DNA of 63,939 nt, filler included, from an uncultured Myxococcia bacterium (lineage in GTDB: Bacteria; CAZTWC01), in NCBI GenBank assembly GCA_964617105.1. It is 3 parts of 3 records of this genome, joined end to end, with 100 filler letters (N's around TTAATTAATTAA, not from the genome) between each part and the next. Parts side by side here need not be neighbours in the genome. Positions count along the whole stretch, not along the records: positions 22,340 to 44,087 come from CAZTWC010000029.1; 2 more parts are not named here. One strand, given 5' to 3'. The notes under the pieces are model-generated. The model was not told the DNA's origin. It did not search any database and saw nothing but the letters and a program-made list of their open reading frames with translations. The position numbers were made by a program, and so were the translations under genes. How positions within the stretch are numbered: position 1 is the stretch's first letter; every line of letters starts with the position of its first letter. This document shows, piece after piece, positions 1 through 63,939 of this stretch.

Positions 1-3000
1 CAATTCACCGGTTACCACCAGGTGAGGCAACTGGCTCAGATCATCCTCCGGCTGTTCAGTGGATAACACGCCGCCGTCCTTGATCCAGACATTACGAAAA
101 ATATGTTTACCCATAATCTTCACTGTGCCCTGCTCGATGATTATATCCTTTTTGTCCCAGGTATAATCAGTAGCGCCGATAGTATCTATCCCTTTGGCCA
201 GCAAATTATTGTTTTCAATGCCAGAAACTGTTACCTGAAAAGATGCCTTGTCTTGGCCGCCTTCAGCATCTTCGGCAGTTATTTCAAAGTTGTACTGTTT
301 ATCTTTATCTGCCTCTTCACCAATAAAAGCAAATACCGCCTTACCACTGGTAGTGACCCCTAAAAGATCCTGCTTGCCAGAGTCATTGGCGCTTAAAGTC
401 TGTTGGGGATGGTAATGAATCTCACCGCCCTCATCAGAAGCATCTACATTCAGGGTCAATGTCCGGCCCAGCAAGACAAACTGCTTAGAGGTTACATTTC
501 GGAGCCGGGGTTTGTTAAGGATACGCACCACGTATTTACCAGTGGTATCGGGCGCCTGCTTGGTGGTATCAACAGCCTTGATCTCAATAGTATAATTGGA
601 ATCCTCAGACGTATCTTTATCTCCATTTATCTTTTTCGCCAACGTATAGGGCACCTTCCAGAAGAGATGACCGATACCATTACCTTTATTTTCGAATTTC
701 ATGCCAGGATGAAGTTGCTTTAAAGTCAATTTAGGTTGGTCATTATTTTTGTTGGTATCAGCGTCAATGGCTTTTACCTGCAAAAAAATCTCTTGGCCTT
801 CGTACGCCGCCAAATCAAAACTCTTCAGCCAATTACCCTGATCATCCTTCTGCCTTTTGATCTCTGGAAATTCGGTAAAAGTAGGGCTGGATGGAGTGCC
901 TTCCACGGCCACCACCCAGGTGGAGGTTACTTTTACGGTTTCCTCCTGGGCGTCTTTGGCAATAGCAGTAACTACATAGGGTGGAAAGAGCCGCTGGGTA
1001 TTACTAAAATCAAACACCGTCAAGGTAGCCACGGTGCGACCCAGATCATCTGCCTTCTGAGAAACCTGAAAATGGGTGTTCTCCTCCAGCCAGTTGGGGG
1101 GAAGTTCTTCGCCAGTATTGGGGTCTTTGATCAAAGAATCGCGAATTTTAAAGGCAAAAACCGGCTTGCTGCCATCTGGATCAGCGGCAATAAACTTACC
1201 AACCACCTGGCCGCCCTTTTCCATGCTGGCTGGTGCCGGCACGCTCACTATCACTGGCGGTGACTCCAAAATGGGAATATTTTGCATGGCCAAAAGCCTT
1301 TTATCCTCGGTTATATGGATATCGTTGATCCCACCGCGTCCAAAGGCTTCGGCGCTTACCTTCACCACTGTTCCCTTGGGGGCATTACTGTTTACCTGCA
1401 GAAAAAAGATGAATTCGCCACTGCTTTTATAGGCCAGAGCCGAGGGGTTGTTACCACCCTGGGTAATATTGAAATGCTGGGATAGATCTTGTCCCTGGTT
1501 ATCAACCAATACCAGATCTACTTTTAATTTGCGCACTTCAACATAGCTGCGGTTGGAAACCTCCACCTTCACTAAAAAGGGTCCTGAGCCCTGAGCAAAA
1601 CTATTGGGCCCCTCTACCTTTGATACCGCCACCTCGGGCATGGGATAACTCTCTTTGTCAGTGGGGTTGGTTCCTGCCAAAATCTCGATATTATTGTTAA
1701 CGCCATCATTGTCAGTATCTTTGTCACACAGATCTCCCTGACCATCGCCATCAATATCTTCCTGGCCGGGATTAAAATTGTAAACACAGTTGTCGCTCAA
1801 GTCACTGAACTTGTCATTATCGCTGTCCAGTGGGCGATCAAACTGATTCAGGGGATCGGACTGAAAATTGGCGCAACTGGTATCATCTTTATCCTGGGGG
1901 TTGATGCACTCGTCCAGATCTTTAAAACCATCGTTGTCATCGTCTTTATCACACACATCCCCCTGATCATCGCTGTCATTGTCTTTCTGGTCTAAGTTTT
2001 TTATCTCAGGACAGTTATCACGCCTATCAGAGATAAAATCGTTGTCTCCATCCTGGGGCAAAGATTCGGCATTAAAAGGATCAGACTGATTGCCCAGCCG
2101 TTCGTCATCATCGCGGTATCCATCGTTGTCATCATCATCATCGCAAATATCACCTAATAGGTCGAAACTAATAGCCACAATCCCTTCTAACTCAGTCTTC
2201 AAAGAAGAATTGTTGCCTATACGGCGGCTCAAATCCCACTGTTCGATACCCAGAGAGTTATCTTTCAACTTTTGTAAACCCAGGGGATTGGCTTTCAGCC
2301 GGGTATAAAACACCTCCCAATCGGTATTTTTCTGGTCAGAATTACGCACCTGGGGACAGTTGTCAAAAGAGTCGGGAATCAGGTCGGCGTCAATATCAGG
2401 CTCACAAGCATCGCCCACACCATTGTCATCAGTATCGGTCTGGGCCTGGTTGGTGCTGGTAGGGCAATTATCACGGCCATCGGAGATAAAATCGCCATCC
2501 CGGTCAGGAGGAGTGGAGTTTTTATCTAAAGGATTGGACTGGAAACTGGCGCAACTGGTGTCATCTGGATTTGACAGGTTATAACATTCATCATCATCCT
2601 TGTATCCATCGTTGTCATCATCATCATCGCAAAGATCTCCAAAACGGTCATAGTCATAATCACCCTGTTCATGATTTTTAACCAGGGGGCAGTTATCAAT
2701 ACGGTCCGAAATAAAATCTTCATCACTGTCAAAGGGTTTGGAACGGTCATCAAAGGGATTAGACTGATTACCCAACTCCTCATCAAAATTGCTGTACCCA
2801 TCGCCATCGATATCCTGATCACACCCATCACCCAATCCATCTTTGTCCAAATCCAACTGATCCCGATTCACTTTTTCACGGCAGTTGTCGTTAAAATCGC
2901 CGATCTTGTCGTTGTCGGTGTCATCAGGAACAGATTCATCGGAAAAGGGGTTACTTATTCCAGTGTGGTCAATGTTCGAGTCAATAAGACAAGTTTCATT

Positions 3001-4074
3001 GATACTTTTATCCTGGGCCGTGCACTCATCAGAGTTAGTATAGCCATCACCATCTATATCCTGATCGCAAAGATCACCCAGGCCATCGCCGTCCAGATCT
3101 TTTTGCTCCGGGTTGGCAATGGTACGGCAGTTGTCACGGCCATCTGGCATAAAATCCTTGTCTTTATCGGCTGGAGTGGATTTAGCATCATTAGGATCAC
3201 TGCCAAAGGTTTTTTCATCAATATCCTGGTAACCATCACCATCCTGATCAAAGTCACACAGATCGCCAATTCCATCGCCATCGGTATCCACCTGATCTTG
3301 GTTGGCGGCTTCGGGACAGTTGTCTTCTCCCGTCAATATCTCATCTCCATCCGGGTCCATCCCCTGGCAAATATCGCCAATACCGTTGAGGTCGCTGTCC
3401 TCTTGCTTAGGATTGGACACCGTGGGACAGTTGTCGCTAGAAAAGGAGATATGATCACCATCATCATCTACCCCGGCCGGAATACTGGAAAAGATTTGCG
3501 ATGCCACCGACAGATTGCCAACCGCATCAGAAGCCCGTACCCGCAAGTAATTTCTCTTGCCCACCACTAAGTGAGATGCCTTATATATTCCTTCCCACTT
3601 GTATTCACCATTGCCTAAATCGGTGATCTTTTTCTCATCCCAAAAGACAAATTGGCTGTTGCTGAAATTAACTCCATCCAAACTATGTAAAAATTTAAAA
3701 CCCGCTATGCCGCTCTTTTGGCAGCACCAGGTAAACTCTACCCGCAAAGAGCGCTCGTATGGACGAGCCCGCACTGCATTGAATGTAATCAATGGCGGGG
3801 TCTGATCTAAAATCATAGAGGCACTAAAAGGGATCGAGGTCCGGCCGGACCGATCGCGAATACGGACAAAAATGTTCTTGTTGCCATCAATACCGGGATC
3901 GGGCAGGGAATATTGCACCCGATTTTTAAACTCCTGCCACACCGCGCTGGAAAAAGCAGTGGTGGTATCCACCTGAAAGGAATCGATACCGCTGCCTAAT
4001 CCATCGCTAACAACCATCGCCATCTCTATATCGGGCTTGGCAGTGGCGGTATGAGATTTCTGGCCGTTCATGAC
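1..4074 (-). CDS. C-terminal portion (>1350 codons, runs off the window edge) of a giant surface protein: Ig-like repeats, about 600 aa of thrombospondin type-3 Ca-binding repeats, then further Ig/cadherin-like domains
   Basis: Not in the ORF track. Manual translation of the minus frame is stop-free from 4074 to 1 and gives e.g. DNCPTVSNPKQEDSDLNGIGDIC and DNCPEAANQDQVDTDGDGIGDLCD. Same frame as 4075-7200, separated only by TAG 4075-4077. A possible restart ATG lies at 4071. Confidence 0.9.
1690..3475 (-). repeat. Tandem thrombospondin type-3 (DxDxDGxGDxCD / DNCPxxxNxxQ) coding repeats
   Basis: About ten recurrences of DNC..N..Q.D.D.DG.GD.CD in the minus-strand translation, interspersed with 'DGYxDxDE...SDP' units. 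Confidence 0.9.
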
Positions 4075-7000
4075 CTATCCCTCTAAAAGGAGAGATTGCA
4101 ACACTGGTGGATGCAGATCCAGAAAAGTTGCAGCCTCCAGGCTGGTTAATATTTTACCGGCAGAATTGTAAAAAGTGACGTTGATCCATTTTTCCCCCTC
4201 GCTGCGGCTAAGTTCTACCACCCTCTTGACTGCTGCTGCCTCCCGTAGCACTTTTCCCCCTTCCAGGTCTCCGGAGATCTCCATCTCCGTGGCGGCAGTA
4301 GGAAGCCCCATAACCAGGGTTATCAGCGGTTTCTGAATATATTCTCCATCTTGCACAGTGACATTACCTTCAGGTTTGAAACCACTGTCAAACTCAATAC
4401 TGTCCTGGGTCACAGTCTGGTTACCAGCCAAATCCAAAGCCTTGAAATAGACGGTCTTGACTCCGCCGCCTTCAGCCAACTTCCAGTTGTGCTGTCCCAG
4501 GCTGTTTATCTCTTTTTGTTCTTTAAAATCGGGCTGGTTGGACAGGTAGAAACGCTTCAGACCCCGATCATCGCTAGCCCGTAAATATAGACGTACATCG
4601 CGGCTGGCGGTCCTGGCCTGACCGCCGTTGATGACCACAGAAACCGAGAAAGGTGGTTTGGTATCCAGGGTGATGGCGCATTCCGCACCTCGATCCAGCC
4701 GGTTGCCTGCCATATCTTCAAATGAGATATACACGCTCTTTTGGCCATCTCCAGCGGGTAGTTGAAAATCCACTTCCGGGTTGGCGGGGTCAAAATCTAG
4801 CCAGGCCGCCCCCCCCATGGGAAGACGACTGGAAAGACGCACCCGCTGCAAGTCATTCTCTTTGCTCAAGATTTTAACTTTGACTTGCCGTTTGTTGGTA
4901 TATCCCGTCCCCTGGTTGATCTGGCAAGTCCCGGCTAGAATCTGGGCATCCCAGATGATACCAGCAGAGAAAATTTTACTGACATTACCAGCAGTATCTT
5001 TTATTTGAGCGTACAGGTTTTTTGGACCCTGGGGCTCTTTAAAAATATAGTTAAATACACTCACAAAAGATTGAAACTCCTGTTTCAACAACTCCTGGGC
5101 ATCTTCAGAATAGCGGAGTTCGGCCGCTGCCAACCCCTCCATATCCTGGACAAAAATACGCACTTCTACCTGTCCACGGGGGTCGCCAGTATAGGCAGAG
5201 CCGCCGTCCAGCACCATCTCGGTACGAGGAACTTTTTGAGCATAATAGAGGGTTTCTCTATGCACGTTGGAGATATTTCCGGCCTGGTCAAAAAAGCGGC
5301 AAAATACGGTTTTAATACCTTCCCCTTCCGACAATTGAAATGCCACCAGGCTCTGGTAATTACCCTTTTGATAACCGCTGGGATTACTGGCGGAAAAATT
5401 TGGAGCACCTTCCGCCAACTCGTATCCATCAGCCCCAGAGGCATTAAGTTTAAAAAAGATATCACGATCTTTTACCACTTTGACCGGGCGGGGAGTACCC
5501 TGGGTGTCGGCAAGCAGGATAGCATCGGTGGCTGACGGTTGGGGAGGCACGGTATCTAATTTTATTGAACTACTGGCAGTGGCCACATTGCTGGCTTTAT
5601 CAATGGCACAGAGGGTGACATTTTTGTCACCATCGCCCGCCTCCAGCAAAAAGCGAACCTTTGGTTCTATAGGACGATATTTGGCGTGGCTGCAATCCTT
5701 TAGGCCATTTAATAGATCGTAATGACTGGCTTTCTCAACCCCCAATTCCACATCTATATCCAACACGTTTACCGCAGATGAACCTTGAGCCAAACGGGGA
5801 AAACCGGTTTTTATCACCGGTGCCTGGCTGTCGTATTCAAACTCCACCTTAACGGTTTCAGAAATATTGCCAGCCAAATCCGATACCCGGGCATAAACGG
5901 TTTTTGGCTCATCCACCACCTTTGCGCTGGTAGCATCCTGCTGTAAAAAATAGGCAACACTGTCAATATAGGGTCGAGATTGAACATCTTTTAACACTTC
6001 TTCATCGGCCAGGTCTTTTTCACTCAACCAAAGAAGATGAATAGCGGTTAAATTATCGGAGGAATCCAACAACAACCCCACCGGACTATCATTCACCGCC
6101 TCTTTATCTTCGGCAACAGACAATTTCTCAATTTGGGGAACGGTTTGATCAAGAGTTACCACTCCAATATAAACTTTGCTCTCTTGACAATAGCGGTCAC
6201 GAAACTTGACATAAATCAGTTTTTTACCATCCCCTTCACTCAGAGTAAACTCGTGTTCCGCCTTATACTCCAGCCATTCCTTCTCGGGAATAACCTCATC
6301 TTCTTTGATCTCATCTTCCCTTACCAGCATTCTGTCAACCGCTTCGCCAAAAGCGTAGAGCGAAAGCACCACCTGGCTCTCTTTGGTATATTCCACCAAC
6401 TTTAAAGATTTATCTTCCTGTCTCAGTTTTACCTCTACCACGCCGGTAACCTTGCGCAACTTCAAATCGCTCATAGTGGAAGTTTTTTCCTCTTGCACAG
6501 TGACAGTCTTATTGTTGCCCTGGTCTGGGGCATAATTATTTTTTGAAGTTTGAACCTGATAATCACCTGCGGGAATACCACTTAGATAAAAAGAGCCATC
6601 GGGATTACTAATGGCAGAGTAAGAACGGCGGGTGAGGTCAATGGCGGCAGGTACACAACCACTACCACCCTGTTCATCGTCTGCCTGTAATTTTCCAACT
6701 GTCAGCGCCTGGGCTGATGAACCGGTAACCTGACGAATAAAAGTTACTCTTGCCCCCTGGCGATCAACTTCTGACAGGCCATTCTCATCAAAAAGGAAAA
6801 CAAACCCCCGGCTGGAGCCTATCTTGTTCTGTAGAACCCGTTCACCAATATTCATTAGTCTATCAATTTCGATCTCCACCTGCTCGGTGTGCTCCCGGTA
6901 ACCTTCCCGTGACACGGTTACAGTGTACTTATCAGGAGTAAGACCAGTGATATGAAACTCTCCCTGAGTGTCAGTGGTTACTTCTTTGGTTTCCAGGGTG

Positions 7001-7200
7001 GAAGTTAGTCTAACTGTAGTGCCCAGGGGAGGAAGTTGATCCTGAAGCACAATTTTTCCCTTTAGGCTCCCCTTCTTTTGAAAGACTGTTTTTGCCTTTG
7101 CATCAAAGGGGTTATCCCGCTGCTCATCGGTGATACAGGAGAAAAAATTACTTGAAAACAAAAAACACAATACTAAAATTAAAAAGTTCTTTTTTTGCAT
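4075..7200 (-). CDS. N-terminal portion of giant surface lipoprotein (carboxypeptidase-regulatory-like domains followed by Ig-like 'GxGxKxVYxxxxDxAGN' repeats)
   Basis: ATG 7200 with AGAGGA RBS. Lipoprotein-type signal MQKKNFLILVLCFLFSSNFFSC. Repeated motifs GDGKKLIYVKFRD, GEGIKTVFCRFFDQAGN, GDGQKSVYISFEDMAGN, GGGVKTVYFKALDLAGN. Ends at a TAG in mid-repeat. Confidence 0.85.
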   Translation of the reverse strand: MQKKNFLILVLCFLFSSNFFSCITDEQRDNPFDAKAKTVFQKKGSLKGKIVLQDQLPPLGTTVRLTSTLETKEVTTDTQGEFHITGLTPDKYTVTVSREGYREHTEQVEIEIDRLMNIGERVLQNKIGSSRGFVFLFDENGLSEVDRQGARVTFIRQVTGSSAQALTVGKLQADDEQGGSGCVPAAIDLTRRSYSAISNPDGSFYLSGIPAGDYQVQTSKNNYAPDQGNNKTVTVQEEKTSTMSDLKLRKVTGVVEVKLRQEDKSLKLVEYTKESQVVLSLYAFGEAVDRMLVREDEIKEDEVIPEKEWLEYKAEHEFTLSEGDGKKLIYVKFRDRYCQESKVYIGVVTLDQTVPQIEKLSVAEDKEAVNDSPVGLLLDSSDNLTAIHLLWLSEKDLADEEVLKDVQSRPYIDSVAYFLQQDATSAKVVDEPKTVYARVSDLAGNISETVKVEFEYDSQAPVIKTGFPRLAQGSSAVNVLDIDVELGVEKASHYDLLNGLKDCSHAKYRPIEPKVRFLLEAGDGDKNVTLCAIDKASNVATASSSIKLDTVPPQPSATDAILLADTQGTPRPVKVVKDRDIFFKLNASGADGYELAEGAPNFSASNPSGYQKGNYQSLVAFQLSEGEGIKTVFCRFFDQAGNISNVHRETLYYAQKVPRTEMVLDGGSAYTGDPRGQVEVRIFVQDMEGLAAAELRYSEDAQELLKQEFQSFVSVFNYIFKEPQGPKNLYAQIKDTAGNVSKIFSAGIIWDAQILAGTCQINQGTGYTNKRQVKVKILSKENDLQRVRLSSRLPMGGAAWLDFDPANPEVDFQLPAGDGQKSVYISFEDMAGNRLDRGAECAITLDTKPPFSVSVVINGGQARTASRDVRLYLRASDDRGLKRFYLSNQPDFKEQKEINSLGQHNWKLAEGGGVKTVYFKALDLAGNQTVTQDSIEFDSGFKPEGNVTVQDGEYIQKPLITLVMGLPTAATEMEISGDLEGGKVLREAAAVKRVVELSRSEGEKWINVTFYNSAGKILTSLEAATFLDLHPPVLQSLLLEG

Positions 7201-7340
7201 GGTGTTCCTCTCTAATGTCCATCTAAAAATTAACTGGTATCTCAATTTTTTACCGAACCTGTTAATATACTACATTCAGTATAGTTTTTGTATGGTTTTT
7301 TTGCCCAATTCGAGACCAGATATTTTAGTCTTACTGATTA

Positions 7341-7369
7341 TTGACAACAATACCGATTTTTATTATACT
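7341..7369 (+). promoter_or_regulatory. sigma70 promoter TTGACA-17-TATACT upstream of the V4R gene
   Basis: Near-consensus hexamers with 17-nt spacer, about 55 nt before the RBS/ATG. Confidence 0.7.
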
Positions 7370-7422
7370 TAATGATAATTGGATTGGTAGCGACTAACCC
7401 TAATATTAGTCTGCAAGGAGAA

Positions 7423-7944
7423 ATGATGATTAATAATATTATAAAATTTTTAAATTATGATGAAGCCACCGCTTCCTTAACCTACCATAAAGAGCGAATG
7501 TTCCTTTTGCATGCTAATGTATTAGCGGAAATTTTGGCCTCTTTCTCCGAATTTGCCCAGGAAATAGACACGGAGAAGGTTAAACAAATACTTTACTCCA
7601 TCGGCTTCAACTATGGCAGCCGCTTAGCAGAACGTTATACTGCCCAGGTTGAAGGCGGCGGCAAGTTTATCGCTTTTATGTGCCGGATTACCAGAGAGAT
7701 GGGTTTAGGCAATTTCGAACCGGTAGAACTGGACTGGCAAGGAAAACAGTTGACCTTTGAAGTTACCAACTCGGTTCTGGTCCAGGAAAATTATCAAGAA
7801 TTAAAAATAAATCCCTGCGCCTTTTTTAAAGGCTTTTTAGCCGGCATCAGTGAGGCGATATTTGAGGGAAAAAAAACAGTAGAAGAGATCGAATGCGTCA
7901 ACAACGGAGACCCTTCCTGTATCTTTATTATCAAACAATCCTGA
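7423..7944 (+). CDS. V4R (4-vinyl reductase) / XylR-N-like small ligand-binding protein
   Basis: RMFLL, GLG, PCAFFKGFLAG, EIECVNNGDPSCIF motifs; AAGGAG RBS before ATG 7423/7426. Confidence 0.85.
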   Translation: MMINNIIKFLNYDEATASLTYHKERMFLLHANVLAEILASFSEFAQEIDTEKVKQILYSIGFNYGSRLAERYTAQVEGGGKFIAFMCRITREMGLGNFEPVELDWQGKQLTFEVTNSVLVQENYQELKINPCAFFKGFLAGISEAIFEGKKTVEEIECVNNGDPSCIFIIKQS

Positions 7945-7991
7945 TTCCGATATCCTTCAACATAAAATCAACATTGGCCCGGGGAACGAGT

Positions 7992-10595
7992 ATGACTCTG
8001 AAAAGTAATACCCATTTTGTCCTCCCAGCATTAAAATGCCGGAAATTCTTTCCGTTCTTAAATCTGCTCATCTTCCTGGCCATAATCTCTCTTCTCTCCT
8101 GCGGAGTGAGGTCTGGTGGGCTCCCGTCTGATACTGGAGGCAATGTCAACAAGAACGATGGGGGAACTATTGACCCCAACGTAAACGATGGAGGCCTCCC
8201 GGCCGACAACGACTCCCCCTCTATTGACGACTCTACTTCCACTGGAGGTCAAAAAGAAAAAGAGATCCAGTGCAACTTTAGTTTTCCCTCTTCCATTCAG
8301 GGATGCCAGGTTATTGATGGCGATCAATCCCTGCTGCTGGCCGGCAATGTTTTAGCGCCCGATGCTGTCTATAGAGGTGGCCAGGTATTGGTAAACCAAT
8401 CGGGAAAAATAACCTGTGTCGGCTGTGACTGCTCTACCCAAACAGTTAGCGCTACCAAGATACTTTGCCCCAATGGCATGATCGCCCCGGCCTGGATAAA
8501 TGCTCACGATCATATCACTTTTACCCTAATGCACCCGGCGGATCATGGCATGGAGCGGTATGAACACCGCCACGATTGGCGCAAGGCCAAACGCGGACAT
8601 ACTAAAATATCAGCATCTTCCGACCGCAGCAACAACGCGATTATCTGGGGCGAAATCCGCAATATTATAAGCGGCACAGTGTCTATCGCCGGCTCTGGTG
8701 GGGCTAAGGGGTTATTGCGCAACCTGGACCGGGATAATGAAGGTCTGGGAGTAGCCAGCCTCAAATACACCACTTTTCCCCTGGGCGACAGTTCGGGAAA
8801 ACTTCTCAGCAACTCCTGTGATTACGGCAAAATTGACAGCCGTGATGCCATGGACAAATATTCAGCCTATATCCCTCATGTAGCCGAAGGAATTGACCCG
8901 GAAGCACACAATGAATTTACCTGCGTAAGTTCCACCCAAAAAGGTGGACACGACCTGATTATGCCCACCAGCGCCTTTATCCACTGTGTAGGCTGCGACC
9001 CGGCGGATATTGGGATAATGGCTGCCGGCCAGACTTCTTTGATCTGGTCGCCCCGAAGCAATATTGACCTTTACGGACATACTGCCCAGACCCCTATTTT
9101 TAATCGGATGGGAGTTAATATCTCCCTGGGTACAGACTGGACCGCCTCTGGCTCCATGAATATGCTCAGAGAGTTGGATTGCGCTGTTTTCCTAAACGAA
9201 AATTACTACAACCGTTATTTTTCCGATAAGCAGTTGTTTGACATGGCCACTGCCAATTCGGCCAGAGCCTGTGGCGTGGCCCTGAAAACCGGCGCCCTGA
9301 AAAAAGACCTGTGGGCCGATATCTCTATCTACGATTGCCGTGGCGACTGCGGGTATGGCGAGGCTATCCGCACTAAGTTAAAAGATGTGGCTCTGGTAAT
9401 GCGGGCCGGTAAAACCCTGTACGGCGAAGCATCAATTATCGAGGCGCTTTTAGGAAGAGATGGACAGGCCTGTGATAAAATCGACCTGTGCGGCTCAGCC
9501 AAGCGACTGTGTCTAAAAAGTGATTATCCCATCGACCTCCCCACCCTGCGAAGCAACCTGACAGCTAAAAGTCCTTATCCTCTATTTTTCTGTGATACGC
9601 CAGAGAGAGAGCCAAGTTGTGTGCCCTTCCGCCAGGGAGAGTTCAGCGGCCAGAGCACCAGCGATGATAAAGACGCCGATGGTATCCCCAACCAGCAAGA
9701 CTCCTGCCCCAGCATGTTTAATCCTAAACGTCCCATGTCGGACAACCTACAACCAGATCACGATCAGGACGGAGTGGGAGATATCTGCGATCCCTGCCCT
9801 TTACAGGCCAATACCAGCCAATGCAGCAGCATAAACTTGTCTGACCGGGATAGCGATGGCCTTGACAATGACCAGGACAACTGCCCTCAAGTGAAAAATC
9901 CTGACCAGGCTGACAAGGATGGCGATAAAATTGGTGACGTCTGCGATCTGTGCCCGGAGCAACCTAATGCCAGTGGCGGTGCCTGTGCTTTTTCCATCGC
10001 CGCTATTCGCGATCCCAAGCACCCCAAGCATCCAGCCGAAGGTAGCAAAGTAGCAGTAAAAGATGTGGTGGTTACAGCTGTCAAAGCGGTTGAGGGAAAG
10101 AATAGCAACGGTTTTTGGGTCCAGGACAAAACGGGTGGCCCATACAGTGGCATTTTTGTCTATACCGGTTCCAAATTGGCCAAAGATTTAGGCTTTGGAA
10201 TGGTGGTTGACCTGGAGGGGATTTACAAAGAGTACTACGATCTGGCCGAAATAACCGATGTCACTTACACTGTCAAGCAAGGGCTACAAACCCCCATTCC
10301 GATTATAGTAAAACCAGATGAAGTTGGCACCGGCGGCAGTAAAGCAGAGGCATACGAATCGCTATTTGTAAAGGTAGAAAACGTAAAGGTGACCCAACAA
10401 AACCCAGATGAACCCAATAATTACGGTGATTTTATGGTAGATGAAAAATTGCGGATATCTAACTTGATTATCCCAGACTATAAGCAACCACAAACTGAGA
10501 CTGTTTTTAAATCGATCACCGGGATTCTCTATTACGCATACAGCAATAGCAAACTCTGTCCCCGACAGATATCAGATCTAGATCTGGTTCAATAA
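7992..10595 (+). CDS. Lipoprotein: amidohydrolase-superfamily metal-dependent hydrolase + TSP3 repeats + C-terminal OB-fold-like domain
   Basis: LLSC lipobox; PAWINAHDH, HVAEG, FIHCVG, LGTDW metal motifs; DKDADGIPNQQDSCP repeats; GFWVQD...YSGIFVY C-terminal domain. Start uncertain (ORF track 7893). Confidence 0.85.
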   Translation: MTLKSNTHFVLPALKCRKFFPFLNLLIFLAIISLLSCGVRSGGLPSDTGGNVNKNDGGTIDPNVNDGGLPADNDSPSIDDSTSTGGQKEKEIQCNFSFPSSIQGCQVIDGDQSLLLAGNVLAPDAVYRGGQVLVNQSGKITCVGCDCSTQTVSATKILCPNGMIAPAWINAHDHITFTLMHPADHGMERYEHRHDWRKAKRGHTKISASSDRSNNAIIWGEIRNIISGTVSIAGSGGAKGLLRNLDRDNEGLGVASLKYTTFPLGDSSGKLLSNSCDYGKIDSRDAMDKYSAYIPHVAEGIDPEAHNEFTCVSSTQKGGHDLIMPTSAFIHCVGCDPADIGIMAAGQTSLIWSPRSNIDLYGHTAQTPIFNRMGVNISLGTDWTASGSMNMLRELDCAVFLNENYYNRYFSDKQLFDMATANSARACGVALKTGALKKDLWADISIYDCRGDCGYGEAIRTKLKDVALVMRAGKTLYGEASIIEALLGRDGQACDKIDLCGSAKRLCLKSDYPIDLPTLRSNLTAKSPYPLFFCDTPEREPSCVPFRQGEFSGQSTSDDKDADGIPNQQDSCPSMFNPKRPMSDNLQPDHDQDGVGDICDPCPLQANTSQCSSINLSDRDSDGLDNDQDNCPQVKNPDQADKDGDKIGDVCDLCPEQPNASGGACAFSIAAIRDPKHPKHPAEGSKVAVKDVVVTAVKAVEGKNSNGFWVQDKTGGPYSGIFVYTGSKLAKDLGFGMVVDLEGIYKEYYDLAEITDVTYTVKQGLQTPIPIIVKPDEVGTGGSKAEAYESLFVKVENVKVTQQNPDEPNNYGDFMVDEKLRISNLIIPDYKQPQTETVFKSITGILYYAYSNSKLCPRQISDLDLVQ

Positions 10596-10646
10596 ATAAT
10601 CGGGCAACGAGAACGGCGCATCACCCAATCTAAATTTGGATTGTCT

Positions 10647-11129
10647 TTATTTTTTTATCTTGAGGATCTCTTCTACCTGAGGCTGGTTCTCCAAATTCTG
10701 AATCCCCTCCAGTACCGGAAACTTCAAGGGAAGTTCCTGGTCTAAGATAACATACTGCATGGCTTTTAGATTGACCAAATTGATGATCAAGGGAGCGCGT
10801 AAATTTGCCGTCATCTTGGTGGGATCCTCTGGAATAGCAACCATTAATGCCACCAGAAGCTCATTATTATCCCCTTGATTTAAAATAGTGGTCAATTCGG
10901 ACCACTTGATTGATATCTGGTAATCCCTTTTAAAATTACCTGGCTCACAAATCACAAAAGCCACGCCAGAATCTTCGGCAGATTGCAGCCATTTGAATGG
11001 AGATCCAGGAGCATGGTCCAGGATAAAATATTTTCTCAACTTAGCAAAACCTAAAATCCCTTGTCCCATAGAGATTATCATATCATCGGCTATTTCTACC
11101 TGGCCGAATCGAGTTGTATCGTATTTCAC
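10647..11129 (-). CDS. fliW: Flagellar assembly factor FliW (CsrA antagonist)
   Basis: TTRFGQVEI, GILGF, FKWLQS, MTANLRAPLIIN motifs; adjacent to csrA. Confidence 0.95.
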   Translation of the reverse strand: MKYDTTRFGQVEIADDMIISMGQGILGFAKLRKYFILDHAPGSPFKWLQSAEDSGVAFVICEPGNFKRDYQISIKWSELTTILNQGDNNELLVALMVAIPEDPTKMTANLRAPLIINLVNLKAMQYVILDQELPLKFPVLEGIQNLENQPQVEEILKIKK

Positions 11130-11139
11130 AAGGACCTCC

Positions 11140-11373
11140 TCAATTCTTTTTTAGAATTTCAGCCAATTTGCCCAAATCCAAATTGGATTCTGTGCCAGCC
11201 GCTTCACGGTTTTGATTTTGAATTTGTTCCCACAACTCTTCCCGGCAAACAAATAATTCTCTGGGTGCATTTATCCCTATTCTCACCTGCCGCCCCTTTA
11301 TCTCTTTCACCACAATTTGGATCTCATCCCCAATTCGGATACTTTCTCCCAATTTCCGCGTTAGAGTCAACAT
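11140..11373 (-). CDS. csrA: Carbon storage regulator CsrA
   Basis: MLTLTRKLGESIRIGDEI...QVRIGINAP...REE signature. Confidence 0.97.
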   Translation of the reverse strand: MLTLTRKLGESIRIGDEIQIVVKEIKGRQVRIGINAPRELFVCREELWEQIQNQNREAAGTESNLDLGKLAEILKKN

Positions 11374-11448
11374 CTATTACCCTCCTAGTATTTGCATTTA
11401 TATTACCTGTTTTTTGGTATTATAAATGCTGTCCAAATAAAAATTATC

Positions 11449-13140
11449 CTAATTATCCCGGGGTGTCAATTTTTTAGCCACCTCTTCCCGTAATGCCGCC
11501 GCATGCCTCAGTGAAATTTTTCCTGTACTCCCCATCAAGGCGGCGATCTCCTGGTTTCGATCTTCATCTTCTAATTTTATTATCGAAGTAACAGTCCGCT
11601 CTCCTTCCAGCTGTTTAATCACCCGATATTGGCTATTACCCCGGGCCGCAATCTGGGGACTGTGAGTAACGCAAATCACCTGGTGCTCTTGAGATACTGT
11701 TGATAACTTTTTTGCCACTCTATTGGCCATCTCTCCGCCTATACCGGCATCCACTTCATCAAAAACATAGGTTGAAACCGGGTCTCGCTGGCGTAACAAA
11801 TTTTTAAATGCCAATAAAATTCTACTCATCTCACCACCCGAAGCAACCTGGGCCAGGGGTTTGGGTTCTTCTCCCCGGTTGGTTGAGATTAAAAATTGCA
11901 GAGTTTCCCATCCCCCGGGAGATATCCCTTCTAAAGTTTTGGGGTGTGACTTGAATTCAATCTGAAACTGGACATCGGGCATTTTCAGATCTACCAATTC
12001 ATTTTTCAACTGTTCAGAAAATTCCCCGGTCACCTGCCCTCGCTGGTGAGATAAAGAATCAGCTTTTTCCCGGTATATTTTAAACTGCTCCTCTATTTGC
12101 CGGTCTATACCGGTCAAATTTCGATTTAATGCTTCAATCTTCTCTTTTTCTCCTACCATTTTTTCCCGGCTGAGAAAAACCTCCTCCAGGCTGCCGCCAA
12201 ATTTACGTTTCAATTGATTCAAGGTAAAAATACGCTCTTCCACCCGGTCTAACTCCCCCTGGTCATACTCTATTTTTTGACCGTAAGAGTTCAAATCTCG
12301 GGCAATCTCTTCCAGTTCCACATAACAGTTTGACATGGTTTTGGCCATCTCTTGAAGATTTTCATCCAAATTGGACAATTGATCTAGTAATGCCAATACC
12401 TTATATAAACCGCCAAGAATAGACTCCTCGGAGGAATAGAGGGCATTATCCGCTTCCATGGCCATCTGAGCCCGTTTTTCCGCTGAACTCAAAAGAGCCT
12501 TTTTCTGATCCAACTCCAGATCTTCTCCAGCCAGCGGGTTGACTCGTTCAATCTCCTGTAACTGGTATTCCAGGTAATCCTGGCGGGCCTGGCTCTCTTT
12601 TTCCAACAACAACAACTCTTCCCGCTGCTGCAACAAATCGTGTAAAAGTTGGTAATCTTTTTTTACCTGGGCCAGCAAAGATAAATTGCTAAGATACTGG
12701 TCCATGATATTAGTATGGAAACCGGAATCAGCCAAGCGGTGAAATTCGTGTTGGCTGCAAATCTCGCAGAGATTAATGGCTATATTTTTTAACCCCTGTA
12801 AAGATATCCGTTGCTGGTTAAGAAAAATCTGGCTACGCCCCTGGTTTGATAATACCCGGCGGATAACCAATTCATCTTCCCAGAGAATCCCCTGTGACTC
12901 CAACAACTCCTCCAGGGAAGGATCTCTTTCCAAATCAAATACCGCCTCTACTACTGCCTTTTCGCAACCGGTACGTATATCGCTGCTTTTTGCCCTGGCT
13001 CCAAGTAAAAGACTGAGAGCCGAAATCAGCATAGTTTTACCGGAGCCGCTTTCGCCGGTAATAACGGTTAATCCAGGACCAAACTCCAGAGATATATCCT
13101 GGAGCAAGGCTAAATTTTTTATGTGGAGATAAGTTAACAT
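11449..13140 (-). CDS. recN: DNA repair protein RecN
   Basis: Walker A TGESGSGKT, ASGGEMSR, FDEVDAGIGG, VTHSPQIAA; 563 aa. Confidence 0.97.
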   Translation of the reverse strand: MLTYLHIKNLALLQDISLEFGPGLTVITGESGSGKTMLISALSLLLGARAKSSDIRTGCEKAVVEAVFDLERDPSLEELLESQGILWEDELVIRRVLSNQGRSQIFLNQQRISLQGLKNIAINLCEICSQHEFHRLADSGFHTNIMDQYLSNLSLLAQVKKDYQLLHDLLQQREELLLLEKESQARQDYLEYQLQEIERVNPLAGEDLELDQKKALLSSAEKRAQMAMEADNALYSSEESILGGLYKVLALLDQLSNLDENLQEMAKTMSNCYVELEEIARDLNSYGQKIEYDQGELDRVEERIFTLNQLKRKFGGSLEEVFLSREKMVGEKEKIEALNRNLTGIDRQIEEQFKIYREKADSLSHQRGQVTGEFSEQLKNELVDLKMPDVQFQIEFKSHPKTLEGISPGGWETLQFLISTNRGEEPKPLAQVASGGEMSRILLAFKNLLRQRDPVSTYVFDEVDAGIGGEMANRVAKKLSTVSQEHQVICVTHSPQIAARGNSQYRVIKQLEGERTVTSIIKLEDEDRNQEIAALMGSTGKISLRHAAALREEVAKKLTPRDN

Positions 13141-13148
13141 AGTGACAC

Positions 13149-14447
13149 TTATAGTTGCTGTCCGGTAAGTTCCCTGAAGCAGGAGATTACCGCTTCATTA
13201 CCAACATCACCGCCAGCACCGGGTGCAGATACTGCATCGGAGCATAGAAAAAGTCCCTCTGCCCCGGGCACTCTAACCCCGGGTCGATCATATTGGGTTT
13301 GAAAAATATTCACTTCGCAGCCATCCACCACCGGCAAAACCTGGGCTCGCTCCCATTCGATACTATCCTGAAAAGAGGGGAAAAGAGAAAAAATGGTACG
13401 CTTGAGGGCGCCTATTTGCCGCTTTACTATCTTTTTATCGTTTATCTCCTGACCGGAAATCGGTTTAAACAGGGTAAATAACTGTTTGCCATGAGGTGCC
13501 AGAGATGGACACAGATTAGAAGTAAACAAACCGTAGGCTTTTAAGTTATACAGGTACCACCACCCCTGGTCCTGAGAGATTTGCCGGTCAAGACAAAAAT
13601 CCAGGGATATCCCGGAGGTGGGTAATACCTGGCTGCATTTTTCTAAAAAAACCTCACTAATATCTTGCCTATTCGCCATGGAGGGCAAGTTATTAATAGG
13701 CAGGTTGATAATCACTGTGTCGGCGGCTATTTCTCTGCCATTGGCAATCACTCCCCTTACTTTACCATCCTTGACCAATACTTTATCCACCTTGGTACGG
13801 GTATAAATTTTACCATTACTCTCGATTTGCTGAAGTAAAAATTCAAACAGGGGCGACCATCCCTGTCTGGGATAGAGCGCCGAGTAACCACTTTTGAGAA
13901 CCTTCTGGATATTAATCAGCAACTCGCCGGCTGAAGCTTTGTGATGAAAAGGACAAACCAGCATAGAGGCAGCCAGCAGTTGAAAAAAACGTTTAATTCC
14001 TCCACCGATCCTTTCCTTCTCCATCCACTGGTATACACTCTTTCTCATCAACTCTTCCAGGTTAGAGGAGTACTTGATTTTGGCGGCCAAATAAAGGGCA
14101 TACAACTTTTCCGGGGAACTAAAGAGAGAGGTTGTTAGAAATCCGGCGGGACTAGTGGGAAACAGTTTTACCTGATTGTCAAAGTCCAGCAAGTGTGACT
14201 CTTGAATGGGAAAAAATTCGATGGTTTTACCCAAGTGGCAAAAAATCCTGGCCAGGGCAGAATAGGGGCCAAAGCGAACTACGTGGATGCCATTGTCAAT
14301 AGTAAATCCATTCCGATTAAGAATTTTTGCCCTTCCGCCAACCGAATTTCGCCTCTCCAGCACCACTACTTCTTGACCTCCATGGGCCAGTAAAGCAGCG
14401 ATTAACAAACCATTTATACCCCCTCCGGCAATAACTGTTCTGCCCAT
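13149..14447 (-). CDS. FAD-dependent oxidoreductase, phytoene desaturase/amine oxidase-like
   Basis: GGGINGL Rossmann motif, ERRNSVGGR, GFTIDNGIH. Confidence 0.8.
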   Translation of the reverse strand: MGRTVIAGGGINGLLIAALLAHGGQEVVVLERRNSVGGRAKILNRNGFTIDNGIHVVRFGPYSALARIFCHLGKTIEFFPIQESHLLDFDNQVKLFPTSPAGFLTTSLFSSPEKLYALYLAAKIKYSSNLEELMRKSVYQWMEKERIGGGIKRFFQLLAASMLVCPFHHKASAGELLINIQKVLKSGYSALYPRQGWSPLFEFLLQQIESNGKIYTRTKVDKVLVKDGKVRGVIANGREIAADTVIINLPINNLPSMANRQDISEVFLEKCSQVLPTSGISLDFCLDRQISQDQGWWYLYNLKAYGLFTSNLCPSLAPHGKQLFTLFKPISGQEINDKKIVKRQIGALKRTIFSLFPSFQDSIEWERAQVLPVVDGCEVNIFQTQYDRPGVRVPGAEGLFLCSDAVSAPGAGGDVGNEAVISCFRELTGQQL

Positions 14448-14532
14448 TTTTATCCTCCCAATAATTATGGTGCTAATTTTACTTCTAAACTATAATAGCC
14501 GCAATCTACCCCAAACATCTATTTGAAACCTG

Positions 14533-15333
14533 TTACCTGATAGCGGATCGCAACTCCCTGGTCTTGGCTGCCACCTTTTTAATAATAGCTTTTCGATCAT
14601 CTCCGTGCTGTTCTATCAGTTTTACCAGGGCCGAACCAACAATTACACCATCAGCAAAAGCGGAGATTTCCGCTGCCTGTTGACCCGTCTCAATACCAAA
14701 ACCTACGCAAACTGGTTTTTTGCTTATCTCTTTGATGGCAGTTACCTGTTGCTCCATACCTTTTGATTTTACCAGACTGCTGCCGGTAACTCCGGTCATA
14801 GAAACATAATAGATAAAACTTGAACTGTGGGAAGAGACTACTTCCATCCGGTTCTGGTCACTATTGGGAGCTAAGAGATAGATCAGAGAGATATTCTTTT
14901 TAGCCGCTTCCTCCCGAAAAACCCGACTCTCCTCAGGAGGAAAATCAACCATCAAAAAGGCGTCCACCCCGCAAAAAGAAGCCTCTTGCAAAAGACGCTG
15001 GAGTCCGTATTGTAAAAAAGGATTGTAATAACCGAATAAAATTATCGGTATTGAACACTTTTTGCGCAAAGAGAATAAAAAATCAAACATACCCGTCAAG
15101 TTGGTGCCCTTTTTTAGGCTTCGCTCACTGGCCCGTTGGATCACTGGCCCATCAGCCATTGGATCGGAAAAGGGTACCCCCAACTCCACTATATCGGCAC
15201 CTTCCTGTTCCAGGACGGTAATAATTTCGCCAGTTACTTCCAGGTCAGGATCACCTGCGGTTATATAGGGAATCAGGGCTTTTCTTCCTTCTTTTTTTAA
15301 TTGCCTAAAAACCCTGTTTATACTGTTATCCAT
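14533..15333 (-). CDS. trpA: Tryptophan synthase alpha chain
   Basis: [29 protein letters not shown]. Confidence 0.98.
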
Positions 15334-16573
15334 CTATATCCTCCAACTCAGATATCTCCTGCACATCCTTGTCGCCTCGTCCGGAAAGATTTACCACCAC
15401 GATCCGGTTATCCTCAAATTTGTGATGATTATCCAATAAATAAGCCACTGCATGGGAACTCTCCAGGGCGGGAATAATCCCCTCTACCCTTGACAGTCTT
15501 TTGAATGCTTCCAAAGCCTGTTTATCAGTTACCGCATAGTAATGGCAACGACCAATATCTTTATAATAGGAGTGCTCCGGTCCAACCCCTGGATAATCGA
15601 GCCCCGCAGAAATTGAGTGAGGCAGGCTGATTTGACCGTGTTTATCTTGCAGCAAATATGATTGACTACCGTGCAGCACCCCAACTCTGCCGGAGTTTAA
15701 AGTGGCTGCATGTTTGCCGGTTTCTATTCCGTGTCCAGCGGCTTCAACCCCAATAAATTTAACCTCTTTATAGTTGAAAAAGGGGTAGAAGAGGCCCATG
15801 GCATTGCTGCCACCTCCCACACAGGCAATCAAATAATCGGGTAAACGCTGCTCTAAATCACACAGTTGCTGTTTTACTTCCTCACCAATAACCATCTGAA
15901 AATTACGCACCATCTCCGGGTAAGGATAGGGGCCGGCAGTGGAACCAATCAGATAGTAAGTGTTGCTGATATTGGTCACCCAATCTCTCAGAGCCTCATT
16001 CATAGCATCCTTTAAGGTATTAGAACCGGAATGAACCGGGATCACTCTGGCCCCTAAAAGTTCCATCCTAAAAACATTCAACTGCTGCCGCCGAACGTCC
16101 TCAGCGCCCATGTAGATATCGCACTCACAGTTCATCAGGGCAGCCACCGTGGCAGTAGCTACACCATGCTGGCCGGCGCCGGTTTCTGCGATAATTCTAT
16201 TTTTCCCCATTTTCCGGGCCAAAATAGCCTGGCCCAAACAATTGTTGATTTTATGGGCGCCGGTATGGTTGAGATCTTCCCGCTTCAGATAGATATGCAA
16301 ATTCCTGCCTAAATATTTTTCCAGATTCCGGGCCCGATAGAGCAGGGATGGGCGACCAGCGTAATTCTTTAACCAGCCACGAAACTCCTCTTGAAAATCG
16401 GAACTGGAGAAATGATGTTTATATGCCTCCTCCAACTCCTGCAGTGCTGGCATCAGAATCTCTGACACATACTGTCCACCAAAATTGCCAAAATAACTTT
16501 TAGATCTATCGGCATCGATTTTTTTACTTTGTTCTGTTGCACAATTTCCGTTCATAAGATTAAACCTGCTCAA
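15326..16573 (-). CDS. trpB: Tryptophan synthase beta chain
   Basis: [16 protein letters not shown] (PLP Lys), [24 protein letters not shown]; exact start uncertain. Confidence 0.98.
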
Positions 16574-16583
16574 ATAAGAAAAT

Positions 16584-17210
16584 TTACCTCTTCACTGTCT
16601 GGGGGTTTTTGGCCCGCTTGATAAAATCGGCCATTTTGGTATAATTTTTATAACCGATCTCTCCCTCCACACCGCCACATACATCCACCCCAAAGGGTTC
16701 TATTTTTCTAATCGCCAATTTAATATTAAAGGGGGAAAGCCCACCCGCCACAAAAAATTCTCCGTATTGTTTGGCTTTGAGCGCCAATTCCCAGTCAAAG
16801 GTATCGCCGGTTCCCCCGTATAACCCCTCGTTTTTGGTATCCAGCAGATAAAGGGGAACCTGATAATTTTGCATCATCTCTATATCCTTCAAGTCCGCAA
16901 CCCGGATGGCTTTAATAATATTACCACCCAACCGCTTACAATAATCGGGACTCTCATCACCGTGAAGTTGAAGGTAATCCAGGCGCAATTGATCTCTTAT
17001 AGCGGCCACCTCTTCCAGGGGTTGATTAACAAATACCCCTACCTTTTTGGGGCCTGACGGCAAATTGTCCCTGATTCCCATATATTTTTCCGGACTGAAA
17101 TAACGGGGACTTTTGGGATAAAAATTAAACCCCAAAAAATCAGCCTTCAGGTTATCCGCCTGCAACGCATCTCCCAGCCTGGTAAGCCCACAGATTTTAA
17201 CTTTTGTCAT
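16584..17210 (-). CDS. trpF: Phosphoribosylanthranilate isomerase
   Basis: [10 protein letters not shown] (ATG 17210, not the longer ORF-track start), [15 protein letters not shown]. Confidence 0.95.
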
Positions 17211-17230
17211 AATGAGTATCTCCCAACAAA

Positions 17231-18052
17231 TTAACTTACTGATAATAAAGAGTGTAACTTCTCTTGAACTCCGGCCATATCTCCGGCTGCACCGGCAGTT
17301 ATCAGAGATGTTCCTATCAGGAAATTGGCGCACCCCACATCGAAAAAACTTCCCAAATCCGATTTGGTTTTCAGGCCGCTTTCTGCCACTACTTTTTTAT
17401 GGGAAGGGATCTGCTTAATTAACCTTATACCGGTCTCAAGTTTAACCTCAAAATTGGTTAAATCGCGATTATTGATGCCAATTATTTGAGCATCTGCCTC
17501 CAAAGCCTTGTCCAACTCCTCCTGGCAATGGATCTCCACCAGTGCATCCATTCCCCTTTGGGCTGTTATCTGCAAATATTCTTTCAACTGCTCCGTGCTT
17601 AAAATAGCGGCGATAAGCAACACGGCGCTGGCGCCAAGCATCCTGGCTTCCAGAATCTGGTAAGGATCGATGATGAAATCTTTACGCAAAATCGGAATGG
17701 ATACCTTATTGGCTATTCGGCGCAAATGGAGCGGGTCGCCCCAGAAAAAAAACGCATCGGTCAAAACCGAAATAGCGGCAGCACCGCTTTGCTGGTAAGT
17801 TAATGCCAATTGAAGCGGATCAAAATTAAGGGCAATAACCCCCTTTGAGGGAGAGGCCCGCTTCACTTCGGCAATTATGGCGATTTTGTTTTTATCTAAT
17901 TGGGAACGCGAAAAAAGGGCTTTTGAGAAAGATGGCGGTTTGGAAGAAACAGTTTCCCGCTCCAGAATTGAAAGCGGCTGGCGCTGCTTGATAAAGTCCA
18001 CTTCTTTTCGTTTATAGTCGGCTATTTTAAATAAGATGTTATCTTTATTCAT
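17231..18052 (-). CDS. trpC: Indole-3-glycerol phosphate synthase
   Basis: IAEVKRASPSKG, LRKDFIIDPYQ, IGINNRDL, AESG. Confidence 0.97.
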   Translation of the reverse strand: MNKDNILFKIADYKRKEVDFIKQRQPLSILERETVSSKPPSFSKALFSRSQLDKNKIAIIAEVKRASPSKGVIALNFDPLQLALTYQQSGAAAISVLTDAFFFWGDPLHLRRIANKVSIPILRKDFIIDPYQILEARMLGASAVLLIAAILSTEQLKEYLQITAQRGMDALVEIHCQEELDKALEADAQIIGINNRDLTNFEVKLETGIRLIKQIPSHKKVVAESGLKTKSDLGSFFDVGCANFLIGTSLITAGAAGDMAGVQEKLHSLLSVS

Positions 18053-18108
18053 GGTTACCAATTTATTATTTTATCCAGATTTCCGGGTAGGTATTGATGA
18101 CTCCTGGC

Positions 18109-19128
18109 TTACACCGAATTGCTCACATCTATAACCTGTTCCATCTTGGCCAGGGCCTTACCGCTGGCTAGAGCATCCTGGCAAAGCCGCAACCCATCCT
18201 GTACCTGTTCGGCAATTCCAGCAATCTTTAAGGCAAAAGCTGCGTTGAGGCACACCGCATTCTGTAACACTCCCCCACATTCCCCTTTTAGCAATTTTCG
18301 AGAAATCTCCACGTTTTCCGCCGGCCCGGAACCCTTAATATCATCAAGTTTACCACTGGCCAAACCAAAATCCCGGGGGTGAACGTTGTAGGTTTTCACT
18401 TCGCCGGAGGCCAATAACTCGCTGATTTGGGTCTCTTGGCAAATACTTATTTCATCCAATCCATCGGCGCCGTGCACCACCATCACCCTTTTGGAACCCA
18501 GATTTTTCAACACCTGAGCCAAAGGTTCAGTCAGTTGAGGTGAAAATACCCCCATTAATTGGTACCTGGCTCCGGCTGGATTGGTTAAGGGACCGAGTAT
18601 ATTAAAAACCGTTCTTATCCCTATCTCCCGCCGGGGGCCGATAGCATGCTTCATTGCCGGATGAAAAGAGGGTGCAAACATAAAGCCAAACCCGGTTTTT
18701 TCCAGGCAGGAACGAACCTGGGCTGGAGTAAGATCAAGTTTCATCCCCAATCCTTCCAGCAGATCGGCGCTACCACACAGAGATGAAACCGAACGATTTC
18801 CATGTTTGGCAACTTTGGCTCCGCAACTGGCACAAAGAATAGCGGCCAGGGTGGAAATATTGATGGTCCCCTGGGCATCACCTCCAGTGCCGCAGGTATC
18901 GATAACCGTATCTAGTCCGGTATCTACCTTTTTCACCTTTTCCCTCATCACCTGGGCAGCAGCCACTATCTCATCAACAGTTTCACCTTTGAGCCTCAAA
19001 GCGGTAATAAAGGCGCCTATCTGAGCCGGAGTGACCTGGCCATCCATAATTTGCCGAAAAACAATGTTCATCTGTTTGCCGGTCAGGTCTTTTAACTCCA
19101 CCAGCAGCGAAATCGCTTGTTTAATCAT
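18109..19128 (-). CDS. trpD: Anthranilate phosphoribosyltransferase
   Basis: DTCGTGGD, KHGNRSVSS, NILGPLTNP, GLDEIS. Confidence 0.97.
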   Translation of the reverse strand: MIKQAISLLVELKDLTGKQMNIVFRQIMDGQVTPAQIGAFITALRLKGETVDEIVAAAQVMREKVKKVDTGLDTVIDTCGTGGDAQGTINISTLAAILCASCGAKVAKHGNRSVSSLCGSADLLEGLGMKLDLTPAQVRSCLEKTGFGFMFAPSFHPAMKHAIGPRREIGIRTVFNILGPLTNPAGARYQLMGVFSPQLTEPLAQVLKNLGSKRVMVVHGADGLDEISICQETQISELLASGEVKTYNVHPRDFGLASGKLDDIKGSGPAENVEISRKLLKGECGGVLQNAVCLNAAFALKIAGIAEQVQDGLRLCQDALASGKALAKMEQVIDVSNSV

Positions 19129-19140
19129 AATAACTGGTTC

Positions 19141-19707
19141 CTAAATCATCCCTAAAAAATTGCTTAGCAATTTCTTCCCCTCCAGGGTCAATATAGACTC
19201 CGGATGAAACTGCACCCCTTCCAGCAAAAATTGACGATGCCGGAACCCCATAATTTCTCCATCTTCGGTCCAGGCCGATATCTCCAACTGTGGAGGCAAA
19301 GTCGATTTTTCCACTAATAAAGAGTGATATCGGGTAGCGTCAAAGGGAAGTGACAGGCCCTTAAAAATTGTTTGTTGATCGTGATGGATGGGCGAAGTCT
19401 TACCGTGCATAATTTTCTCGGCCCTGATCACCCTGCCCCCAAAGGCTTCTCCCATGCTCTGATGTCCCAGGCAAACTCCTAAAAGGGGAATTTGTCCGGC
19501 AAATTTTTTAATCACTTCCACCGAGATTCCCGCCTTGGCCGGAGTACACGGTCCGGGAGAAATGATTATTGCATCGGGCGCCATTTCAGCGATCTTTGTC
19601 AGGGTAATAGAGTCGTTGCGAAAAACCTCTACCTGGGCTCCCAATTCCCCAAGATACTGAACAATATTGTAAGTAAAAGAGTCATAATTATCGATCATTA
19701 AAATCAT
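19141..19707 (-). CDS. trpG: Anthranilate synthase component II (glutamine amidotransferase)
   Basis: [33 protein letters not shown]. Confidence 0.95.
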
Positions 19708-21197
19708 AGCACCAAACCATCCCTTACCATTTGAATTGCTTTAAAAAGCGCTTTGGCCTTGTTGACAGTTTCCTGGTATTCCAATTCCGGCTGGGAATCG
19801 AAAACTATACCCGCACCAGCCTGAAAATATAGACAATTATTAAACTGATAGAGCATCCTGATGGCGATACAGAGATCGGAATTGCCCTGCAGGTCAAAAT
19901 AACCGATTGCTCCACCATATATACCCCGGCGATGTTTTTCCAACTCCTCAATAATCTCCATAGCCCTGACTTTGGGCGCTCCACTCAAGGTGCCCGCGGG
20001 AAAAGTTGATTTAACCACCTGGGTCACATCCACATCATCACGCATCTCTCCCAAAACGTGGGAAACGATGTGCATCACATGAGAATAACGCTCCACCACC
20101 ATCTTGTCCGTCACCTCCACCGTTCCGGTTTTGGCTATCCGGCCTAAATCATTGCGGCCCAAATCGAGCAACATGATATGTTCGGCTATCTCTTTGGGGT
20201 CAGCTAACAGCTCTTCTTCCAGGGCCAAGTCTTCGGCCCGATTCTTGCCTCTCATTCTGGTTCCGGCGATGGGCCGCACCTGAACAGTTCTATCCTGAAC
20301 TCTAACCATCACCTCCGGTGATGCGCCGGCAATTTTCATTTCGGGAAGATCAAAATAGAACATATATGGAGAAGGATTGAAAGTTCTCAGGGCGCGATAG
20401 ATATCAAAAACATCCAAATCCTCTTGCAAAGCGTAACGTCTTGATAATACTACCTGAATAACATCGCCGGCTTTGATATATTCTTTAGCCTTTTCCACCG
20501 ATGCCATATACTCCCCTTTACCAATATCCGGCACCGGTATATCTTGACGGGAGGACAGGTTGTGTCCCCGCTGGGGCTGAGGACCATTCAACTTTTGAAC
20601 CACAGTTTCAATAGTCTGTTTGGCTGAATCATATTTCTCCTGCATCATAGAGGCATCCTCTTTACCGGACAGATGGACATTGGAGATAACCTTGATTTTA
20701 TAGGAGAGGTTTTCAAACAGAATGATATCTTTGGCAAAGAAAAAATAGGCGTCATACATGGAGAGATCATCGCTGCACTGGCAGGGAATTTTTTCAAAAA
20801 ACCTTACCATATCATAACCGATGAAACCGGCGGCCCCCGCATAAAAAGGGCCTAAATCGTCAGACAAAGGCGCTTTGAAACTCTGGAGCATTTTTTTCAT
20901 CTCTTCCAGAGGATGTGGTGAGACAAATTTTTCTTCGCCTTCTCCGGTAGAGATAATAACCTCATTGCCCTTGCTCTTAAACACCCTTAGAGGATTCATT
21001 CCAATAAAACTGTGGCTAGCCCATCGTTCACCTCCCTCTACACTTTCTAAAAGAAAGGAGAAAGATTCTCCGGCCGCCACTTTACAATAGGCGCTTACCG
21101 GGGTATCCATATCCGCCAGGATTTCACTATAGACCGGAATTAAATTGTAATTTTGCCCCAGGGAAAGAAACTCTTCCCAGGCGGGATATACTTTCAA
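19704..21197 (-). CDS. trpE: Anthranilate synthase component I
   Basis: [45 protein letters not shown]; likely TTG start at 21197 after an AGGGGAG RBS. Confidence 0.96.
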
Positions 21198-21369
21198 ATT
21201 ATCTCCCCTTAGAATTATTCTTTTTCCCACCTTATCTATAACCAATTAAATAAAATAAACCGAATATATTTCTAATGGTAATTACTATATCACAATATAG
21301 TTAAATTTCTTGCTGTTTTCAGTTAAAATTGATAAATAGAGTGAAATAATATTAACTTTGCCGTGAAAG

Positions 21370-22239
21370 ATGTCGGGTATGTTGCCGGAAGAAGACCAAA
21401 AAAAATATGACTTAATGCTAAATAACTGGGATACTTCTGCCAGGGAACGGGCGGCTGAAGAATTGGGCTGGCTGGGCCCTGATGCCATACACTTGCTAGC
21501 CGAGGCTGTGAAAGACAAAAAAGGTTCAGTTAGAATAAAAGCAGTTGAAAGTCTGGGAATTATTGCTGATCCAAAAGCCATTCCGCTGTTGATAGATAAA
21601 TTGGAAGACTGGGACCCGAACGTAAGAAAACATGCTGCCAAGGCTCTGGTGAATATAGGTGAACCAGCAATAGCCTCTTTAATAGATCTATTAGCCCATA
21701 GCAACCCCGATGTAAGAGAGAATGCGGTAAAAGCATTGAGCTCCATTGGCGAACCATCGGTAGCACCCCTGCTGACTATTCTTGAAAAAGGCGCCCCTTC
21801 GGCACGTATTTTTGCAATCTCTGCTCTGGTGGAAATAGCCCCCGCCAATATTGCCGAAAAATTAATAGGCACCCTGAGTGATCAGAGTTCATCTGTGCGG
21901 CTGATGGCCACTTACTGCCTGGGCAAGTTAAAGGATTTATCCACAGTAGATCCTCTGCTCAAGTTACTGGATGACAAAGACGATGACGTTAGGTGGGGAG
22001 CGGCCTGGGCTCTGGGTGAAATCGGAAACGAAATGGCAGTGGACAAACTTATCGAAGTTTTGAATGATGATAACGAATTTGTAAAAAGGATAGCCATAAA
22101 ATCCCTGGGCAGTATTGGAAGCGAAAAAGCCACCGGGACTTTAATAAGACTCTTTAACGACCCCACCTCCTCTGCCCGTAATGTCACCACCTGGGCGCTG
22201 GGGAAAATAGGTAATCGCCGAGCCATTGCTACCTTGACC
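21370..22239 (+). CDS. HEAT/PBS-lyase repeat protein, truncated at contig end
   Basis: 31-aa repeats VRxxAAxALGxIG; runs into the N spacer. Confidence 0.9.
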
Positions 22240-22339
22240 NNNNNNNNNNNNNNNNNNNNNNNNNNNNNNNNNNNNNNNNNNNNTTAATTAATTAANNNNN
22301 NNNNNNNNNNNNNNNNNNNNNNNNNNNNNNNNNNNNNNN
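22240..22339. other. Artificial contig spacer
   Basis: 44 N + TTAATTAATTAA (stops in all six frames) + 44 N. Confidence 0.98.
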
Positions 22340-23093
22340 CAGCCTGGAGATAGCCGTTGCCAGTCGAATTTTACCCATAAATTTCAATAATGACAGTCGC
22401 ATTAACATGCAGCCAGTAAACTTGAACATGGGAGAGGAGAAGGTACTTATTACTAAAAATGGTAAAGATGATAACCGGGTAACCTTTGCCTTGACCATGC
22501 CCATAAAATTGAGAGCAGGCATCCGCTATATCTATCGGCAAGGAAAAAGGGAACTATTTGACCTGGAATTGGATATCCATTACGATCTATGGTCTATGAT
22601 GGACGCTTATACTCTGGATGCTGGCATAGTTGCCCAGGTGATCGGCCAGGAAATAAAGGTGGATAAAATTATCACTCACAAAAAATGGCGTGATACTTTA
22701 AATGTTAGGCTGGGAGGTGATTACAATCTGATTGAGGATAGGCTGTGGCTGCGGGCAGGAGGTTTTTTTGAAACCCCGGCGGTAAAAAAAGAGTATGCTT
22801 ACGTTGATTTTTTCAGTTTTTTGCGCTTCGGCCCGGCGGCGGGATTGACGGTTTCCTTTAATAATATCAGTATCTCTTTTGCCTACACTTTTGTTTTCCA
22901 GATGCCTCTCAAAGTAACTGAAGATGAATCTGCCATCTTTCAGCAAACTCCAGCCAGCCAATGTCAAGATCCTTATACCGATGAAAGCCGCTGCCACCAC
23001 AAGTATTTGGGCAAACCATCTGCCCCGGCCAATGCCGGCGTGTACAAAGCCAATTATCATTTTTTCAGCAGCGGGATCTCCTTGAAACTTTGA
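22340..23093 (+). CDS. C-terminal fragment of an OmpP1/FadL-family outer membrane transport protein
   Basis: WRDTLNVRLGGDY, LRAGGFFETPA, terminal beta-strand; 5' end lost at the contig edge. Confidence 0.7.
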
Positions 23094-23138
23094 CCTACCT
23101 GCCTGAAACCATAATGGCAACCAAAGAGAGGGTACAAT

Positions 23139-26100
23139 TTGATTTTTCGATTTTTTTACAAGGAAAGAACTTTAACCGCAATTGGGGCGTCAGCGCTGTT
23201 GGCAAGTACCATCTTGGTATTTGGGGCTCTGCAGTTGTATCTCACCAATATAAATGAATTTACCTTTGCACTGTCCGAAATAATCTTTTTTCCAATAATA
23301 ATCTTTTTCATTGTGGTTGTATCTCTTAGTTCTGTTATTGCCCTGATGGGAGACAAGACTGCTCAGAGAGTTAGTTCGCTGGTATTTGCATTAGGGGTAT
23401 TGTTCTGGCTGCAAGGAAATTTTATCCTTTGGGACTATGGCTTTTTGGACGGTAAAACCATTGAATGGCAAAAAAACATACACTTAGGGATTATTGACAC
23501 CATCATATGGCTTGCGGTAATAGCAAGTTCTTTGGCTTTTTCTGCTTTTTTATCCAGGCACTGTAAAAAAATATCAGTAATGCTTATCTTGATTCAAACT
23601 ATTTCTCTCCTTTTTACCGCTTCGTCCATCGATATAAATGAGAAGCCCAGTTATAAAAAGTTTTCCATCGACGATAGTCATAAATATCAGTTTTCCTCTA
23701 AAAAAAATATCATTATCCTTATATTTGATTCTTATACCTCAGATATTTTTTCCGAAATTATCTCTGAAAGTCCATCCTATAAAGATATATTTAAAGGGTT
23801 TACCTATTTTCCCAATGCCCTTGGCGGTTATCCCTATACTAATGCATCTGTTCCTTTGATTCTAACCGGACAGTACTATGACAATTCAATCCCTATTCAG
23901 GAGTTTCAAAAACAAGCCTTTAAATCACAATCATTGCCAAAACTACTAACAAAACAGGGTTATAGGGTAGATATATTCCCCTGCAACCCTAAAATGATCT
24001 ATTATCACCAAGATCACATGTCAAATATAGTAAAAAGAAAGGTAAACTTAAATGAAGTTGCCTACCTGTTTGACATCGCACTTTTCCGCTATTCACCTCA
24101 TTTTATTAAAAAACTTATCTATAATGATCAGCATTGGTTTTTAAAAAGATTCGATTTTAATAACAAATTTAACCGCAAAAATCTCCCAAAAATAGATGAT
24201 GGATACTCAAAATACCGGGATCTGCGGTTTATTGAAAAGATTGAAAAAACTCTTCAGGTAACTCTGGATAGACCTTCTTTTAAATATTATCATCTAAACG
24301 GCCCCCATCCACCTTTATTGCTAAACGAAAAACTTGAAATAGAGCAACTGCCCAACAATCGATTGGGCATTAAAAGGCAAGCAAAAGGGATGTTGGAGCT
24401 CTCCCGGAGATTTTTTAGACAGTTAAAAGCGAAAAAGATCTTTGATGATTCCATGATCATAATTGCTGCTGATCACGGTTTTAGCGTAGGACATACCTTA
24501 AATTTGAAGGTATTGCCAGATAGTTTAAAAACTTTGACGTCAAAAACTCCAGATAAGGGTGCTAAGGTCTATGCAATACCTTTAATTCTGATTAAACCAT
24601 TTAACTCTAAAGAAGATTTTCAAATTTCTAAGGCGCCGGTAACCCTGGGTGATATTCCTCAAACCATCTTTTCTCAACTGGGGCTTAAAGTAGACACTCC
24701 GGGAGAATCCATGTTTGCCATTAAAGAAACTGCTAAACGAAAGCGAAAATTTTATACGTATATTCAGAACAGAAATTTTTGGAGGTACAAATATTTACCA
24801 GATATGACCGAGTATTCCGTCGATGGATTCAGCTGGTTAGAGAGTTCCTGGTCCAAAACCGGGATAAAACTTACAGGCCAAAAGAAACCAAAAAGCAAAC
24901 CCAAACCTATCGATAGATCTTTAAGTAGTTCTGAGCTGGTGCTAACCTTCCATGATCGGGGCAATGCCAGGCCCTACCTGAGAAGTGGATGGAGTTATCC
25001 GGAAAAAAACTTTACCTGGACCAATAGTAATGAAGCCCAAATCATCTTCCCCTTAAAAAAGAAATCTAACAATTTACTGATTAAAGCCTCAATAATTCCC
25101 AATCTGGCCAGGGGCAAAATAGCCAGACAGAGAGTTTCTATATATGCCAACGGAAAAAAGGTTGGACAATGGAAGGTTGCATCTGGCGGCATTTATCAAG
25201 CCTTGATTCCCCAAAAATATTTAAATGATTCCCAGTTAGATCTTTCTTTCAAACTTCCTGACGCGACCACCCCCATCGTACATCATAATAGCGCAGATTT
25301 GCGCAAACTGGGAATTGCGGTTATTAGTCTCAAACTGAAAGAGATAGGTGACCATGCTCCTCTAATTGCCAATAGTAAACTCCAAAATACTATGGCTACT
25401 CCTTTAGAGCCATCATCTAACCAGATGATTAAATTCGGAGCCAATAACCAGGGCCGGCAATATCTGGGAAAGGGATGGAGCAAACCAGAAAAGAGTTTTA
25501 CCTGGTCAAACAGTAAAGAGGCCACTATGTTGATACCTTTTACCGGCCAGCCCAAGACCTTGATTCTTACCACCCTATTAACCCCCTATATACTAAAAGG
25601 AAAAATTGACCAACAGCGCGTAACGGTTTTGGCCAATGGCAAAAAAATAGCTAATTGGGAAGTATCTTCTACCGGCGCATATTATGCCGTTGTGCCTCCC
25701 GATTTTTTCAACAACCGCCCGCAGATGGAACTTGTATTTCAACTTCCTGATGCAGTTATTCCAGCCACTCTGGGAACCAGTAAAGACCAGCGTAATCTGG
25801 CCCTTTGCCTTCAAGGTTTAAAGATAAAAGAGATGGACATAAACAGGGCGCAGCAGATATTAAAATTTGGAATAAAAGGCAATTCTATACCATACCAGAT
25901 AAAGGGATTTCATCCTCCGGATCAAAATTTTACCTGGACCGCCAATAAAAAGGCTTCATTGTTATTTCCAATCACTGGAGATTCAAAAGATTTAATAATG
26001 AAAGCCTCTCTGTTTCCCTATGTGGTTCCCAAAAAACTGGATCGCCAAAAAGTCATAGTCAATATAAATGGTCAAAAGATAACTGAATGGGATGTGATTC

Positions 26101-26270
26101 AGGAGGGTGAATATACATTGACTATTCCCGGGAGATATATCAAGGATTATCAACTGTATATAACCTTTGAAATTCCTGACTCCACCATACCGATTCTACA
26201 CGGAACCAGCGCAGATATGAGAGATCTGGGAGTTGCCTTTAGAACTCTGGTGATTTCTCCAACTATTTAG
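23139..26270 (+). CDS. Membrane-anchored alkaline-phosphatase-superfamily (LtaS/EptA-like, 'sulfatase-like') transferase with three C-terminal repeated beta domains
   Basis: About five N-terminal TM helices; IILIFDS, YPYT (candidate Thr nucleophile, no CxPxR), HLNGPHPP, AADHG; three 'G(W/F)xxP(E/D)xxFTW' repeats. Confidence 0.8.
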   Translation: MIFRFFYKERTLTAIGASALLASTILVFGALQLYLTNINEFTFALSEIIFFPIIIFFIVVVSLSSVIALMGDKTAQRVSSLVFALGVLFWLQGNFILWDYGFLDGKTIEWQKNIHLGIIDTIIWLAVIASSLAFSAFLSRHCKKISVMLILIQTISLLFTASSIDINEKPSYKKFSIDDSHKYQFSSKKNIIILIFDSYTSDIFSEIISESPSYKDIFKGFTYFPNALGGYPYTNASVPLILTGQYYDNSIPIQEFQKQAFKSQSLPKLLTKQGYRVDIFPCNPKMIYYHQDHMSNIVKRKVNLNEVAYLFDIALFRYSPHFIKKLIYNDQHWFLKRFDFNNKFNRKNLPKIDDGYSKYRDLRFIEKIEKTLQVTLDRPSFKYYHLNGPHPPLLLNEKLEIEQLPNNRLGIKRQAKGMLELSRRFFRQLKAKKIFDDSMIIIAADHGFSVGHTLNLKVLPDSLKTLTSKTPDKGAKVYAIPLILIKPFNSKEDFQISKAPVTLGDIPQTIFSQLGLKVDTPGESMFAIKETAKRKRKFYTYIQNRNFWRYKYLPDMTEYSVDGFSWLESSWSKTGIKLTGQKKPKSKPKPIDRSLSSSELVLTFHDRGNARPYLRSGWSYPEKNFTWTNSNEAQIIFPLKKKSNNLLIKASIIPNLARGKIARQRVSIYANGKKVGQWKVASGGIYQALIPQKYLNDSQLDLSFKLPDATTPIVHHNSADLRKLGIAVISLKLKEIGDHAPLIANSKLQNTMATPLEPSSNQMIKFGANNQGRQYLGKGWSKPEKSFTWSNSKEATMLIPFTGQPKTLILTTLLTPYILKGKIDQQRVTVLANGKKIANWEVSSTGAYYAVVPPDFFNNRPQMELVFQLPDAVIPATLGTSKDQRNLALCLQGLKIKEMDINRAQQILKFGIKGNSIPYQIKGFHPPDQNFTWTANKKASLLFPITGDSKDLIMKASLFPYVVPKKLDRQKVIVNINGQKITEWDVIQEGEYTLTIPGRYIKDYQLYITFEIPDSTIPILHGTSADMRDLGVAFRTLVISPTI

Positions 26271-26311
26271 TGGCCACAAAAATATACTGGTCACGTCCCA
26301 AATAGCCAAAT

Positions 26312-26857
26312 TCAAGGGAACCTGTCCTTTAACTCTATCAGATGATCGATAACCAAATCCGCCCTGGTATTCTTATAATCGGTGATTTTATTCCCTTTTA
26401 ATAAAATGTTGGTTTTTACTCCAGCATTTATGCCGGCTTCAATATCAGACTCTTTATCACCAATATTTAAGGATTTAGTCAAATCGAGATCAAAGGTGCG
26501 CTGAGCATTGAGAAAATTTTGCGCCTTTGGCTTACGGCACTCACATTTAATTCGATATTGCTCTTCAACTGCTGCCTGGGGATGGTGAGGGCAAAAATAG
26601 ACCTTTGAGATGGTTATCCCCATCTTTTTAAACTCGGCCAACATCCAGTTGGTTAACCTGTGATAGTCATCCAGGCTGTAGTACCCTCTGCCAATACCGG
26701 ATTGGTTGGTGATAATAAAAATTAAATACCTCTGCTTCTGAAAAAAGCGGCATATCTGGCCAATACCGTCCATAAATTCAAAGTCTTCTATTTTGTAGAG
26801 ATAGTTGATTTCCCGGTTGACCACTCCGTCTCTATCTAAAAAAAGCGCTTTGTTCAT
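26312..26857 (-). CDS. gmhB: D-glycero-D-manno-heptose 1,7-bisphosphate phosphatase
   Basis: FLDRDGV, TNQSGIGRG, CPHHP...CECRKP, GDKESD. Confidence 0.93.
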   Translation of the reverse strand: MNKALFLDRDGVVNREINYLYKIEDFEFMDGIGQICRFFQKQRYLIFIITNQSGIGRGYYSLDDYHRLTNWMLAEFKKMGITISKVYFCPHHPQAAVEEQYRIKCECRKPKAQNFLNAQRTFDLDLTKSLNIGDKESDIEAGINAGVKTNILLKGNKITDYKNTRADLVIDHLIELKDRFP

Positions 26858-27564
26858 CCTGGCTGACCCTGTAATAATTCCCTGTGGTTCTGGGCTATTT
26901 GATAATCCTGGGGGATCCCGATATCAATAAAAAAACCATTCCTTATATAACCAAAAAACTGGTAGGCTTTGACCTTTTTTTCAAAAAAATCAGTTTCTAA
27001 AGAAAATTTATCGGGAAATTGCTCTCTGCTCTCCAAAATATCTCTTTGGGTCACATAGATTCCGCCATTGATATCACCTTGCTGATAAATCCCTTTTTCT
27101 TGAAAGCCAATGATTTTACGGTCTTTATTGGTGAGCACTTTGCCGTACCGATCAAAATTCTGCATAGGTTTCAAGGCCAGAGTCATATCAGCCTTTTTAG
27201 ACAGGTGAAATTCCAGCAACTCCTTTAAATTAACATCAAAGAAAGTGTCGCCGTTGATGATAAAGAGATTTTCTTGCCGGGCATGTCCCAGGGCCAATTT
27301 AACCGCCCCGCCGGTGCCCAGAGGCTCGGCTTCCACAGAATAGGTTATGGGAACAGTTTTATAGATGTCCCCATATCGTTGAATAAAGGCCTGGTGGCCA
27401 TAGCCTATCGCAAAGATTAGCCTGGATACGCCCTGGCTCAGAAGGTAATCGAGAATATAGTCTAAAAAGGTTCTGGAGCCTATGGGGGCTAAGGGTTTTG
27501 GCGTATTGGGCAGCACATTTTTTAGCCTGGTGCCCAATCCTCCGGCCAGGATAATCGCTTCCAC
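26854..27564 (-). CDS. hddC: D-glycero-alpha-D-manno-heptose 1-phosphate guanylyltransferase
   Basis: LAGGLGTRL, PKPLAP, EPLGTGGA, NGDT, FIDIGIPQDY; between hddA and gmhB. Confidence 0.85.
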   Translation of the reverse strand: MEAIILAGGLGTRLKNVLPNTPKPLAPIGSRTFLDYILDYLLSQGVSRLIFAIGYGHQAFIQRYGDIYKTVPITYSVEAEPLGTGGAVKLALGHARQENLFIINGDTFFDVNLKELLEFHLSKKADMTLALKPMQNFDRYGKVLTNKDRKIIGFQEKGIYQQGDINGGIYVTQRDILESREQFPDKFSLETDFFEKKVKAYQFFGYIRNGFFIDIGIPQDYQIAQNHRELLQGQPG

Positions 27565-27626
27565 TTATACTCCTTCACATAACATTTATAATTATTTTCT
27601 ATTATTGTTTCCGAATGGACACTGGT

Positions 27627-28667
27627 TTAACTCTGAGAACCTATCTGCCAACTTTTTACCCCGTTTTTTACAAAATGGAAGTTAAATATCATTCCCCCTT
27701 CCAACTCACTTAGTTTTCGCCGCAATTTTATTTTGTTTACCGGATCGGTTATGAGTATCATAAATCCGCCGCCGCCGGCACCGGAGATCTTGCCGGCATA
27801 GGCGCCTGCCTCCATGGCCTTTTCATAGATCTCATCCAGCCAGGGATTGGTTATCTGTTTGGCCAATTTCTTTTTGGCCAGCCAGGAACTGTTTAAGGTT
27901 TGGGCAAATAGAGGGATATCTCCTTTTAGAATCGCCTCTTTCATCACCAGGGCATCCGCTTTAATCGCATGCATGGCATTAAGGGCTGTTTCCTTATTAT
28001 CCTGAGTATTTTTTATCTGCTCTTTGATAATATTGGCCGATTGACGGGAGGTGCCGGTGTGGAAAAGCAGGATAGAACTTTCCAACTCATCTAAAACATA
28101 GGTTTTTATCCTTAAGGGATTAACAATAACCCGGTCTTGGGCAAAAAATTCCATAAAGTTAAAGCCGCCAAAAGTAGCGGCATACTGATCCTGTTTACCG
28201 CCGCTAAACTCCAAATCCACTCTCTCAATCTGATAGGCCAACTGAGCAATATCGTAATCGCCCAAAGGGAGTTTCAACCACTCCTTAAAGGCCGCTAAAA
28301 TTACCACTTCCATGGTTGATGAGGTGCCCAGTCCACTGCCTGCGGGTGCATCGGCATAAGTTGTCATCTTAAAAGAGAGGGGATTACCCTGATTAAAATC
28401 CTGTATAATGCGGTTATATGCGCCTTTGTGCAAATCAAAATTGCCATCAATCTCTAAAACGGATTTAGTCTCGCACTCTAAATATTCATCTCTATCAGTG
28501 GTGACAAAAATGATCTTGTTGTTGTCCAGCGGTTCAATAGTGCAGTAAGCGTAAAGATCTATAGCCGCGTTAAGGACATAACCACCGTAAAGATCAGAAT
28601 AGGGGGCCACATCGGTGCCGCCTCCAGCCAACCCCAGCCTTAGCGGTGCTTTTGCACGAAAAATCAT
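27627..28667 (-). CDS. hddA: D-glycero-alpha-D-manno-heptose 7-phosphate kinase (GHMP family)
   Basis: [43 protein letters not shown]. Confidence 0.92.
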
Positions 28668-28722
28668 CTATTCTCCTGCCCTTCTTTTTCCAGTTAAATA
28701 ATGGTTAATGCTGTACCGTGTA

Positions 28723-31700
28723 TTACCTCAAATCCATATCTGCCGATAGTTTGTCTGCCACATTCCGGGGAGAAAAATATTTGGCAATATATTTTGATGC
28801 CATGGAGGAAAAATTTTGTAACTTCTCCTGGTTATTGTATAAATCAACAATCGCCCCGGCAAAATCCTCCTTCTTATCGGCAATTTTCAGGTAATCTTCA
28901 ATATTTTCCAGTCCTTCCGCCCCAATGGAAGTAGTAATCAGCGGTATCCGGTTATGCAGCGCTTCCACTACTTTCCCTTTAACTCCGGCGCCATAAAGCA
29001 GCGGCACTACCGCTATTTTACATTGGGCATAATACTGGTCAAGAGTGTCATTATCCACATATCCAGTAACAATTACATTCTCTGATGCCAGAGCCTGAAC
29101 CTCTTCGGTGGGGTGAGAGCCGATTATATATATATTTATTTTCGGCAACTCTTTTACAATGGCCGGAAAAACTTCTTTGACAAACCAGAGTATCCCATTC
29201 CCATTGGGTTTATGTTTAAACCCGCCTACAAACATAATATCTTTTCGTTGACTGAAATCTATTGGATTATCATTTGATCCGGTATTATCAAAGATATAGG
29301 CTGGTATGGCTTTTACATTGGCTTTGGGCAAATCTTGTTTGATTAAATCCACCTCGATTTGCGATGGATAGTAGATTACATCTGCCTGAGAAAAGATCCT
29401 GAACTCAATCTCTTTCCAAATCTCGTATTGATTTAAATTCTGCTCATTTTTGTATAACTCATATTCCCGCTTCTCCCTTAGATAATGCAAGTCATGGCCA
29501 TAGTAGATTATTTTGGCCCGGGTGTTCTGCTTAATAAAATCGATATATTTAATCGAGATATGGGGGCGGTTTAGAAAGACATAGTCTAGATATTTGCTGT
29601 GGTCAGATATCCACTTTTGCCAATTGCTGGCGTACCAGTCTCCATACAGTACCTCTATACCAAGTTGCTGCAACGCTGTGGTATAGGGTTCATGCCTGAA
29701 AAAATTATCACCAATAAATTTGATATTAAAACCCTGGTCGATAAAAAACTTGATATATTGATAGGTGGTTTGCGAGCCAGCATCCTGGTCAAAATGGGGG
29801 ACATAGTGGTCGATAAATAGCAGAGTTTTCTTGTTTTGGCTACGATCCCGGGCCCAAAATACATTTTGCCCGCTCTCAAATTGTCCCTTTTCTAACTGCT
29901 TTTGCCACTTTTCAAAAAACTTCTGATTGTTTATTTGTTGATACTTTTTAATCCCGCTATTAATATCAGTTCCACTGGTAATACCCTCGTGATGGGTCAC
30001 CACCGATTTGGGCTGAAAAACCACCTTGTAACCGCGAGCCCGCACCTCAAAAGCCAAATCTGAATCCTCGCAGTAAGCGGGGGCATATCTCTGATCGAAT
30101 CCACCTATCTCCTCCCATAGACTTTTACGGATCATTATGCTGGCGCCAGAAATGTAGTCCACCTCTTTAACATAATTATATTCCGGCTTTTCCGGATCAT
30201 CGGTCCGGCCAAAATTCCAGCCAGAGGCATCCTGCCAAATAACCCCGCCGCTCTCCTGCAAAGTACCATTGGAATAAACCAGTTTTGAGCCTACCATTCC
30301 TACTGTTTCATCGTTTTCTGTGATATCCAGCAATGAATCAAGCCAACCCTCGTTTACTTCGGTGTCATTGTTTAAAAAGTGGAGATATTCTCCATGGGCC
30401 TGGCTGGCAGCCTGATTACAGTTTTTCAGAAATCCCAGGTTGGTTTTGTTGCTGATTAGTTGAACATTTTTAAAGGATTTTAACATCTCCTGGGTTTGAT
30501 CAGTGGAATTATCATTGGCCACAATCACTTCATAGGAGATGTTGAGAGTATTTTTCAGGATGGAAACCAAACAAAAATAGGTGTAGTTCCATTGATTATA
30601 AACCGGGATTATAATAGATACTTTGGGCCGGCTAAAGTAGGGAAACTCCAACAAATAGTTGGGCTCAGCGTTATCAGTGGCAACCTCTGGCTCTCCCCCT
30701 TTTGGCGACCTGGTTACTTGAGATGCCAGGTTATTTACCCGGCTAAATAGTTGTTGCAAAATTTTCCTTCTTCTTGAACCCAAAGGCAGGTTTTTATCCC
30801 TGATGCTGTAGTAAAACAACAGGGCTCTCCAGCCATGACAGTGAAGAATCTGCTCCAATCTTTCTCTGGTATCTTTTAGGTCAACCTCCAGTTGATCAAC
30901 ATGCCGAATTTTATTTTCGAGCCGGGCTTTTAAAGATATTATGCGGGTATCTTTTTCCTCAATCGCCTTGGTCATCTTCTCAATATCGACATTATCATGT
31001 TTTACCTGGCTATCAAGTTGCGTCACCAGGTTTTCTTTACTTTTAAGGCTGGACTGCGAAGAGAGGATCTCCTGCTCCTGCTCTTTGCACAAGTTGGCAT
31101 AATCTTCCAGTTGTTTATGGTTTTTTTGAACTTCCTTTTCATAAAAGATAATCTGCTGGGCCTTTTGCTCCACCTGTTTTATTAAAGTTTGGTTCTGGTC
31201 CTGGGCGGTTTGCAACTGCTCCCTGAGATAGGCATCTTGCTTCTCCTTCTCCTCCAGCAAATATTGATTATGATCCTGGGCCTTTTGCAATTGTTCAATA
31301 AGATGGGTCAACTGTGTATCCCGCTTTTCCATCTGTCCGATTAGAGTTTGACTCTGGTCATGGGCGGTTTGTAGTTGCTCCATAGATTTGTCAATCTGGT
31401 TTTTCTGATGTTTAGATTGAAGAGTGAGCCCCTCTATTTGGCCATTTCTTTGGGATAGTTGCTGGCTAAGATTATCCACCTGCCCCTGTTTTATTCTGGT
31501 TTCCTCAAACATCCTTTCCGACAGGTCAACTAAAATAGAGGTATTGACGGAGGTGATTTTTTTATCAGAACAAAGAGCGATAGCATACATAATCTCTTTA
31601 TCTTCTGTTGAAGGTCTAAATCCCTCTGCAGTAAAACGTAACTTATATTCGGTCCATTCTTTATTGCTCTCCTCTGTATTCCAAATATAGGAAATCGGAT

Positions 31701-32244
31701 AGAGTCTTTGTCCCACAACCTGGGTATATTTAAACGATTGCCCCAAAAACTCCTTAAACTCCTCTAAATAAAATTCATTTTCATGAAATTCATTTTTAAA
31801 TTTGGGAAGATCACTGTAAACCAATTTATTAGGAGTTGAGGCGATCAGAAGACCGCCCGGCTTTAATATCTGTTTTATTGAAGTTAAAAATTTATTTTGC
31901 TCTTCAGCAGAAATATGCTCAATGGTTTCAAAGGATACTACTACATCGAATACAGGCGCCAAAGTTTGGCTGATATCCTCAGTGGATCCGACCTGAAACT
32001 GGAGGTTATCCGGTAAATATTTCTCCTTTGCTTCGGTTATTGATTCCTGATCTATATCTATACCGATTACCTGACTGGCATTTTTTTGGGCCAGCAGATA
32101 ACTGCCATAACCTTCGCCACAGGCAATATCCAGCACCTTTTTGTTTTTTACAAATTCACCGGCATATAAATAACGATGCCAGTGTTCATAGCTAATCTCC
32201 GGATTTTCAATATTGGGTAGATATCGCTCGCCTGTAAATTCCAT
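28723..32244 (-). CDS. Multidomain glycan polymerase/terminator: SAM methyltransferase + coiled coil + GT2 + GT4-like glycosyltransferase
   Basis: FTGER...EHWHRY, LDIACGEGYG; Q/E/K-rich coiled coil; VSIIIPVYN...LNNDT...YCEDSD; C-terminal GAGVKGK. Confidence 0.9.
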   Translation of the reverse strand: MEFTGERYLPNIENPEISYEHWHRYLYAGEFVKNKKVLDIACGEGYGSYLLAQKNASQVIGIDIDQESITEAKEKYLPDNLQFQVGSTEDISQTLAPVFDVVVSFETIEHISAEEQNKFLTSIKQILKPGGLLIASTPNKLVYSDLPKFKNEFHENEFYLEEFKEFLGQSFKYTQVVGQRLYPISYIWNTEESNKEWTEYKLRFTAEGFRPSTEDKEIMYAIALCSDKKITSVNTSILVDLSERMFEETRIKQGQVDNLSQQLSQRNGQIEGLTLQSKHQKNQIDKSMEQLQTAHDQSQTLIGQMEKRDTQLTHLIEQLQKAQDHNQYLLEEKEKQDAYLREQLQTAQDQNQTLIKQVEQKAQQIIFYEKEVQKNHKQLEDYANLCKEQEQEILSSQSSLKSKENLVTQLDSQVKHDNVDIEKMTKAIEEKDTRIISLKARLENKIRHVDQLEVDLKDTRERLEQILHCHGWRALLFYYSIRDKNLPLGSRRRKILQQLFSRVNNLASQVTRSPKGGEPEVATDNAEPNYLLEFPYFSRPKVSIIIPVYNQWNYTYFCLVSILKNTLNISYEVIVANDNSTDQTQEMLKSFKNVQLISNKTNLGFLKNCNQAASQAHGEYLHFLNNDTEVNEGWLDSLLDITENDETVGMVGSKLVYSNGTLQESGGVIWQDASGWNFGRTDDPEKPEYNYVKEVDYISGASIMIRKSLWEEIGGFDQRYAPAYCEDSDLAFEVRARGYKVVFQPKSVVTHHEGITSGTDINSGIKKYQQINNQKFFEKWQKQLEKGQFESGQNVFWARDRSQNKKTLLFIDHYVPHFDQDAGSQTTYQYIKFFIDQGFNIKFIGDNFFRHEPYTTALQQLGIEVLYGDWYASNWQKWISDHSKYLDYVFLNRPHISIKYIDFIKQNTRAKIIYYGHDLHYLREKREYELYKNEQNLNQYEIWKEIEFRIFSQADVIYYPSQIEVDLIKQDLPKANVKAIPAYIFDNTGSNDNPIDFSQRKDIMFVGGFKHKPNGNGILWFVKEVFPAIVKELPKINIYIIGSHPTEEVQALASENVIVTGYVDNDTLDQYYAQCKIAVVPLLYGAGVKGKVVEALHNRIPLITTSIGAEGLENIEDYLKIADKKEDFAGAIVDLYNNQEKLQNFSSMASKYIAKYFSPRNVADKLSADMDLR

Positions 32245-32979
32245 CTAAACCACCTCTTGATAAGAGTTGATCACCTGCTCTGGGTCACCATCTTCTCTGA
32301 TTTTACCTCTATCCAGCCAAACCACCCGGCTGCAAATGGTTTTTATAGCCTCCAGGTCATGGGAAACCAAAACCGTTGTTCCCCCGCCATTGATAATTTT
32401 CAATAGGGCATTTCTGGACTTCTTTTGAAAAGAGGCGTCACCCACTGCCAGCACTTCATCGATGAGCATAATTTCAGGATCTATGTGGATTGCCACAGAG
32501 AAAGCCAGACGCATATACATACCAGCAGAGTAAGTTCTGGCCGGCATCCAGATAAATTCGCCCAACTCAGCAAATTCGACAATATCATCTACCCGGTCCA
32601 TCACTTCCGCCTTGGTAAGACCCAGCAAAACGCCGTTTATCATAATATTTTCTATGCCGGTCAAATCGGGATGAAAACCTGAACCAAGTTGTAACAGAGG
32701 GGTTTTTTTACCAAAAACCTGCAACTTTCCTTTAGTTGGAAAAATGGTGCCCAGCATCAAGGCCAGCAAAGTGCTCTTACCAGCACCATTGTTACCGATA
32801 ATACCCAGACATTCCCCTTTGACAACCTTCAAATCTATCCCTTTTAAGGCCCAAAACACTTTTTTGCTGCTAACAAAATATTTGCGGGCATTAACCAGAA
32901 ATTCTTTAAAACCGGGCTTGTCCCGCTTCATGGGAAAATTTTTCCAAATATTTTCTAATACAATTGCATCTTCACTCAT
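32245..32979 (-). CDS. wzt: Polysaccharide ABC exporter ATP-binding subunit (no C-terminal carbohydrate-binding module)
   Basis: GNNGAGKST, YSAGMYMRLAF, IDEVLAVGD; only 244 aa. Confidence 0.93.
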   Translation of the reverse strand: MSEDAIVLENIWKNFPMKRDKPGFKEFLVNARKYFVSSKKVFWALKGIDLKVVKGECLGIIGNNGAGKSTLLALMLGTIFPTKGKLQVFGKKTPLLQLGSGFHPDLTGIENIMINGVLLGLTKAEVMDRVDDIVEFAELGEFIWMPARTYSAGMYMRLAFSVAIHIDPEIMLIDEVLAVGDASFQKKSRNALLKIINGGGTTVLVSHDLEAIKTICSRVVWLDRGKIREDGDPEQVINSYQEVV

Positions 32980-33773
32980 AACACTTCATCTAATCGTTTG
33001 CCTAATAACTTAAAAATTGCCACTCCTATCAATAGAAAAATTATAGCAGTAAAGGCGGAGGTATAAATATATGACCAGGCGATAGTATTGTTGAGAAACA
33101 ATTCCCGCCAGGCGCCCATTAAATAGGTGAGGGGGTTAAATAATAAATAAATTCTATACTCCTCTGGTATTGCCTTAAGAGGATAAATAATCGGTGTCAA
33201 CCAGAAAAGAAAATTGATACAGACCCCGATAATATATTCCATATCCCGAAAAAATGCATTTATCATAGAGAGTGAAAGAGAGATCCCCAGAGTAACCGTA
33301 AACTGTATAATAAGCAGTAAAGGAACACCCAGCAACCAATTTATGTGAACAGATTTATCATAGAAATAAACCAGCCCTATCAATATTGGGAAAGAAAAGA
33401 GCAAGTTGACCAATTGGCCGAGAATAGTGGCGAGAACCAAAAAATGCCTGGGAAACATCACCCTTTTGATTAAATTGATATCAGCAGTCAAGGTTCCGGA
33501 TGATAATAGTACTGAGGCTGAAAACCAGTTCCAGGGAAAAAGAGCGGCCAACAGAAAAAGGGTATAGTTTTTCATCTGAAAGCGCATAAAGATATTAAAG
33601 GCAATATAGAGGACAATTGCGGTTAAAATAGGATTCAACAAAGACCACAGTATACCTAAATAGGTGCGCTTATATTTTAAGGTGATATCTTTTTTTACCA
33701 AAAGGACCAAAAGATCCAGTTGTTGGTGAAGTTTGGCTTTAGATGATTGAGAGATAAACATATTATTCACCAA
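32976..33773 (-). CDS. wzm: Polysaccharide ABC exporter permease
   Basis: KYKRTYLGILWSLLNP, PIIYP, NPL; six TM segments. Confidence 0.93.
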   Translation of the reverse strand: MVNNMFISQSSKAKLHQQLDLLVLLVKKDITLKYKRTYLGILWSLLNPILTAIVLYIAFNIFMRFQMKNYTLFLLAALFPWNWFSASVLLSSGTLTADINLIKRVMFPRHFLVLATILGQLVNLLFSFPILIGLVYFYDKSVHINWLLGVPLLLIIQFTVTLGISLSLSMINAFFRDMEYIIGVCINFLFWLTPIIYPLKAIPEEYRIYLLFNPLTYLMGAWRELFLNNTIAWSYIYTSAFTAIIFLLIGVAIFKLLGKRLDEVL

Positions 33774-34900
33774 TTGGCGATATTGATAATTTCCTCAGCC
33801 CCCACCCGGGCTGATTGGTTGAAACAAAATATATATTGGCGGCGTAACTCAGTGATATGCTGCTGATACTCTTTCTGTCCGGCAATCAGTTTGTCGATTT
33901 CTTTTGGAATCGAATCAAGTTCCCGGGGTGGAACCACCGTACCTATTTGCTCTCGAATCGATAATTCAAACGGCTCTATCCCCAGATCCTGAAAGTTTTG
34001 ATTGCGTATCTTACGGGGCACATCCAAAAAGAGAACCGGCCGCTCAGTCCCCAGGGCATATTCCAGGGCTACACCGGAACAATCACAGATCATCACATCA
34101 GCTTTCAGTAAGGAGTCGTTAGTGGCAATCGAGCGCTCCAGGGTAAAATCCGGGTGTTGATTGAACTTGCCGGCCAAATGGTCCAGCATCTGGGGAGTCC
34201 GTTTTACTGTTTCAGGATGAGTCCGGACAATAACATTATAATTGGCGGACAAGAGCAGTTCCACCAATTTCTCGCCGCAGGATTCTAGAATATTCATCTT
34301 TCCCCAGGAGGGGGCGATTAATACTATTGGCTTGGACGAAGAAGCCGGATTATTTTGCTTAAACTGGGTGGATTGGCGATGAATTTTCTCTAACCGGTAA
34401 TAACCCCCTTTTACCAATCTTTTTTCCGGCAGTTTATGTCGCTTTTCCCAGGCACGGATCTCCTCCACCTGGAATGGTCCTACACACAAGATAGTGTCGT
34501 AATAATCAAAGGCTCCTGGCAAATACATCATGTGAGTGCTAACCATGGAGTGAAAGATATAAAGATAATGGACCTGGTTGATGGAACGTTTTAAATGATA
34601 CTGATGCAAATCGGAGAGGGTCATTACAAATACTTTGCAATTGATAAAAATCATCAAAAAGGGGAGCAATTTATTTAGGTAAAATGTCTTTATGGCCGGT
34701 GTCCGGTTTTCCCGGATGGGGTCGTTAAAATCAGAAGTGATATAGCAGATGGTTTTTTGTCTGGAGATTAGTTCCTCAATAATACCGGCATAGTTGGGAT
34801 AATAACCACCATGTTCAGAGTAAAAAACTATCTCTTTATCTTTTTTTCCGGTTCGCCAAAAAAAACGAAAAAAGTCTTTAAGTTCCAATAAAAATTTCAT
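33767..34900 (-). CDS. CDP-glycerol glycerophosphotransferase (TagB/TagF) family protein, probable CMP-phosphonate transferase
   Basis: IFHS, GYYRL, LIAPSWG, RTHP, ICDCSGVALEY motifs of the TagF family; directly after the phosphonate genes. Confidence 0.8.
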   Translation of the reverse strand: MKFLLELKDFFRFFWRTGKKDKEIVFYSEHGGYYPNYAGIIEELISRQKTICYITSDFNDPIRENRTPAIKTFYLNKLLPFLMIFINCKVFVMTLSDLHQYHLKRSINQVHYLYIFHSMVSTHMMYLPGAFDYYDTILCVGPFQVEEIRAWEKRHKLPEKRLVKGGYYRLEKIHRQSTQFKQNNPASSSKPIVLIAPSWGKMNILESCGEKLVELLLSANYNVIVRTHPETVKRTPQMLDHLAGKFNQHPDFTLERSIATNDSLLKADVMICDCSGVALEYALGTERPVLFLDVPRKIRNQNFQDLGIEPFELSIREQIGTVVPPRELDSIPKEIDKLIAGQKEYQQHITELRRQYIFCFNQSARVGAEEIINIANW

Positions 34901-34987
34901 AACGCCAATGCTCTAAGATTCGTCAAACTGTCATCCTTTTTGTGCAATCCGAACTATGTGGAGAAAAAAAATATACCACTGATTGCT

Positions 34988-36136
34988 CTATGGATAGAAA
35001 CTTTTTAACCACGCTGTTATCTGTGGTTTCTCCACCCGGCGGGGATTATTTTTAACTCTTTGTAGATTTATCTTGCCGGTAATCAATTCAAGGTCATTTT
35101 TTTTAATAGATAATTTCGCCGGGTTAGACTCCAGATTGATAGTTTCCATTAAAAGTAATATTTTTTCATGGGCTTCTTGGGCGCTGGCAGCCCCCAGCAG
35201 TTGAAATAACTGTTGCATCTGCTGTTTAACAAAATTGACGCCCTGTTTATGCTGCACATCATTTTCCGTGACCCCGGCATTGTAAAGAATAAACAGAGGT
35301 ATGGTAAGAGCGACCGCATGGCCGTGAGGAATATTGAAATAGGAAGTAAAAGCATAGGATAGGGCATGAGGCGCGGTGGTTTTGGTAATATTAATGGCCC
35401 GGCCGGCCAGGTTGCTGGCCAGAAGCATCTTGTCCCGGCAAGATTTATCCTGGTCCCTGACCGCCCCGACAATATTGGCAATAGCCAATTGAATAGCCTG
35501 GCGGCTATAGTTCTCTGACTCGGCTGTTGCATTTACCGACCAAAATGATTCAATCCCCTGGCATAATGCATCCATACCAGTGCAGGAGGTGAGGTAAGGG
35601 GGAAGACTATCGGTGAGAAGCGGATCGAGAATGGCATAATCTGGCAACAATGAGGGGTGGGCGAAAGAGAATTTCTCTTTCTTAATATATACCACACAAA
35701 AATGGGTGGATTCACTGCCGGTTCCAGCGGTGGTAGGTATCATTATGGTGGGCACCCGCCCGGGCAATGGTGTTTTTTTACCGGTAATATACTTTTCAAT
35801 TTCACCTTTGCTGCCCAATTCTTGACCAGCCAGCAGAGCAATGGCCTTGGCATTGTCCAAAGCACTTCCCCCGCCAAATCCAATTACCAAATCGCAATGG
35901 TTTTGAATAAACCGGGCAACCCCTTTTTCGATATCATTAATTTTTGGATTGATCTCAAAATCGATAAAAGAGGTATGAGGATAATGGGTCAGGAGTTCAC
36001 CAAATAATCTCTCGGCACCGGAGAGGGTGAATGCCTGTTCGTCTTTGACCCAAAAAATATTTCCAGGCTGATATTTTTCTAAAATGACTGCCAGTTCCTG
36101 ATATTTTCCCCGGCCTTCAATTATTGTTTGTGTCAT
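34988..36136 (-). CDS. Phosphonoacetaldehyde reductase (group III Fe-containing alcohol dehydrogenase)
   Basis: GGGSALDNAK, IPTTAGTGSE, GMDALCQGIESFWS, AINITKTTAPHALSY, PHGHAV; follows the ppd gene. Confidence 0.88.
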   Translation of the reverse strand: MTQTIIEGRGKYQELAVILEKYQPGNIFWVKDEQAFTLSGAERLFGELLTHYPHTSFIDFEINPKINDIEKGVARFIQNHCDLVIGFGGGSALDNAKAIALLAGQELGSKGEIEKYITGKKTPLPGRVPTIMIPTTAGTGSESTHFCVVYIKKEKFSFAHPSLLPDYAILDPLLTDSLPPYLTSCTGMDALCQGIESFWSVNATAESENYSRQAIQLAIANIVGAVRDQDKSCRDKMLLASNLAGRAINITKTTAPHALSYAFTSYFNIPHGHAVALTIPLFILYNAGVTENDVQHKQGVNFVKQQMQQLFQLLGAASAQEAHEKILLLMETINLESNPAKLSIKKNDLELITGKINLQRVKNNPRRVEKPQITAWLKSFYP

Positions 36137-36181
36137 TTATGAATAACCCCGCAAAGCAGTAACCCCCCTTTTTCAAAGCGG

Positions 36182-37321
36182 TCATTTACTCAAGTTGTTC
36201 TTTAAGAAGGTCATATAATCCTGTTTGTTTTGCAAAGGTGTTCTGGTAGGCCGGCCTAAATCTTTTCTGGCCCCTTTTTTAAGTTTGATTTCCAGCAAGG
36301 CGGGGCCGGAGCATGCTTGCAAACGGCGCACCATCTCCGGCAACTCGGAATCGTTTTGTGCCTGTAATACCTCTCTGTAACCACAAGCCTTAGCAATGGT
36401 GGACAGATCAATATTAAAACCAACTGTAGGCTGTCCTCCCACCGAGTCATGAGAGCCGTTATTTAAAATTATATGTTTATAATTGGCAAGTGGCTTGCTG
36501 GCTATTATAGCCATGGCTCCCATATGCATAATAGCGGCGCCATCTCCATCCAGGCAATACACCTGCCGGTCCGGCTTTTGCAAAGCGATTCCCATAGCGA
36601 TTTGGGATGAGTGTCCCATAGAACCTACAGTTAAAAAATCCTTGGCATGACCCTGCTGCAATTGTTCCCGGTATTCGAACAACTCCCGAGAGGCTTTTCC
36701 GGTGGTGGATACCACGATATCTTCTGCTCCCAAACTATTGACAATGATCTTAATGGCCTCTTCCCTGGAAAGTTGAAAAGGCGATTCGGCTTTAGAGGTC
36801 AATTGATACTTGCTGAAAATACCACGGCGCGCCACCAGGGCATAGGGTTGGTGTTTTTCAGTTAAATATTCCACTGCCTTTTTAACTATTTCGCCAACCT
36901 GGTCAAACTCCTCGGGCAGCACTTGATATGGGATCTCCAGAGTATCCAGCATTTTCAAAGTTATCCGGCCCTGCATGAGATGCTGGGGTTCATCTTTTTT
37001 ACCAGGCTCACCTCGCCACCCCACCAACATTAACAGGGGCAAACTATATACATCTTTACTGGCTAGTGAAATCAACGGATTGGCAGCATTTCCCAGTCCC
37101 GAGTTTTGCAGATAAACCAGAGCGCTACTCCCAGTGGCCAAATGATAGCCGGCTGCTATACCAACAGCGTTGCCTTCGTTGGCGGCTATAACGTGCCGTC
37201 TATCCGGCAGGTTATCCAGCAGATAAGCGCAAAAATCTTTTAGGGTGGAATCGGGAACTCCGGTATAAAATTTAATACCTGCTTCAGAGAGCAAATTATA
37301 AAAAGATTGACAATCTAGCAT
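36182..37321 (-). CDS. aepY: Phosphonopyruvate decarboxylase
   Basis: TGVPDS, ANEGNA, YLQNSGLGN, DEPQH, GSMGH, DGDGA, HDSVGGQPT. Confidence 0.95.
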   Translation of the reverse strand: MLDCQSFYNLLSEAGIKFYTGVPDSTLKDFCAYLLDNLPDRRHVIAANEGNAVGIAAGYHLATGSSALVYLQNSGLGNAANPLISLASKDVYSLPLLMLVGWRGEPGKKDEPQHLMQGRITLKMLDTLEIPYQVLPEEFDQVGEIVKKAVEYLTEKHQPYALVARRGIFSKYQLTSKAESPFQLSREEAIKIIVNSLGAEDIVVSTTGKASRELFEYREQLQQGHAKDFLTVGSMGHSSQIAMGIALQKPDRQVYCLDGDGAAIMHMGAMAIIASKPLANYKHIILNNGSHDSVGGQPTVGFNIDLSTIAKACGYREVLQAQNDSELPEMVRRLQACSGPALLEIKLKKGARKDLGRPTRTPLQNKQDYMTFLKNNLSK

Positions 37322-37335
37322 TTTTATCCTTTCTG

Positions 37336-38634
37336 TCAGTCACTTCCCGGAATCAACCGAATTATATCTTTGATGGAACTACAGTATTGCCCGCACTCCA
37401 AACTTCTTTGGTTTTCCAATATTGATTCGGCGGTTTTTACCATAGCCGGATAAGCACTGCGCAAAAGATGATTGGCATATATAACCACATTGACACCAGC
37501 GTCTATTAACTCCTCTTCGGTTATATGGTTGTAAGTGGAGGGCACCACCACCAGGGGAACCCGCCGGGAAAACTGGTTAAACTGGTTACAAAACTCGAGA
37601 ATCTCAGTAGGTTCTTTTTGTTTGCTGTGGATCATGATTCCATCAGCACCGGATTGGATATAGGCGTTGGCCCTTTCCAGGGCATCGTCCATCCCTTTTT
37701 CCATGATCAAACTTTCGATTCTGGCAATGATCATAAAATGATCGGTCACCCGGGCATTTTTACCGACAACAATTTTATGGCAAAAGTTATCAATGGAATC
37801 TTGAGTCTGCTCAACCTCGGTGCCGAACAGAGAATTTTTTTTCAGACCGATTTTGTCTTCTATAATGGCGGCGGAAACCCCTAAGCGTTCCAAAGTTTTC
37901 ACTTTAAAAGCAAAATGCTCTGGAATCCCGCCGGTATCAGCGTCAAATATGATTGGTTTGGTGGTTACTTCCATAATATCGTTGATGGTATTGACCCGGG
38001 AAGTCATGTCAACGCACTCGATATCCGGTTTACCTTTGGCCACTGAATCGGTTAAACTGCTAAGCCACATACAATCAAACTCCCGGGTGATGCGGCCATC
38101 AACGGTTTTAACATTTTCTGCAATCAATCCGGTCAAGCCGTTGTGGGCTTCCAAAGCCCTGATCAGAGGCCTGGCGGACAACAGTCTTTTTAACCGTTTT
38201 AATCGGATATCGGGAGTGGTGCCGATCTCCTTGATCTTGGCATTCAGATAAGAGGATGAAATCCCCTGGGTATACGGGATCTCCTCAAGTTCTCCTCCCC
38301 ATTCTTTCAAGGTATCGATTACTCTTTGTCTAACCTGCTTTTGCACTCCTTCTTGCCAGTCGTCACCGTGAACCACCAGGTCAGGTTTTATTTTTAGCAA
38401 GTTAGGCACATAATCAAGGGTCTCCTGGGCAATTACTGTTTTTACTCCCTTTATATTCTCTACCACCATTTTACGATGTTTATAGTCCAGATATGGAAGC
38501 CGTTTATAACTGGCAATAGCTTTATCTGTGAGCAATCCAACTGTGACATCACCAAACTTGGCTGCATGTTGGATTATGTTCAAATGTCCATGATGGATGA
38601 TATCAGCACTCATTGCTACATATACTTTTTTCAT
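37336..38634 (-). CDS. aepX: Phosphoenolpyruvate mutase with N-terminal cytidylyltransferase domain
   Basis: DIIHHGH (HxGH) and HGDDW in the CT domain; [10 protein letters not shown] matches the PEP mutase EDKxxxxxNS motif. Confidence 0.96.
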
Positions 38635-38707
38635 TATCTTTCAAGCCTCTTTATTTTGTTGTTATTCGCCAGAATGATTATTTCTTATAACATCCGCAAC
38701 CGATTTT

Positions 38708-39604
38708 TCAAGCAGTTTTTCGCTTTCTTTGGATCAACCATTGCTCAAAAATCTGGCAGGTGTTGACCGTAGTCCAGTAAATTAACAGGCCAGACGGAAA
38801 AGCATAAAAGAGCAACACCATTACCAAAGGCATAATATAGATGGCCTTACTACCAGCTCCCCCTTTGCCCTTTTTGGGGGTGCCACTTTGGTTCATCATG
38901 TAACTCTGGATCAACTGTGCTGCCAGCATAAAAAAAGGGAGCAGATTGAAATGGCTGCCAATAATAGGTAAATCCAACCCCAGAGGAAAAAGATTTTCTG
39001 GGGTGGACAAATCGTTGATCCAGAGAAATTTCACTTCTTTAATCGCCATAGATTGACTCAGGATCTGGTAAAGAGCGATAAAAATAGGGAGTTGTACAAC
39101 CAGCCACAAACAACCCTTAAAAGAGGAGAAAGGGCTGAAGTTATGCTGTTTGTAAAGTTTCATGGTTTCTACATACCGTTTGTCGCCGTCCTGGTATTGT
39201 TTATTGATTTCATCTATAAAAGGTTTTAATTTAGCCTGCTGTTGTTTAAATAGTTTTTGTTGTCTTAAGCCGTACCGAGTAACAGGATAGGTTAAAAAGC
39301 GCAACAAAATGGCCAAAAAAATAATTGCCAGTCCCCAATTGCCCAATAAGAAGTAAATCCAATTTAGAAGATGCTTCAATGCCAGACACAGGGGGCGCAG
39401 CCAAAACCAGTAATTGTCCTCTGATTCAGCCTGGTTTGTTAGAGGTTGTACCTGTTCAACTGGCTGTTTGACCGGCTGAATCGTTTGGGTAATAAGTGAC
39501 AAATGGAGTAGGTTATCCCCGTTAATTTGAGCCTGGGCCGCCCATAGGGGAAAAATTAAAATAGCGGCGAATAAAAGCAGCAAAAGTTTTAGTTTGAACA
39601 TCAT
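38708..39604 (-). CDS. Short YidC/Oxa1-family membrane protein insertase paralog
   Basis: GNWGLAIIFLAILLR, GCLWLVVQLPIFIALY, FLWINDLS, FPSGLLIYW; 298 aa, lacks the large periplasmic P1 domain. Confidence 0.9.
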   Translation of the reverse strand: MMFKLKLLLLLFAAILIFPLWAAQAQINGDNLLHLSLITQTIQPVKQPVEQVQPLTNQAESEDNYWFWLRPLCLALKHLLNWIYFLLGNWGLAIIFLAILLRFLTYPVTRYGLRQQKLFKQQQAKLKPFIDEINKQYQDGDKRYVETMKLYKQHNFSPFSSFKGCLWLVVQLPIFIALYQILSQSMAIKEVKFLWINDLSTPENLFPLGLDLPIIGSHFNLLPFFMLAAQLIQSYMMNQSGTPKKGKGGAGSKAIYIMPLVMVLLFYAFPSGLLIYWTTVNTCQIFEQWLIQRKRKTA

Positions 39605-39669
39605 GATCTTGAAAAGAATGATAAGGATTAGGGATATCTTTTGTTGACAGGTTAGTTAACAATCAATTA

Positions 39670-39921
39670 TTATTTGTTTTTTAACAGGGGCGGGTCTGAA
39701 GATTCCTGCGGAATGGGTTTTCCCAAAAGTTTCATGAAAAAGAATTTTATCTTTCTCCAAAACAGTTTAACGGCCATGGCAATTCCCACTACAGCCGCCA
39801 AAACCGCCTGTAAAAGCATGGAGCCAGTTCCTGGATCGATGTAAGCGTGGGCCTTTAATGGAAAAGAGATGGTAACAACAACCATCAATAAGAATAGCAA
39901 AACTGTATTTAAAATATTCAT
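39670..39921 (-). CDS. Small membrane protein (83 aa): signal peptide + YIDPGTGS + TM helix + basic tail
   Basis: GGAG RBS before ATG 39921; AHA|Y signal-peptidase site; hydrophobic MLLQAVLAAVVGIAMAV then KLFWRKIK. Confidence 0.8.
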   Translation of the reverse strand: MNILNTVLLFLLMVVVTISFPLKAHAYIDPGTGSMLLQAVLAAVVGIAMAVKLFWRKIKFFFMKLLGKPIPQESSDPPLLKNK

Positions 39922-40008
39922 TTTATTACTCCAAAATAAGTCTTGGGTTAATTTTTGTAACAAAAGAAATATTTTATCATAAAATCAATATTATACCAAA
40001 CAAATAAA

Positions 40009-41037
40009 TTGAGGAAACCTGCGCCGGTGATAAGTATAATTATAGTCAGTTACAACAGCGGACAACATATTGGCAAGCTGCTGAATACTCTGTTGAGTCC
40101 TTCTTTCAGATACGGCGGTAAAAATATTGAAATTATCGTAGTTGACAATAATTCCACTGATAACAGCGTAAAAACTATCGAATCTTTTAGCAATCCACAT
40201 CTGCGGCTGGTAAAATCTCGGGAAAACCTGGGATTTGCCGGAGGGTGTAACCTGGGATACCAATATGCCCGGGGAGAGTTTATCGCCTTGTTAAATCCAG
40301 ATACCTCGCCCGCTCCTGCCTGGTTAAGTAACTTAATCAAATATGTTGACCTTAAAAAATATCAAAAGGTGGGAATTTTTGCATCTAAAATAATCAATGT
40401 GAACGCTGAAGAGCGGGTGATAGACAGCGCAGCTGACGGCTGTACAACTTTTGCCAAGGGGTTTAAACGGGGAGAGGGAGAGGAGATCTCAGCCTATAAC
40501 CGCTCTGAATACGTGTTTGGCGCCTGCGGGGCCGGCATGTTAATCAGGCGGCAACTCTTAGAAGATATTGGCTTTTTCGATGACTACATGTTCTTAATTC
40601 ACGAAGATACTGAATTTTGCCTGCGGGCCCAGATTAAGGGCTGGAAAGTATTTTATGTGGCAGAGGCGATTTTATATCATCAGGTAAGGAGTTCTATTGG
40701 CAACTTAAGCGATATGGCGGTTTATTACTCTTTACGAAATGCCGATTATACCTGGTTGAAACTGCTTCCCGCCAGGTTAATGGCTCGATTTATTCACGAA
40801 AAACTGCTCTTTGAATTGGGAAATATTCTATTTTTCCTGGTCAGGCATAAAAAAATAATTCCTTTTCTAAAAGCCAAAATTCACCTGCTCTATGACCTAC
40901 CTAAAATATTAAAGCGCCGCCGGGACTTTAAAAAACAGGTGGGAAAAATCGATGACGCCTATATGGCTACCATCTTGACCTCTGTCTTTGACCGAAAATT
41001 GCTGATGCAAAAGGTGACCAAACTTTTTAAAGGTTAA
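40009..41037 (+). CDS. Glycosyltransferase family 2 (WbbL/rhamnosyltransferase-like)
   Basis: ISIIIVSYN, VDNNSTD, NLGFAGGCN, LLNPD, HEDTE. Confidence 0.9.
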   Translation: MRKPAPVISIIIVSYNSGQHIGKLLNTLLSPSFRYGGKNIEIIVVDNNSTDNSVKTIESFSNPHLRLVKSRENLGFAGGCNLGYQYARGEFIALLNPDTSPAPAWLSNLIKYVDLKKYQKVGIFASKIINVNAEERVIDSAADGCTTFAKGFKRGEGEEISAYNRSEYVFGACGAGMLIRRQLLEDIGFFDDYMFLIHEDTEFCLRAQIKGWKVFYVAEAILYHQVRSSIGNLSDMAVYYSLRNADYTWLKLLPARLMARFIHEKLLFELGNILFFLVRHKKIIPFLKAKIHLLYDLPKILKRRRDFKKQVGKIDDAYMATILTSVFDRKLLMQKVTKLFKG

Positions 41038-41077
41038 GGGGGGGACTTGCGATCATCTATTCTTCTATGAACTGCAG

Positions 41078-42454
41078 TTATACAGTATAAAACATCTCTA
41101 CATCGTCAAGAACTTTTTTGTGTACCTGTTTTAATTCTTCTGGATTGTAATTGATTTTCGAGTTTGCTAAATATCTTGACATTTTTGCGTAATCAAAATC
41201 AGCGGGTGATATTCTGGAAAGGAAATTAGCAGTTTGTAAAACATAAAATTCTCCGGGTTTTTTTATTGGAGGTTCAGTTGCGTGATGCCTTAATACATGA
41301 AAAATAATTTTTTCTGAAAACTCCCAATTTAATAGAACTTCTGCGCCAATTTTTGTGTGCAGTAATTCCACTAATTCATCAAAATCAATTCCCGATTTTA
41401 CTGCATGCAAAAGTAGATCTTTCTTCCTAAATATTTGCTGAATAATAATCAATTTGCCAATATCATGTAATAGCCCGACATAATAGATATCCGCAGCATC
41501 GATAACTTCTTTGAATATTTTTCTGGAAAAATGAGTGGCCAATGAAGACGCAAGAGTAGCACAGATAAGAGAATGTTTATACAAGTCGTCCATCCATATT
41601 TTTAGGCTCTTATTTGTAGTTTTAAAAATATCTTTAATCCCAAGGGTAAAGACTATTTTTATTGTCTCCTTTAAACCAATACGAACTATTGCCTTTTTTA
41701 TATCAACTATTTCCCTGGATGATTTATAATATACACTGTTAGCAATTCTGGTAATTTTTGCCGCCAGAGTAAAGTTACGATTTATGACATTGGCTAATTT
41801 GGTAATATTAGGGTCTTTATCTCTTATAATATTTTGAACATGCTGTATTTCGGTGGGGATATTAAATAGTTTAAACTCCTTGTTATTTAATGTAATAAGA
41901 AGAGACTGAAATATCTTGTCAAAAATGCTCATTACAAACTTGTTTTGTTCTGCTTTCTTATGTTTTGTTTGGCAAAACCGGCAACAAATTGATTGCTTCA
42001 AAAGTATTTTTCGGCAGAACGGGCAAATTTTAAATATAGAGATATCTTGCGTATCTATTTCACCTCGGGCAGATTTAATAAAATAATAGAATAATAATTT
42101 TAATTTCTCGACTGAAAAAGGCTTTAGAATTGTGCAATCAGCGCCCATTTTTAAGGCCAATTCTTCTTTGTCTCTTTCATTATAGTTGACAGAAAAAAAG
42201 ATTGGAAGTGAGAAATAAAGAGATTTTTGCCGAATATTTTTTATAATTTCAAAACAATTATCAATATTTGATGATATAATTAAAAAACAGGTTGAAATGT
42301 TTGGCTCATTATGGATCGATTTCAAGATAGATGTTAAATTTTCATTAAAATTATTACCATCAGTAAATAGTGATAAATACGCCATATTTTTAAATTGAAG
42401 TTCAATAGCTTTACCAATAACATCACTGGCGTCGAGCAGAATAATTCTATACAT
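41078..42454 (-). CDS. Degenerate receiver-like domain + zinc ribbon + HDOD domain protein
   Basis: GADCTILKPF, CPFC...CRFC, ANSVYY, GLLHDIGK, RHH. Confidence 0.8.
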   Translation of the reverse strand: MYRIILLDASDVIGKAIELQFKNMAYLSLFTDGNNFNENLTSILKSIHNEPNISTCFLIISSNIDNCFEIIKNIRQKSLYFSLPIFFSVNYNERDKEELALKMGADCTILKPFSVEKLKLLFYYFIKSARGEIDTQDISIFKICPFCRKILLKQSICCRFCQTKHKKAEQNKFVMSIFDKIFQSLLITLNNKEFKLFNIPTEIQHVQNIIRDKDPNITKLANVINRNFTLAAKITRIANSVYYKSSREIVDIKKAIVRIGLKETIKIVFTLGIKDIFKTTNKSLKIWMDDLYKHSLICATLASSLATHFSRKIFKEVIDAADIYYVGLLHDIGKLIIIQQIFRKKDLLLHAVKSGIDFDELVELLHTKIGAEVLLNWEFSEKIIFHVLRHHATEPPIKKPGEFYVLQTANFLSRISPADFDYAKMSRYLANSKINYNPEELKQVHKKVLDDVEMFYTV

Positions 42455-42459
42455 AATAA

Positions 42460-43647
42460 CTAAATTTTTTTTATTTTCCTAAGTTCTTCAATCAGATAAG
42501 CGCTAATACCATTAGATAGCAGTAAATCCACCTTTTCTTGAGAGGTTAAATTTTGTTTGCCTTTAAGCACAGTCTGGATATTTTCTTTATGTTCTTGATA
42601 ATATTCTTCAAATATCGTTTCTTTTCGTGAGCGGGCTAGTTGATTAATATTTTTTGTTTTTGAACCACCTGTGCTTGGATTCTTTTTGAGCAGATTGTCG
42701 ATAAATAAAAGTGATTTATCATATGCTTTGATCCGGTAGTTAATATCTGCAATTAAAAACAAAAGTTGGTTAATGCTTTCTTGCTTTTGATCCATAGGCT
42801 GGTTTTTGCTGGTCTCTTCATAATAAAAGGCTGCGCGCTCTAGAAAACCCTCTTCTTGACAAGGGACTTCCTCCCAAATTTCAGCAAGTCCTTTAAAAAA
42901 ACTGTCTAGATCGACTTCCTTCTGATTGCTACCCTCTTTTTTTTCAGACTGAATATTTTTCAATAAAAGCCGTATTGAATCCACCTGTTCAATAATAGAT
43001 TTAGCCACTTTATTATAAACTTTTGGCTCATCGCTGGCCATTTCAGAGATAGTTTTTTTTACCGACCTTAAATGAATTGAAAGAAGTTCGTGCTTTTCAC
43101 TTTTCTTTTTCTCTGCATCCATTCTGGAATCGTCCATTGTCCCTTCACAAATGCCCGATGCTTCTCTTAAAAGCCAGGCAGTTCGCAAATATAGGCGGCC
43201 CATTTCAAGAACTTCTATATCTTTTAATTCAAGCAATTCTTCTTTAAGATAAATCGCCATCAAATGATAACAAAGAGTTGATAACAGATCCATGTTTTTG
43301 GGGTTAATCTGTTTTTTGAGATATTCCATGACAATATTGTTGGTATAGTCCTTGGCAAATAAACGTTGTCTGAACTTATCTATTTTTCTAGAGCCATCAC
43401 CTTGAAAAATGCTGGGAATATCTGTGTAAGAGCAATGGGGACAATGCCACAGAAAATACCACTGGGGATTTATCGAATCGTACCCCTTGGCCAGGCATTT
43501 ATATTTGGTAACATGCAAATCGACTTCTTTTTCCTGGGGGATAAAGAGATCATTGTTTAATATATTTTGATTGGACCAGCGGTAACAAAAAGGACAAGAC
43601 ACTTTTTCTATTGCAAAAGGGTCTTTGTGTTTACTAATTAAACTCAT
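42460..43647 (-). CDS. DUF2225-like Zn-binding protein with inserted helical region
   Basis: CPFC, INPQWYFLWHCPHCSY, LYLRTAWLLR, AAFYYEE. Confidence 0.7.
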   Translation of the reverse strand: MSLISKHKDPFAIEKVSCPFCYRWSNQNILNNDLFIPQEKEVDLHVTKYKCLAKGYDSINPQWYFLWHCPHCSYTDIPSIFQGDGSRKIDKFRQRLFAKDYTNNIVMEYLKKQINPKNMDLLSTLCYHLMAIYLKEELLELKDIEVLEMGRLYLRTAWLLREASGICEGTMDDSRMDAEKKKSEKHELLSIHLRSVKKTISEMASDEPKVYNKVAKSIIEQVDSIRLLLKNIQSEKKEGSNQKEVDLDSFFKGLAEIWEEVPCQEEGFLERAAFYYEETSKNQPMDQKQESINQLLFLIADINYRIKAYDKSLLFIDNLLKKNPSTGGSKTKNINQLARSRKETIFEEYYQEHKENIQTVLKGKQNLTSQEKVDLLLSNGISAYLIEELRKIKKI

Positions 43648-44032
43648 ATTATATTTTTTAACTCTTCTAAATGTAATTTAAGTTCATCTACGAGCCCTAG
43701 GGCATCCATTGCTCCCAGGTTTATTGTACATAAGGTCTCCTCTTCATCATCGATTTCAAAATCATCCAGAGGCGGATAACCTTCACCAATAGCGTGACAG
43801 AGTTTATTGGCCAAATATACAACATAAGCCATTTCCCTAGAATGAACCGCTTTATCCGGAGTGTGATGAAACCCGGCGATTGATAAAAATTCTGGCGGAA
43901 ATTTCATGTTTTTCAGAATAATCACCCCCACCTTTTCATGAAAAGGGTCAAGGATCTCTGCTACAACATCTCTCGGAAACTCAGAAAACAAATCCGTATC
44001 TTTTTGTGGTAATAACTGGGCTAAAGATAGTT
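43644..44032 (-). pseudogene. 3' fragment of an HDOD-domain gene interrupted by an IS
   Basis: KLSLAQLL...HEKVG...FHHTP...LANKL is the part of HDOD after the HDIG motif; the upstream sequence is an IS3-like end. Confidence 0.7.
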
Positions 44033-44087
44033 TGATGTGGTAAGGAATTAGTGGACACTTTCTTAAGAATGGATTTTAATTCAGATA
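44033..44087. mobile_element. Terminal inverted repeat of an IS3-family insertion sequence at the contig end
   Basis: TGATGTGGTAAGGAATTAGTGGACACTTTCTTAAG resembles IS3-family ends (5'-TG, ...AGTGGACAC...TAAG) and sits exactly where the HDOD reading frame breaks. Confidence 0.7.
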
Positions 44088-44187
44088 NNNNNNNNNNNNN
44101 NNNNNNNNNNNNNNNNNNNNNNNNNNNNNNNTTAATTAATTAANNNNNNNNNNNNNNNNNNNNNNNNNNNNNNNNNNNNNNNNNNNN
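44088..44187. other. Artificial contig spacer
   Basis: 44 N + TTAATTAATTAA + 44 N. Confidence 0.98.
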
Positions 44188-44431
44188 CGATGAAGCAGGA
44201 ACTAAGCCGTGTACAGATTTGTACACATTTTAGAGAACGGTTGTTGGTTTTCATTCAGCCAGGTGGAAAAACGAGTATTATCAAACCTATAATGACGGGC
44301 CTTTGCTGGCAGACCATTTGAACCAGGCGGGGCATGTTCTGGGGTGGACAGATCAGGACTTCGATCATTTGCAGTTCTTTCTTCATGTAGCAAATCTTGT
44401 AACCTCAGAGGCCTAGAAAAGGGGTAGGACA

Positions 44432-44836
44432 ATGCAAAAATGGTTTTCTATTTTTATTATCCTTGCTCTGGCAGGGCCTGGCAGTCTTGTACGTGCTGCT
44501 GAGTGTGAAGAAAATACTCCTGTAGCAGGTAAATCTGGTTCCAATAATAGAGTCCTCTGTCCCGAGGCAACCGTGCAGGAGCAATCGAATTTGCATGTCG
44601 ATGTGGATGTCGCAGTTGATGTGAAAGTCGCTAAAGAAAATCGTGTTCTGAAGCAAATAAGGCCAAAGAAGCAAAAAGAACCTTGCATCGATAAAGCAGC
44701 CCTGGACAGGGCTTTGAAGCAGAAAGAGGAAGAGAATTGGTATGATAATCCCTCAACCAACCGTTGGCTGGGCTTTGCTGTCGGCATTGTTACTACCGTT
44801 GCAACTATTTACACAATAAGGTCTTTATCAAAATAA
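44432..44836 (+). CDS. Hypothetical exported protein with C-terminal TM anchor
   Basis: Signal peptide MQKWFSIFIILALAG, C-terminal WLGFAVGIVTTVATIY; AGGA RBS. Confidence 0.65.
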   Translation: MQKWFSIFIILALAGPGSLVRAAECEENTPVAGKSGSNNRVLCPEATVQEQSNLHVDVDVAVDVKVAKENRVLKQIRPKKQKEPCIDKAALDRALKQKEEENWYDNPSTNRWLGFAVGIVTTVATIYTIRSLSK

Positions 44837-44837
44837 G

Positions 44838-45620
44838 TTATGTTAAAATCTGGTACAACATCCGCAATCCAGTTATCGCGATTATCAAGGCAATCGCCAC
44901 TCGTAAATGTTTTGTGTTTATCATTTTACTTACTTTTCCACCTATTTGTGCACCTGGAATAGTGCCAACGACAAGGGCAACAGCATAAGGCCAGATAATC
45001 TGCCCGGTTATCGCCTTTCCGATTGTTCCCATTACTGCGCCAAAGAATACAATACCAAGTGTGCTGCCAATGACGATTCTGGTGGGTATCTTCAAAACAT
45101 AAATCATGACCGGAATGTAAATAAAAGCACCCGGCGCACCAACCATCCCGCCAAAAATACCAATGACCAGGCTCAAGCCTCCAGCAAGTGATTTGTTGTA
45201 TACCAGGTAGTCAGGTGAAATGTTTTCACCTTGCTCCCGCCTGGGAATAAACATTACGACTGCCGCAATAACAGCCATTATAGCAAAAATAGCCAATAAA
45301 AATATGCTCTTTGTGTATTGAGAAAAGAGGGAGCCCCCCAGATTTCCCAGAGCATTGTACAATCCCATGGTCAAAAGCAGTGATTTACTTACAAAACGAT
45401 TTTTGTTATGGACAATTACCCCGGAAAGTGAGGCAAACAAAACCTGGACCATGCTGACAGCCGCCACCTGTTTCATGTCGAGTTGTCCCACTCCTAACAA
45501 AGGAGGAACATACAAGAGCAAAGGAATCATAAAAATCGCCCCGCCCAGACCAAGCAGGCCGGACAAAAAACCACCACCCAATCCAAGGATGGCCAGGGTT
45601 CCAATAAATATATAGTCCAT
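44838..45620 (-). CDS. Sulfite exporter TauE/SafE family membrane protein
   Basis: GFLSGLLGLGGAIFMIP and the second repeat GGMVGAPGAFIYIP; about eight TM segments. Confidence 0.92.
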   Translation of the reverse strand: MDYIFIGTLAILGLGGGFLSGLLGLGGAIFMIPLLLYVPPLLGVGQLDMKQVAAVSMVQVLFASLSGVIVHNKNRFVSKSLLLTMGLYNALGNLGGSLFSQYTKSIFLLAIFAIMAVIAAVVMFIPRREQGENISPDYLVYNKSLAGGLSLVIGIFGGMVGAPGAFIYIPVMIYVLKIPTRIVIGSTLGIVFFGAVMGTIGKAITGQIIWPYAVALVVGTIPGAQIGGKVSKMINTKHLRVAIALIIAITGLRMLYQILT

Positions 45621-45884
45621 TCAGGCTATCCTTTTTTTCAGTTCAAGAAGCAACTTGTCCTCTTCAATGTCACCACCCACATCGACAACACTGCCACAAA
45701 CCATAATTGCAGGTGCCTTTGGTAGTCCTGTTTTTTCATACTCAGAGGTCCAATAATCTTCTGGATATTTAGAGGTGACTTTGATTTCTATTCCCAGTTC
45801 CATACCCAACCTGGGTATCATTTCGTCAAAATGACGTCAGGTCTTTCCCATGGGATTGTTCAAGAAAAACTCGACTTTTGCCAT
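45621..45884 (-). CDS. Thioredoxin-like selenoprotein (87 aa, Sec at codon 16), NxPxGxxU motif, TsoC-like
   Basis: AAGGAG RBS + ATG 45884: MAKVEFFLNNPMGKT-UGA(45839-45837)-RHFDEMIPRL...LPKAPAIMV; SECIS-like hairpin ATACCCA-GGT-TGGGTAT just downstream. Confidence 0.85.
45802..45839 (-). promoter_or_regulatory. Bacterial SECIS element after the in-frame UGA
   Basis: TGA CGTCATTTTGACGAAATG ATACCCA GGT TGGGTAT: perfect 7-bp stem with a G-containing apical loop 25 nt after UGA. Confidence 0.75.
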
Positions 45885-45914
45885 ATTTCTCTCCTTTCTT
45901 GATCCTCACAAAAA

Positions 45915-46586
45915 TTATTTTTCAGCAGCTAATGCCAAGCCCATTGCCCGCCAGTCCTGAACCCCCTCTTCCAGCCGGACAGCATTGAAGCCTTTTTTTC
46001 GTAAAATTTCTACGGCCTGGACGGCAAGGACACAATAGGGTCCCCTGCAATAAGCGGCTATCTCCTGTTTTTTTGGTAAACGGGAAAGGTGCTGGCCCAA
46101 CTTTTCCAGGGGAACAGAAATGGCACCGGGGATATGTCCTGCTTTGTATTCTTCAGGGGGGCGCACATCGAGCACGGTGACTTCTCCCTGCATCACTCGT
46201 TTTAATAGTGTTTCCTTGTTTACCGGTTCCATGCCTTCTCTCCCAGCTAAAAACTGGCGTTTTATCAGTTCGATTTCAGCCAGCCGGCTTTCAGCAAGGA
46301 CACGCATTGAAAGGATAAAGTCACATACCATCTGGTCTGCCAGGCGATAGGTTACATAGACTCCTCTTTTTTCCGTTTCAAGTAAGCGCACTGAGCGCAG
46401 TACCTGCAAGTGCCTGGAAGTATTGGCGATAGTAAGGCCGGTCTGCCTGGCAAGTTCTTCTACTGTCCGTTCTCCCTGGCAAAGAATGTCTAAAAGTTCC
46501 AATCTCTTGGCGCTAGAAATAGCCTTTCCCAGGCGAGCGAATTGCTCATAGATATTATCTTTGAAGCGTCTGTTTGGATTTCCCAT
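45915..46586 (-). CDS. ArsR/SmtB-family repressor fused to a rhodanese domain
   Basis: RLELLDILCQGERTVEELA, SRHLQVLR HTH; LDVRPPEEYKAGHIPGA and YCRGPYC rhodanese motifs. Confidence 0.93.
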   Translation of the reverse strand: MGNPNRRFKDNIYEQFARLGKAISSAKRLELLDILCQGERTVEELARQTGLTIANTSRHLQVLRSVRLLETEKRGVYVTYRLADQMVCDFILSMRVLAESRLAEIELIKRQFLAGREGMEPVNKETLLKRVMQGEVTVLDVRPPEEYKAGHIPGAISVPLEKLGQHLSRLPKKQEIAAYCRGPYCVLAVQAVEILRKKGFNAVRLEEGVQDWRAMGLALAAEK

Positions 46587-46600
46587 TGTCAACTCCTGAA

Positions 46601-46649
46601 TTATTCAATTGATTAATTGAATAATAGATTGTTTTTCATTTTTTGTCAA
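46601..46649 (-). promoter_or_regulatory. sigma70 promoter (TTGACA-17-TATTAT) overlapped by a palindromic ArsR operator
   Basis: Inverted repeat TTATTCAATT-GATT-AATTGAATAA at 46601-46624 overlaps the -10 box (46621-46626); -35 box at 46644-46649. Confidence 0.8.
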
Positions 46650-47208
46650 CGTATAAAAGTGACGATTCTGAAAAATCCAAAAAATCGTGATTAAGACTTT
46701 GGATGAAAAACGTGATTACTACAGTTAATTTTCTGGAGCATTGTGTTATGTGACCAGGTGATTATTTTGGGAATCTACTACTATTGTCAAATGGAGTTTA
46801 ATTTTACAGGAGTCATGAGCGGTGTTTGCAGGATACTGCATAGATGACAAATCTTAATAGTCATTGCTTCAGATAATTGCTAAAAAAAATCAAACTGATT
46901 AAAAAAAAGTGATTGCCATGCAAAATCATCTCGACACTTCCAATGTGAGCGTATATTGTTATCGTAGGTTAAAATTTTAAGAAAAATCCTGATAAAGGTG
47001 TATCCAAAATGAAATTTTCAGTTTATTTGTTTTTTTTATGCCTCTGGCTTCTACCCATAAATTATACCATGGCCGGACATACCTTTTCGACCCTGGTATA
47101 ACATGGAAAAAAACCATGAAACTCAAATTCCTATCTGATCCATTGGAAGGCTCTTGATGGCCTGGTGCAAAGTTTCCAGGATTAACAGGAATTGAAGGAG
47201 AAAGTATT

Positions 47209-48512
47209 ATGTGTGGGATAGTAGGAATATTGGGTTTTAAAAAAGAAACTCAAAAATATCGAATTATTGCCCTGAAAATGGCAAAAAGAATACGTCATAG
47301 AGGACCTGATTGGAGTGGGATCTTCGCAGATGACAAAGCGGTCCTTGCTCATGAGCGGTTGGCCATTGTCGATGTGCAGAGCGGAGCGCAACCACTTTAT
47401 GATAAAAAAAACGGCAATGTCCTGGCCGTGAATGGTGAAATATACAACCATCTTGATCTTCGAAATCTACTTGACGAGGAACATGAATGGCAAACAAGTT
47501 CAGACTGTGAAATACTCCTCTATCTCTATGATGAACTAGGACCGGAATTTGTTCACCACTTAAATGGCATTTTTGCTTTTATTCTCTACTGCCCCAAAGC
47601 AGAGACCTTCTTTATCGCCAGGGATCATATTGGAATAAATCCTCTTTATATGGGCTGGGATGAATCAGGGTGCTTATATGTGGCGTCCGAGTTGAAATCT
47701 TTGGTGGATTACTGTAAAAAAATCGAGGAATTTCCTCCTGGTCATTACTATCTCGGCAAAGAAGAGAAAATAGTTCGATATTACAGTCCAAAGTGGAGCA
47801 CAGTTGGCCAGGTTCCTCAAATCCCGCTTGATCTAAATAAACTCCGCCAGTCCCTCGAAGCCGCTATCAAGAGGCAGTTGATGTGTGATGTCCCTTTTGG
47901 CCTTCTAATCTCCGGTGGGCTGGATTCATCCATTATCGCTGCCATTGCGGCAAAGTACAGCAAAAAACGAATAGAGAGCAACGATCATTTGACTGCCTGA
48001 GGGCCAATAAATCCACTGCTGCCTGGGGCGTTGAGGCCAGGGTTCCTTTTTTGGACAAGGAATTCATGGAAGTTGCCATGGCTTTCGACCCGGAGGAGAA
48101 ACTTGTAAAAAAAGGCAGAATTGAGAAGCACGTGCTACGACAGGCATTTGAAGGCTATCTGCCAGAGGAGATACTCTGGAGGCAGAAGGAGCAATTCTCA
48201 GATGGTGTGGGGTACGGCTGGATTGATGCCCTGAAAGCCCATGCCGAAAAAGAGGTTACCGATGAGATGATGGAAAGTGCACGGCATCGCTTTTTGGCAA
48301 ACCCTCCACAGTCAAAGGAAGAATACTTGTACCGGACTATCTTTGAAGAGCATTACCCCAACCCCATGGCTGCCTCCCTGGTGCCAACGGGTCCGTCCAT
48401 TGCCTGCAGCACACCAACAGCCTACAGGTGGAGCAAAGAATTTGAAGAAATGGCGGATCCTTCAGGGCGAGCAGTTAAAGGCATCCATGAAAAATATATT
48501 GATTTGTTATAG
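47209..48512 (+). pseudogene. asnB: Asparagine synthetase B with internal deletion and frameshift
   Basis: MCGI...RHRGPD...SGGLDSS...HLTA then jumps to DCLRANK...WGVEARVPFLD in another frame; the segment carrying SGEGxDE is missing. Confidence 0.92.
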
Positions 48513-48570
48513 ATGTAACCCCAAATTTATCTGAGTCACTCTAAACCATCTTATCTAATCCACTTTATTT

Positions 48571-48696
48571 TGTAAAATATCCTACAACCGTGTAGAATAG
48601 TCTACAATCCCTTATTTGCATGATTACTTTTCAATAATTCAACCCATTGAAATAATTACACATCGGGCATTCTTGTTTTTTGGCCCGCCATTTGCA
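48571..48696 (+). promoter_or_regulatory. sigma54 promoter (TGGCCCGCCATTTGCA, 48681-48696) with tandem upstream activator sites
   Basis: GG/GC at -24/-12 spacing; TGTAAAATATCCTACA (48571) and TGTAGAATAGTCTACA (48591). Confidence 0.75.
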
Positions 48697-48736
48697 GTCC
48701 TAATATATAGAAAAATACCTTTTTAAGGAGATGACA

Positions 48737-50110
48737 ATGACCGCAAATAAAATTCTTCTGGCAGACGATGACAGTAGTTTTTTACAGGTGATGCTTTTTA
48801 ATTTAACGGAACTGGGGTACCAAGTCGACACTGCTGAAGATGGAGTGATCGCGCTCACGAAATTCAAAAAACATAAATACCCGCTAGTGATCACTGATGT
48901 GAGAATGCCCAGAATGGATGGGCTTGCCCTGTTAAATGAGATCAAAATCCTTTCACCCGAAACCCTGGTAATCGTGGTAACGGCATTCGGCGAGGTGGAC
49001 GTGGCCGTAAATGCCATGAAGGCCGGGGCCTTTGACTTCATTCCCAAGCCCTGCAACCGGGACCATTTCAGGATAACAGTGAAAAAGGCTTTGGAACACA
49101 TTGGCTTAAAGCAAAAGGTAAAAGAATTACAGACCCGCCTGGACAGCAGCCAGAAAAAAATGCTCTATAAATCGGAAAAAATGTCCAGTGTGATTTCCCT
49201 TTCCGAACGGGTGGCTGAAACCGACGCCACCGTGTTAATCCAGGGGGAAAGCGGGACCGGCAAGGAACTGTTGGCCCGGCACATCCACAAGCAAAGCCCC
49301 CGGTCCTCAAAACCGTTTGTGGCTGTCAACTGCGCCGCCATCCCCAGGGACTTGCTGGAGAGCGAACTTTTTGGGCATGTAAAAGGGGCCTTTACCGGAG
49401 TCATACGCAATCGCAAGGGAAAATTCGAGCAGGCAGGAGAGGGAACCCTGTTTCTGGATGAAATAGCTGAGTTGCCCGTTGAAGTGCAGCCCCGCCTGCT
49501 GCGGGCATTGCAGGAGAATAAAATTGACCTTGTGGGCGGGGAGAAACCTGTGCCTGTTCAGGCACGTATCATAACAGCCACCAACCGGGACCTGGACCTT
49601 GAGGTGAAAGAGGGCCGGTTCAGGGAAGACCTTTTTTTCAGGGTCAATATCTTTCCCATTACCCTCCCCCCTTTACGGGAAAGAAGAGGAGATATTTTAG
49701 TATTGATTCATCATTTTTTGGACAAATACGGCAAGGGTAAATCTTTTACCCTTTCAAAAAAAGTAATCGCCACCCTGGAAGCCCTTGATTGGCCCGGAAA
49801 TGTCCGTGAGTTGGAAAATATTTGCCAGCGGTTGGTGATTCAGGCAGATGGTGAGAAAATCGACGAAACCCTGTTGCCGGATAATCTACACCATTTCACT
49901 CCAGGCGCAAGCCAGAGTGGAGATGTCACCTTTCAGTTGCCCAAAAGCGGATTTTCCCTGGTCCAGTTGGAAAAGGAGATCATTGAAAAATCCCTTGAGA
50001 TCAATCAATTCAACCAGACAAAGACCGCGAAATATCTTGGCATAGCACGGCATGTATTACTCTATCGCCTTGAAAAATACGGCATCGACCTGAAAGGTAG
50101 GCGAGGATGA
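48737..50110 (+). CDS. sigma54-dependent response regulator (NtrC/ZraR family)
   Basis: Receiver (ADDD, TDVRMP, KP), [27 protein letters not shown], Fis-type HTH. Confidence 0.95.
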
Positions 50111-51255
50111 ATTCTGATTCAATCTCTAAACAGCACTGGTTGCGCCCATTGTTTTTCTCCTGGTACGGCTGGGGATTAATCTGGCTGCCTGTATTGGTCA
50201 TCACCCTGCTCCACTATCAGACCGCAGCAATCCATCACTGGTTCCATGATCTTTTACGGCGGCTCTATTATATTCCAATTATCCTGGCGGCTTTCCGTAC
50301 CGGGCTCTGGGGGGCATTAACCGTTTCCATCTTAATTTCTTTGGTCTATATTCCCCATGCCTTTACTCACTGGTTCCATCATGATCCTGCAGGCAACCTG
50401 GACAAGTTTTTGGAGATATTACTATACAACAGTGTGGGTTTTCTCACTGGTATTTTAGCAGAGCGGGAGAAGGACGAGAAACGGAAACAAACCCTTCTGG
50501 CCCAGGAATTGTCCGAGATGCTCGAGGAAAAGAAAATTTTACAACAGCAACTCATCCGCTCGGGAAAGCTTCAGGCCCTGGGGACCCTCACGGCGGGCCT
50601 TGCCCACGAGATAAAAAATCCATTGGCATCCATAAAGGGGGCTTCGGAGATTATCGCCGACGAGATAAGAGAGGACTCCCCGCGTCGAAAGATGGTTGAA
50701 ATTCAAAAAAAAGAACTTCACCGGCTAACAACCTTGCTGGAGCGTTTTTTGTCTTTTGCCAGGCCCAAAGCTTTTGAACTTGCTGAAACGGATCTGGCTG
50801 AAATGACGGACCATGTAACAAGCCTCCTGGGCAATCAGGCTAATAAAAAAAGTATTACAATCAGCCAGGAGGAATTTACTTCTTTTCATTCCATCAAGGC
50901 AGATAAACAAAGTGTTGTGCAGGTTTTGGTGAATATTATGCTTAATGCTGTGGAAGCCATTGAGCAAAAAGGCAGCATCACGCTGTCGTTTTCCACTGAA
51001 AACAGAGGTAAACGGGCTTTCCGAATTATTGAAATCGCTGATTCAGGTCCAGGTATTCCACCAAAATTAAGGGAACAAATATTCAACCCCTTCTTCACCA
51101 CCAAGGAGAAGGGAACGGGCCTGGGGTTGGCCATTGCAGCCATAATCATGGACCAGCACAACGGGTTTATAGAAGTAGATGAGGTAAACATAAACGGTGA
51201 AGGCCTCCGGACTCTTTTTAAACTTTATTTTCCAGAGACCTCAGACAATATCTAA
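50107..51255 (+). CDS. Membrane sensor histidine kinase with a His-rich intramembrane sensor region
   Basis: TM region [20 protein letters not shown]...[42 protein letters not shown]. Confidence 0.93.
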
Positions 51256-51359
51256 AAATAACCCCCGGGGGAAAAATCCTGCAATGGCAATTCTAAAAAA
51301 CTCCAATGAAGTGAGTTACTCTCGGTAATCACCAAGTTTTGAGAATTTTCCAATCATCG

Positions 51360-51503
51360 TTATTCTTTCGAGTGACATTTTCCAGCAGCGCATCCGCAAC
51401 CACAGGAAGTTTTTTTCTCTTTACCGTTAAACATCTCAATTACTCGAACAATGGTCAACAGACTGATGACTGCAATAATCGTATAAACAATGATATTATC
51501 CAC
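51360..51503 (-). CDS. FeoB-associated Cys-rich membrane protein (47 aa)
   Basis: Missed by the ORF track. GGAGG RBS + GTG; MDNIIVYTIIAVISLLTIVRVIEMFNGKEKKTSCGCGCAAGKCHSKE. Confidence 0.85.
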   Translation of the reverse strand: MDNIIVYTIIAVISLLTIVRVIEMFNGKEKKTSCGCGCAAGKCHSKE

Positions 51504-51532
51504 TTTAACCTCCAAATCTTTCCCAAAAATAA

Positions 51533-52277
51533 TCAGGGGACTGTGGCGAGTAACCCAACCATAATTCCGTAAGCAGATTTTTCATCCTCCTGTGGAATGT
51601 CCATGTGAATCTCAATTATCAACTCTATTGCCCTATTTATTATAACATTGCACCCCACTGCAAGCGCACCAACGGTAAATTTCCTACCCCTACCCCCCTT
51701 GAATAGGATTATGATCCAGGCTGAAGTCAATTGCCGAGAGTACCTGGATGGAATCCGACAGCCGATAATGTACCAGGGGAATGAAATTGGTAACAAAGTT
51801 GATCTCATCCTCGGGGTTTCCTTTATTTCCCATCTGCTCCACAAGGGTGAGTTGGAAGCCCAGGTTTTTTAAGTCTAAATTCATCTCCGTTCCAATGCCA
51901 ATCCCACCTCTAGAGCCTATTCCTCCAAATAGATCCATATCAAATCCATTACTATCCAACAGATTATAAAAAAGGCCGAGGCCAAACTCCTCCTGACTGG
52001 CTTTTAAATGTCCATTGCTCTCCATACCGTAAGTAAACGAACCTGAAAGCAAATCAGTGATACCAACATCAATAGTGCTGTCCCAACGAAGGGTTGCTTT
52101 TCCCCTATCTTTTGAAAATTCATTGAGGTTGCTCACTGTTAAATAGGTTTCAAAATCTGAAACTCCCAACTCAAAAGGTTCTGTGGTGTCAAGGGCAGAG
52201 GCAGGCCTGCCTGGGACCATCACCAATGAGAAAAAAACAACAATCGTTGCGACAACATATACATTCATATTTTTCAT
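51533..52277 (-). pseudogene. Putative outer-membrane beta-barrel protein in the feo operon, frameshifted at a G6 run
   Basis: Signal peptide ASA|LDTTEPF; the frame stops at 51690, but removing one G from the run at 51693-51698 continues into GRKFTVGALAVG...GLLATVP* (51533). Confidence 0.65.
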
Positions 52278-52365
52278 CTTTATTATCCTTTATTCTGTTA
52301 AGAAATGAATATAAAAAAGTGAATTTGACAGCCAGTAATTGCATTTTTAAACCACAAAGCCTTAC

Positions 52366-54534
52366 TCATGCCATCAGAAATGATCCAACCTGGTAAAAAA
52401 TCAGCGAGATAAAGTAGGCCAATGCAGTCAATCCTCCCAACTGCAAAAAAGCCCATTTTATGCTTCCCGTTTCTTTCATGGTCACCGCAATGGTCGCCAT
52501 ACACGGGGCTGAGATAAGGAGAAAAAGCATCAAGGAAAATGCCACGAGGGGTGAATACTGTGATCGCAGTTTCCCCCGTAAATCCTTTGACTCTTCATTG
52601 GCTTCACCAATGGAGTAAACAATGCCCATTTGGGCCACAAAAACCTCCTTGGCTGCAAATGCACCAATGATGGCCGTGCCAATTTTCCAATCAAAGCCCA
52701 ATGGTGCCAGAATTGGTTCCAATCCTTTGCCAATCCTGCCAGACAGGGAGTATTCCAGATCTTCTGATGCCCGGATATTGTTTAATTCTGCCTGGGTGAT
52801 TCTTTTTATTCCACCAGGGGACTCACCCCTTTTTAGCCCTGTTTCCATTTCTGAGACAACCTGGATAGTGCCATTTGTGGTATCGCTGTCCACGGAGTAT
52901 GTTTCCTTCTTTGGAAATGAGGTGGCAGCCCACATCAAAATCGAGATGGCCAAAATAATGGTTCCAGCTTTTTTAAGGTAGTGCCAGGATTTTTCCATCA
53001 TCTTTAGGGTAACGGCTTTAAATGTTGGTAAACGGTATGGGGGCAACTCCATGACAAAGGGGGCCTCTTCCCCCTTTAAGACTGTGGTCCTGAGCAGTTT
53101 GGCCAGCACTAGTGCCAGACCGATGCCCATGATATAGATCAGCCACAACATGGTTGCCTGTATCTCTTTTACAAAAAAAGCCGGGATCAAAAGCAGCCAG
53201 ATTGGGAGCCTCGCACCGCAGGAAATCAAGGGGAGAACCATGATTGTGCTCAGGCGGTCTTTTTCATTTTCAATGGTGCGGGTGGCCATGATACCAGGTA
53301 CGGAACAGCCAAATCCTGTAACCAATGGAACAAAACTTTTGCCATGTAAGCCGAATTTGTGGAGAAACTTGTCCGTGAGAAAAGCGGCCCTGGCCATGTA
53401 ACCGGTGTCTTCCATCAGGGCCAAGCCCAAAAAAAGAAGAACAATATTGGGCAAGAAAACCAAGACTCCCCCAACCCCAGCGATAATGCCATCCACAATA
53501 AGGGATTTGAGCAGTGATTCTGAATCCTGGGGCCAAAGTCCCTGGATAAGAGGGGAAAGCCAGGCAAAAAAAGACTCAATCCAACCCATGGGAAGTTCGC
53601 CAATAGTAAATGTAAGCCAAAAAATCCCATACATGGCAGTAAAAAAGAACGGAAATCCTAAAACTCGGTTGCAAAGAACCTTGTCAACCATGTCTGAGGT
53701 TTTTCTGGCTGTTTTCCTGGGTTTTCTGGTAATGGTTTCTTCTAGCAAGCCACGGATAAAACCGTATTGCCTGTCTGCAAGGTAAGTGTTCACCGGAAGG
53801 CCGCTATTGCTTTCGATTTGAGCCCCAATCCGCGCCACCTCAGCCAGCATCCCTTCGCTCTGTTTCACTGACTTTTTTATCCACTGGATTGTATCATTGT
53901 CCCCTTCCAGGGCTTTCAAAGTTATCCATTCATTGGTGTAAGTATTTGTGTTTTGTAAAAATTCATTTAAGCGATTTTGAGCCTCGTAAAAGGACTCTCC
54001 CAGGTCCAATTTACTTTCATAATTAGGCATTAATATAGCCTTCTCTATAGCCTTTTTTAATCCATCAATCCCTTTGCCCCGGTTTCCAACAGTTTCTACA
54101 ACTGGAAATCCCAACAATTTTTCCATCAAGCCTGTATCCACTACCTGGCCGGCCTGTTTTGCCTCATCAGACATATTCAAAGCCAGGACTATGTTGGCGC
54201 CAATAGCCATAATTTGGGTGAGCAAGTATAAGTTGCGCTGCAGGTTGGTCGAATCAGCTACCACAACCGTAACCCGCACTCCTTTTCGAACCAGTTCCTC
54301 CCTGGCAATACGCTCCTCCGGCGAATAGGAGGTCAAACTGTAAGTGCCGGGTAAGTCCCAAATTTGGAAACATTTGCCATCCTGTTCATAGGTTCCCTCC
54401 TTTGACTCCACCGTCACGCCGGGATAGTTACCCACCTTCTGTCTTGCCCCTGTGAGCGCATTGAATATACTGGTTTTTCCCGAATTGGGATTTCCCGCAA
54501 GCACAACACTTGCATAAACTTTTTCCTGTGCCAC
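52366..54534 (-). CDS. feoB: Ferrous iron transport protein B
   Basis: GNPNSGKT, VGNYPGVTVE, DLPGTYSL, NMSD, GFGCSVP, PFVMELPPY. Confidence 0.97.
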   Translation of the reverse strand: MAQEKVYASVVLAGNPNSGKTSIFNALTGARQKVGNYPGVTVESKEGTYEQDGKCFQIWDLPGTYSLTSYSPEERIAREELVRKGVRVTVVVADSTNLQRNLYLLTQIMAIGANIVLALNMSDEAKQAGQVVDTGLMEKLLGFPVVETVGNRGKGIDGLKKAIEKAILMPNYESKLDLGESFYEAQNRLNEFLQNTNTYTNEWITLKALEGDNDTIQWIKKSVKQSEGMLAEVARIGAQIESNSGLPVNTYLADRQYGFIRGLLEETITRKPRKTARKTSDMVDKVLCNRVLGFPFFFTAMYGIFWLTFTIGELPMGWIESFFAWLSPLIQGLWPQDSESLLKSLIVDGIIAGVGGVLVFLPNIVLLFLGLALMEDTGYMARAAFLTDKFLHKFGLHGKSFVPLVTGFGCSVPGIMATRTIENEKDRLSTIMVLPLISCGARLPIWLLLIPAFFVKEIQATMLWLIYIMGIGLALVLAKLLRTTVLKGEEAPFVMELPPYRLPTFKAVTLKMMEKSWHYLKKAGTIILAISILMWAATSFPKKETYSVDSDTTNGTIQVVSEMETGLKRGESPGGIKRITQAELNNIRASEDLEYSLSGRIGKGLEPILAPLGFDWKIGTAIIGAFAAKEVFVAQMGIVYSIGEANEESKDLRGKLRSQYSPLVAFSLMLFLLISAPCMATIAVTMKETGSIKWAFLQLGGLTALAYFISLIFYQVGSFLMA

Positions 54535-54556
54535 TTAAACCTCCTTAGATCATTGA

Positions 54557-54790
54557 CTAAAAAATATTTACTACAATCCGCTCGGCTTCATGCTTTCTCA
54601 AACTCAACTGGGATCCCTGAAGCATTATCCAGAGGGGGTCTCCAGTGGGCGCAATTCTCTCCAGTTCCAGGTGGGTTTTTGGCAGCAGTCCCATGTCAAG
54701 CAAGCGCTGGCCAATTGCACCCCTGGTCTGGATTTCAACGATATTGCCGCTATCACCTGGTTCTAGTTCGGATAATCGTTTTGTGTACAT
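54557..54790 (-). CDS. feoA: Ferrous iron transport protein A
   Basis: RLLDMGL, APTGDP, LSLRKHEA. Confidence 0.95.
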   Translation of the reverse strand: MYTKRLSELEPGDSGNIVEIQTRGAIGQRLLDMGLLPKTHLELERIAPTGDPLWIMLQGSQLSLRKHEAERIVVNIF

Positions 54791-54917
54791 GTTTTCTCCT
54801 CTGTTAGTTGATGGGCTTTATTTATTGGCAGTCTAAAATCCACTGATTCTTTATAAAAAACTTGATTAGAACTTCCAGTCGGCCTGGCATTTACTCATTA
54901 TTAATTGGCAAAAACAT

Positions 54918-54954
54918 AGTTAGTAGCGCTTAACTATGTTTGGCTTTCCTAACT
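54918..54954. promoter_or_regulatory. Tandem 18-bp DtxR/MntR-type operators upstream of feoA
   Basis: AGTTAGTAGCGCTTAACT and TGTTTGGCTTTCCTAACT; the second matches 55532-55549 at 15/18. Confidence 0.7.
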
Positions 54955-54986
54955 TTTAAGCCAAAAAAAATGTAACCACTTTAATT

Positions 54987-55499
54987 TCATCTGGTTTTAT
55001 TTAGTTTTTTCAAACATTGCTCCAGACATTTTGGACATTTTTTATTTCGTTTACCATGTTTATAAAAATGGGTGAACTTCTTTACCCAGTCATCTCCAGT
55101 GCGCGGGCACTCTTTTACAAAAGAGATGAATTTAATTAATCTGTCCATGACCGGCTGGCTGATCACGTGCTCCATGCGGCAAGCGGTTTCGGATGCCTGC
55201 TCCTGATCAAGGGCAAGTATTTCCAATAGAAACTGCTGTAAGACATGGTGGCGGTTGCTAATGTCTCTGGCAAGCGACTCCCCTTCAGGGGTTAACGTGA
55301 TAATTTCGTAAGGTTGGTAATTTATAAGCCCTTTTTTGGTTAATGATTGGAGAGCTCCTGTGACAGAGGAGTTATTTACCTTGAGAATTTTGGCGATATC
55401 TTTCACACGAGCCACTTTGTTTTCCTTGACTGTGTGAAAAATGGCCTCCAGGTAATCTTCAAGGCTGGCACTTAAGGTTATTGTGATTGTTTCGGACAT
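54987..55499 (-). CDS. DtxR/MntR-family metal-dependent repressor
   Basis: SLEDYLEAI, ARVKDIA, SSVT, ACRMEHVIS; real start at ATG 55499. Confidence 0.93.
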   Translation of the reverse strand: MSETITITLSASLEDYLEAIFHTVKENKVARVKDIAKILKVNNSSVTGALQSLTKKGLINYQPYEIITLTPEGESLARDISNRHHVLQQFLLEILALDQEQASETACRMEHVISQPVMDRLIKFISFVKECPRTGDDWVKKFTHFYKHGKRNKKCPKCLEQCLKKLNKTR

Positions 55500-55531
55500 T
55501 TTGTTTTGAGTATTGTGTCTTTCAGTTAGAT

Positions 55532-55549
55532 TGTTCGCCTCTCCTAACT
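55532..55549. promoter_or_regulatory. DtxR/MntR-type autoregulatory operator
   Basis: TGTTCGCCTCTCCTAACT just downstream of a minus-strand TTGACA(55579-55574)-17-CAAAAT promoter. Confidence 0.65.
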
Positions 55550-55587
55550 TATTTTGTACCAGCAAAAAATTAATGTCAAGTAGATTT

Positions 55588-55714
55588 TGAGGAATATCAA
55601 ACAAACACTGAAGGATATTCTTCAACTCTTTTAGTCCCGTCCTAATCGCATCTTTGTAACATATTGAATTTATAGCGTTTATTGAGACTGCAGCCATCTG
55701 GCACATTTAATGCA
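55588..55714 (+). promoter_or_regulatory. sigma54 promoter (TGGCACATTTAATGCA, 55699-55714) with tandem upstream activator sites
   Basis: TGAGGAATATCAAACA (55588) and TGAAGGATATTCTTCA (55609); same geometry as 48571-48696. Confidence 0.7.
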
Positions 55715-55743
55715 TAAAATTTCATGCAAGATAGTTCATTTTC

Positions 55744-55777
55744 CAGGGAACTTTCAAAACAAATTCAAGGTATAGAG
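55744..55777 (+). promoter_or_regulatory. ECF-sigma-type promoter GGAACT-N16-GGTA
   Basis: CAGGGAACTTT-N14-GGTATAG; a second copy lies at 56408-56439. Confidence 0.65.
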
Positions 55778-55838
55778 AAGAATAACTTGGAATTTTACCT
55801 GCTCCTAACTTCAGAACCTATGGACAATTAAAGGGAAC

Positions 55839-56444
55839 ATGTTCGGTATTTTTTCACAAAAAAGACTGATAAAAAAAGCGAAGCAAGGGGACCATTTCGC
55901 CTTTGAAAGACTCGTGAAACCTCAGATGCAGCCCGTGTACCGTTCTGCCTTTTACCTGGCAGGCGGAAAAGAGGATTTGGCCTGGGATCTCTTTCAAACC
56001 ACCTTTACCCGTGCATTTATCTCCTTTGATACTTTCATTGAAAATGCCCCTTTGAAACCCTGGTTGAATAAAATCCTGCACAATGCCTTTTATGACCATC
56101 TTGGCAAAAACAAAAAAAAGAAAGAAATCCTGGTGGATTCAATTGAAGAATTTCCTGCACATAAACCGGCAGGAATAGTTGAAAAACAAGAGGATCCCCT
56201 GGAGAACCTCATGGTCGAAGAAACAAAGAAATGCCTCCATGAACTGATTGGACAGTTGTCCCCCAAATTAAGGGAGATCATCATCCTTTGCGAAATCCAG
56301 GAAATGACCAATGAAGAAGTTCAAATCATCACGGGTCTTCCTGAGGGAACCATTAAATCCAGGCTTTATCGGTCCCGGGAAGCCTTAAAAAAAATAATTT
56401 TACAAAACAGGGAACTTTTTTTTCCTGCTGGCGGTAGAGGGTAG
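55839..56444 (+). CDS. ECF RNA polymerase sigma factor
   Basis: AWDLFQTTF, LKPWLNKILHN, GTIKSRLYRSR. Confidence 0.93.
   Translation: MFGIFSQKRLIKKAKQGDHFAFERLVKPQMQPVYRSAFYLAGGKEDLAWDLFQTTFTRAFISFDTFIENAPLKPWLNKILHNAFYDHLGKNKKKKEILVDSIEEFPAHKPAGIVEKQEDPLENLMVEETKKCLHELIGQLSPKLREIIILCEIQEMTNEEVQIITGLPEGTIKSRLYRSREALKKIILQNRELFFPAGGRG
56408..56441 (+). promoter_or_regulatory. Second ECF-type promoter inside the sigma gene 3' end, driving the anti-sigma gene
   Basis: CAGGGAACTTT-N14-GGTAGAG. Confidence 0.6.
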
Positions 56445-56474
56445 TGAAAAGGGAAACAATTGGGAGCAAAAAAA

Positions 56475-57254
56475 GTGGACTGCAAGGATTTTAAAAACAG
56501 GGTGGAAAAAAGGGGACTCAAAAAGATGTCCAAAGAATGCAAAAACCACCTGGAATCCTGCCAAGGCTGCAGCCAATGGTTTGCCGGATTCCGAAAACTG
56601 AAAAGCCTATTCAAAGATTTACCTGATATCCCCTTACCTGGAGGGATTGTGGCGGAACTGAACTGGAACCTGGCAAAAGCATCCAGGCAAATTAAAAAAA
56701 GGGAGATAGAGGAATCCAAAAACTGGTTTAATCCTTTTCTTGTCCCGGTTTCTTTTGTGGCCCTTTTGACCCTGGTTATTTTTGTTTTCAAAATGGTTCC
56801 CGGGGAATTGGTAATCCAAAGGGGACAATACCTGGAAGTAGAGTTAGAGGTTAGGGCTAAAGAGAAAATTAATAATGTATTTGTAGAAGTCAAGTTGCCA
56901 GGAGGTCTCCAATTGGCCACCAGGAAGGAGGATTTGAAAAATGCCGACAGGATCGGGTGGAACACTGGATTCACCCCGGGCATAAACCGTTATCCCCTGG
57001 TTGTAAAGGGAAAAAAGCCTGGGAAATACAACCTGGTGGTTACGCTTGCATCCGGGCAAGTCAGGTTCCAGACCGATTTGGAAGTGACCATTGTAAAAGA
57101 CCATAAGAGTTGGTCTTTTTTACCCATAAAAAAATGGATGGGGGAAACATTCATTTTGGATAAAACCCATAACAACCAGAGGCGCCTGACCCTTGTCTGG
57201 CCAACCAGGGAGGGCGCCGGGGGGGTGTCCGTCCGAATGAACCGTGACGGATGA
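56475..57254 (+). CDS. Zinc-binding anti-sigma factor-like membrane protein with a periplasmic beta domain
   Basis: HLESCQGC (HxxxCxxC), single TM, follows the ECF gene; GTG start after GGGAG. Confidence 0.8.
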   Translation: MDCKDFKNRVEKRGLKKMSKECKNHLESCQGCSQWFAGFRKLKSLFKDLPDIPLPGGIVAELNWNLAKASRQIKKREIEESKNWFNPFLVPVSFVALLTLVIFVFKMVPGELVIQRGQYLEVELEVRAKEKINNVFVEVKLPGGLQLATRKEDLKNADRIGWNTGFTPGINRYPLVVKGKKPGKYNLVVTLASGQVRFQTDLEVTIVKDHKSWSFLPIKKWMGETFILDKTHNNQRRLTLVWPTREGAGGVSVRMNRDG

Positions 57255-57292
57255 TTTTATTTTAAAGAGCAATGATAATAAAGGAGAATATC

Positions 57293-58333
57293 ATGGAACA
57301 GTTATTGAAAAAAACAGCAATTTTCATGGGAATCATCATGGTCCCTTCCCTCTCGTGGGCAGCCCTGGACATCGACGTGAACCTCGAAGGAAAAAACCTG
57401 GAACCGGGTAAGGTGGCTTTTGCTATTGACCGGGCTGATGCATCTTTGGAAAAACTGCTCGCCTACCGTATAGACGGCAAGCAAGGACAAAATAAAGGGA
57501 ATGATTCCCATATGGACAATAAAAATCACGAGTCTGGGGTTAAGATCCATGAAGGGGATTCCCAGAAAGAAAAAAAAGAAAAGAAAAAGCAGAAGGGAAA
57601 AAAATCCAGCAAAAAAGGGAAGCCCTTCGGGCTTTCAAAACCTGGGGACAAGGGGAAAAATGTCCATGACCATGGCAATCATAAGGGGCACCATGCCAAC
57701 CCGGTGGATGCAAAGGACATGATGCCAGAAGGTCACATGGGTATGATGCACGGTTCCGGGATGATGGGGGGCAGCGAAGATAAAGGGAAAAAAGGAAAAG
57801 GAACCGCCGGGGGCAAAGGCATGAATAATAAGGGCGGCGGAATGATGGGCAAGGGAAACAAGAGCGGCATGGGACAGGGCGGTCACGACCAAATGGGAGG
57901 AAGTAAAAAGAATAAAGGCTCGAAGTCATCCAGCCAAAAGGGGGACGGTATGATGCACGAGGGAATTATGGGCAAGGATCACCATCATGGGATGATGCAC
58001 GGCAGCCAGGGAGGAAATGGAAACAAGGGCGGCATGGGGGATCACCATCACGGCAAGGACATGATGGAGCATCACCGCAGGATGCACGAGGGCAATTCCG
58101 GCATGATGGGGGGAAAACAGGGCCACATGGACGGCATGGGGGATTGCATGATGGGAGGCGGCATGATGGGCCAGGGCGGCAAGAAGTCTTCTTCCAAGAA
58201 ATCCTCAGGTAAAAGCAATGGCTCCATGGGTGGCGGTTCCATGGGTGGTGGTCATATGGGCGGAGGCGGCCACATGGGCGGAGGATCTTCCAAACAGGGG
58301 GACAAAAATTCCAAACAGGGGGACAAAAAATAG
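57293..58333 (+). CDS. Exported low-complexity His/Met/Gly/Lys-rich protein, putative metal sponge
   Basis: AAGGAG RBS, signal peptide ending SWA; GHMGMMHG, DHHHGMMHG, GGGHMGGG repeats; 21-bp tandem duplication at the 3' end. Confidence 0.8.
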   Translation: MEQLLKKTAIFMGIIMVPSLSWAALDIDVNLEGKNLEPGKVAFAIDRADASLEKLLAYRIDGKQGQNKGNDSHMDNKNHESGVKIHEGDSQKEKKEKKKQKGKKSSKKGKPFGLSKPGDKGKNVHDHGNHKGHHANPVDAKDMMPEGHMGMMHGSGMMGGSEDKGKKGKGTAGGKGMNNKGGGMMGKGNKSGMGQGGHDQMGGSKKNKGSKSSSQKGDGMMHEGIMGKDHHHGMMHGSQGGNGNKGGMGDHHHGKDMMEHHRRMHEGNSGMMGGKQGHMDGMGDCMMGGGMMGQGGKKSSSKKSSGKSNGSMGGGSMGGGHMGGGGHMGGGSSKQGDKNSKQGDKK

Positions 58334-58356
58334 ACCTGAGATTCCTTAAAATGTTG

Positions 58357-58400
58357 ATCCTAAATCGAGGGGTCCTATGGGAATTGCTCGATTTGGGGAT
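58357..58400 (+). terminator. Intergenic stem-loop (terminator or mRNA-stabilising hairpin)
   Basis: TCCTAAATCGAG ... CTCGATTTGGGGA near-perfect stem; no clear U-tract. Confidence 0.35.
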
Positions 58401-58447
58401 ATATTGGAAATATTGAGTTGCAGGTTCCAGGAATAAGAGAAGGAAAT

Positions 58448-60142
58448 ATGAGTCCAGAAAACCAACGATTGGTACTGGTAAACAAAAAGCATCGTAAAAT
58501 CCTGAAATGGTTATTGCCTCTTTTGTTCCTGGCCTGCTTTTTACAATTTTTCACGGGGATTGCCCATGGCGACGAACTTGAAAAAGCCATCCATTATTTT
58601 AACAAAGGCGAGTATGATAGGACCATTGGGATTTTATCGGTTTATAAAGTAAAAGAGCCAAAAAATCACCAAATTGCCTTTTACCTGGGTTACAGTTTTT
58701 TGAAAAACCGTAAATACAGCCGTGCTTTGTCTCATTTTGAAAAGGCGGTTGAACTGGAACCTGGTGATATCCGCTCCTATTATTTGCGCGGGATATCCCG
58801 TTTTTCTTTGAAATTACCCAGTGCTGCTTCGGATTTTAAAAAAGTGGTCCAACGATTGCCCCTGTCACCCATTGGCAGGTCTGCCTCGGCCTACCTTGAC
58901 CTCATTGATGATAAGAAGAGACAAATTTTTAAGACAAACTTCAACCAGGCCCTTTCCCTGTTCAAAAAAGGAGATTACACCGGATCTTCCAGGGCTTTTG
59001 ACAAATTGGCCGCAAAACAGCCAAAAAATGCCACGGTCCTCTATTATGCCGGTTACAGCCGGTTCAAAGAGATGAAGTATGATCAGGCCATAGCTTTTTT
59101 CAACAAGTCCCTCCAACTTGAGACTGGCAACGAGACCACCCTCTTTATGAAAGCATTAACCCTGCGAGCCCTTGGAAAACCAAAAAAGGGGGACCAGATC
59201 CTGAGTAACCTGGCTGACTCTGGGAGCGAGATGGGGGGTGTAGCCCAGACCTATTTAAAAAAATCCCACAGACCCGGAAGGAAAAACAACTGGTATTATC
59301 ATTTGCAGATGGGCTTGGATTATGACACCAACCCGGGCTATCTGCCCGAAAACGGGCTCTCTTCCGGTGAAAAACCGGATCCGGGTGCTGCATTTTCCCT
59401 GTTTATGTCAGGGGGGGTGGAGGGCGTTACCTTTGGACCGGGTCAATTTGAATTCCAGGTCTCTGCCTTCCAGCGGCTCTATACTGAAATAATGAGCCCG
59501 GATCACCAAACCAGTCTCTATATGGGCCTTGGCTATGGTGTTTATAATAAAAAAGTTTCCTATGGGGTACGGGCTGGAGGGGGGACCTTCCTCTATGATT
59601 TCAAACCCTTTGACAGTATGGGAAGTTTGTCGGCCTGGCTGAAATTAGGGCTTACAGAGAACATTGCCCTGGGTTCAGAGGCTGAGATTTATTTAAAAAC
59701 TGTCCATGACAATGCCTATGAATACCTCCAAGGTAAAGGAGTGCGGGTTCGACCTTTATTATCTTTTATGCCGGGGGGCAAAGAATTGCAGCTGGATTTG
59801 GGCGGTCAATTCTATTATGAACTGAACCAATCCCTAATAGACCAGGAATCCTCTGAATTCTACTCCTTCAGTTACAAGGCAGTTGGACCGTCTGCGTACA
59901 TCTCCTGGTTTCTGCCCTCTGATTTGCACCTGAGAGTTGGTGCAAACCTGCTCTGGAAAAATTACCTTGACCTCACAACATCCAGGCCCGACCGTCTGCT
60001 GGATATTTCATCCACCCTGGTGTGGTCGGGTCTCAACTTTTCTCAGTTGTTTTTTCAAGTTTCCTTTCAGGGGAGCAATTCCCCCCTTTCCTTCCGTACT
60101 TACCAGAAATTTTTGTTCTCTTCCGGGGTGATTTTCCGGTAG
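58448..60142 (+). CDS. TPR-repeat protein with a C-terminal outer-membrane beta-barrel (Slam/DUF560-like architecture)
   Basis: Signal peptide AHG|D, two TPR blocks, GLDYDTNP barrel start, amphipathic strands ending in GVIFR. Confidence 0.75.
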   Translation: MSPENQRLVLVNKKHRKILKWLLPLLFLACFLQFFTGIAHGDELEKAIHYFNKGEYDRTIGILSVYKVKEPKNHQIAFYLGYSFLKNRKYSRALSHFEKAVELEPGDIRSYYLRGISRFSLKLPSAASDFKKVVQRLPLSPIGRSASAYLDLIDDKKRQIFKTNFNQALSLFKKGDYTGSSRAFDKLAAKQPKNATVLYYAGYSRFKEMKYDQAIAFFNKSLQLETGNETTLFMKALTLRALGKPKKGDQILSNLADSGSEMGGVAQTYLKKSHRPGRKNNWYYHLQMGLDYDTNPGYLPENGLSSGEKPDPGAAFSLFMSGGVEGVTFGPGQFEFQVSAFQRLYTEIMSPDHQTSLYMGLGYGVYNKKVSYGVRAGGGTFLYDFKPFDSMGSLSAWLKLGLTENIALGSEAEIYLKTVHDNAYEYLQGKGVRVRPLLSFMPGGKELQLDLGGQFYYELNQSLIDQESSEFYSFSYKAVGPSAYISWFLPSDLHLRVGANLLWKNYLDLTTSRPDRLLDISSTLVWSGLNFSQLFFQVSFQGSNSPLSFRTYQKFLFSSGVIFR

Positions 60143-60229
60143 GACCAGCCATTCAAATTTAATTTTTCGCCTAAAACTCGCCTGGAAGATATTCTCTCAT
60201 CAATTTGGCTTGAAGCCATTTGTTCATAT

Positions 60230-60370
60230 TGTTGAATATTCAACACTAGTTGTAGAAATGTACTCAAAAGACTTGGTTATTCTGTCTACTTTTTCATTTA
60301 ACCTGTAATGATAAACAATAGTAAATACAGCATGTTATACAAAAAAATCAATTCTGGCACAAATCATGCT
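60230..60370 (+). promoter_or_regulatory. sigma54 promoter (TGGCACAAATCATGCT, 60355-60370) with tandem upstream activator sites
   Basis: Perfect palindrome TGTTGAATATTCAACA (60230-60245) and TGTAGAAATGTACTCA (60251-60266). Confidence 0.8.
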
Positions 60371-60482
60371 AATAAAATATATAGACTTAATGCAGTAGAC
60401 TGAATAGAGCGAAAACAAAATAACAAATTTTTCGTTATCTACTTGGATCAATCACCATTTAAATTTCATTGGAGAAAGTAAA

Positions 60483-61768
60483 TTGATAACAAAAATAAAA
60501 AAGTTCATTTCGCTTCCGGGTCTTGTGCTGATAATTTTTTCATTTTTCGTACATCCTGCTACCGCAACTGAGATCAAGGCACCCGACCAGGCATTAATAA
60601 CACTCATAGATCAAGCTCTTTTGAAAAATCCGAACCTGGCCTCCCTCCAGCAGCAGGTAAAAGCCTTGGCTTTTCAAAAAGAGGCTGTCCAGGTCATCAA
60701 GGACCCGGTTGTGGCCCTGGAATACAGCAATTTCCCCTGGGATTCTTGGAAAATGGGGGATTCCCCCATGACCGGTCTTCAATTAAAGGTAATGCAGACT
60801 TTGCCATTTCCCGGCAAGAACCAGCGCCGCCAGGCAGTGGCCGGCCAGACGGTTCAAACCAAAAAGTTGCAACTCGAGGTACTGCGCCTGGAGTTGGCCT
60901 GGCAAGTTAAGCAGGCTTATTGGTTCTTGACCCTTGTACGGCAACTGGAGACCATAACCCAAAACCATATTCAAGTTGTGGAGAAGTTGCTGAAAGCCGT
61001 GCGGTACAACTATGAAACCGGTAAAAAAGGGCAGCATGAGATACTGCGACTGGAAGTGCAGCGTGACAAACTCACAGAAGAGTTGAACGAGTTCGAGCGG
61101 CGGGAGCGAGGTTTGACTGCAGCCATAAACAAGACCCTGCACCGGGAAATTACCACCGAAATCATTACCCCTGAAAATGTATTGGCAGAAAAAAGTTCAG
61201 AAACCCTGAAAACCCTGGTTGCCAGAGCCCTGAAATACAATCCGAAACTGAAACAATTCCTCTCTTCAGAAAAGGAGAAACGGCTGGCTGCAGACCAGGT
61301 CTATTATGAGCGCCACCCCGACATCACGGTCTGGGGTGGTTACAGGGCTCGTACAAAGGCGGGCATGGACCAGGGCATGGATTTTCTCTCCATTGGCCTA
61401 TCCCTGCCCCTTCCAATGGACTACACTAACAGGTTCAAGGCGGCCAGGGCCAGTAAATTGGCAAAGGCTGCGGCTGAAAAAAAAAATATTCGGCAGAGGT
61501 GGACAGGATCAAGGCCGGGTTAGAAAAAGTTCTGGCAGATTGGCAGCGGGCTGGAAAAAAAGCCAAAGCCTATGAAGACAAACTTATTCCCAGGGCCAAA
61601 AAGACCCTGGATGCGACATTGATTGCCTATAAAAACGGTCTGGCTGGTTTTTCCACCCTGTTCCAGGCAGAGGTGCAGTTGCTCCAGTTCGAGCGTACAC
61701 TGCGCAAATCTATGATTCAAACCAAAATTGCTAAAGCGTTGATTACAAAATTGAGTGGGAATTTATAA
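60483..61768 (+). pseudogene. TolC/CusC-family outer membrane efflux protein, frameshifted at an A10 run
   Basis: ALLKNPNL, QTLPFPGK, LSLPLP; the C-terminal helices (AYKNGLAGFSTL) lie in another frame joined at A10 61477-61486. Confidence 0.8.
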
Positions 61769-61781
61769 GGAGTTTTGTCAA

Positions 61782-63479
61782 ATGTTCAAGAAATTTTTAA
61801 AAGGAATACTTTTGATTACAATTTTTGCCCTGTTTTTCGTGACTGGAGCCCAAATTCTGCCCTCTTTTGAAGGGGAAAAAGAGCAGGATCCTTGCCTGGA
61901 GCAGCCCGAACATCCTGGGCAAGGCGGCATTTGCCTGCCCGGGGAGGTTTTCGCTGCCGAGAAATTTTATACTTGTCCCATGCACCCCAATATCATCCGG
62001 GAACAACAAGGTGAGTGCCCCATCTGCGGCATGGACCTGGTAGAAAAAAAGCCACAGAGTGATTCGACTGGTGGCCGATCCCATGGTGTTGAAGACAATG
62101 GCAGCCATGAAGGCCACGACCACGGCCAGGCGGAGGGGGATGGAGCCGATGGCATGTCAAAGACTTTGTACACCTGCGGCATGCACCCCAATGTGATCCA
62201 AGATGGCCCCGGCTATCCTTCGGATAGCTTAGGCGATTCAAAAGAATCGCCAGGGCAATGTCCAATCTGCGGTATGGACCTTGTTCCGGTTTACGAGGAC
62301 GAGGGATCTGAAAGTTCCGGTTCAACCGTTATTGTAGACCCGGTTATGGTGCAAAACATGGGGGTCAGGGTGGCCCACGTGGAGCGGGGCCCCATATTCC
62401 GTCACATCCGCACCATCGGTGAGGTGGACGTGGCCGAGGATGAAATCTCGGTGGTGAACCTGCGTTTTTCCGGCTGGATCGAGAAAATCTGGGTGGACGA
62501 GACAGGGCAAGCCGTTAAAAAGGGGAAGCCTCTGTTCCGTATTTATTCCCCCGAGGTGGTGGCTGCCCAGGAAGAGTACATGCTGGCTCTCAATACCGAA
62601 GGCAAGGATAGCCCCCTGGCAAGGTCAGCCAGGAGAAAACTAAGTTTATGGGATATTCCCCAATCCCACCTGATTGAACTGGTCAAAGGAGGTAATGCCC
62701 ACCGCAACGTGGTGGTGACGGCTCCCCGTTCCGGGTATGTGCTGCACAAAAACGTGGTCCAGGGGGCCAGGGTCAGGGCGGGCATGGACCTGTACCGCAT
62801 CGGTAACCTGAGAAAAATATGGGTTAACGCCGAGATCTACGAGTTTGACGCGCCCTGGATCCGAAAAGGACAGAAAGCCTTCATGGAACTCTCCTTTCAG
62901 AAGGGAAAGCAATGGAAGGGACGGGTGGGGTACATCCACCCAACCCTGAACAAGATGAGCAGGACTCTAAAGGTTAGGCTAGAGTTCGTCAACCCGGGTA
63001 TCCGGCTGAAACCCGGCATGTTCGCCACCATCCACATCGAAACCAGGCGCAAGGAAGGTGTTCTCAATATTCCCACCGAGGCGGTCATTCACTCCGGCAA
63101 GAGGCAACTGGTCTTTGTTTCCAGGGAATTGGGCAAATATAAGGCCAAAGAAATCATTACCGGGCTAAACGGGGACAACCATAGAATCGAAGTGGTCAAA
63201 GGATTGAAAGAAGGGGAAGCTGTGGTGACATCGGGCCAATTTTTGCTTGATTCCGAAAGCCAGTTGCAGGAGGCCATCCAGAAACTCCTCGATGCCCGGC
63301 TGCAGGTCAGGGACCAGAAAAAAAGCCCTTCGGATCCCGGACATGACCATACAAAACATGAAACATCTAGGAGCCAGGGTTCTGAATACTGGACCTGCTC
63401 CATGCACCCAAATGTGGTCCAGGACGGGCCAGGCACCTGCCCCATCTGCGGCATGGATCTTATAAAGAAAAAGAGATAA
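61782..63479 (+). CDS. cusB: CusB-type RND periplasmic adaptor with three heavy-metal-binding (YxCxMHP...CPICGM) domains
   Basis: Three CxMHP...CPICGMDL motifs; GWIEK, YSPE, LKPGMF, GQFLLDSES. Confidence 0.9.
   Translation: MFKKFLKGILLITIFALFFVTGAQILPSFEGEKEQDPCLEQPEHPGQGGICLPGEVFAAEKFYTCPMHPNIIREQQGECPICGMDLVEKKPQSDSTGGRSHGVEDNGSHEGHDHGQAEGDGADGMSKTLYTCGMHPNVIQDGPGYPSDSLGDSKESPGQCPICGMDLVPVYEDEGSESSGSTVIVDPVMVQNMGVRVAHVERGPIFRHIRTIGEVDVAEDEISVVNLRFSGWIEKIWVDETGQAVKKGKPLFRIYSPEVVAAQEEYMLALNTEGKDSPLARSARRKLSLWDIPQSHLIELVKGGNAHRNVVVTAPRSGYVLHKNVVQGARVRAGMDLYRIGNLRKIWVNAEIYEFDAPWIRKGQKAFMELSFQKGKQWKGRVGYIHPTLNKMSRTLKVRLEFVNPGIRLKPGMFATIHIETRRKEGVLNIPTEAVIHSGKRQLVFVSRELGKYKAKEIITGLNGDNHRIEVVKGLKEGEAVVTSGQFLLDSESQLQEAIQKLLDARLQVRDQKKSPSDPGHDHTKHETSRSQGSEYWTCSMHPNVVQDGPGTCPICGMDLIKKKR
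62212..62251. repeat. Double-hairpin palindromic element inserted in frame in cusB
   Basis: GCTATCC-TTC-GGATAGC and GGCGATTC-AAAA-GAATCGCC. Confidence 0.7.
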
Positions 63480-63482
63480 TCG

Positions 63483-63594
63483 TAAAACAGTAAAACAGAA
63501 TAGTTGAATTACTTGGCAGTTGAATGAATGAGTAACTGAAAAACTAAAGAACTGAAAAACTAAGAAACTGCTTAATTGAATAACTGAAAACAGG
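63483..63594 (+). repeat. Degenerate tandem octamer array (about 14 units, consensus AAWAACTG)
   Basis: taaaacag taaaacag aatagttg aattactt ggcagttg aatgaatg agtaactg aaaaacta aagaactg aaaaacta agaaactg cttaattg aataactg aaaacagg. Confidence 0.75.
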
Positions 63595-63605
63595 ACTGTT
63601 ATGTC

Positions 63606-63939
63606 ATGATTGATTGGATAATAGAACACAGTGTAAAAAATCGTTTTTTCGTGGTGATCATCACCGTCATCGTGATTGTGGCCGGTATTTGGTCCATGCT
63701 GAACATGCCAGTGGACGCCATCCCAGACCTTTCCGATGTCCAGGTGATCGTGTTCACCAAATACCCGGGCCAGGCACCAGGAGTGGTAGAGGACCAGGTA
63801 ACTTACCCGCTGACCACGGCCATGCTCTCTGTGCCCTATGCCAAAACCGTGCGCGGGTACTCCTTTTTCGGCTTCTCAATGGTGTACATCATTTTTGAGG
63901 ACGGTACAGACCTGTACTGGGCCCGTTCCAGGGTGTTAG
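63606..63939 (+). CDS. cusA: CusA/CzcA-family heavy-metal RND permease, 5' part (runs off the window)
   Basis: [14 protein letters not shown]...[31 protein letters not shown]...DLYWARSRV. Confidence 0.93.

Follow-up and report, generated by a model that had tools for sequence, protein, structure and literature searches.

A YIDPGTGS microprotein that may tether a TagF-like transferase to the membrane in a Myxococcia phosphonate gene cluster

One of the closest described relatives of the gene cluster reported here is the NoeA/NoeB cassette. On Sinorhizobium and Ensifer plasmids (nodL-noeA-noeB in Sinorhizobium) noeA is directly preceded by a gene of the microprotein family that is the main subject of this work, and the sulfatase-fold protein of our cluster matches the cassette enzymes of loci L025 (1e-68) and L038 (4e-66). 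For NoeA-like genes (Lani_1193-Lani_1194-Lani_1195 neighbourhood), one paper describes two neighbours of unknown function that are conserved, in 65% and 38% of 816 neighbourhoods (PMC9758233). The cluster of the uncultured Myxococcia bacterium differs from this cassette in having a phosphonate pathway and a TagF-like transferase in place of the NoeA-like protein, plus a YidC copy: it has the microprotein and the sulfatase-fold enzyme, and no NoeA-like gene was found within the 64-kb window, i.e. the whole stretch of 63,939 nucleotides that was analysed.

Other known systems resemble single parts of the cluster. The wall teichoic acid pathway (TagD/TagF/TagGH) shares with it the TagF fold and family, a cytidine-activated donor (here a predicted one) with a free hydroxyl, and a transferase gene that is immediately followed by those of an ABC-2 exporter. 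It differs in that the donor here is a phosphonate, probably CMP-2-hydroxyethylphosphonate (CMP-HEP), that our host is likely diderm, and that our TagF-like protein has a separate putative anchor microprotein and is primase-sized, not polymerase-sized. In enzymes of the EptA/LtaS/PbgA class, as in the sulfatase-fold protein of the window, five helices at the N-terminus precede a sulfatase-fold domain that faces outward, with Thr where sulfatases have Cys or Ser and with conserved Asp, His and Asp-His residues, but the window enzyme is only 11-18% identical to the solved members and carries three extra C-terminal repeats. EptA and LtaS take head groups from membrane lipids, by way of a covalent Thr intermediate. 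The M13 procoat and the Pf3 coat protein, which are YidC-only substrates, resemble the microprotein in sequence topology only (small size, very short translocated segment, basic cytoplasmic tail); there is no sequence relation, and most members of the microprotein family are without a dedicated YidC. MifM is a small membrane protein encoded upstream of a YidC paralog, which it regulates through its insertion state.

In the window the genes for the microprotein, YidC, CT-PepM, Ppd, Fe-ADH and the TagF-like transferase follow each other in this order on the minus strand (gene boundaries, here and in the other loci, are crude ORF calls). All the genes named in the initial annotation are present where it had placed them, with the six operon genes on the minus strand. 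It was right about the start and gene content of the co-oriented run, but not about its end at 33767, because the operon continues on the same strand into an ABC-2 permease of the Wzm/TagG type (32976..33773, PF01061), an ABC transporter ATPase of the Wzt/TagH type (32245..32979, PF00005; 244 aa, without an extra C-terminal domain), a 1173-aa protein (28723..32244) in which Pfam recognizes methyltransferase, GT2 and GT1 domains, and a GHMP kinase (PF00288/PF08544), a nucleotidyltransferase (PF00483) and a HAD phosphatase (PF13242) within 26312..28667. The latter three are a set for sugar-nucleotide supply, possibly of a heptose-like sugar. The Q/E/K-rich middle region of the 1173-aa protein, between its methyltransferase and GT2 domains, has coiled-coil character as judged by eye. 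The TagF-like and permease genes overlap by 7 nt, the permease and ATPase genes by 4 nt, and the glycosyltransferase gene begins at the very next base; in this arrangement translation of the TagF-like transferase appears to be coupled with that of Wzm, of Wzt and of the glycosyltransferase. On its other side the cluster is bordered by a divergent GT2 glycosyltransferase gene (40009..41037, plus strand; GT2-type NCBIfam matches, all below the cut-offs). A promoter-like site (TTGGTA-17-TAAAAT with TG; 39971..39999, minus strand) about 50 nt upstream of the microprotein start is a consensus match only, and weak evidence, as the region contains 50 such sites compared with 35.8 +/- 6.3 in shuffled sequences. 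We consider the host likely diderm because a FadL-like outer-membrane fragment lies at 22407-23093.

CT-PepM (37336..38634, minus strand), a cytidylyltransferase-PEP mutase fusion, contains PF01467 and PF13714 and scores 405 bits with TIGR02320 (cut-off 320); the phosphonopyruvate decarboxylase Ppd (36182..37321, minus) scores 507 bits with TIGR03297 (cut-off 313). The iron-type alcohol dehydrogenase Fe-ADH (34988..36136, minus; PF00465 and PF25137) reaches 172 bits with the phosphonate-specific TIGR03405, whose cut-off is 424. Its assignment is therefore at the family level and its substrate is taken from the context, in which it is presumed to be the phosphonoacetaldehyde reductase making 2-hydroxyethylphosphonate (HEP). 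HEP and CMP-HEP would then be the products of the pathway. The proposal of CMP-HEP as donor, made in the initial annotation, has a precedent in Fom1, described as a CT domain fused to PEP mutase that makes CMP-HEP (PMC6697681). The window protein likewise carries PF01467 at its N-terminus, ahead of the PEP mutase, but its context is a surface-glycan cluster and not fosfomycin biosynthesis, and the substrate of its CT domain is a prediction.

The TagF-like protein (33767..34900, minus strand), probably a transferase using CMP/CDP-activated donors, matches PF04464 at 9e-12 (45 bits, cut-off 22.1). Its AF2 model (pLDDT 91) has TagF (3l7i-m, E 1e-12) as best structural match, followed by Cps3D (8qoy) and TarL (8va1), and places the protein, at the level of a predicted two-domain fold, in the TagF / CDP-glycerol glycerophosphotransferase family. 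Among 13 relatives its histidines H117 and H228 never vary, and H123 and H144 hardly do.

The 1043-aa sulfatase-fold (alkaline-phosphatase superfamily) membrane enzyme is encoded on the plus strand (23139..26270), convergent with the end of the operon. It matches PF00884 (3.7e-22, residues 189-515) but no NCBIfam profile, and its structure matches are sulfatases, PbgA and LtaS. Five helices are predicted at its N-terminus (2-36, 45-68, 72-94, 114-133 and 135-162), the positive-inside rule, applied by eye, puts the catalytic domain outside, and three repeats follow at the C-terminus. In an alignment of 19 rows most sequences have Thr in the nucleophile column, the place of the Cys or Ser in the sulfatase motif Cys/Ser-x-Pro-x-Arg; H390, D445 and G447 are invariant, D197 and H385 nearly so. 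The Thr of the window enzyme aligns with the sulfatase Cys of 6bia, in a locally weak alignment (E 38 for the stretch). The domain, the five helices and the Thr agree with the earlier description of an LtaS/EptA-like enzyme at this place.

The microprotein (39673..39921, minus strand) has 83 aa counted from an ATG and no match among the Pfam and NCBIfam profiles; the mechanical ORF starts with a TTG at 39963 and has 97 aa. By eye it consists of a hydrophobic leader ending in AHA, the sequence YIDPGTGS, a single hydrophobic helix and a basic C-terminal tail, just as had been noted before. The family has 11,582 representatives (E<=1e-3) and no name in Pfam or NCBIfam. Its signature is far above chance: among 155 short representatives, 150 of which show the conserved pattern, A(-3) is found in 140, A(-1) in 145, Y, D, P and G in 150 each, S in 148 and Q(+11) in 149. 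C-terminal tails are short and variable. The YIDPGTGS cap and the membrane-embedded Gln thus hardly vary, although identity among the partner enzymes falls to 13-30%. In the microprotein tree TagF-type and NoeA-type peptides are not separated (8 label changes), which points to a role independent of the head group.

The YidC-like protein (38708..39604, minus strand; 298 aa, signal-like N-terminus) matches PF02096 (1.5e-41, residues 90-293; 142.6 bits, cut-off 35) and TIGR03592 (153.3 bits, cut-off 84.3) but not the YidC_periplas profile; it is indeed a short YidC lacking the P1 domain. The gene lies between those for the microprotein and CT-PepM, outside the housekeeping rnpA-yidD-yidC-mnmE synteny. 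In the tree the microprotein-adjacent YidCs split 100/100 from the housekeeping yidD-yidC copies (7 versus 5 rows), and four of five related genomes have a separate, higher-scoring YidC copy at the yidD/rnpA position. The groove-helix column, taken here as the counterpart of the groove Arg of E. coli, holds a positive charge throughout: Arg in the window protein as well as in all 6 other microprotein-adjacent YidCs, and Lys in the 5 housekeeping ones. These proteins therefore appear to be extra, non-housekeeping paralogs, and do not group with the rnpA-yidD-yidC orthologs.

The associations of the microprotein that the initial annotation predicted were all found, though to different extents. 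A TagF-like gene is present at 18/163 microprotein loci, often directly downstream; a sulfatase-fold gene at 92/163, and at 55 of the 62 loci with at least 4 kb on both sides (NoeA-type 45/52, TagF-type 8/8, other 2/2), against a background of 35 matches in 18.4 Mb, about one per 0.5 Mb. A YidC gene is present in a subset only (7/162 loci and the window). Far more loci (129/162) have a NoeA-like kinase/methyltransferase. It is also the gene directly downstream of the microprotein in most loci; in 10 this position is taken by a TagF-like gene (9 of these loci are from one marine lineage), and stop and start codons often overlap. Since most loci were found through the microprotein, the set is ascertained on it, and at least three genome loci duplicate metagenome contigs (L008/L096, L014/L105 and L037/L141). 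A search with the TagF-like protein in 2 x 401 genomes gave only two new matches, G153 and G496, in both of which microprotein and sulfatase-fold genes share the cluster with the TagF-like gene. Judging from gene content, the module also occurs in NoeA-like and phosphoramidate-like versions.

The microprotein is also found as part of longer proteins. Among the 120 listed relatives that were analysed (of 180 matches at E<=1e-3), 105 have the peptide motif in the first 70 residues and a TagF-like domain behind it (phmmer match to the window protein, E<=1e-5), with a median distance of 44 aa from motif to domain start. A leader of at least 14 aa with an AxA-type site precedes the motif in 63 of these 105 fusions, whereas 27 begin at the motif. 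The leaderless forms resemble Pf3-type N-tail insertion. In two of the 120 the module is fused to a NoeA-like protein. Some fusions are named CDP-glycerol glycerophosphotransferase family in Treponema, Spirochaetaceae, Schwartzia and Thermoanaerobaculia. In the published literature we found neither these fusions nor the phosphonate/YidC version of the cassette.

To the observed gene content, family-wide linkage, fusions and YidC paralogy we attach the following interpretation, to which we give a probability of about 0.62: the microprotein is a detachable membrane anchor of the TagF-like transferase, acting in the phosphonate decoration of a surface glycan. It would be the free-standing form of an anchor module with N-out/C-in topology and an invariant eight-residue periplasmic cap, which serves cytoplasmic phospho-group transferases; the fusions appear to tie it to the TagF-like enzyme. 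CT-PepM, Ppd and Fe-ADH would make HEP, to be activated as CMP-HEP, and the tethered TagF-like enzyme would transfer the phosphonyl group at the inner membrane to a membrane-bound acceptor, most likely a lipid-linked glycan assembled by the neighbouring glycosyltransferases. Wzm/Wzt would export the decorated product. The sulfatase-fold enzyme, with its Thr nucleophile and sugar-binding-like repeats, may act on that product, or on the donor, at the periplasmic side, and the extra YidC would most likely be the insertase for the anchor or for the polytopic sulfatase-fold enzyme. It counts against the anchor interpretation that in the window the TagF-like and microprotein genes are 4.8 kb apart and it is YidC that adjoins the microprotein.

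Eight near-invariant periplasmic residues and a Gln also suggest that the cap must do more than anchor. It is possible, though clearly less probable, that the cap is the working part: the microprotein would dock at the active-site region or the membrane domain of the sulfatase-fold enzyme, link it in this way with the cytoplasmic transferase, and present or help to flip a lipid-linked phospho(n)o donor, with YidC as scramblase. The constancy of the cap and Q(+11) despite very divergent partners, the high frequency of sulfatase-fold genes in well-covered loci, their direct downstream position in G002, and the Thr nucleophile, as in enzymes transferring lipid head groups, all agree with this, and YidC is described in two reports as insertase and lipid scramblase (PMC11997395; bioRxiv 10.1101/2023.09.01.555937). 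On the other hand, nothing favours a lipid over a glycan as acceptor of the TagF-like enzyme, and in 7 of the 52 NoeA-type loci with good coverage the neighbourhood lacks a sulfatase-fold gene. A still more speculative extension, which we hold with somewhat less confidence, is that microprotein, cytoplasmic transferase and sulfatase-fold enzyme form one trans-membrane machine, which in an extracytoplasmic step attaches a small phosphorus head group to envelope polymers, with the donor genes deciding whether this is methyl phosphate, phosphonate or phosphoramidate; the tethered transferase would charge a membrane lipid and the cap, helped by YidC as scramblase where present, would hand it over to the sulfatase-fold enzyme.

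Cytoplasmic decoration followed by ABC export requires no extra parts, and among 401 sampled genomes 19 of the 20 PepM loci do without such parts, the microprotein included. The microprotein and YidC might thus merely adjoin an ordinary phosphonoglycan operon whose TagF-like enzyme decorates a lipid-linked glycan in the cytoplasm, the sulfatase-fold enzyme being unrelated (e.g. phosphoethanolamine or glycerophosphate transfer). We think this improbable, because the fusions link the microprotein to the TagF-like enzyme and the same combination of microprotein, TagF-like and sulfatase-fold genes, in some cases with YidC, turns up in lineages that are unrelated and together with three different donor pathways.

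The initial annotation had instead proposed that a protein replaces the lipid carrier: the TagF-like enzyme would esterify HEP onto a hydroxyl side chain (Tyr, Thr or Ser) in the YIDPGTGS loop, YidC would flip the loop and the sulfatase-fold enzyme would unload it onto the exported glycan. The predicted gene associations are present, YidC is a non-housekeeping paralog, the cap positions Tyr, Thr/Ser and Ser hardly vary, the three-gene cassettes have no obvious flippase or lipid-carrier gene, and a tyrosyl phosphoester would presumably retain group-transfer potential. Nevertheless, loading in the cytoplasm, flipping and unloading outside are contradicted by the fusions, in which (105 of the 120 listed longer relatives) the module is built into the TagF-like enzyme, with one site per molecule, on the membrane side opposite to the catalytic domain, so it cannot serve as a consumable carrier; the 27 leaderless ones have no procoat-like loop at all. 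Even a free peptide could serve just a single time for every 83 aa synthesised, and YidC accompanies it at few loci. Nor is the microprotein dedicated to phosphonates, as shown by the 129/162 loci with a kinase/methyltransferase in place of the TagF-like enzyme and by the 19 PepM loci lacking it. We regard this relay as very unlikely. Least credible is a MifM-like role, in which the microprotein, as a YidC substrate, would control through its state of insertion how the yidC copy downstream of it is translated: its topology would suit this and it lies directly upstream of YidC in the window, L084, L064, L160 and probably L065, but the family occurs at more than 150 loci without YidC and as an enzyme N-terminus, and its C-terminal tails are short and variable.

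Cell-surface phosphonates are a large, poorly understood pool of organic phosphorus and, to our knowledge, their attachment after activation is the open step of the field. The cluster offers a defined set of parts for it: besides a TagF-like transferase with a probable anchor of its own, there are a phosphotransferase-like enzyme facing outward and a private YidC. As these parts are also found together with two further donor pathways, the module looks general. Thousands of glycan clusters would be better annotated if the microprotein family (>11,000 representative clusters) were recognised as a detachable anchor, and the separate YidC clade linked with such clusters opens a new way to study the functions of specialised YidC paralogs. 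If the trans-membrane machine proved true, it would be a general, undescribed route for phosphonate decoration outside the cytoplasm.

The peptide gene (39673-39921, minus strand, ATG start) encodes 83 amino acids: a hydrophobic leader ending in AHA, the sequence YIDPGTGS, one hydrophobic helix and a basic tail. The peptide has no match in Pfam or NCBIfam, and the protein atlas returned 'hypothetical protein' clusters only. After a gap of 65 nt it is followed on the same strand by a YidC gene (298 amino acids, PF02096 over residues 90-293, periplasmic P1 domain absent), and then, still on the minus strand, by genes for a cytidylyltransferase-PEP mutase fusion (PepM), phosphonopyruvate decarboxylase (Ppd), an iron-type alcohol dehydrogenase and the TagF-family (TagF-like) protein (33767-34900), whose AF2 model (pLDDT 91) has the teichoic-acid polymerase TagF as its best structural match. 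PepM and Ppd pass the NCBI equivalog cut-offs. Because the dehydrogenase falls under the cut-off of the phosphonate-specific model (172 vs. 424 bits), 2-hydroxyethylphosphonate (HEP) is only the putative product.

The initial annotation ended this operon at the TagF-like gene; its gene set stands, its end does not, since the genes run on. The TagF-like gene and the next one, for an ABC-2 permease, share 7 nt; the permease gene in turn shares 4 nt with an ATPase gene, and a methyltransferase-GT2-GT1 gene starts at the base directly after the ATPase gene, followed in the same operon by genes for a GHMP kinase, a nucleotidyltransferase and a HAD phosphatase. The methyltransferase-GT2-GT1 protein (28723-32244, 1173 amino acids) has a long Q/E/K-rich, coiled-coil-looking stretch between its N-terminal methyltransferase and the GT2 and GT1 parts, and is reminiscent of the chain-terminating 'ruler' enzymes of ABC-dependent O-antigen pathways. 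The gene of the sulfatase-fold protein (23139-26270, plus strand, 1043 amino acids) is convergent with the operon end, thus we regard it as the border gene of the same cluster; outside it lie a FadL-like fragment, a HEAT-repeat gene and the trp operon. A promoter and terminator scan found sites not clearly in excess of those in shuffled sequences. Just past the cluster border (41078-43991) there are genes for an HDOD/HD-domain protein, a DUF2225 protein and a 115-aa protein, which may have a regulatory role. The very large proteins encoded at 1-7245 and 7893-10595, with thrombospondin type 3 repeats and carboxypeptidase-regulatory-like domains, one also with an amidohydrolase domain, are unrelated to the phosphonate cluster.

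A profile built from eight relatives of the peptide matched 11,582 representative proteins at E<=1e-3 and 2,375 at 1e-10. Among the 150 matches listed of the 11,582, 149 were 62-148 amino acids long and one had 161. The family signature, as read from 150 of 155 short sequences, is A-x-A followed by Y-[IL]-D-P-G-[TS]-G-S and a Gln eleven residues past the Tyr; the Y, D, P and second G of the motif were kept in all 150.

The neighborhoods of the peptide were compared in 162 loci (80 from species genomes, 80 from metagenomes and 2 from plasmids), in which open frames were scored with the window proteins and a NoeA-like protein. It must be noted that these loci were ascertained through the peptide, that the gene calls were crude, and that at least three genome loci were identical to metagenome contigs (L008/L096, L014/L105, L037/L141). 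A NoeA-like gene (kinase/methyltransferase) was found in 129 loci, nearly always directly downstream of the peptide gene and often with overlapping stop and start codons. TagF-like homologs occurred in 17 loci, in 10 of them directly downstream of the peptide gene in place of NoeA; one marine lineage accounted for nine of these ten. YidC was present in 7 of the 162 loci and PepM in 6. With a more sensitive model, the sulfatase-fold enzyme was found in 92 of 163 loci, and where at least 4 kb was available on both flanks, in 45 of 52 NoeA-type, 8 of 8 TagF-type and 2 of 2 other loci, against a background rate of 35 matches in 18.4 Mb (~1 per 0.5 Mb). The association of the peptide with TagF-like and sulfatase-fold genes, suggested in the initial annotation, was thus borne out by the 17 of 162 loci with a TagF-like gene and by the 55 of 62 well-flanked loci with a sulfatase-fold gene.

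As a less biased sample, 401 Pseudomonadota and 401 Myxococcota genomes were searched with the TagF-like protein, which proved to be rare (2 matches per 401-genome sample). Two of the matched genomes were new, G153 and G496, and in each the TagF-like gene shares its cluster with the peptide and a sulfatase-fold gene. PepM scored above the cut-off at 20 places in 18 of the 401 Pseudomonadota genomes, and none of the 19 places retrieved with flanks of about 10 kb contained the peptide, the TagF-like gene, YidC or the sulfatase-fold gene. The peptide is therefore a part of the TagF-like/sulfatase-fold module rather than of phosphonate synthesis itself.

The clearest indication of the role of the peptide comes from fusions. 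A search with a single peptide had suggested that no fusions exist (none of 166 longer candidates scored), a conclusion overturned by a profile search among longer proteins, which gave 180 matches. Among the 120 listed, 105 carry the motif in the first 70 residues and then a domain matching the window TagF-like protein, at a median distance of 44 residues; the NoeA-like protein was the fusion partner in 2 of the 120. A leader with an AxA-type site is present in 63 of the 105 fusions and 27 have a motif-first start. Six fused sequences were read, and several carry the NCBI name CDP-glycerol glycerophosphotransferase family protein. Five apparent C-terminal peptide fusions (P0157, P0159, P0162, P0169 and one more) were set aside; in P0157 and P0159, which were read, as in the sulfatase-domain protein P0170, the peptide's own start is internal, and read-through in gene calling seems to be at work. 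Following the Rosetta-stone argument, we take the free peptide and the TagF-like enzyme to work as one unit at the membrane, with the peptide most likely the anchor of the enzyme. A prediction of their complex from purpose-made alignments scored 0.01 and 0.02 against a mark of 0.32, and, run without controls, speaks neither for nor against binding. P0242 and 26 other fusions have no leader and carry YIDPGTGS among residues 1-14; here it is the short N-tail that would need to be translocated.

The fusions are incompatible with the earlier proposal that the peptide is a covalent phosphonate carrier, loaded in the cytoplasm by the TagF-like enzyme, flipped by YidC and unloaded outside by the sulfatase-fold enzyme, because each fused enzyme molecule has a single such site, and the membrane separates it from the active site.

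The companion suggestion, that the YidC is a dedicated, non-housekeeping copy, held. Four of five related genomes have two YidC genes, a high-scoring one with yidD or rnpA upstream (and mnmE or jag downstream in the 3 of 5 genomes examined for this) and a lower-scoring one beside the peptide; in the fifth, the peptide-side YidC, lying at a contig edge, was not recovered again. In a small, unrooted tree the seven peptide-adjacent YidCs, including that of the window, were split 100/100 from five housekeeping ones, and all seven have the Arg in the groove helix. YidC occurs in 4 of 18 TagF-type and 3 of 129 NoeA-type loci and is an optional accessory leaning to the phosphonate type. The nearest relative of the window YidC is the copy in locus L084 (59% identity). 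Most other peptide-adjacent paralogs are longer (451-609 amino acids; one called at 955 in L065 is probably over-extended), at least one of them (L064) with a P1 domain; the short form is a peculiarity of the window/L084 lineage. In L084 (1646-9486), the closest relative of the window, two sulfatase-fold genes are followed by consecutive peptide, YidC and TagF-like genes, and no PepM gene separates the latter two in the 11.5 kb fetched.

The sulfatase-fold protein fits the EptA/LtaS class by architecture. It has five predicted N-terminal helices, and by positive-inside inspection its catalytic domain is predicted to face outward. Thr is at the nucleophile position in most of 19 relatives, with Asp, His and Asp-His conserved. 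Foldseek placed sulfatases, LtaS and PbgA about equal (all ~1e-7), and a sequence search against solved structures gave one weak match (6bia, E 0.007). Three C-terminal repeats of ~130 amino acids (24900-26270) with a recurring GWS.PE..FTW.N pattern may be sugar-binding modules; their sole Pfam match, to an alpha-1,3-glucanase domain, is weak.

The set of genes and the fact that it recurs are established, as are the fusions and the paralogy of the YidC. Judging from family knowledge, CMP-HEP would be synthesized, as in the Fom1 precedent (PMC6697681), the TagF-like enzyme would pass the group to a membrane-bound acceptor, and Wzm/Wzt would export the product. More speculatively, the YidC copy might either insert the anchor or scramble a lipid intermediate; YidC proteins have been described as insertases and as scramblases. 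The role of the periplasmic sulfatase-fold enzyme and the reason for the invariant eight-residue cap are likewise matters of speculation. The cap is invariant although the partners are very divergent, which favors the idea that it touches something constant, e.g. an active-site region or a phospho head group, yet we consider this rather unlikely. That peptide and YidC are bare neighbors of a phosphonoglycan operon is very improbable.

We found no paper with the motif YIDPGTGS and none linking YidC to phosphoenolpyruvate mutase. The phosphonate survey of Rice 2019 mentions neither YidC nor sulfatase; that of Li & Horsman 2022 never mentions YidC, and sulfatase once. The NoeA-type neighborhood, a cassette upstream of noeA-noeB in Sinorhizobium, is already in print: Krysinska et al. 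(PMC9758233) assign to NoeA relatives a kinase-like domain and a methyltransferase, liken them to WbdD and note two conserved neighbors of unknown function; the small neighbor may be identified in the supplementary tables of that article.

The phosphonate type comprises the window, L064/G001, L056/G002, L160, L102 and L194/G496. On the short contigs L127 and L158 there are just peptide and PepM. In L160 (9025-14172) an MBOAT acyltransferase, an AlgX-like SGNH protein and a sulfatase-fold gene lie downstream of peptide and YidC, which suggests O-acylation of the same polymer. The third type (L174, 9322-16730; L048, 1418-7172) has, in this order, the peptide, a 1014-aa PEP-utilizing-type enzyme (NF004508, 830 bits), a glutamine-amidotransferase-like protein (top NCBIfam name gamma-glutamyl-CDP-amidate hydrolase, under the cut-off), an NTP transferase and a TagF-like protein, and in L174 a divergent sulfatase-fold gene. 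This gene set resembles the Campylobacter phosphoramidate route and looks like a phosphoramidate donor pathway. Polymerization of HEP by the TagF-like enzyme into a teichoic-acid-like polyphosphonate was considered but not adopted, because its close relatives (33-34% identity) are in loci with a likely phosphoramidate donor, which is unable to polymerize. In the marine metagenome locus L130 (1621-10743), and likewise in L131, L153 and L157, genes for a methyltransferase, a B12-binding radical SAM enzyme and a choline-kinase-like protein precede peptide, TagF-like and sulfatase-fold genes; PepM was not found within the fetched stretches of these four.

The NoeA, phosphonate and third types are three flavors of one module. 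Peptides of the different types did not form separate groups in the peptide tree, which has few columns and is poorly resolved (8 label changes among 121 labeled rows). G153 has three peptide-profile matches, two of them strong and each of these with a sulfatase-fold gene nearby, thus several modules can coexist in one genome.
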